Translations under genes and position numbers: made by a program
NCBI GenBank assembly: GCA_040437565.1
Contig: JBDOQK010000002.1
Span: forward strand, 1,054,001 to 1,092,121
DNA from: Albugo candida
Lineage: Eukaryota
Direction of reading: 5' to 3'
Length of the DNA: 38,121 nucleotides
Part shown: positions 1 to 38,121 of the stretch, in pieces
How the letters are laid out: each line of letters opens with the position of its first letter
Numbering within the stretch: the stretch's first letter is position 1
Notes under the pieces: model-generated
Seen by the model: the letters and a program-made list of their open reading frames with translations, nothing else
What the model was told of the DNA's origin: nothing
Databases searched by the model: none

Positions 1-416
1 AAGGTCTGGGGTGCCTTTCAAGGAGAAAAAAAGAGTTGATTGATTCGCATGGGTCCAAATCGGCCGACAGCAGTTGACTTTCTTGAACAAGTCTATGATA
101 TTGAAGTGGGAAGATTTTAGGCTGAGCTCAATGGTCCATTGCTAATGCCCCTAAGAAATGGAAGGATGAAAGTGGCATTGCAAAGCTGAATTGGCCACCG
201 AATTCCGCAGGCCTGAACCCAATCCAACATGTGTGGGCGAGAGTCAAAGATCAGGTCCAGAAGTTTCCCATGGCAAAAAAACGAAAAAGAATTGTCGCAT
301 CAAATTCAAGATTTTTGGTCCAAAGTGATGAAGAATAGTTGCAAAGATTAGTCTACACCCTCCATTGCCGAATTTAGGCAGTTTTTGCTTCAAATGGTGG
401 ATCAAGTCGATGGTAG
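1..416 (+). pseudogene. Tc1/mariner DDE transposase C-terminal remnant
   Basis: Translates as VWGAF...(stops)...KLNWPPNSAGLNPIQHVWARVK...RI*AVFASNGGSSRW*, matching the Tc1 motifs WP.NSPDLNPIE.VW and R..AVI...GG.T.Y. Contains stops and frameshifts and runs off the window start. Confidence 0.85.
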
Positions 417-3400
417 CATAACCCATATCTAATATTAATAAAATGTCTACAATCTAATCTATATCAATTATATTTCTGGTAAACACTTCTTCATATGCAT
501 TAGAACGAGTACTGAATGTTTGAGAGGCATTGAGCTAGAGATGGATGTGTAACTGTGGTTGAAAAGCGCTGGGTTGGTTCTAAATAATATAGATAATAAA
601 ATGACAATCTTCTTGGTATTGTACAGTATATGTGATGTTAGAATCTTCAGCATGGCCTTTAGTGTCCAATGTGGTCTAAATCATCAGCACAAAGATTCTC
701 TAGTTTATGCTCATCTAGGCGCGACCCTAGTATGCTTCGGTTAGCGAGATCGCCTACAGGAGAGGGAAAGGCCAGAGTTACTGAATACTGCCGAGCCGAT
801 TAGATTCGGTTTTATCCATTCTAATAAAGAGGATCGTTCACAAGAAGGTGATGTCAGTAAGCTATCTCAGGAGGAGTTGTGAGTGACTGTGAAATTTTTG
901 AAGGAGCAATTATAGAATCAATTCAGAATACCCGTGTGGCTTGTATCAAACATCGAACAAAAATGAGAATTTGCAAGTATTAACTGATGCGATCGGATTC
1001 GAACTTACGGAAGAAGATCAAGTGAGATATTTCGTGGAAGCTAAAATATCTGATAATTTAAGAGGTGTGAAACTCAAGAAAGTCATGGGGACGTTCAGAT
1101 GAGGCGAGAGTATGATGGGAACTTACAAATGGATGGTCTCACCCGCAACTTTATGAACGTCCTGAATGAGCAGTACATGGAAAATGCTGACGAGAATGAG
1201 CCAAAACGTTGCATACATTATCTAGTGAATGCGCTAAGACAACCGATGATGCAAGATTTGCTGAGATCAGAATTATATCGACATGCCAATTGAAGATACA
1301 GAGCGGGTATATCTTGATCTGTGGCTTGGTTGAGGACCCAAGTTATGCGATTCGCTATATTGCGTCGTTCCTTATGTCAATGACATCACATCAGAAGCAG
1401 GAAGTAAACGTAAGGATGTGTCTCACATACCTCATCCTAATGGGGCAAAAAAGGCAACGACGGGAGGACGACACACATATATGAACCCTGGACATATAAA
1501 CGTAGTTAGAAAAGACCGAAAACCTCCATGGAAGAGAAAGCAAAAGAAATCTACACGACAACGAAAATGTCTTCATTGTCGGTAGGTTGACCATACGTTT
1601 TAATGCTGTCCCTACTGTAATTCCGCTAAAGCACAGAAAATATGGCGGAACTACAAACTTTAGTGAAATGCCAAAACAGTCGGTGGAGTAGAAGAAGTCG
1701 GCAGAACTCCGATTTCGAGGCAGGAATTGGAATGAAGAAGATCTCCTTTTTAGCAGACAGACTTCACGGAGTTCTTATTACTCTTTTCAGCAAATTTGTT
1801 GATGGAGTGAAGTGCGCATGGAAACGCCTGAACAAACCGATTAAGTTGATGATTGTCTCTTAAGATATAGATGATATCCGCGAAGAAGCTAATATTCAAC
1901 TCGAATTCACAACTCCAGAAGGGCACCTGCGACCAGAAAATGTCGAATGTATGGTACTACCATGCAAACTGATAAGATGGATGGGGAATGAATTATATGA
2001 GTCCAATAGGATTCTGTCCTCGTCGTCTGTTGGTGGAATCTCGTCGAAAATGTTCTAATTTGCAGTCAGAAGACGACATCATGAGCTCGTTGGAGGCACT
2101 TATGAGTGCAGGCACTGACAAAACTGAATAGGATGTATCATTTGAGGTAAAGAGTGAAAAGCAGCAGTGCTACACTTGCTTTTTCGTATTATGGTGACAC
2201 ACCTAGACAGCGATTCTATGTGATTGTTACACTACGCACCCATCATAGCGATCCAAATNNNNNNNNNNNNNNNNNNNNNNNNNNNNNNNNNNNNNNNNNN
2301 NNNNNNNNNNNNNNNNNNNNNNNNNNNNNNNNNNNNNNNNNNNNNNNNNNNNNNNNNNGTGACACACCTAGACAGCGATTCTATGTGATTGTTACACTAC
2401 GCACCCATCATAGCGATCCAAATCATGACGAATAACAGGTATTGAATCAATTTAAGCTCAATACAGAAGAGACGCGAGCGGCCAGATATCATGCGGATGC
2501 GTAAAAACGTTGGACATTCTACTACAAATATGCACGCTCTGCTTTAGAGTTTTACTGGAAAGAAATCCGCATGTGAATTTGGCTCCTTTATCAGAGAGAG
2601 CTGATGAGGGAGTGGATCCAGTGCGATGTAAGGCACGGCAATATACTTTAGAGCATGGTGAGTTTCTGGAAAAACACACGAAAGGGCTTGATTTACAAAC
2701 GAGTGAAGGCGATGGTGTTCTCTACCCCCAATTGTAAGAAGAATTGGTATGAATCAGTTCCTCATGGCGGTTGACGCACAGTAGGTCAAAGAACGAACGG
2801 AACGTTGATAACGATTGATTTGGGCTGACGGCCCCTAGTCGGGATTATATTTCATTTCTTACCGATTTGGGGTTGCCGCTCCCACGAGAGTATGAATATG
2901 TCGTAGTGAGAGATTTGCTTTTCTGCAAAGAGATATTCGGAAACGAATTATCTAAAGATTAGACTGAATGATCGTTTAGGCTATGAGGACATGGACAAGG
3001 CTTGTTGATCAGAATTCTTGTCCTTTATAAAGACAAGCATTCGAATTGAAACCGAAAGAATATGAATTTTGCATAAAAGAAGCTCTGTTGTGCGAGCGAA
3101 TTGTTTCGGAGGAAGAGGTTAAGAACGAACCTGCCAGAGTCTGCATACCAGCTTACATTCCAGTCCGTCAGCTAGAGAAGAGCTTTGGCAATTGGTTTGT
3201 ATGGTCAACTAAATGCGCAATAGCGTTCCACGGTACAATCACATGAATCGGCCACCCATAAAAGTGCTGGGAAAGGATCATAAAGCCGTAGTTGAACGTA
3301 TAATACGGAGAGCGCTACGCATCTTTTTAACCGAGGTGGGAAGTCGAAGACGCCGCGCTTGCGGGTGTTGAAAAGTCTCTGGCTCAGATGTTTTCGGTTG

Positions 3401-3582
3401 AACAATACGGATTCTACTACTGTAGTAAACGGCTGTACAGATGCATTTTCATTGGATTAAACAGCAGTTATCCAAAGATCCCTTTCCAATAAATGTATCG
3501 TAATTTACAATTTTAAGAGCATCCTACTCAAATGTTCCTTAGTGGCTTATTCACCGGGCCACAACTACACTGATCCATCGCA

Positions 3583-4765
3583 TAGCGTATCCACTCGACG
3601 ATTGGTCTCATCACTTGGATTATACCAACCACAAGTGGCAGATCATTTTATGTGGGAGTAAAAAGCACGGAAAGGAAACATTATTTTCTATCTAATCCAC
3701 GCTCACAACTTTCACGAATCGTCTGGAAACCTCCCGAACCAACCAAGAGTCATTCGATTTCGACACATTGGTCATCACAGGAGAGATCGGAAGCACTGGA
3801 TTCCGAACGAATTCGAACTTTTATGGCTACATCACGGCATCTTCGAAACGTGTATTACCAATTTTCGAGGATTTACAGTTTCGTCTAGCCTTTCGGATGT
3901 TGCCAGTTCGATCTCGTTTCTGCTTCTTAAAGGATATTCAGCCCGACATTATATTGTGCACGCAGACTTCGTGTGGGGCAGTGGAATCCGATCAACATCT
4001 CTTTTTAGAGCGCGATCACACGGCACAGTTATGGAGGGAGTTACTCCCTAGTTGGGATCAGTTTTTCTCCTCTCGACCACNNNNNNNNNNNNNNNNNNNN
4101 NNNNNNNNNNNNNNNNNNNNNNNNNNNNNNNNNNNNNNNNNNNNNNNNNNNNNNNNNNNNNNNNNNNNNNNNNNNNNNNNCGCAACGCAAGGATCATTTG
4201 GTGGATTTTTCAGAAGTCGAAGATCATTGCTGCGGGTACGGCACAGACAAGTCAAAATGCAAGTGCAACTCAGATCCTAGTCCTAGTTGGCTGGTTATAC
4301 TCACCGTAGTGTGGCGCACACCAATTAGACCGAAGAAGAGCATGAAACCATCAACAAAAAATTTCAACTTATTGCGGAAGCGTATGGAATTCTCCCCGAT
4401 GAAGAGAAACGTGAGCGGTACGATCGTGGAGAAGACGTCACCGGCAACCAACAAGAACAGCACCATCCGTTCGGTAGAGGCAATCCTTTCCGAGGCTCAC
4501 ACGTTTTTCAACAAGGCGGACAAACCTTTCATTTCACATTCAATTGATACAACTTTACAGCTTTACAGCATTCACAAAAAGCTGGACACAGTCTCGTATT
4601 AAGGATGCTGATGCTACTACGGTACGGGATTATCAACGAGACGACATCGTATCATCTCTCACAGGTATTTCACGAAACGATTTTTATATGTATAAATGTT
4701 ATTTAAGTTAGCCTAGGCAACTAGAGAAGTCACTTAGTCTAATTCAAGTAATATAGACACCTTCA
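3583..4765 (+). mobile_element. Non-LTR retrotransposon (L1/Tx1-like), copy 1, 5'-truncated, spans a gap
   Basis: ORF2 C-terminus with zf-RVT-like motif LPVRSRF...C...CGAVESDQHLFLE (3768-4280). The 3' UTR is shared with copies at ~14071-14382 and 35946-36090. Flanked by a 14-bp direct repeat. Confidence 0.85.
4329..4547 (+). pseudogene. Captured fragment of a DNAJC3/P58IPK-like J-domain protein (J-domain C-half plus G/F-rich tail, up to the stop codon)
   Basis: Frame absent from the ORF track: TEEEHETINKKFQLIAEAYGILPDEEKRERYDRGEDVTGNQQEQHHPFGRGNPFRGSHVFQQGGQTFHFTFN*. It has the J-domain signature KF..I.EAY..L.D..KR..YD and a DNAJC3-like end (D.GED...NPF...GG.F.F.FN*). Confidence 0.85.
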
Positions 4766-5342
4766 ACTGATCCATCGCAGAGAACAAAGCCTATCCCATT
4801 GTCGCAATATTCAGGGAAGCAATTTTCTTCTGCATCGACCCCGTCATTTTGATTCATATACCGACCATCCAAGTCTCTGTTAGATTTCAACGGGTGGCGG
4901 CAATTGTAGTGGGTGGTCACCGTGGGTCCTAAACAATATAAACCCCTATTGTGTATGCGATGAAAGATATGCGAAAGGATGTATATTTCTTTCTTCAACC
5001 TTGTTTGCCTTGCGCCACGTATGGTTCTATGCCCCAGTGGTCAAGGAAGATCCCAGCAAATAATATTCCGTGAAATCTTCGCGCACAGCACATTCCGCTG
5101 CTTTTAATGATGGTCTGTTACGCTGTTTACCCTATTTGGTGTGTTCAAACAATGTGTTTGCGATAAAGGTACCCATTTACTAACTTCCGAGATCTACGAT
5201 ATAAAAGGGCTCTTGGGACGGATCTCTATTATACCAGTGTACGATGTGCTTGGTCGAACAACTGATTCGTGAGCTTTTACGGTGCGCTGGAGTGCACCTC
5301 AGTGAGTGGCGACTTTAACCGTCTGATTGGTGTCAGGTCCTT

Positions 5343-7696
5343 CTGATATTCCTACCCATTTCAATTCACAGTCGCTTAACTACGATGCGCAATGTTGCAA
5401 CGATCACAGAATGACCAGTATGACTGCACTGCAGCTCAAAGATCGCATTGTGCTACAGTGAGAGTCACTCATCATCTCTTCACTGCAAGATGTTCGTCGA
5501 CGTCAAAGCGCTCACATTGAATGGATTGCTGTGTTTTTCGAAAGTTGACACTATGTCTTGTATACTGATGCCTGGAATCACGAACATGCAAGCTCAGGAC
5601 TAAATGAAATGGTCGAGCTGAATTAACGTCCACTGTATCAAACTGGATCTATGAATTTGGAATCTTTCTAGACTGGAAGCGCTCGAGGTCCATGCTTACA
5701 GACTCAAGTGTTTTACTGACCGTGAATTCAATTTCTGTGAGGATATTTTTTATGGTTTCTCACAATTCCGGGGATCATACTACGGAAAAATTGCTTGGAA
5801 AGCGGTCGCGCGGCACGTGGGAGCGCTCTGAGTTGTGGCGTGGACTGAGCGGCGGATGAGAAAACTCTGCTGCCCTGGTGAAACGATATTGCCTACTATA
5901 CTAGGTGGGGACCAGCTCGTGGCCAACATTGCAAAACGTCAGGTCATCAATATTCCTTAGGGAAATGCAGCAAGTCAGCTAGTTGTTCGAGGCACATTGG
6001 CCCAAGCTCGTGCGCCGCTCAAGATCCTGCCTTCACCAACGAAACAGAGTAGGAACAGTAACCTTGGTAGAGGGCAGTAGTGTACAGTGGCCTGCGTTTT
6101 ATTTTACTAGATTTTCTAACATCTGGATCGAATAGATTTAGAGATCTGAAAGGTTTTTTAGATTGAAGAGATTAAGATTAACAGAACTAATTCTCGACTG
6201 CGGAAGTCACTATCCAATCATACAGTTGGCATGCGAAACAGGTTCGAGCTCATTGATCCTCTATAAACATATTGTATTGGTAGCATATAGTGCATCTCAC
6301 TAAGAACCAGCAACTTTAGCGGCCCTGGAAAAATTGCTAAGGCTTGGCCAAATTTACAAATTACACAGAAAACAAGACTTTGGCAACAAAGGGCATGCTC
6401 TAAGCTTCCCTTCGCAAGTCTCGGATTTTTATTATCTCAACTTTTCATGGAGCAGTAGCGGTGCAAAGTNNNNNNNNNNNNNNNNNNNNNNNNNNNNNNN
6501 NNNNNNNNNNNNNNNNNNNNNNNNNNNNNNNNNNNNNNNNNNNNNNNNNNNNNNNNNNNNNNNNNNNNNCTGATATTCCTACCCATTTCAATTCACAGTC
6601 GCTTAACTACGATGCGCAATGTTGCAACGATCACAGAATGACCAGTATGACTGCACTGCAGCTCAAAGATCGCATTGTGCTACAGTGAGAGTCACTCATC
6701 ATCTCTTCACTGCAAGATGTTCGTCGACGTCAAAGCGCTCACATTGAATGGATTGCTGTGTTTTTCGAAAGTTGACACTATGTCTTGTATACTGATGCCT
6801 GGAATCACGAACATGCAAGCTCAGGACTAAATGAAATGGTCGAGCTGAATTAACGTCCACTGTATCAAACTGGATCTATGAATTTGGAATCTTTCTAGAC
6901 TGGAAGCGCTCGAGGTCCATGCTTACAGACTCAAGTGTTTTACTGACCGTGAATTCAATTTCTGTGAGGATATTTTTTATGGTTTCTCACAATTCCGGGG
7001 ATCATACTACGGAAAAATTGCTTGGAAAGCGGTCGCGCGGCACGTGGGAGCGCTCTGAGTTGTGGCGTGGACTGAGCGGCGGATGAGAAAACTCTGCTGC
7101 CCTGGTGAAACGATATTGCCTACTATACTAGGTGGGGACCAGCTCGTGGCCAACATTGCAAAACGTCAGGTCATCAATATTCCTTAGGGAAATGCAGCAA
7201 GTCAGCTAGTTGTTCGAGGCACATTGGCCCAAGCTCGTGCGCCGCTCAAGATCCTGCCTTCACCAACGAAACAGAGTAGGAACAGTAACCTTGGTAGAGG
7301 GCAGTAGTGTACAGTGGCCTGCGTTTTATTTTACTAGATTTTCTAACATCTGGATCGAATAGATTTAGAGATCTGAAAGGTTTTTTAGATTGAAGAGATT
7401 AAGATTAACAGAACTAATTCTCGACTGCGGAAGTCACTATCCAATCATACAGTTGGCATGCGAAACAGGTTCGAGCTCATTGATCCTCTATAAACATATT
7501 GTATTGGTAGCATATAGTGCATCTCACTAAGAACCAGCAACTTTAGCGGCCCTGGAAAAATTGCTAAGGCTTGGCCAAATTTACAAATTACACAGAAAAC
7601 AAGACTTTGGCAACAAAGGGCATGCTCTAAGCTTCCCTTCGCAAGTCTCGGATTTTTATTATCTCAACTTTTCATGGAGCAGTAGCGGTGCAAAGT
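5343..7696. repeat. 1127-bp apparently exact duplication flanking gap 6470-6569 (5343-6469 = 6570-7696); probable assembly overlap
   Basis: Both copies abut the N run. No differences seen by eye. Confidence 0.85.
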
Positions 7697-7949
7697 CGTC
7701 TGAATTTTGGCATCTTCCTAGTGTTGCAGAAAATTTGGCCGCCTAAACTATTATGTCAAATGTTAGTTTTCGAAGGATAATATTTCGTTTCGAAGGATAA
7801 TATTAGTTTTGCAGGAAACTGTCAATAAAGGTGCTACTTATCTTGTCATAATACCCACATCCATCGAAACAGAACTGGGTACACGTCGGTGGGATTTGTA
7901 CATTTTCACCGCATACTCTGCTTCTTTTCTGGTGAGACCTTTTCGGTAA

Positions 7950-10040
7950 ACATCCATGTATCGCAAAGCTTTTCGTGAGGTTCGACGTATCTCGTCCAGT
8001 AGAACACATGCCAAGGTAGCTGAAACTGTTCCCAGTAAATGTTTTCAAGTGTAATCGCAGTGTTTTCTGGAGTATAGATTAGCGGCTGCCCAAAAGTTTT
8101 CGATGTAGCTGAGCTCGCAGTGAAAATTTGGGTAAAATATTACTTGATGATCAGCGGCAACAATTCGCTCCTCTGTCATTCCTACTTGCGCTTTGAAGTC
8201 TGATTGGTTGGCCATAATTTGTCTGCTGCAGCAGGTTGCGCCATCCACAGGACATATTTTTTATCGCGCGTTCAGGCCACCCCATGTTCCTCCAGCACAA
8301 CTTTCAGTCCCTTTACCTGACCACGGAGCGTTTCATCAGGATGGTATAAGCAGAAACCAAATCCTGAGAGTAACCGTGTCCCACGTTGTTGCACGAATCT
8401 TTGGCTGATTGCTAACACTTGACAACTTCATTGCGCCGGCGCGAAGGGCATCGAGGGCTATTGGATTGTGTCCAGTTGCATTGTCAAAGGAAAAAAGAGC
8501 TTGATAGACGGGAAATTGAGCTTCGAAGATCGGGATAGCCAAGTCACAGACTTGTTTGCACAGTTTCTCTGACGTCTACCATCCGTCATTCTGCGTGCCA
8601 GATTGCATGATGATGCAGGCCGCTGCTTGTAGGTCAGGATGCTGAGCAGCCTTTCCTACATCAAGTGCTAAACATCCTNNNNNNNNNNNNNNNNNNNNNN
8701 NNNNNNNNNNNNNNNNNNNNNNNNNNNNNNNNNNNNNNNNNNNNNNNNNNNNNNNNNNNNNNNNNNNNNNNNNNNNNNATGCAGGCCGCTGCTTGTAGGT
8801 CAGGATGCTGAGCAGCCTTTCCTACATCAAGTGCTAAACATCCTATGATGTTGCAAAGGAAGTCGCTGACGTGATTGAGCCTGCCCTGTCCCTTTTTTCG
8901 TAATGGTTGTTCACCGTCTGGTAACCAAAGACGCTTGAGTCCATCATGAGCGGCAAAAGTACTCTCATCATGAGTTACCAAGATGAGTGGACGAATGCCG
9001 TCAGGGGCGAGGTGATTGCAGTGAACTCATTGTTACCATCGAATTCCTCCTTCCCAACAAAAGTCGGCATCCGCGCCTCAAGGTCGGCCATTCGCTCCAG
9101 GAAGTGTTGCCGGTACGCAAGGACATCCTCCCGCTCATGGCCGTCAATGTATATTCCTTTAGTCACTGTACGGTATTTGATGTCCAGTGAATGGAGCCAG
9201 CGTGTCGCAGTCCTTTCAGAGATTGTGGAAGATGGGGCGTATCTAAGTCCCGGTAGGATGTTCATGTTGACATGTTCTGTCAGAGCTGATACTTCCACCT
9301 TGAACTTGTTCGCTCAAAGATACTCCTGAAACGGTAGAATGCAGTCTCATCCTGTAGGTAGCTTCACCGTTTTCCCGTCTGCGACAAAGGCAATTCTTCA
9401 TCTTCTAGACAGAGTGTTGCCCAAGCACGCAGAGAGCGCGCAAAATAAACATACCTACCAGCACCTTCCGCTATCAGGGTGGTAGCTTCTATTCGCGCAT
9501 ATCCAGACTTCACCAGCTGAAGATAAGAAAGAACTGCAAGTCACCGGTTTTGCTCGGATTTACCAGTCTTTGCTCGGGTGGCAAGTGTGTTAATGGTGGA
9601 TGTCAGCTTCTCCCTGTTCAGACTGCACCATCCTCGTCCTCATCCTCTTTGTCACCCTCATCCGTGACCTCTGCTTCTTGCAAAACTGGTCCTGTAACAG
9701 CAAAGTATTTGGTAAAAAGATTACAGCCAAAAGCAGCCTTCTTCAGTTCGGCTCTTTTCCGTCTTTGAGTTCGGAATGCACCACTTGTATATTGGATTGG
9801 CCTGTTATGGTTTGATCCTGGTAATGGTAGAACTATAACAGCTGCTTGATAGGCTCTTCCGATATTTGCTTCAACAGAGGCGAAGTCGAGATTTTCGTCA
9901 TCATTGCCCTCTGAAACATCCAGGTCTTCTCCAGAACTGCTATCAGTAGACATATGAATGCCTGAGCTGTTATCGGTTTTGGCACGCTTAAGGTCTCTCA
10001 TTTCCCGCATCTGCCTTTTTAACTTTGTTGGGCGAGGCAT
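7950..10040 (-). pseudogene. Frameshifted DDE transposase of the TIR element
   Basis: Fragments in order: MPRPTKLKRQ.., TATRWLHSL..KGIYIDGHEREDVLAYR, VTHDESTF (D1), FSFDNATGH (D2), KGLKVVLEEHG, CCSRQIMANQSDF, YPNFHCELSYIENFW (E). The 3' boundary is approximate. Confidence 0.85.
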
Positions 10041-10142
10041 AATTGTATGATATTTGTCGGAATGCAGGGTGATGGTTGAGGTTTCAAGAGGGTAAGTAGT
10101 TAGTGGCGATGGCTGAGCCTAGGTCAGGGCAAGGACGATTGT

Positions 10143-10232
10143 TTATGATGTACTTTTAGCCAATCAGCAGTGGCAACATTATATTCGTGCCTTATGATGT
10201 ACTTTTAGCCAATAAGCAGCGGCAACATTATA
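10143..10232 (+). repeat. Subterminal 41-bp direct repeat x2 (period 49) containing CCAAT, upstream of the transposase start
   Basis: TTATGATGTACTTTTAGCCAAT[C/A]AGCAG[T/C]GGCAACATTATA at 10143-10183 and 10192-10232, 2 mismatches. Confidence 0.85.
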
Positions 10233-10679
10233 GGGTAATATGATCTTAAAATTGGCCATTCAAAATCAGGGTTTGCTGGTTTTAAGTGTCATGCACCGTA
10301 TATTTGATTCTGTCTTGTGATTGGTTGGGGGAAATGCGTATACTTCGATTCCACAACGCGAAAGTGATGATAATACGCCCGTTGCATAATCAAAATCATT
10401 CAATGATGCCATAGCCAAGATTGGACATTCCATGCGCATGCTTGATCAATCGAACTAGATAAGTACTAGAAGCATTCTCCAAAAAATAATGAAGTGAGAG
10501 TTTCAGTATGCGAATGTTCCGGCCACCAAATCATCTAGACAATTGAGCTGTTCGACCTTGTGTGAATCTAAATGGATCATTAGGGATACCCGTTTGGTTT
10601 TGATGGTATCATAGATATCATACTTCACAAAGATTTGCAGAAGTTGTAAAACGTTCACTAAAAAGGTAGTGGCGTATCA

Positions 10680-11902
10680 TCTCTCAAATCTTATTTGCTG
10701 CTAAATGGACTACTGAAATTGGTAAAAGATCACCAAACCACTCGTCCCAAGCATAGAGTGATAAATTCGCTCGATGATGATACATAACCGTGAAGCATTT
10801 TCTAAAAATCGCTCGAACGATCACAAAAATTGATTTCCGCATGAACGGCTATTTAATATCGCGGAGACTTCACAAAATGTAAGTGACATCGTTTTGCTTG
10901 TATCAACATGTAGGAACGCAAGGAAAAGATAGCTTGGAGAGGAGGGAATGAAGTTTGTGATTTATCGGTAGAAGTGACGAGTCAAGGTATTTCAGGAATC
11001 AGTGCGTTGAGACGTAAAACGCCGACAGACACAGAGCATACAGCTGAGAACGAATTCGTCTCCCGCTGCCGAATATATAGTGAATAATAGCAGTCCGGTA
11101 AGCAATCAGAGAGTTTTCGTTAAGAAAAACGGAAGTTTGTGGATATTAAAAAGGCATAGATCGGTAATAGGCACCGCACCGGATCAGCAGGACGCAGAGT
11201 GACCGAAGAAGCTGTGCGTAAAGACAGTGGGAAGATCAGAGAGACCGAGAAACAGATATTAAGAAATATGGAAAAGCAATGAAAAGTGATCAAAGAGGTA
11301 GAGTATGATAGCGAGCGACGACGGAAGTGCTAGAGGTGCTCAAGGACCCGGGAGAAATGGAGTATGGATGGTTCAAGAGCTACGTGCTACACATCAAATG
11401 CGTCTCCAAAGACCAAGGTGGAGGATCAGTTCGTGGGACGTTTTAATTCATTTTTGGTTGCTTGTGGCACCGAAAGAGCCTTCGATATTGACTACGGCCT
11501 GTCTTTTGCTGTAATAGTGTTAGCAAGTGCGGTAAATTAAAGAAGGCGCTTACGTTGCGATCTCGTGTGCCAGCTAGTCGCGCAGAAATACATAAAGCAT
11601 ACGTACAAGCAGATGAGGGGAAGCAATTTTTAGATGAATTTGTAGCACCTAATACATGGTAATTAATGAAAGACTGCTAAGGAAACTTGTTGTGGATAAA
11701 GACGAAAAGCTCGCATTGATGCCTAAGAAATCCCTGTACGGATTGACTTACGCCGGTTATTTATCAAGCGAGTTCTTAAACGCTAAGCTAGTGATTACAA
11801 GCTTCACTCGCAACGTGACCGACATTGGTTTTTTACTTCAACAAGAAAACTCACGAAACAAAAACTGATGACGTTCCCGTTGTCCAATTCTTGCTGACGC
11901 AG
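10680..11902 (+). mobile_element. Decayed Ty1/Copia pol, 5' part (integrase end to RT); start approximate
   Basis: RFNSFLVACGTERAFDIDYGLSFA (~RFKARLVACGNEQ..GVDY..TFA, ~11439), VPASRAEIHKAYVQAD (~HGDVPNAYVKAD), KKSLYGLTYAG (~KKSLYGLKQAG, ~11725). Confidence 0.8.
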
Positions 11903-12136
11903 TGCTGTGGATTAGTAGGGCTCACATTCTTGAAACCCCTGCTCCGATAGTTTCGAAACAGCCCGCCTCGTCGAGACACGATAGTTACGAAACAGCAGGA
12001 TGTACACAGGGGCACAAAGATCATATTAACTTCTTTAATACAGTTCTCAACTTGCCTCCAAGTGAACGGATCCTTCATAAAGTATACTTTTGGTATAGCA
12101 ATCTCAAGTCAAGTACAGCCGGCATCTCATTGCAAC
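11903..12136 (+). repeat. 5' LTR of Gypsy B
   Basis: TG...CA ends. Shares TTAGTAGGGCT.ACATTC.T.AAACCCCTGCTCCG.TAGTT.CGAAA, ACACAGGGGC and CTTGCCT.CAAGTG.ACGG.TCC with 16937-17179. Confidence 0.7.
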
Positions 12137-12238
12137 AAGATGCCGACTTCTGGGATGGTTGATGAAGACGTCGAGATACCGACCGCGTACATCATCACAC
12201 CGGAGCATATCACGGCTCCAAAACTTATTGAATAGAAG

Positions 12239-12432
12239 CCAGCGGGAGCAGTATGTGTGGCGTCTTCCCGAGCGCTGCTCTGCAACACGAAAGCAGTATG
12301 ACACCATCGCAGTGAGTATCATTGAACCGTCGCTAATCCCCTGACGAATCCAGCGGGAGTAGTATGAGTGGCGTCTTCGCGAGCGCTGCTCTGCAACAAG
12401 AGAGCAGTATGACACCATCGCAGTGAGTATCA
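12239..12432 (+). repeat. 83-bp direct repeat (period 111 = 37 codons) inside Gypsy B gag
   Basis: CCAGCGGGAG...GCAGTGAGTATCA at 12239-12321 and 12350-12432 with a few substitutions. Confidence 0.85.
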
Positions 12433-13669
12433 AGGGCTCCATCGATGCGGAAATGCTCAGCAACAAGGCGCTCAATGTCCTAGACAGGGATGCTGGAGAC
12501 GTTTACCGACTTCAACATCATGCAGGAGATCAATCGGCGTTCCAGCACGGTGAAGGATAATCATCTCCCGGACGTTGAGGCTCTTTTCGCCGAGAAGCTG
12601 CGAATGGGATCTTAAGGAAGACGACATTAAAGCCCATATCTTGAAGCATTTCGCTTCTTTTAACAAGATCGTGGGAAACTATGGGCTCCAAAATGTGATT
12701 GGACACACCAACCCCAAAAGTCAAGATGCGATAATGTAGACAAAGAACAGGACCAAGATCTTGATCGATAAATCGCGTCCACAATGCTGAAGCGTGAGAT
12801 CATGCTGGTTGCCCTCGAGTATCGCAAGGCTAAGGCGGATGAAAAGCTCCATATTAGCTGATTCTGGAACGTGCTCGTGAGCAACAGCATTTACCTTCTG
12901 ATGGCAATAGAGGATACACCAAACCAGACTACACAGATGAAACCGCCTATCACTCGCAAGTCTCATACCAGTATGTAAAGGTTTCATGAACGATGATAAC
13001 ACATCTCGACCCTCAAGCCAGCACCCACCTAAACCAGCAACTTCCCATCACCCCGCGATGGCTTTCTGGTGTGTAAAGGTCCTTACAGCATCATCTAACG
13101 CACAGAGGGATGAATCCCAACGAGCCATGCAAGAGCGCATGGCAGCACGTGCCTCATTGATGCGCGTCACACTTTCTTTGGACCAGACCCACAGCTATCA
13201 GCGGTCCTAGCGGGTAAAGTAGAGGTCCCGCTCTGCACTGACACGGGTTGGATGTATCCATCATTCCCTGCAGTCTTTTGATTGGCCTCCCACTCGAAGG
13301 TGGTTGTTGGTGCCACGTTGGTCGACCGCAAGCGAGTGACATTGGACGTCCAAGTACGTACTGCTGCAGAACCTGACAACATCAGGGCTGCTGACTGTCT
13401 CGTCCTGGACGAAGAAAAAGACCAACTTATTCTTGGAAAAGATGTCTCAGCGCTCTTGGTGTCCACGTTGGAGCCATGATCGCTAAGCTAGAAGAGGGAC
13501 CAGCCACCGATACAGATGGTGATGTTCTTACCACCAATCTTGCTTTTGAAGTTGGTTTCGACGTCGATTAGAAGATCCTAAATCTTCAATCTTCATTGGA
13601 GCAAGGAGCACTGTTGGAAGAGGGTAAGGATTGTGGCCTCGCGCATGAACTATATGAACTCGCCGTCCA

Positions 13670-14380
13670 CGTCTCAATTTGCCGGCTACTAAGCAACCCG
13701 CCAATTTAGTAAAAACAACTCGGAAAAACAACTTTTTNNNNNNNNNNNNNNNNNNNNNNNNNNNNNNNNNNNNNNNNNNNNNNNNNNNNNNNNNNNNNNN
13801 NNNNNNNNNNNNNNNNNNNNNNNNNNNNNNNNNNNNNAGCGATCAGCAACTCCGACAATTCCAGCACTTTCCGTCATTCACACCACGTTTAGTGCGCACG
13901 TTCGGTACTTACGAAGACAGTGTTACGACCAAGAGGAACGCATTCGGCTTGCAAAGGTGCTGGAGCAACTCTCAACGCAAGGATCATTTGGTGGATTTTT
14001 CAGAAGTCGAAGATCATTGTTACGGGTCCGGCACAGGCGAGCGGGAAGGCAAGTGCAACTCGGATCCTAGTCATAGTTGGCTGGTTATGCTCACAGTGGT
14101 GTGGTGCACACCATTTTTTGCAAACCACGGTACTTTTGGACCATTTTTACCACCACACATTTTTACAACTTTACAACTTTACAGCATTTACAAGCTGGAC
14201 ACAGTCTCGTATTAAGGATGCTGAGGCTACTACGCTACGAGATTATTAACGAGAAGACATATTATCATCTCTCACAGGTATTTCACGAAACGTTTTATAT
14301 GTGTATATATGTTATTTAAGATAGCCTAGGCAACTAGAGAAGTCAGTTAGTCTAATTCTACTAATATAGTCACCTTCAAC
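13670..14380 (+). mobile_element. LINE copy 2, both ends present, interior collapsed into gap 13738-13837; inserted in Gypsy B pol
   Basis: 5' end matches copy 3. ORF2 end PALSVIHTTFSAHVRYLRR...QGSFGGFFRSRRSLLRVRHR..* (stop 14068-14070). TSD TGAACTCG[C/G]CGTCCA at 13655-13669 and 14381-14395. Removing the element restores Gypsy ELAVQHRDIW. Confidence 0.9.
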
Positions 14381-16936
14381 TGAACTCGGCGTCCAACACA
14401 GAGATATTTGGTGGAACCAGCTAGGATACGATCCGCTGCAACGGTTGAGCCCTTCTTGGTGAAGTTCCAGGTCGACGCTAACCTGTAACTGTCAAAGCCA
14501 GGCCGTATCCGAAGCAACAAAGTGCAAATTGGAGAGGAATTTGTCTACAAGATTCGCCAATTCTACGAAATTACTGCGCAGTATGGATTGAAGCTAAGTG
14601 TCACGAAAAGTCTACTCTTATGCCGTGAGGTACTGAAGTGCGGCAAGATCTTGAGTGAAACAGGGATACGACATGATCCCACTCGACTTGGCGCATTGAC
14701 GTCCCTTCCGGCTCCCAGTAATGCAGCTGATCTGCAACGTCTACTGTGTACCGGCAACTGGCTACGTGATTTGGTCACAGACTTCTCTCGCACTGCAGCA
14801 CCGCTCTACTACAGACTCGGCGCTGTAGTTACGAAAACGAGTCGCACTAAAGGTATTGCAGCCGGTATCTCATTGGCTTGTACATCTGATGAACTTGACG
14901 CATACAATGCTTTCCTTGTTGCACTCCTTCAGTCAGCCCAGCTTTCGTTCCCACAAGATCAGTCAACCTTCTGTTTGTTTACCGACGCCTCCAACTGTGG
15001 ATGGGCTCTTATTGCGACGAAAGTTCGTATGTACCAGGACGACGACCCAGTTGAAAAACAAGCCCATGAGTTGCTGGCATGTATGGGTGGTATTTTCCGT
15101 GGATCACAGATTAACTGGTCAGTCACGGAAAAGGAAGGTTACCGATCATCAAAGCGTGTTTTCAACTCGAGTTCCTGCTGGCTCGATCTCGTGGATTTCG
15201 CGTATTTTGCGATCACGCAAACTTGATTTAAATCTTCTCACCGGCTCAGTCCGTTAAGTGTCACGTCCGTGAAAGCTTCAGCGCTGGGCTCTCCATCTAG
15301 TACCCTACCTATATGAGATTGAACATCTCAGGGGTGAGCGTAATGTTTTCGACGACATTGTTCCTCGTTGGATTGCCTCATCCCAGCCTGTGAAAGCCAC
15401 CGCCTATGATACGCGGTTGCGTAGTGACGCACAGCTCTCACCACTCCGCCCGCTCCAAACACCGGGTTTTGCCGAACCGTCGGTCGAGGAGATCGTCACG
15501 CATCAGCAGCGCTCATCAAGCCACGCTGGTCCCCTTCCTACAGATGGATCGCCCAACTTAGTAGCAGGGAAGGTATGGCTACCTCCGGACGCAGATCACT
15601 TCATCATGCGCGCGTTTATAATGGCGCACTGTTGTGTGCGCGGACACGGCGGCGTTCATGTAATAGTCAACAATATCAAGGGAGATTTCATTGTTGACAA
15701 CCTTCGGCGCAAGGTGCAAGCATTCGTGAAAGAGTGTTAGCTTTGTCGACATATCAAAGGTCTGTGGATTTTGAATCGAGATTGTTCTATATATGATGTC
15801 GCGACCAAACGCAATGAAACCCTTCTGATAGACTATCTCTATCTTGGCACTATAGCATCTCAGGTGCTAAATATTGTCTAGTGCTTACGGATGCGTTCCA
15901 ACCACTTCTTTGAGTTGATTGCCTCCGACACTGCAAGTGCGCGGGTCGCAGCTGACGCAATTATCAGTTGGTACAAGCGCTTTGGTTTGCCAATTTCCCT
16001 TATGACCGACAATGAGAAGCTTTTCGTAACCAAGTCATTGCTACTTTGACTGCTAAACTCGGTATGGCGCACAAGATATCACCAGTCTGCGCGCCTTGGC
16101 TTGATGGAGCTGTCGAGTGCGTGAACCGTGACGTTTTACAGGTAGCACGTGCGACGTTACTCGAAGCCCTGCTCGATGTGCAGAAACGAGACACTATACT
16201 TCCGACGATTAGGTCCTTCGTCAACCTTTTCTCCGTCGAGAGCCTGGGTAACAAGTGCCTGATGGAGGTCTTCACTGGTCTCCCACCGCCGCCTTCGCTG
16301 GGCTCTTTTATCGCGCCCGATGGAGACAGCACCATCGCTATCACGGTTAACACTGACTAGGTAGCGCATCAGTTAAACCAACTTACGATTCGTCTACAAC
16401 AGATGCCTAAGTTTTTGGAATCAAGCAAGTGTGACCGTCATCAAGCTGCTCGCGATGCATCATCCAGTGCTGTTGCCAACTTTGACGTGGGCGATTTCGT
16501 ATTGTGGTCGCGCTTGGACCCTCGTTTGTCGGGTTCCAAGCTTATGGTTAGTTGGTTCGGCCCCTTTGTAGTCACTGGAATCAAGGAGCATTGCTTAAAA
16601 GTTGACAATTGATCAGTAAGTGCATGGACTAAGACTTGAACTTTATTCAGAAACTGCACTCGAAGTCACAGAGGAACTACGTGAACACATATCTACGCAG
16701 CTTCTTGTTCGTGAGAGACTTGCAATATACACTACAATATTCCGGCTTCTGCAGGGGAGCTTAAGGTCGCCAGGGTTAGGCTTAAAGATGCTGAGGCTTC
16801 GTGGAAGCCGTTTTCCCCAGCATAAATGCGGATGCTCCCGACCTGGTGTCTACATTCTTGTACGCACATCCATCGTCGCCCAATGTCATTCGACTCCAGC
16901 ATGAGCTCCAATAATGTTCGCCTTCGGAAATGGGTT

Positions 16937-17179
16937 TGTTGTTAGTTAGTAGGGCTTACATTCCTTAAACCCCTGCTCCGGTAGTTACGAAATACCCACC
17001 CCTCAGGCGCCGATAGTTACTAATGAGCTTAGTCTAGAAGGCACACAGGGGCGCCCAGATCGTAGCGTGTGTATCAACTTCATGAATTCACTTCTCACTT
17101 GCCTTCAAGTGCACGGGTCCACTACACGGCGTCTAAGGCGTTGCTAGTACCGAAATCTTAAGACCAAATAAAAACCGCC
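16937..17179 (+). repeat. 3' LTR of Gypsy B (3' end apparently clipped)
   Basis: Homologous to 11903-12136 as above. Follows the integrase/chromodomain remnant. Confidence 0.7.
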
Positions 17180-17560
17180 TCAATTTAAGGCCTGGGTCTA
17201 GCTATCAAATTTCTTAGAACGGGAGTGGCATAAAACCACGGCAAATGCTAGCTGGAACAAGAAAAGCCGTGATTAGGAAATTTTTTGGCTAGCAAGGCTG
17301 ACGAAAGTAAAAAATGGTGTGCTCGTCAAATCAAGATCACAAAAACCAATACGGTGATGATCCGTTGTTTTTATTCCTCCAACCATACACCAAGGATGAG
17401 CTGACTGCACGCAGTTGACAGCCTGTTGTGTTTTGCGCGCTTCACAAGGCCTGACATCATTTTGCTCTGTTCAGGTAAACGAGCACGAAGTTAGAGATGC
17501 GAACCACCAGAAACCTGGAAGGAAATTTCATTTGCAAGTTGGAGTGACTCCTACGTTGCT
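17180..17560 (+). mobile_element. Continuation of the Copia RT beyond the nested Gypsy B
   Basis: SI*GLGLAIKFLRTGV (~SIKDLG...KFLGMRV) immediately after the LTR, and VDSLLCFARFTRPDI (~VGSLLWIARCTRPDI) at ~17414. Confidence 0.75.
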
Positions 17561-18619
17561 AACATTAAGACAGGCAGAAACTCCGTCATTCGAGAGATAA
17601 TTACATCGATTAGACCAGCAGTGCGGTGTCTTTACAAGAAGCAAAATGGCGTGTCACTTTCCAAAATGCAAGCTCATTTTATTCTCAGCCTCTCATATGA
17701 ACGCGAGTTGCTAGGTATNNNNNNNNNNNNNNNNNNNNNNNNNNNNNNNNNNNNNNNNNNNNNNNNNNNNNNNNNNNNNNNNNNNNNNNNNNNNNNNNNN
17801 NNNNNNNNNNNNNNNNNNGTCACTTTCCAAAATGCAAGCTCATTTTATTCTCAGCCTCTCATATGAACGCGAGTTGCTAGGTATGGGAGAAACCCTCCGA
17901 TAGGTCCGACGAAAGGTGATGGAGCCAATGCAGATGGTTACAGGTAATCGAAAGTTATCTGGAACCTTGAGTTGGAAGACAGGATCTCCACCGCCACGCA
18001 CGTCGACGTGGGGTGAGCTTATATATGCGAAACTAAAAACAGACATCTGAAACCGGAGTATGTCGATTCGGGCCAATGATGGTCGCCCTGTTCATCAGGG
18101 CGTTGACGGCGTCAAGAATAAGGATTTGAGATGGCTGTTTGCACTGAAGTAAGTGACGATCGAGTAGATGTATCAGCCTTCCATTAACATCTTGGCTCCT
18201 CGCGTCGTCTTCCAACATCTTCAGTCCTCCGCAGCATTCAGATGCGACTATATCCACAAGGTAGAGTTTTTCCCATTTCACCACCTGGGCTTCATCATGT
18301 TCTATGACCCTGTTTAAGAACGGTATGGCTACGTGAGCTGCATTTTTGTGGCAGCGGCGATAGCACGCTTAAGGCTCCTTTGCATCACGTGGTGCATGAA
18401 TCCGGCTAGACTAGGGACAATAATCTCGACCATGCACTCGATAGAGAAACCACACCGCTTATTCTCTGTTACCTGAAGTTTCATTCGTTACACTTGCTCC
18501 ATATTTATAGTCTAAGTTGATATGGTATAAACGGATTTAGATGATTATAGCAGGATTTGTGCTTGTACTTCAGTATGGATTGACGGAAGACGATTGAATT
18601 AGTATCTATGGTGAGAAAA

Positions 18620-20813
18620 GCCATGACCGTCTTCACATCTTCTGGTAATGGCGATCACACGCTCGATTGCTAAATGTTTGGGATGTCATCATGCACATTT
18701 TCGTCTTCATGGAACTAAGTGTCTTACCGATTTTCGAAGATCTTCAGATGTGAGGAAGATAATCGTTATTCCGATGATGCACAAGGAAGGAAGGCTATGT
18801 CAGCAGACCAAACTCTGAACGTATCAGGTACTCACTCACAAACTAAGGTAAAATGTGCAACTAAAAGTACACACAAGTCGGCACAACAAATACTTTTATC
18901 TTTCAACAACTTACGGTGTACGCTCCATGACTGTAGTTGAACTACTTAAATTAATCTCCGCAAATTATTTTAGTTGCTGGCAGTATTGGCCGTTGTCCAT
19001 TTACGGATGGGTAACCTATTTTTGCGTTTCTGGATTTCACGAACCATAAGCTCTTCCATAAGCTGCACGGGAGATGTGATGACCGTGTGTTCAGTTGCTT
19101 TTGCGTCGATAGCGAGAGCTAATACATTGCCATACATCTCCATTGGTGATGAGGCAAAAGCGAGCACCGGAATATTGCCCCCGTCCTTCAGAAATCCACC
19201 ACAAGAACATTTTGCTTCTCCACGTTTAAACACTGCAACTCTTATGGGGGTCTCTTGAAGAGAACCACCAGAAAGTGTTGAACAATCTCATCTGATACTG
19301 CCGAATTCCACAACCCCCTACACAATTTTATTAGCATGCTGTAACCCTTTTACAATATCGTGAGGGCCGCCTCGAGCAGGTTGAAATAAGTATTAAACTT
19401 GTAGTTTTGGTCGAAGAGAAGCACAAATATAATTGCTATGATTGATACTGATCGTTCTTTGCCACTAATATAAAGAAATATTCTGCTTATTCGCCATAGT
19501 CTTCTGCAGAGAAGTGTGTTTGGTCATCAATCATCGCTGTATTGAAGCGACAATAGTGTTGTGCATGGTAGTAGGAACGACTGAGTTGTTGTATCAAGTT
19601 GGTGTGGACAGCACATCATCTACATAAAGCATGCTCTTGCCGCTCAACGGAACGAAATACTGCATTNNNNNNNNNNNNNNNNNNNNNNNNNNNNNNNNNN
19701 NNNNNNNNNNNNNNNNNNNNNNNNNNNNNNNNNNNNNNNNNNNNNNNNNNNNNNNNNNNNNNNNNNGCCATGACCGTCTTCACATCTTCTGGTAATGGCG
19801 ATCACACGCTCGATTGCTAAATGTTTGGGATGTCATCATGCACATTTTCGTCTTCATGGAACTAAGTGTCTTACCGATTTTCGAAGATCTTCAGATGTGA
19901 GGAAGATAATCGTTATTCCGATGATGCACAAGGAAGGAAGGCTATGTCAGCAGACCAAACTCTGAACGTATCAGGTACTCACTCACAAACTAAGGTAAAA
20001 TGTGCAACTAAAAGTACACACAAGTCGGCACAACAAATACTTTTATCTTTCAACAACTTACGGTGTACGCTCCATGACTGTAGTTGAACTACTTAAATTA
20101 ATCTCCGCAAATTATTTTAGTTGCTGGCAGTATTGGCCGTTGTCCATTTACGGATGGGTAACCTATTTTTGCGTTTCTGGATTTCACGAACCATAAGCTC
20201 TTCCATAAGCTGCACGGGAGATGTGATGACCGTGTGTTCAGTTGCTTTTGCGTCGATAGCGAGAGCTAATACATTGCCATACATCTCCATTGGTGATGAG
20301 GCAAAAGCGAGCACCGGAATATTGCCCCCGTCCTTCAGAAATCCACCACAAGAACATTTTGCTTCTCCACGTTTAAACACTGCAACTCTTATGGGGGTCT
20401 CTTGAAGAGAACCACCAGAAAGTGTTGAACAATCTCATCTGATACTGCCGAATTCCACAACCCCCTACACAATTTTATTAGCATGCTGTAACCCTTTTAC
20501 AATATCGTGAGGGCCGCCTCGAGCAGGTTGAAATAAGTATTAAACTTGTAGTTTTGGTCGAAGAGAAGCACAAATATAATTGCTATGATTGATACTGATC
20601 GTTCTTTGCCACTAATATAAAGAAATATTCTGCTTATTCGCCATAGTCTTCTGCAGAGAAGTGTGTTTGGTCATCAATCATCGCTGTATTGAAGCGACAA
20701 TAGTGTTGTGCATGGTAGTAGGAACGACTGAGTTGTTGTATCAAGTTGGTGTGGACAGCACATCATCTACATAAAGCATGCTCTTGCCGCTCAACGGAAC
20801 GAAATACTGCATT
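18620..20813. repeat. 1047-bp apparently exact duplication flanking gap 19667-19766 (18620-19666 = 19767-20813); probable assembly overlap
   Basis: Both copies abut the N run, and the ORF track gives identical translations offset by 1147. Confidence 0.85.
19802..20434 (-). CDS. Putative 3' part of a spliced gene of unknown function with a hydrophobic C-terminal segment (duplicated at 18655-19287)
   Basis: Four GT-AG introns (20151-20078, 20061-20008, 19986-19942, 19874-19817) keep one frame: ...REIQKRKNRLPILMERTPCTFYLSFLPSLCIIGITIIFLTSEDLRKSQSSV*. The 5' end is unresolved (in-frame TGA at 20437-20435). Confidence 0.35.
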
Positions 20814-21614
20814 AGATACATCGTATAAAATCCATGATTAGCTTTTTTTGGCACATCAGTTCCAGGAGATATGAAGTATACATAAACACAGCTGTATGAT
20901 CGGATTCTAGAAGATTGCTGTGCAAATTTGTTCGCTAGTGTCGTCCATCGGTCTCCCACTTCGACATGACTAAAAAATGATCTTTACCAGAGCGATCAAA
21001 CCATTTTTATTGCAATGTTCGCTTTCAGTAACGCATATACTTCCTCAATTTGTCATTCTGCAGTTCCCTGTCAACACGACACTACCCTGATGCTGTCGTA
21101 CGCTATTGATTCTATCGATTAATTACGTGTGTCACGTTGAAATCTTCCGGAGCTATATACATAACATACGTTTGAGATCAGTGCTGGCGTTTACTTAATG
21201 CCTGACTGAAGCCTCTTAATATCAGAATGTTGTTCTGTATGCTCACCCTATTTATATACATTATACAAAGAAGAGATAACCTGCGTTGCGTTGCCTCCAG
21301 CACAGCGGTCAGTTGTCGCCCAGTTCTGTTGTCTTATTGTGAGCAAAAAGTGGACAGGTCATTACCTTGATCGCGTCGTCGTTCGAGCTATGTGCACAAA
21401 AAGGATCGTTTTTGCATAGGCGAAAAAAGCTAATTGTATTAGTACGAATGAAGCCCATGACGACGTATTGCTTGAGGCAAACATGACATATGATAAAATG
21501 CTGGAAATAAATTTTTTCGAAGCAATTCAGCACTCGTCTCCCGTCGTGATAGTGGATACCTTTCTCTTCCATTGTAGAAAGTTGGGCAGCAAATTTATTG
21601 ATGTTTATTCCACA

Positions 21615-24600
21615 TCAATAGCAATCATCACCGATGAAAGTCACACGTTTCCTTTTATAACCTTTTGAGTTGTACATTACGCCATGTGATATTTCAAGAA
21701 AATGCGCTTGGTATCGCTGATCGTGCTGATCTTGCATCGAATTAGGTGGATGACCATCCCCTGGGGCGAATGCAGTTGTAGCGCCTTGCCCAGAATGACC
21801 TTTCTTCTGGCTAGTCGTTGCATCATGTTCCTCGTGCCGTGATACATTACCATAATTAAACATGACACTATACTGCAAGTCTGCCTCGTCACTAATTTCG
21901 CTAGGATCAAGTAAGCGTAAATTATCGAGCAAATAATCCACTCTTTGTCGTAATCGCGAAGCTTTTTTAGTGCATTTGATGATTTTCTCATTGATTTGAT
22001 TTGTACTTGATTTTCCAGCAATCAATAGAGATTTGTATTGATTCTTCACCAAATGCCTTGCGTTCATGACAAATTCCTCCCCGGAATATTGTGAAGCATT
22101 TTCAGTCGATTCGATAAAACTTTGTGTATTATCGTGGAGTTGATGCAAGATTTCTTCGAGACTTCCGCACATTACAAGTTGTTCGACTACCACTGCCTTC
22201 TTGGCCCCGATGCGATAAGCACGACTGATGACTTGATCTGCTAACGACTTATCCCATATCTCATCGGCAAAGAATATATGACTCACAAAGGAGAGATCTA
22301 GGCCATGAGCTCCGACATCAGTCAAGCATAAGACCTGTATTTTCGGATCACTTCGAAAAAGATTTAGCTGCCTCTGCCGTTCCGGAATACTCAACCCTGT
22401 AACGAATGTAGCGCAATGGATGCCTTGTTGTGCACACGAAACTCTAATTCGCCAGATATGTTCTTTGAATTGAGAGAAAACTATCACTTTCAAAGACGTA
22501 GAGGTCTCGGTTCCTCTTGAATCAGTATCTTTAGATTCGACTGAGCTCAACTCACGGATTCGATGAGTTATATAGCATGCTTTACTCGACCAAATTTTTC
22601 TGAAGTCTTTTGTGAAATCCAAGCTGCGCTTTTGAACACGCAAGTTGATACCTACAGAGTTCAAGATACCAGCTTCACATCTATCTGATAACAGGGAGCT
22701 CGGACTGGCAGAAACGCTACCATTAATTCCATCGGAGATCAGCTCAGCGGTTCTACCTCTACTTGAGCTAGTTCTTCGGTCTGTAAGCCTTTCAGCCTTA
22801 GCCACGATATCTGAAACAAAATCATCATCTCCCCATTTTAATTCAAATCCTGGTTGCAAGCGTTGTAGATCCTCTGGATCGTATTCTTTCCCACATGTTG
22901 CACATACAGGGCCTCGTACATCAAATTGTTTTTTGACGCATGCTGCGCAGACAAGGTGGCCACAAGTCAGCACAATTAATAGTTGTAGTTGCCGATCACA
23001 AACTCCGCATCGTGTTGTACGTCCTGGTAGCTGCGCATCTCTTAAAAATCGCAACAAATCGTGTCGAATATCACCCTCAATTTGATGAAAATTCATTAAT
23101 TCGATTGTTTCGAGGTACGATTTTCGACTGAGAGTAATGTTCAGCAAACATGCACCAGCACAAGCTAGACGAAGACTTCGAGTAAGTTGATTCGCATACT
23201 TCCTATTTCGCGGGTTGAGCAAACTGTCTGGATGCAACTTCCCAGGCTGCTTTGGGTCGATATTGGTTAGAAAAAGGTTTGTGACCACAGCACTAGCAAC
23301 AGCATTATAGATTGCGTATTCTTCGGGCATGGCTTTTATGTATACCGATTTCCTTACTGGTTCTGAAGGAACGCTCTGAACGCAGCGCTTGGTGTGTCGG
23401 ATCATAATACGATGCAGGAGTTGCTTCAGCCGGAAGCAAGCTATTGTAGGCTGTTTTTCGAAAGGTAAAGAAATAGCCTTGGACCAAAATTTGCCATTCG
23501 CGGATCCAAGCGGTAAGTCACGGAGAAAGAACAGTTGTCCATGTAGATACTTCAGGTCTTCCGAAGTATTAGTATTTGGAGTAGGTGTACCCGTCATCAA
23601 CCAACGCTTATCAGATGTGAGCCCTTGTGCCATCTGTAGTTGGTATGAGCAACTTTGAACTCCCAATCTATGACCTTCATCCACGACGATGCGCACCCAA
23701 TGTAACATGAGGAAAGGTGAAGTTCCTTTTCTAATTTGACCATTAGCATACCGTTCTAGTCCATCAGAACCATACCGATCAGGGGCTCTCTCTTCCAAAG
23801 CCGAAGGTGGCCTTCGATGTCTCCATTCGTCCGTAAGCCTATTGAATGTTGTTATTACAATATCGTGCGCAGCAAGATCTTCTGCATCGGGGGAGATATT
23901 GCCTCCATAATCGACATACACACGCAGCATCCCGTATTTTACATGTACAGTAATTTGAGACGCCCAGTGTCCAACAAGCGAAGTAGGAACGATAATAAGT
24001 GTCGTTTTGGATGGTATCAGTTGACTACTTCTTATCGATCGGCCACGAGACGTAGAAGAACGCAGTGAGGATCCAATCCCTTCAACAGTGAGATTGGTCA
24101 TCTCCGAACTCTGACCATTTGTCCGCAGTAGCAGCGCAAGCATGGTGACGGTTTTACCAAGGCCAGGTTCATCACAAAGTAATCCGCCTCGACAATCTTG
24201 GTATTTGCTGGTACGATTTCTCACCAGCTTGCTTTCCGTAAAGTCGATCGCACAAGTATCTGAAGTTGCGCTCTTGGGAAAATAAAACGGATGGCTTCCT
24301 CCATTCGTTTGTTTTCGTTCGCGGTACAGCATCCATTTCAGACATTGCTTTTGATGGGGAAATAGGCCTAAGCGAAGACCGGGGACTACTTCATAAGAAA
24401 GATGCTGGAATATGGAGCACACTCCGCTTATTGATGCGATATTTCTTGCATTTAACATTTGAAGGATTCGTTGAATCAATATCGTGGGTAAATCAATCAA
24501 AGACCTGTTCGGACTTATCTCTTTCGAACATATCGACTTGGGTTGTCGTATAGGCATTTGGTCGGCTTCACATGAAGTTATGATACTCGAAAACACGTCT

Positions 24601-25370
24601 GCGATCGCAAAAAGGACGTGAAAATCGTTCAAGTGCTTCTTCTGAATACGATCGTCTCCATGCACTACTTTGTGGAAATGAGTACGGCATCTCAACACGT
24701 GACATGTACTGTTTCGTGCTGATTCTGCAGCAGCTATCCACAGTTTGTCGGGGTAGCTCATAGTTTTATGAGTCAGACAAGTTTCGAGATGGTACAAGAT
24801 TGAAGAAAATTTGTTCAAAGATGCGGAGTGCTCAAAATTGATTTCTGTATGCAAGCTAATTTGAAGGCGGATTAATGCTCGATCTTCGTCGTCAAAACGA
24901 TAGATACAGTACCACGATTCTATGGATAAAATCTTTTGGTCTACGAGAAGAAGACATTCATCGAGTAAACGGATCGGAGGACACGCACATTGCAAGTCGT
25001 GTGGGATGTGTCGGCTTTGATTGCACTGGTAAATAAAAGTGAGATCCCGTGAAGTGGATAGTATCTCAATTATTGGCAGCGATTGAAGACTATTGAGTCG
25101 ATGCAGCTCAATGGGAAATCGTAGTAGAGTATCTTTTCGTAAACCTTCTTGTTTGCGCGAAGAAAGAATTGCATGCTGAAATTTTAAAGCCTCTGAATTG
25201 GGAATAATAACTAGCTCCAGAGCAGAAGATTCTCGATAATCTTCTGTACTTTCAATCATAATCAGACTTTTAGTTCGAACACTAGGGTATATCAGCTTGG
25301 ACAATGAATAAATAATAGCAGTATCGATCAGAGCAATGACAGGAGAAAAACATGACTCAACAACCTGCAT
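21615..25370 (-). CDS. F-box + SNF2/Rad5-like helicase + RING finger protein (At3g54460-like architecture); start may be the ATG at 25259
   Basis: Intronless 1251-aa ORF. F-box LIDLPTILIQRILQML..SISGVCS, then LFPHQ, motif I GGLLCDEPGLGKT, motif II VVDEGH, motif III TGTP, RING CGVC..CGHLVCAAC..CATC, KVIVFSQF, motif VI QVISRAYRIG. Confidence 0.92.
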   Translation of the reverse strand: MQVVESCFSPVIALIDTAIIYSLSKLIYPSVRTKSLIMIESTEDYRESSALELVIIPNSEALKFQHAILSSRKQEGLRKDTLLRFPIELHRLNSLQSLPIIEILSTSRDLTFIYQCNQSRHIPHDLQCACPPIRLLDECLLLVDQKILSIESWYCIYRFDDEDRALIRLQISLHTEINFEHSASLNKFSSILYHLETCLTHKTMSYPDKLWIAAAESARNSTCHVLRCRTHFHKVVHGDDRIQKKHLNDFHVLFAIADVFSSIITSCEADQMPIRQPKSICSKEISPNRSLIDLPTILIQRILQMLNARNIASISGVCSIFQHLSYEVVPGLRLGLFPHQKQCLKWMLYRERKQTNGGSHPFYFPKSATSDTCAIDFTESKLVRNRTSKYQDCRGGLLCDEPGLGKTVTMLALLLRTNGQSSEMTNLTVEGIGSSLRSSTSRGRSIRSSQLIPSKTTLIIVPTSLVGHWASQITVHVKYGMLRVYVDYGGNISPDAEDLAAHDIVITTFNRLTDEWRHRRPPSALEERAPDRYGSDGLERYANGQIRKGTSPFLMLHWVRIVVDEGHRLGVQSCSYQLQMAQGLTSDKRWLMTGTPTPNTNTSEDLKYLHGQLFFLRDLPLGSANGKFWSKAISLPFEKQPTIACFRLKQLLHRIMIRHTKRCVQSVPSEPVRKSVYIKAMPEEYAIYNAVASAVVTNLFLTNIDPKQPGKLHPDSLLNPRNRKYANQLTRSLRLACAGACLLNITLSRKSYLETIELMNFHQIEGDIRHDLLRFLRDAQLPGRTTRCGVCDRQLQLLIVLTCGHLVCAACVKKQFDVRGPVCATCGKEYDPEDLQRLQPGFELKWGDDDFVSDIVAKAERLTDRRTSSSRGRTAELISDGINGSVSASPSSLLSDRCEAGILNSVGINLRVQKRSLDFTKDFRKIWSSKACYITHRIRELSSVESKDTDSRGTETSTSLKVIVFSQFKEHIWRIRVSCAQQGIHCATFVTGLSIPERQRQLNLFRSDPKIQVLCLTDVGAHGLDLSFVSHIFFADEIWDKSLADQVISRAYRIGAKKAVVVEQLVMCGSLEEILHQLHDNTQSFIESTENASQYSGEEFVMNARHLVKNQYKSLLIAGKSSTNQINEKIIKCTKKASRLRQRVDYLLDNLRLLDPSEISDEADLQYSVMFNYGNVSRHEEHDATTSQKKGHSGQGATTAFAPGDGHPPNSMQDQHDQRYQAHFLEISHGVMYNSKGYKRKRVTFIGDDCY

Positions 25371-25772
25371 GTTTAGTCAAAATAAATAGACTTATACGTC
25401 GACTTCAGCTATATCGATCAAGCAGATGCATTTGCAAATCATACTTACAATCTCGTAGAACTCTGCACGAATGATGGCAACATGACTCGTTATGCTTTCT
25501 AGATAACATCTTGAGCAGTAAATATTGTCTACAGTCGCATATAAAAAACAGAGGTATTAACTCAAAGGTGCAGATTACATTCGAAAAAGACGCAGCAAGC
25601 ACATAATTAAAGGCTGCTGCTGTGTGATCTTAGTGTGCTGAACAAGTTATATACAATTTGGTACTATCACTATCCAATATCAAGAATCTTCTGATCCATA
25701 AAGCGCAATCTAGAAGCGTTTCATGTGAATTTGGTTAAAGGAGTTTTTATGTAACGACCTTTCGAGTTTTAA

Positions 25773-28496
25773 ATGAGTGAGAAAGAAAGAAAATATCAAC
25801 GACTGCCATCCAGAGGTTTTTTCGATACTCCATTGAGAAGGGCCCGCCCAAATTCTACACCACAGACACAGAACCAGAAAGAGCGATTGAATGGTCAAAC
25901 AATTTCAGTCCGTGGTGGACTTGCTTCCATAATCAAAAATGACGTTGCTCCGATCACATTTTCCTGTAAAAAGACAGATGTCTTACGTAACAATTTGGCT
26001 CCGAATAAAGATACACGTCCGACAACTCTTAGACCGCAATCGACTGGGAAATTGAAAGGCTCAGCCCTGGTCCACTGGCTTGTGAAGAACGCCCCGCCCA
26101 AATATTTATATCTTAGACCAAATCAGTCCAACACACAAGATGAAGTAGAATGGTCGACCAGTCACTTTATACCATTACACTATTTCATCAACGTCGACGA
26201 GCAAGCATCTGGCTTTGAAAACGCTTTATTTGAGAAAGGTCCTTTTGATGCCGTAGCGCTGCCAATGATTACGTCGTCTGGACAACCTGGAAATTGGTCT
26301 ACTTGTAAAGTAATTGCTCCTGCCAAGAAGAGTCACTTTTTTGCTATTTCCTGGTCAGGGGGAAGTCGAGTTGGCAAACCTCTTGTTCATAGAGGATTAA
26401 TTTGCTTTGAGATTGATGAGCCTGAGAAATTCCTTAAAAATTTACATGATGCAATCGAAAGGCGAACCAAAGCTGAAGAGTTGCTGCGATATATACATCT
26501 TATTAACACAGTCTCACTGAGTGAAGATTACTCATTATCACAGTCTACTATCAATCAAATTTTATCCTTAGCACTTGACGATCATGAACGAAGGCAAAAT
26601 AAGGTGTGGAAACGATCGAGCATTACTGCTTTGATCGAAGAAGTTTCTGCAGACTACAGCATACTCATGAAAAAACTTGTGTTCGAGTCTATCGAGGAGA
26701 ATTTAGAGTACGGAATGTTGACGCTAGAGTCATTTCGAACTACAAATGGTTATCTATTTCTAAATTACGATCAGCGCAATGTCAGGAGATTGAAGACGAA
26801 AGAACTGAAAAGATTTCAGTTGACGCTGTTAGCAAACTCTGTCCTCGTTGCTTCCATCATTGAAGTACAAGGAGCCTGCATAAAGCTTGTGAAGCAAACG
26901 AACGTGATACATTTCAATGCTGCCGAAAATACCGACTTTTCACCACAAAAACGCCTTACAAGCAGTAAGATGATTTCAAGAGTAAAATTACCAACGCAAA
27001 GTGATCATAACAGCGGTAGAAGTATGACATTGGAAGAACTGACCGCAGCAATTACTCGTATGTCGAATGCGATGCTGCGCTCAGTTCGGGACGATTTTGC
27101 ACGTAAAGTGGCCAAACAGGTTCATGCTACCTTACATGATGCCCGCATTCCATCATATGATGTGACCCAGTCGAACCGATCTGCTTACATGACAACTGAT
27201 CTAAAGAGATTGCTCACTCGTATGGATTTCATGTTGCAGAATGCAATAAGTGAGTTTCTCCTGACAAATTTCGAACTATACACGTCCATAGTCGAAGAGA
27301 TGGCGTGTTTCGATTTCAGGATACAATCTTTGATGGAGGTGTGGATCTATTCGAAGCAAAATTCGAATGCAAAAGCCAGCTTTTCTTCTCGTAATTGCTC
27401 AGTATTTCGTCTTGAAGTAGTAGCTTCTCATGAAAATGGTCAGGAGTCATCACAAAACAAGGATGTGAAGGATAATTCTGGGCTGAAATCTAAATGTTTA
27501 TATGACGTTCCTCATGACTACGAAAAGGTTTGGAGTGCACTTGATGATGTCACACCAACCATTCATAAAAGACCCAAGTTGAGATTTGCGTATGTCATCA
27601 GTCCAAATGACTATCTTGATGCTTTTTTGAGTATATTTACGATAGCCCTGAGTCACGTGGAGTCATTGGATCTACTCGAACGCCTTGTAATGGACCGTAT
27701 CTTTTGGCCAACACAATGCTTTATACGGTGCCCCGACAATGATTACACTTCACTTCAGCAATTGCGTGAAAGAATTTGTGATGCTATGTCACATGCTATC
27801 GTTCCCACAAAGAGATATCTTGACCTTTTGGAAGTCTACGTTCCACTACTGAATCTCGATCCGCAAGATTACGTAAAATCGCTTTATCTCCAACCAACCG
27901 AATTGAAAAACGACGCATCTTCCAGAGCCATAGACGCCGGGCCGGATGGTGACCGCGACCAATCGCTCGGTGCCCCAGACATAGCAAAACTCTCACGTTC
28001 TCTACGTGATCATCAAATGTTGGAACAAAACATCCAGCATGAGATTCCCGACTCTGCAATATGCGCTGGTTTATTTGAGATTGATGTCTCCAAAATAAGA
28101 GGATTGCTAGCCAAGAAGCATCGAGAAATCATTCTCAGATTGCTGGAAGCCCACGCGTCTTCGACAAATGAGGCTGCAAAAAGGATATTGGCGAAATTCG
28201 ACAATGTAAATTCCAAACTGAATACCAGACCCATCAACATCGAGGATGCCCACCAATTACAAGACTATCTCTCAAACATACAACAGATCGTTGTACCTCT
28301 GATCGAAAATGTGCAAGAAATTGCGAGCAACAGCGAGATTTTCGACGAGTTTCAGTATACTCTCTCTGATGAGCACCTTCGCACGCTTTGGTTATTACAA
28401 GCATGGCCGCCAAAACTCGCCAAAACCGTGGTACTAGCAAAGGATTCACTGGAAGAGAAGTTGGAATCTATCATGAAGCATGAACGCCAAGTGTAA
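25773..28496 (+). CDS. DNAH1: Axonemal inner-arm dynein heavy chain (DNAH1-like), N-terminal tail only
   Basis: 907-aa ORF resembling the DNAH1 N-terminus as recalled: VHRGLICFEIDEPEKF...AEELLRY, AYMTTDLKRLLTRMDFMLQNAI, LERLVMDRIFW, GLFEIDVSKIRGLLAKK, RPINIED, FDEFQYTLSDE..WLLQAWPPKL. No AAA/P-loop. Ends at a GTAAG donor-like site. Confidence 0.75.
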   Translation: MSEKERKYQRLPSRGFFDTPLRRARPNSTPQTQNQKERLNGQTISVRGGLASIIKNDVAPITFSCKKTDVLRNNLAPNKDTRPTTLRPQSTGKLKGSALVHWLVKNAPPKYLYLRPNQSNTQDEVEWSTSHFIPLHYFINVDEQASGFENALFEKGPFDAVALPMITSSGQPGNWSTCKVIAPAKKSHFFAISWSGGSRVGKPLVHRGLICFEIDEPEKFLKNLHDAIERRTKAEELLRYIHLINTVSLSEDYSLSQSTINQILSLALDDHERRQNKVWKRSSITALIEEVSADYSILMKKLVFESIEENLEYGMLTLESFRTTNGYLFLNYDQRNVRRLKTKELKRFQLTLLANSVLVASIIEVQGACIKLVKQTNVIHFNAAENTDFSPQKRLTSSKMISRVKLPTQSDHNSGRSMTLEELTAAITRMSNAMLRSVRDDFARKVAKQVHATLHDARIPSYDVTQSNRSAYMTTDLKRLLTRMDFMLQNAISEFLLTNFELYTSIVEEMACFDFRIQSLMEVWIYSKQNSNAKASFSSRNCSVFRLEVVASHENGQESSQNKDVKDNSGLKSKCLYDVPHDYEKVWSALDDVTPTIHKRPKLRFAYVISPNDYLDAFLSIFTIALSHVESLDLLERLVMDRIFWPTQCFIRCPDNDYTSLQQLRERICDAMSHAIVPTKRYLDLLEVYVPLLNLDPQDYVKSLYLQPTELKNDASSRAIDAGPDGDRDQSLGAPDIAKLSRSLRDHQMLEQNIQHEIPDSAICAGLFEIDVSKIRGLLAKKHREIILRLLEAHASSTNEAAKRILAKFDNVNSKLNTRPINIEDAHQLQDYLSNIQQIVVPLIENVQEIASNSEIFDEFQYTLSDEHLRTLWLLQAWPPKLAKTVVLAKDSLEEKLESIMKHERQV

Positions 28497-28869
28497 GCAG
28501 TTTTTAGCATCTTAAAAAAATTATACAGTGCTCCATTCCGTATTGCGCGAGAGCAAGACCTTTTTTGGGAGAAAAACTTCGACGATGAAGACGTTAGACT
28601 CAATCGGTACGTTCTTTATCGAGCTGTCCTTGCTCTTCAGCTTTGCACACACATCCATGGCCGTACCTATTAGCTGCATATATAATCGGAAAGTCTAATG
28701 AATTCATTCTGGCACATTTTCAATATTATTGTGGCGATGCTGTGCAACCATAACTTCAGTCCATGGTATTATGCAATCAGCCGATAGGAAGTAGGTGTGC
28801 ACATCGTAACACGCTTTTCAAATTTCCTATCCACTATTTCACACTTAGCATCCACGTCTGAAGTCGTGA

Positions 28870-29450
28870 AATAGATTTTGTGGAAGAAATTTTCATTTTC
28901 AATTTATCCTTTCGCTTCGTGTACGACAACAGCAAGATTCTAAATTAGTTGGATGGCTACATTCCGCTGTGGGAAGCATCAATCGGTGTTACGGTACCAT
29001 TTGTATATTCGTATTTCCAGGCTGACTACAATCGCTTTATTGAGGCGGGCTTATTGCAATGGGAGTATTGAGAAAATTCTCCTTCTAGAACGTATGAAAC
29101 GGGATACTTTTGATACACATAATTCCTGAATAGAACTCGTAGCACGACATTGATTTCGTCGATTTGAGAGCGGCACTATTGATAGGTAAAATAAAGCGAT
29201 AAAGTATTCAACCTTCAGGCCGAGAAACCTTACATTTGGTTCTTGCTGCTAGTATTACAAACCTAAATTAGAAGAGTGCAAGACATATGCGTTGCACGAC
29301 AAGGATGGGAATTTATGTCTAAAGCACTCTGAGTTGAGGCTTTTCTTAACTCTCATGAGAAAGCATCTCCAAGATAGCTGAAGAGAATCAGCATTTCCAG
29401 TATACTAATGCAGATTCTACAAACCGTCAACTCCTGGAGTAACGTAGCTA
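28870..29450 (+). pseudogene. Decayed continuation of the dynein heavy chain (DHC_N2 region)
   Basis: Collinear fragments with stops and deletions: IFNL...YDNSKILN*LDGYIPLWEAS (to 28981), NKAIKY (29190), KPKLEECKTY (29259), RQGWEFMSKAL* (29297), ESISKIAE (29359). These parallel DNAH1 YDKLSRMVKEFQPYLDLWTTAS, RIEEFKPY, RHWETLS and ESISKVAE. Confidence 0.7.
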
Positions 29451-29792
29451 TGGTAATTACATGAGCTATCATTATATATGCAATCGGGGTAAGCAATTGA
29501 TGGTATGTGAGTTATCATTCTGCTTCACGACCGGCACGACCGCCTTCACTCCCATGTTTATTCTGCCGACCATATGACTGGCTAGTTTCCAGATACTTCC
29601 ACACTCTGATTCATGTGCAAATGGAACCGATAGTACTGCACTATAAATCATTTATACACGCCAAGATTATACGTATCCATCAAACATCGAATAACAATAC
29701 CTTATCGACACTAAGCAAAGGACCCCATTCAAAAGATATGAGATAATACCTCAGCTCTTTTTGTCCAATCCATTCTTCCACTCAGACTAGGA

Positions 29793-31870
29793 ATGGACTC
29801 GGATACCGTTTGGCTTCGACTAGAGCTTTTCGAACTCGGGCTGCTACATGTACCGATAAAGTCTACCAGCATCACCACACTTTGTGCAGTAACGAGAGCT
29901 CTGGACTGTATTTCTGGTTGCCAGAACGACGATCAAGATGTCAACATGACGCCAGAATCGGAAGAATATAAAAACGACAATGCGCAATCGCAAGCAATCA
30001 AGTAATTTGTATCCCATTGCTAAAACGGAGATAAACCGCGCTTTCTCGTAGTTTTAATACATGGAAGTCAGTCGTTAAAGAACACCTGGAATGGCCCGAA
30101 GAAAATTATACAGCGTAATGATCCAATCATTTATAGCAATTTATCACAAACTTGATCATTCTTTCAAATCTGATGTAGGTTTTGGCTCCTTCTTGTCTAC
30201 TTTCATCGCAACATACCAACATGGGACGAAACGGAAAAAGTCATCCTGACAGAAGAGCGGTGTCTATCGGTCGAAGTCGTCCCAACACATAGAATCACAA
30301 TATTTTTATTTGTACAAGCAAGTCGTTTTCATGCCTCAAAAACGAAAGCCACCCTTGATTCATTTAATGCAAAATGGTGTCGAGAATTCCCGACTGCGGG
30401 CACTGAAAAGGCGAGTATCATACAATCACCATCTGGAGGAGCGTCTCCAGTGCTATTATCGCCGCACACTAAAGCAATGCAAGATCGTGCGACGCTAGAT
30501 GACTACTATTTGTCGTTTGTGGGCAATAATCTTGAAACTCTTTTCCAGTTGCTCTTTCCACAACTGGAATCGACTCCTGAAAGTGAAAAGCATATACATT
30601 CAGATCAAGTTGATCAGCTTGGGTTTTTAGTATCATTTGGAATTGAAAAGGATGAACCTCTCAGCACAGTATATAAACTCTGGCGTGTTGATACGCATGG
30701 AAATAAGTTTGAGACTGCGAACCGGATCTGTGAGTTTCTAAAACGCTCACTGGGTTTAAGCACAGATTTATATCCCGCCTTGGGATTCTCACTTGTGGAA
30801 AATGTATCCTTGCATATTGGAGCACAAAATGGTATCAATTTGAGATATCAAGAGTATCAATTCTCATGTACTGTATCTGATAGATTCAGGTCAATACCAG
30901 AAGCCAATTGTGATCTCAAATGTTTCGAAATCGACCATTATACGTCAATCAGATTCGTCTGACGAAGACTGGAACGAAAGCGATTTGGTTATCCATGCTT
31001 GTCATGATACTTACATTTATGTTCTTGGCTGTATACGATATCCTTTTTCCAAACTCGAAGCCAATGCTTCTTCCGATCATAACATTCCAAAGGAATCCTT
31101 AACTTTGTCGCACTCATGTATTTGTTATTGCGTGTAGTAATTGCAAGATCATTATTGCTCCCAATCGAGGCGTGTGTAGTATGGATCGATGCAACAGCAC
31201 CTCTTTCACGATTGCATCTGGACTCATCCGCGTCAGGTGAGCTTCTTCGTCATCTCACCTGTAAAAGGGGCGACTTACGTCTCCGTAGTAATTGCTTGGA
31301 CGTGACTATCAACGCGTATACGTTGGCTCCGCTAATCATGATGGGAGAAAATATCGGAATTGTGCTTGGACCCCACAATACAAAATATCCAACACAGAGA
31401 TGTAATTCAGAAGCTCGGAAACTGATTCAGAATTCAACTTCGTTTGGAGAATGGAGCAGGTTTATAAACCTCGAAAGCGAGCAAGGTACCATTGTTATTT
31501 AAGTCAAGATGGACGAAAAATGGAGCAGCTATCCCAGTACGTATTTTTTAGATCATGTCACAAGCACTGGAAATTTTGCAAAGCCGGCCATTGAATTGCA
31601 AAAACCGCACGATTTTTTAGTCATTACGATTCCAATCATTGCAACCGTACTGAAGCTGGAATTCCCTTTTCCACTGCCAGAAAAATTCCGTGAAGCCCTT
31701 TCGAAACAGGCCGAAGAGATTGAGAATTTCAGAAACATGATATGCGATGAGGAATTTGATGCTGCTACGAAGCGTTTGCTGGAGCAAGTGATACAGAACC
31801 GATTCAAGGAGTGGCTGACCGTGACAGGAAATGCACGTCAGATACTTGATCTTGTGCACATAGAAAAAAC
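29793..31870 (+). CDS. TBCCD1: TBCC domain-containing protein 1 (centriole/basal-body associated; ASQ2 family), 7 exons, stop codon probably within gap 31871-31970
   Basis: Exons 29793-30001, 30052-30114, 30179-30831, 30884-31037, 31114-31236, 31289-31485 and 31552-31870+ join in frame. Motifs VWLRLELFELGLLHVP, IFLFVQ, LVIHACHDTYIYVLG, LGPHNTKYP and NRFKEWLTVTGNARQILDLV match TBCCD1. Confidence 0.88.
31038..31113 (+). other. U12-type (minor spliceosome) AT-AC intron, 76 nt
   Basis: 5' site ATATCCTTT, branch site TCCTTAAC at 31096-31103, 3' end CAC. Removal joins CG|T and restores YVLGCIRHVFVIACSNC in the TBCC domain. Confidence 0.93.
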
Positions 31871-33799
31871 NNNNNNNNNNNNNNNNNNNNNNNNNNNNNN
31901 NNNNNNNNNNNNNNNNNNNNNNNNNNNNNNNNNNNNNNNNNNNNNNNNNNNNNNNNNNNNNNNNNNNNNNAGCAATTACAATTATTCTATCTGCATCGAC
32001 AGCAGTTGCGAATTCCTGCTTCATGAAATCCCGATATCAGGCTCTTGACTTGATCCATGTAATACTCTGAGAGCACTAAAATGATGCAACATTTTTTCTT
32101 CGGCGGTGCTGTAAGCGACTAATATATATAATCTTCTGTGATTACCTGAGATTAGTGAATCTGAACTTTATCTACAAGATATATTTCACTTGACTTGGTT
32201 GTAGGTACCGGCAGCACTTGAATTTCGGCCCTTTGATCTGTTATTCAATTACCGGGTAAGCTAAGCTGTCAGACAAATCCTACATTTTCACCTTCGCATT
32301 GAACTGTGAATTAATCAGCATCAAAATGAGCCACTCAACGGCTCAACATAAATGTTACAGGAGAAAAATACTATTGCAATTGCCTACAATACCCCATGGC
32401 TTCTCACTGCATTGTGCTATATGACTAAATCGTTTGATGAAGTCCTAGCAGATACTGCACCAATCCTTAGGTTTTATTGCACTGGGAAGTGCGTCTTTTC
32501 TACTCACCCATTTGAGAGCTAAACAAAGAAATGCTTAGTGAAATCCATTCCTAGGCTATCTTGATTCATAAACATAAGCATATCTTCAACAAACATACCT
32601 TAGATTCCTGTGCCAGTCAGTTATATGCCACGTAGTTGACACTCCTTTATTCCGGCTGGCTCAACTGATCACAGCACGAGATTATCAGCTGTAAATCTCA
32701 AATGATCCGCAACACCAGATTGACATATCCTTTCAACTAAGACTAAAATTGGGCGACACTTGCGAAGAGAGCGTTTTTAGCAAAGTTGCCTTCATAAAGT
32801 GCGACTAGTAACCTAGACCGTGACCTTCAGTCCATTCAACACAACGGTGCCGTTCATTTCTGCTATACACTGTATCAAGGAATCTTTTCGAAACGCGTAC
32901 ACCGATCTTTGTAGGACTACAGTTATCTTTTCTGATGTTGCCAATATGACATCAAAGGCAGTTTTACAATAAAGATGGAAGGATTCACAAAATTCCAACA
33001 GCCAAGATCCAGGTAGAATCCAATGGAGAAGATGACTCGAAGGTGGATAGAACGATGATGATTATGGAGACATTTGGAAATCGCTGGACAATATCGAAAG
33101 CGAGCGCCGCATCGGCTCGCCCGTATGAGCACCATCCGTAAGAACCGAGAGCTTTTTGCTGCTCAAAGTAACCAAGATCAGGGTATGACAACGTCACACC
33201 TAGATGCGAGACATATGCAGCATCAAGGAAGCGGGATGGGGGGAAGCTTTTTCCATGCCATGCAATACAATAGGTTAGAAGGCCTACCTCGAACCTGATC
33301 CCCGAAAAAAAGGATAGTAAAGATCGCCAAGTAGCCATTCGATTGGAAAGAAACATATTTCGGACTTGAACCGTCATTTACCTAAGATGTTATCGTTCCC
33401 TGCGACAACTATCGACTGAGCAGCAAGCATCCAGAGAAATTCGAAGTGAGGAGGTGAAGCTTTACTGTCTGAGACGACATTCAAGCGGAAAAAGTACGAG
33501 CACCAAGTCACTAACTGACTGAATCAGTGCCAGGAGGTAAAACAACGATGGATGGCATCGACAAACTATTCCGACCCAGCCTGAGCAGGGCATAGGCAGT
33601 ATCGTTCTTCGTGGCCATGAAACTAAATGGAGCGAGTACATTTATTTTTGTCAGCATTGAGTGAAGAATTCGGTGGAGCTGACAATACCGCGTAAATGCA
33701 ATGATAGAAGGCACAAGAAGGCAGGCCGAAAAATTGTGTCATGTTGGTCAACTTATGAAATCAGATAACATCAGCAATGCAACAAGAGAAGAAAATCGA

Positions 33800-35620
33800 T
33801 GGACGCCAGACCGAACTGATGCGATGAGATAAAAAACGAAGAAGCAATAAAACTGGAACAATAACGTGAAAAGTGGACATATGATGAGAGATAGCCGGAA
33901 GAATAGATAATCCTGCAATGAAGTCACCGGTATAGCAATTGAAAGCAGAGATTTCATTCTGGAGTATACCGAGAGACGTATAATTTTAAACAGTAAATAC
34001 GAAGGCATCTTATGCTGTATTTTAAGTTGCTGCAGGATCGCAAGAAGCGCAACAGATTCTATTTACTTCTAAATGGGAAGGAAATAACAATGGGATGGAC
34101 AGGATTGGCAAAGATATTGCAACAAGAAAACTGCTTGCCTAGGATTGTTCTCTTACAGATGTGCAACATGAGGACTTACTTTCAAACCTTGTCTAGTATG
34201 CAAAGCTGGAGGCGAAAACTGCAAGTTGAAGCAACAAGAAGATGGATTGTCAGTTGTCCATAACCGTGCGATCGTGTCAGAACTCAATATGGTCAAGAAC
34301 AAGAACGTCCTCGTTATCAAGACAGAAGATAGAGAACGCGAATCCAGTATTCTGCACATACTGAACTTAATTCTATCCGTAGACATAACAAAGACGTAAA
34401 TGAGAAGTGTTTTACATTTCCATCAACGATTCGTTACTTTTAACTACGATACTATCTAGAGGATAGCAGGCTTTTCCATCGAGGTTGATGACCATCAGCA
34501 ACAGACATGAATTACTTGCGGGGAAAGCAAAATAATAAACAATCTCGAATAGATACCGGATAAATATTACCAACGGAGCCAATTGGCGGTGTCATAAGTA
34601 GTGACTTAAAGATATTAATCACCTCTCAGAATCGAGGAGGATTATCGATATTTGGTGAGCTCTATCTACTATAATCAAAATACTGTAGCGTGTTTTTAAC
34701 TAAGACCAAGACTAAACCAGGTACAAAGGTCGAAGAGTTCTTGTCTGCTTCGAGAAAAAAATTAATTGCAAGATACATGCTCTAAACATTGCTGACCATG
34801 GGTACTGCAGAGACAGATCATCTCTACAGAGAATCAAGCGTCAAATGCAAAATCGAAACGAAATTAATACGACAGTCATGAGCCTGGTACGGTCTATGAC
34901 ACTTATCTTTTGGGGAAATGCTGCTGAATATATCACCCATACTCTCAATAGAAGCCCAAGTAGAGCGAATGAAGGAAGATAGTCAACTTTTGAGGTTTTG
35001 ACTTGGAAGGATACAAATCTTTTTGATGTCTCAACAATCGTATTATCTTGCTCAGTTCGAACTCGAACTAGAAAAGCTTGCAAAATGAATCAAACGAGGT
35101 GCTGTTATCGAACAGTACGGTGAACCGAGTGGTACAAAATATATTTACCCAAAGAGGTGATTGCTATTTCATCACGTAATAAATGTGGAGTCGATGTTGG
35201 AACGAACAGATGAATATTTCAAGGTTCGTCGGAAGGAATTGACCGATGCAGACTTGGAGTATTCTGATGATACCAAGATTGAAGGAAAAGAAAATTATAT
35301 ATGAGAGGAATCAGATCAAAACGAGAAAGACCCGAAGAAAAGGATACTTACCATAAATCAAAAAGAAAAATGTAGCTTGAGGAGTGATGACTGAGGTGGA
35401 ATCGAGACATAAAAAGAAAGCTATGAATTCAGAAAGTATGTCGCATGGAAGACACAGAGCTAGCCTCACTGAAGGAAAAGCAACCTGAACCATTGTTACA
35501 AGAACCGATAAGATCAAGGTCTTGCTTCGAAAATGGGGGAAGACAGACAATTGGGACGGTTTAAAGTAAGAATGCTTGCATGCGGAAACAAAAAGTGTTC
35601 GAAATCCAAATACGATATGT
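33800..35620 (+). mobile_element. Decayed Ty1/Copia gag-pol remnant; boundaries approximate
   Basis: Knuckle remnant KSGHMMRD (~33870), GAG-pre-integrase LHFHQRFVTFNYDTI (~34412), PIGGVISSDLK, YCSVFLTKTK, NCKIHAL, FWGNAAEYITHTLNRSPSRANEG (~34909), RT start GRFKVRMLACGN (~35554). Confidence 0.85.
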
Positions 35621-35945
35621 GTTAAAAAGAAACGTGTAGTCGAACGACTTACCGAAACAATCGATGGATTTGATCCCGGCGCGGATATACGTCAGTGACA
35701 GAAACGGCACAGAAGCGGATGAATCGAGCGAAGACTCGGTGAAGAGAACAGAAAAGCAGGTTAAAACAAAACTTTATACGCACTTCGGCCTTTGCCACCA
35801 CTCACGATAGCAGTTTCTTTTCTCTCGTTTTTTGACAGCATGAAATTTGCAGCACCAGAAACAGCAAATATCATGCTTGCTTAAGCAAGGATCAGGGATA
35901 AGGTAGCAAAGCATCGCTGCGTACCTAATACGAGCATAAAGGCAC

Positions 35946-36354
35946 CAGTTGAAGGTGTCTATATTACTAGAATTAGACTAACTGACTTCTCTAGTTGCCT
36001 AGGCTATCTTAAATAACATATCTACATATAAAAACGTTTCGTGAAATACCTGTGAGAGATGATAATATGTCTTCTCCTTGATAATCACGTNNNNNNNNNN
36101 NNNNNNNNNNNNNNNNNNNNNNNNNNNNNNNNNNNNNNNNNNNNNNNNNNNNNNNNNNNNNNNNNNNNNNNNNNNNNNNNNNNNNNNNNNCATGAGGGTT
36201 GCCACGTCACGACAAGTGGACGCTAGCACCCTGGGTTGTGTCGATATGTCGACTTGAACCATTGTTTTCGAGAGGAAAGAGTTGAAAAAAGTTGTTTTTC
36301 CGAGTTGTTTTTACTAAATTGGCGGGTTGCTTAGTAGCCGGCAAATTGAGAAGT
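35946..36354 (-). mobile_element. LINE copy 3: 5' end with ORF1 start (ATG 36262, MVQVDISTQPRVLASTC..) and 3' end, interior in gap 36091-36190
   Basis: Reverse complement matches both the 5' end (TCTCAATTTGCCGGCTACTAAGCAACCCGCC...) and the 3' end (...ATATAGACACCTTCAACTG) of the other copies. No clear TSD. Confidence 0.85.
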
Positions 36355-36356
36355 GG
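36343..36356 (-). promoter_or_regulatory. Oomycete INR/FPR core-promoter motif at the LINE 5' terminus
   Basis: CCACTTCTCAATTT fits YCAYTYYNCAWTTT and lies ~90 nt upstream of the ORF1 ATG. Copy 2 has CCACGTCTCAATTT (13667-13680). Confidence 0.7.
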
Positions 36357-37199
36357 ATAAGCAATCTCAGCCGATGCAGTTAACGCGTTCATTGTTTGGA
36401 ATAAATCTATGATGGAATATCTGTATGAGTGTTCGCGACATAAGAGATTAGCTGATTGATATAGAAAGCTGAGAATCTTGATTTTGTTCCTTTCGAGTGA
36501 ATTGAGTGGTAGTGAGTTTAGCGGTGGTAGTTGTTACAAGTGAGTGAATATTGAATTCCGTCTAACGTCAATTTGCGTGAATCTTAACCAATGGATTAGG
36601 GGGTGAGTGAATACTAACGGCTCCCAAAATAAATTATAAAAAAGAGCAATTTAATGCAATGTTCAGAAATTCTGGTACGCGAAAAAAAATCCGTCGGTGT
36701 TCATGAAATACCGTCCTTAAGTAAAAGGAGACCATGACCCTGCTATTATTCTCATCACCTTCGACACGGGTCATTTCCAGACAAACGCCATCAGAACTTT
36801 CTCCGAATTTGTGTAATTGTTGCTATATGACTTCTAGTTGCTCAGTTGACTCTATGGCAGCGGTTTTTATAATATTTCTGTAAACAGGTTAGCTCTTGCC
36901 GTTTCCCATGAACCGAAAGGTTTTAGTCACGCCTACGTGACTACTCTTCAGATTTAACGGATGCCAACGACTTCTGCTACAGTTCTCAATTACAAACGAG
37001 AACATTTTTTCCTCTCCGTGACTTACCTTCCACCAACTCAACTATGCATCGTAAGAATGGCACTGCTAATTGAGCGCACATTATAGCAAGGAGGGAATAC
37101 TAGAAGGGAAGCAAATGGTAACTAATGCCACACTTTTATTTCTCAGATACAACGAATTCAATCGACTTGTCCTCGACATTAAGATGGAGCTTTTGCTTC

Positions 37200-37900
37200 C
37201 GCCGAACGACAGCGATATATAAAAGGATGCTGCCATTCACGCAAGAGGACGAATATGGCAGCCGTGAAGAATTGATTTCCGCATCTCATAAATGGGCTCG
37301 TGGCAAGGAATACGCAGTGACTATCAAATGTTTGGTTACCGAAAAAAATGCATATTTGAAATATGACCGTGGTGGCGCACACCTGTCTCAAGTATCACAA
37401 CGGAAGCGACAGAGAACATCTCGACACATTAAATGTCCCTTTCACCTCTTCTAGATTATAAAAAACGGAAAAGTGGAAGTTAAACACGAAACAAAGCGAG
37501 CACAATCACAGATGCTCTCTTCATCCCTCCGGGCAGTCGCCCGTTATAAAGCCCACCAAAAAATAGGCGGAAGAAGTGTAGAAAACGACGAATGCGGGTG
37601 TCAAACCGACTGCAATTTTAGCAACGCTAATGGCGACGAAAAAATATACCTTCGCAGCCTGCGCAATAAGTACAACGAACGAGTGAACGTTCAAATCTAA
37701 AACTGGGTTTGCTCTCTTGAAAGCCGTTCTGTCGTGACTCCAACAAATGATTATATTTTGTGAACACAACTTCGAATATCTATTTTGTGAAGCACCGAGA
37801 GAATCACTTTTCTTGTTGGTGGATTCGAATTTTCGCATTATATCACATTCTTTCTCTTAGAAGACCAAAATTGTTAGCAATCCCGTTTCATAGATAACGA
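37200..37900 (+). pseudogene. MULE/Mutator-like transposase remnant (FAR1/WRKY-like DNA-binding N-terminus)
   Basis: YGSREELISASHKWARGKEYAVTIK...YLKYDRGG...RKRQRTSRHIKCPFHL, then EHNH (frameshifted, ~37498) and AGVKPTAILATL. Confidence 0.75.
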
Positions 37901-38121
37901 GAAAAACACTTACTCAGAAATTCTTGTCTACATGAGAACGGTCGTAAATCCTATATGGACACTCCATACACGCGGGCAATTTAACACTGGTATCAAATCG
38001 TGGTACAAGTGTCTTTCCATTGCCAAAGAAATATACTCATCTGCTATATTCAGTGAATAGTACTGATAGCGTGAGACTATATGCTGATGTCATTTTGCAT
38101 TAGTCTTGGAACTTTTAATAC

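What the first reader, a model, noticed from the sequence alone, without database searches (positions are those of the whole stretch)
4324..4547. LINE 3' UTR has swapped 50 nt for the coding end of a host DNAJC3-like chaperone gene
Seen: LINE copies 1 and 2 align up to ..GCACACCA and again from TACAACTTTAC... Between these points copy 2 has 50 nt (14114-14163). Copy 1 has 224 nt encoding, on the same strand and without introns, 72 residues of a J-domain C-half plus tail that end exactly at the stop codon. A CACATT lies near the 3' junction in both sequences, and the whole copy is bounded by a 14-bp TSD. Known: LINE reverse transcriptases can switch templates to cellular RNAs. Inference: a double template switch (LINE RNA to DNAJC3 mRNA and back) or a gene-conversion event placed a host fragment inside a mobile LINE, which could spread it or generate small RNAs against the host gene. 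The HPD motif is absent, so a working J-domain is unlikely.
Basis: partly seen in the sequence, partly recalled or inferred. Interest (0 to 1): 0.8.

Follow-up and report, generated by a model that had tools for sequence, protein, structure and literature searches.

The report
Host chaperone gene piece inside LINE
A dead, truncated LINE retrotransposon copy in a white-rust oomycete (Albugo candida-like) genome really does carry about 221 bases copied from the end of the organism's own P58IPK/DNAJC3-type chaperone gene, a genuine but single-copy and apparently inert curiosity.

Summary
Window 4327-4547 (plus a shared TACA, 4548-4551) replaces the 47 nt seen in LINE copy 2. It encodes 72 residues that are 96% identical to the C-terminus of an Albugo candida TPR + J-domain protein (CCI47740.1), whose best solved relative is human DNAJC3.

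The carrier is a LINE. Relatives of its ORF2 remnant have APE endonuclease and RT domains. The ORF2 stop is at 4278-4280, so the insert lies 46 nt into the 3' UTR.

The copy (3583-4770) is 5'-truncated, frameshifted and bounded by a 14-nt target-site duplication.

It is not an assembly chimera. A gene model from another A. candida assembly (CCI49417.1) is collinear with the flank, LINE and fragment. Contigs from two other public runs span the junctions.

The insert interior is covered by one contig per run, while the LINE arms are covered by dozens or more. So this is one dead copy, not a spreading element.

The fragment lacks HPD and any ATG, follows an in-frame TAG, and has three amino-acid changes at positions conserved in all seven parent-type sequences.

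The mechanism is not resolved. The choices are a double RT template jump at insertion, or later break repair with a templated filler. The intron test is uninformative.

The parts
3569..3582 (+). Left copy of the target-site duplication (ACTGATCCATCGCA)
   Evidence: the repeat finder family D2. There are 14 exact bases, or 17 with one mismatch, and the second copy sits exactly at the LINE 3' end.
3583..4280 (+). 5'-truncated LINE ORF2 C-terminal remnant, interrupted by the scaffold gap 4081-4180. It has a frameshift near 3846-3850 and a stop TAG at 4278-4280.
   Evidence: tblastn of LINE proteins: frame 1 at 3625-3849, frame 3 at 3846-4079 and 4182-4277, matching about residues 1120-1256 of a 1372-aa APE+RT protein. 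The relative P0013 ends at the same stop.
4281..4326 (+). Proximal LINE 3' UTR up to the 5' junction. 4326-4328 forms an in-frame TAG directly before the fragment.
   Evidence: Alignment to copy 2. Contigs of other LINE copies follow the window to 4326 and then diverge (joints table).
4327..4547 (+). Fragment copied from the host P58IPK/DNAJC3-type gene: the last 72 codons plus the stop, covering J-domain helices after HPD and the C-terminal tail.
   Evidence: Pfam DnaJ. 96% identity to CCI47740.1 residues 419-490. A parent contig in run X15 matches 4316-4551 with 6 differences and continues upstream into ...KQALEWHPDK.
4548..4551 (+). TACA shared by the parent 3' UTR start and the LINE: 3' junction microhomology.
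   Evidence: Parent contigs match through 4551, and LINE copies match from 4548.
4552..4770 (+). Distal LINE 3' UTR to the element's 3' end (...CAACTGA, no poly(A)).
   Evidence: 90.6% identity to copy 2 and 92.5% to copy 3. Many contigs of other copies diverge at 4768-4771 (loose ends).
4766..4779 (+). Right copy of the target-site duplication. Its first 5 nt overlap the LINE terminus.
13838..14383 (+). LINE copy 2 (ORF2 end, stop at 14068-14070, 3' UTR). It serves as the comparator, with the ordinary 47-nt segment at 14117-14163.
35946..36090 (-). LINE copy 3, last 145 nt only. The part that would show the insert site is hidden in gap 36091-36190.

Best explanation
Shown: 3583-4770 is one 5'-truncated, decayed insertion of a high-copy APE-type LINE of an Albugo candida-like genome. 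It is bounded by a 9-14-nt target-site duplication. In its 3' UTR, 46 nt past the ORF2 stop, the family's usual variable segment of about 47 nt is replaced. The replacement is 221 nt in sense orientation from the last 72 codons plus stop of the host's own ER-type co-chaperone gene (TPR repeats + C-terminal J domain, DNAJC3/P58IPK-like). The piece lacks HPD and any ATG, follows an in-frame TAG, and carries three amino-acid changes at positions invariant in the parent. It behaves as an inert pseudogene fragment. The same locus with the same fusion exists in another A. candida assembly, so the fusion predates the split between those two assemblies' alleles. Junction-spanning contigs in two more runs show the fusion there too; whether at this locus is not shown. 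Inferred mechanism (about even odds against the main rival): during the target-primed reverse transcription that made this very copy, the LINE reverse transcriptase copied the last 219 nt of LINE RNA. It then jumped at a TACA overlap onto the chaperone mRNA just past its stop codon and copied 221 nt. It jumped back onto LINE RNA at a patch of imperfect similarity (8 of 10 bases, 4316-4325) and went on for about 0.9 kb before 5' truncation. That yields a dead-on-arrival LINE-mRNA-LINE chimera that never spread.
For: - Structure: searches (two alignment blocks; TSD at the element's ends and none around the insert), and 48 with 33-35 (LINE ORF2 remnant; relatives have Exo_endo_phos and RVT_1).
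- Parent identity: 96% identity; best PDB hit DNAJC3 2y4t, E 6e-45, over residues 13-452; TPR + DnaJ.
- No parent exons elsewhere in the window: tblastn of the 490-aa parent hits only 4350-4544.
- Not an artefact: the first 10 residues of CCI49417.1 are reproduced by the window's own 5' flank (ATG at 3532, GT-AG intron 3542-3585). The rest is collinear with 3582-3908 and 4350-4544. The X1 contig spans 4296-4672 and the X4 contig spans 4327-4672.
- Single copy: one contig per run covers 4349-4544. Of the contigs laid, that is 1 of 83 in X1, 1 of 817 in X3, 1 of 319 in X4 and 1 of 56 in X15. In X3 its depth is 55 against 69 for the unique flank. Summed depth on the LINE arms there is 19,000-120,000 away from the junction bins (about 600-3,000 in the bins at the junctions), and 43 joints of other copies skip the insert.
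- For an RT jump: same sense as the LINE, direct fusion without poly(A) or its own TSD, short overlaps at both junctions, and one TSD around the whole element. TSD-flanked tripartite LINE chimeras made by double template jumps are documented (PMC2104539, abstract and sections 8-9 read).
Against: - The jump back lands on LINE sequence only about 47 nt upstream of the departure point. That is what local break repair gives for free, but it needs tethering or luck for an RT.
- Published LINE chimeras end in a third, different RNA rather than returning to the LINE, and the Magnaporthe study found no microhomology at its junctions.
- Sense orientation is a 50% chance under a DNA route.
- The intron test cannot decide.
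- The fold of the uninterrupted 3' UTR shows no significant structure at the switch points (z -1.1 and -1.7).
- In run X3 no listed contig bridges either junction. Its one insert contig mixes window letters (4387, 4395) with the parent letter (4491) and runs into the parent's 3' flank. I read it as a contig-builder mosaic but could not prove that.
- The parent's bases at 4316-4326 are inferred from the protein and from the count of mismatches, not read.
Confidence: 0.45

Rival explanations
1. Post-insertion DNA repair. A double-strand break in the 3' UTR of the already inserted LINE copy lost about 47 nt. It was sealed by microhomology-mediated synthesis, or by ectopic gene conversion, that copied 221 nt from the parent gene, its cDNA or its mRNA as filler.
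For: - The change is a local replacement, a deletion plus a filler, at one spot.
- Both junctions have short overlaps: TACA at 3', and AT within an 8-of-10 patch at 5' (partly inferred).
- The fragment lies in a part of the parent that appears intron-free (collinear DNA-run contig), so a genomic DNA donor is as possible as an RNA donor.
- The fragment is only 3 of 223 bases away from the parent, while the LINE arms differ from copy 2 by 9-12%.
Against: - No allele of this locus without the insert was seen. The window, CCI49417.1, X1 and X4 all have it.
- LINE arm divergence mostly reflects subfamily differences that predate insertion, so it does not date the event.
- Sense orientation is neutral.
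Confidence: 0.35
2. Capture in an active master LINE. A full-length element acquired the fragment in its 3' UTR and produced this and other insert-bearing copies.
For: - Junction-spanning contigs of X1 and X4 differ from the window at 9 and 6 positions, all in the LINE parts. That could mean other copies.
- The insert sits in a segment of the 3' UTR that varies between copies.
Against: - The insert interior is covered by one contig per run, at single-copy depth in X3.
- CCI49417.1 shares the window's 5' flank, so it is the same locus and not a second copy.
- Protein searches found no other chimera. Only the query itself combined both parts among 35 hits from 183 candidates, and the 1 hit among 5 candidates in the other search matched the LINE part alone.
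Confidence: 0.08
3. A real, expressed small J-protein gene, as annotated (CCI49417.1, 'J domain-containing protein'), or the true last exon of the chaperone gene.
For: - A public gene model exists.
- The AG at 4327-4328 could serve as a splice acceptor.
Against: - The model's first 122 residues come from the 5' flank plus the LINE ORF2 remnant, read out of frame over its first part (3586-3846).
- Pfam sees only profile positions 35-63 of DnaJ, with no HPD.
- The window allele has a stop where the model reads Y and a TAG before the fragment.
- The parent protein has no other match in the window.
- The three changes hit residues that are invariant in 7 of 7 parent-type sequences.
Confidence: 0.04
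4. Assembly chimera: the fusion exists only in this scaffold.
For: - The scaffold is poor. It has nine 100-N gaps, five with duplicated flanks, and one gap lies 143 nt upstream of the junction.
- In X3 no listed contig bridges the junctions.
Against: - An independent annotated assembly has the same fusion at the same locus.
- The X1 contig spans both junctions and the X4 contig spans the 3' junction by 120 nt, and the two runs come from different studies.
- Overlaps of 2-10 nt are too short to mislead an assembler.
Confidence: 0.02

Closest known systems
Bipartite and tripartite chimeric retroelements made by LINE reverse-transcriptase template switching (Magnaporthe MGL/Mg-SINE/WEIRD; mammalian U6-L1 and B2-U6-L1). 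Source: PMC2104539, abstract and sections 8-9 read.
   Same: The 3' part is a LINE 3' end. All parts are in one orientation and fused directly. A single TSD surrounds the whole element (14 bp in the fungal case, 14 nt here). A double jump is invoked.
   Different: Here the second jump returns to LINE sequence (A-B-A) close to the point of departure. The middle part is an internal piece of a protein-coding mRNA (CDS end, no UTR or poly(A)), not a small or non-coding RNA. Short overlaps occur at the junctions, whereas that study reports none. The host is an oomycete. The mechanism is not proven here.
LTR-retrotransposon-mediated retrocopies flanked by element sequence on both sides. Sources: PMC5470649, passages read; PMC5131818, search listing only.
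   Same: A host mRNA piece is embedded inside a retroelement by two template switches at chance similarity, and is often an incomplete CDS.
   Different: Those arise in cytoplasmic LTR-element reverse transcription. This carrier is a non-LTR element made by target-primed reverse transcription.
LINE-1 chimeric insertions with mRNA fragments. Source: PMC11838501, abstract only.
   Same: LINE and host mRNA piece arrive as one insertion, recognised by a shared TSD.
   Different: As far as the abstract tells, those are fusions at the 5' side of L1 (5' transduction, ligation, trans-splicing), not replacements inside the 3' UTR.
Templated filler insertions at repaired double-strand breaks (recalled from general knowledge, no paper read).
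   Same: A local deletion is replaced by a few hundred bases copied from elsewhere, with microhomology at both junctions.
   Different: There is no direct evidence of a break here, and the event sits inside a retroelement with an RT-based alternative.
DNAJC3 / P58IPK (the parent gene family)
   Same: The parent has TPR repeats followed by a C-terminal J domain with HPD. Its best solved match is human DNAJC3 along nearly the full length. Some database relatives are named DNAJC3 or P58IPK by their sources.
   Different: The window holds only the last 72 codons, without TPRs or HPD.

Membership tests
DNAJC3/P58IPK-type co-chaperone (parent gene CCI47740.1) | Multiple TPR repeats N-terminal to the J domain | tested here: met
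   Pfam TPR_1, TPR_2, TPR_19 and others across residues 21-362 of P0001.
DNAJC3/P58IPK-type co-chaperone (parent gene CCI47740.1) | C-terminal J domain with HPD | tested here: met
   DnaJ at 383-450, E 8.7e-25. The motif ...EWHPDK... is in the sequence.
DNAJC3/P58IPK-type co-chaperone (parent gene CCI47740.1) | Closest solved relative is DNAJC3 over the whole length, rather than another TPR-J protein | tested here: met
   2y4t_A DNAJC3, E 6e-45, query 13-452 to chain 14-450, as the top hit. DNAJC7 was not compared explicitly.
DNAJC3/P58IPK-type co-chaperone (parent gene CCI47740.1) | ER signal peptide and ER location | not tested
   The N-terminus looks hydrophobic, but no predictor was run.
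Functional J-domain protein (the window fragment itself) | HPD tripeptide and helices I-II | tested here: not met
   The fragment starts after HPD, and the Pfam match covers only profile positions 35-63 of 63. A TAG precedes it and it has no ATG.
Non-LTR (LINE) retrotransposon, APE type | ORF2 with apurinic-type endonuclease and reverse transcriptase | tested here: met
   This is met in relatives, not in this truncated copy. P0025 (1372 aa) has Exo_endo_phos at 17-231 and RVT_1 at 543-792. RVT_1 is present in 5 of 7 relatives scanned. The window matches their C-terminal region.
Non-LTR (LINE) retrotransposon, APE type | Insertion flanked by a target-site duplication, with variable 5' truncation | tested here: met
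   A 14-nt repeat lies at 3569-3582 and 4766-4779. The copy begins at about residue 1110 of about 1372.
Non-LTR (LINE) retrotransposon, APE type | High copy number of 3' ends | tested here: met
   Dozens to hundreds of contigs and very high summed depth lie on both arms in 4 of 4 runs. The window holds three 3' ends.
Non-LTR (LINE) retrotransposon, APE type | Poly(A) or simple-repeat tail (defining only for some clades) | tested here: not met
   All three copies end in ...CAACTG(A) without an A-run. The clade was not assigned.
Chimeric retroelement by LINE RT template switching | Parts in the same orientation, fused directly, 3' part being a LINE 3' end, and one TSD around the whole | tested here: met
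Chimeric retroelement by LINE RT template switching | The source of the inner part is RNA (loss of an intron, or another RNA-only feature) | tested here: inconclusive
   A DNA-run contig that carries the parent's 3' flank is collinear with 4327-4551. It may be a parent/chimera mosaic. If it reflects the parent gene, there is no intron in the copied part.
Chimeric retroelement by LINE RT template switching | 5'-most part is a different cellular RNA | tested here: not met
   The 5' part is again LINE.
Processed pseudogene | Includes the 3' UTR and poly(A), with its own TSD | tested here: not met
   The parent match stops 4 nt after the stop codon, and there is no A-run or TSD at the fragment's ends.

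The most novel reading that the evidence does not exclude
This is a LINE-mRNA-LINE (A-B-A) double template jump made at insertion. It would show that an oomycete LINE reverse transcriptase can pick up an internal coding piece of a host mRNA and return to its own RNA. The variable 3'-UTR segment of this LINE family would then be a recurrent capture site. Because the sense copy of the P58IPK gene end sits inside a silenced high-copy repeat and is kept in several lineages, it could also feed small RNAs that touch the parent ER-chaperone gene of a biotrophic plant pathogen.
Probability: 0.07. Interest if true: 0.6.

Novelty: new variant of a known kind. Interest (0 to 1): 0.3.

Why it matters
This is a clean, TSD-bounded example of a host coding fragment sitting inside a non-LTR element's 3' UTR, in a group (oomycetes) where the searches made here found no such chimera described. 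If the RT route is right, it extends the known bi- and tripartite LINE chimeras to an A-B-A form with a protein-coding middle part. That bears on how LINE 3' UTRs acquire new modules and how exons get shuffled.

There is also a practical point. A public protein entry (CCI49417.1, 'J domain-containing protein') appears to be a spurious model built on this locus. As a single dead copy with no sign of function, its biological weight is small.

Tried and rejected
- Whole-genome search: not possible, because no genome is held for this window.
- Metagenome scans for a 40-nt piece of the insert and for a 24-nt conserved LINE piece found nothing. No further DNA of this organism could be fetched.
- Protein search with the other reading frame that runs across both junctions (4183-4599): 1 hit among 5 candidates, matching the LINE part only.
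- Search with CCI49417.1 at similar lengths: 35 hits among 183 candidates, none chimeric except the query itself. One other hit (P0119) covers 96% of the query at 30% identity but is a TPR + DnaJ protein.
- RNA folds of the uninterrupted 3' UTR of copy 2: not better than shuffles (z -1.09 and -1.68), so there is no structural explanation for the switch points.
- Pfam on the window's LINE-region ORFs: no family found. LINE identity came from the HMMER search of representatives instead.
- Run X15 (guessed RNA) shows only the parent's letters over the insert. This says nothing about expression of the chimera.
- In X1 and X4 the unique flank 4797-4880 has no cover, so whether their chimera is at this same locus is open.
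- Rejected as informative: 4 non-synonymous against 0 known synonymous changes, which is too few to test selection.
- Supplementary files of the papers were not seen. The element lists of PMC2104539 might contain LINE-X-LINE cases.

Full report
**The observation**

Reading the window, a pairwise alignment and a self-BLAST confirm two repeat copies. They match at 4183-4326 / 13973-14116 (88.2%) and at 4548-4770 / 14164-14383 (90.6%). A third 3' end lies on the minus strand at 36090-35946 (92.5%). Between the two blocks copy 2 has 47 nt and copy 1 has 221 nt.

The frame starting at 4329 gives 72 codons and then TGA. It is preceded by an in-frame TAG and contains no ATG. Pfam DnaJ matches at E 1.7e-6, just above its cut-off, on profile positions 35-63 of 63, which is the part after HPD.

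**The donor**

A search of 5.8 billion proteins for longer relatives returned 7 significant hits among 14 candidates. The best is a 490-aa Albugo candida protein (CCI47740.1). It is 96% identical over all 72 residues, which are its last 72.

That protein has TPR repeats and a C-terminal J domain with HPD. Its best solved relative is human DNAJC3/P58IPK, along residues 13-452 (E 6e-45). tblastn of this parent against the window hits only 4350-4544, so the window does not hold the parent gene.

The window's fragment differs from the parent at three residues (E to G, S to P, G to R). All three positions are invariant in the 7 parent-type sequences aligned, among them three named A. candida and one named A. 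laibachii entries.

**The carrier**

An HMMER search of 1.84 billion representatives with the ORF at 3696-4079 gave 100 hits at E up to 0.001, of which 35 were at E up to 1e-10. Of 7 hits scanned, 5 carry RVT_1. The 1372-aa one also has an apurinic-type endonuclease domain, and the query matches its residues 1178-1256.

tblastn places the ORF2 remnant at 3625-3849 (frame 1), 3846-4079 and 4182-4277 (frame 3). So there is a frameshift, and only about the last fifth of ORF2 is left. A close relative's protein ends exactly where the window has TAG at 4278-4280. The insert therefore starts 46 nt into the 3' UTR.

A 14-nt direct repeat lies at 3569-3582 and 4766-4779, the latter at the element's 3' end. 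The whole 3583-4770 is thus one 5'-truncated insertion with a target-site duplication, and the fragment has no duplication or A-run of its own.

**Is it real?**

No genome is held, so I used public runs. 24 runs were listed and 20 hold part of the stretch, from 15 studies. Contigs of four runs were laid on 4181-5000.

- In X1 a 376-nt contig spans 4296-4672, covering both junctions.
- In X4 a 346-nt contig spans 4327-4672, covering the 3' junction by 120 nt.
- Both are identical to the window inside the fragment.

Independently, a second A. candida protein entry (CCI49417.1, 197 aa, on another contig than the parent) is collinear with the window. Its first ten residues are reproduced by the window's own 5' flank (ATG at 3532, a GT-AG intron at 3542-3585). 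Residues 3-122 match 3582-3908, and the C-terminus matches the fragment. That is the same locus in another assembly. An assembly chimera is therefore very unlikely.

The same model reads the first part of the LINE remnant (3586-3846) out of frame and has only half a J domain, so it is probably a spurious annotation.

**The parent in the reads, and the junctions**

In X15 a 2022-nt contig matches 4316-4551 with 6 differences. It continues upstream into sequence that translates to ...KQALEWHPDK, and downstream into sequence unlike the window. This is the parent.

Three of the six differences are the three codon changes (4387, 4395, 4491). The other three are not listed. They fit 4321, 4323 and 4326 if the parent encodes K-H-N-D-K-T as, which is an inference.

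Other LINE copies follow the window up to 4326 and resume at 4548 or later (joints and loose ends). So the window is LINE through 4326 and parent from 4327. There is an imperfect 8-of-10 similarity patch before the 5' junction and a 4-nt overlap (TACA) at the 3' junction, right after the stop codon.

A DNA-run contig (X3) that runs into the parent's 3' flank is collinear with 4327-4551, which suggests no intron in that part of the parent, though the contig may be a mosaic (see below).

**Copy number**

The insert interior (4349-4544) is covered by a single contig in each of the four runs, out of 83, 817, 319 and 56 contigs laid. In X3 that contig's depth (55) is like that of the unique flank (69). 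Summed depth on the LINE arms is 19,000-120,000 away from the junction bins, and about 600-3,000 in the bins at the junctions. 43 joints (15 listed, 28 not shown) are contigs of other copies that skip the insert.

Depth sums are not copy numbers, but the contrast is large. Protein searches found no other chimera. The fragment has not spread, and the carrier lacks everything needed to move.

**Results that do not fit neatly**

- In X3, whose flank contig is 100% identical to 4721-5000, no listed contig bridges a junction. Its one insert contig has the window's letters at 4387 and 4395 but the parent's letter at 4491. It ends at 4327 and runs 2259 nt into the parent's flank. I read this as a mosaic made by the contig builder from two near-identical copies, which would also explain the break at 4327. 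This is not shown.
- The X1 and X4 contigs differ from the window at 9 and 6 places, all in the LINE parts and none in the fragment.
- X1 and X4 do not cover the unique flank.
- The tables are truncated, and the tool could be called only once.

**Mechanism**

Two routes fit.

(a) A double template jump of the LINE reverse transcriptase during the insertion event, from LINE RNA to chaperone mRNA and back to LINE RNA. In its favour are the sense orientation, the direct fusions with short overlaps, and one TSD around the whole element. There is also documented precedent for TSD-flanked tripartite LINE chimeras (PMC2104539, abstract and sections 8-9). Double switches that embed mRNA pieces inside LTR elements are also described (PMC5470649, passages).

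(b) Repair of a break in the already inserted copy, with the parent gene or its transcript as a templated filler. In its favour is that the change is a strictly local replacement.

I put (a) at about 0.45 and (b) at about 0.35. Capture in a master element, a real gene and an artefact share the rest. Folding gave no structural clue.

**Comparison and novelty**

The closest known kind is the LINE template-switch chimera. This one differs in three ways. It returns to LINE sequence (A-B-A). Its middle part is the coding end of an mRNA. Its host is an oomycete.

Searches of the paper library found no description of this locus or of LINE-borne host fragments in oomycetes (Albugo candida + retrotransposon + LINE; Albugo + DnaJ + retrotransposon; oomycete + LINE + template switching + gene fragment). 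Supplements were not available.

I rate it a new variant of a known kind. It is real and tidy, but single-copy and apparently inert, so interest is about 0.3.

Noticed in passing
window 2194-2423, 5343-7696, 8613-8844, 17653-17884, 18620-20813: Five of the nine 100-N gaps are flanked by 100%-identical duplicated sequence of 65 to 1127 nt on both sides. These look like unmerged contig overlaps, a scaffolding artefact that inflates the window.
   Followed up: partly
window 3532-4547; public entry CCI49417.1 (P0002): A public 197-aa 'J domain-containing protein' is a gene model built over this locus. It joins a flank ATG, a 44-nt intron, the LINE ORF2 remnant (its first part read out of frame) and the J-domain fragment. 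It is probably a spurious annotation.
   Followed up: yes
window 21615-25376 (-): A 1253-aa open frame with an SNF2-related domain, a RING finger and Helicase_C. This looks like a RAD5/RAD16-type helicase gene in a single exon.
   Followed up: no
window 25773-28496 (+): A 907-aa open frame with no Pfam family at E up to 0.01.
   Followed up: no
window 14489-15226 (+): A weak RT_RNaseH_2 match (E 8e-5, below the cut-off). This is likely an LTR-retroelement remnant right after LINE copy 2.
   Followed up: no
window 4326-4581 versus other copies (tables 5 and 5c) and 14117-14163: The LINE 3' UTR segment that was replaced varies in length and sequence between copies. It is 47 nt in copy 2, and about 33-34 other letters bridge 4326/4327 to 4581 in contigs of X3 and X4. 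It is followed by short ACTTTACA-like tandem units.
   Followed up: partly
window 13666-13737 and 36286-36357 (-): A 72-nt stretch upstream of the gaps of LINE copies 2 and 3 is 98.6% identical between the two loci. It has no LINE protein homology, and its relation to the LINE is unclear.
   Followed up: no
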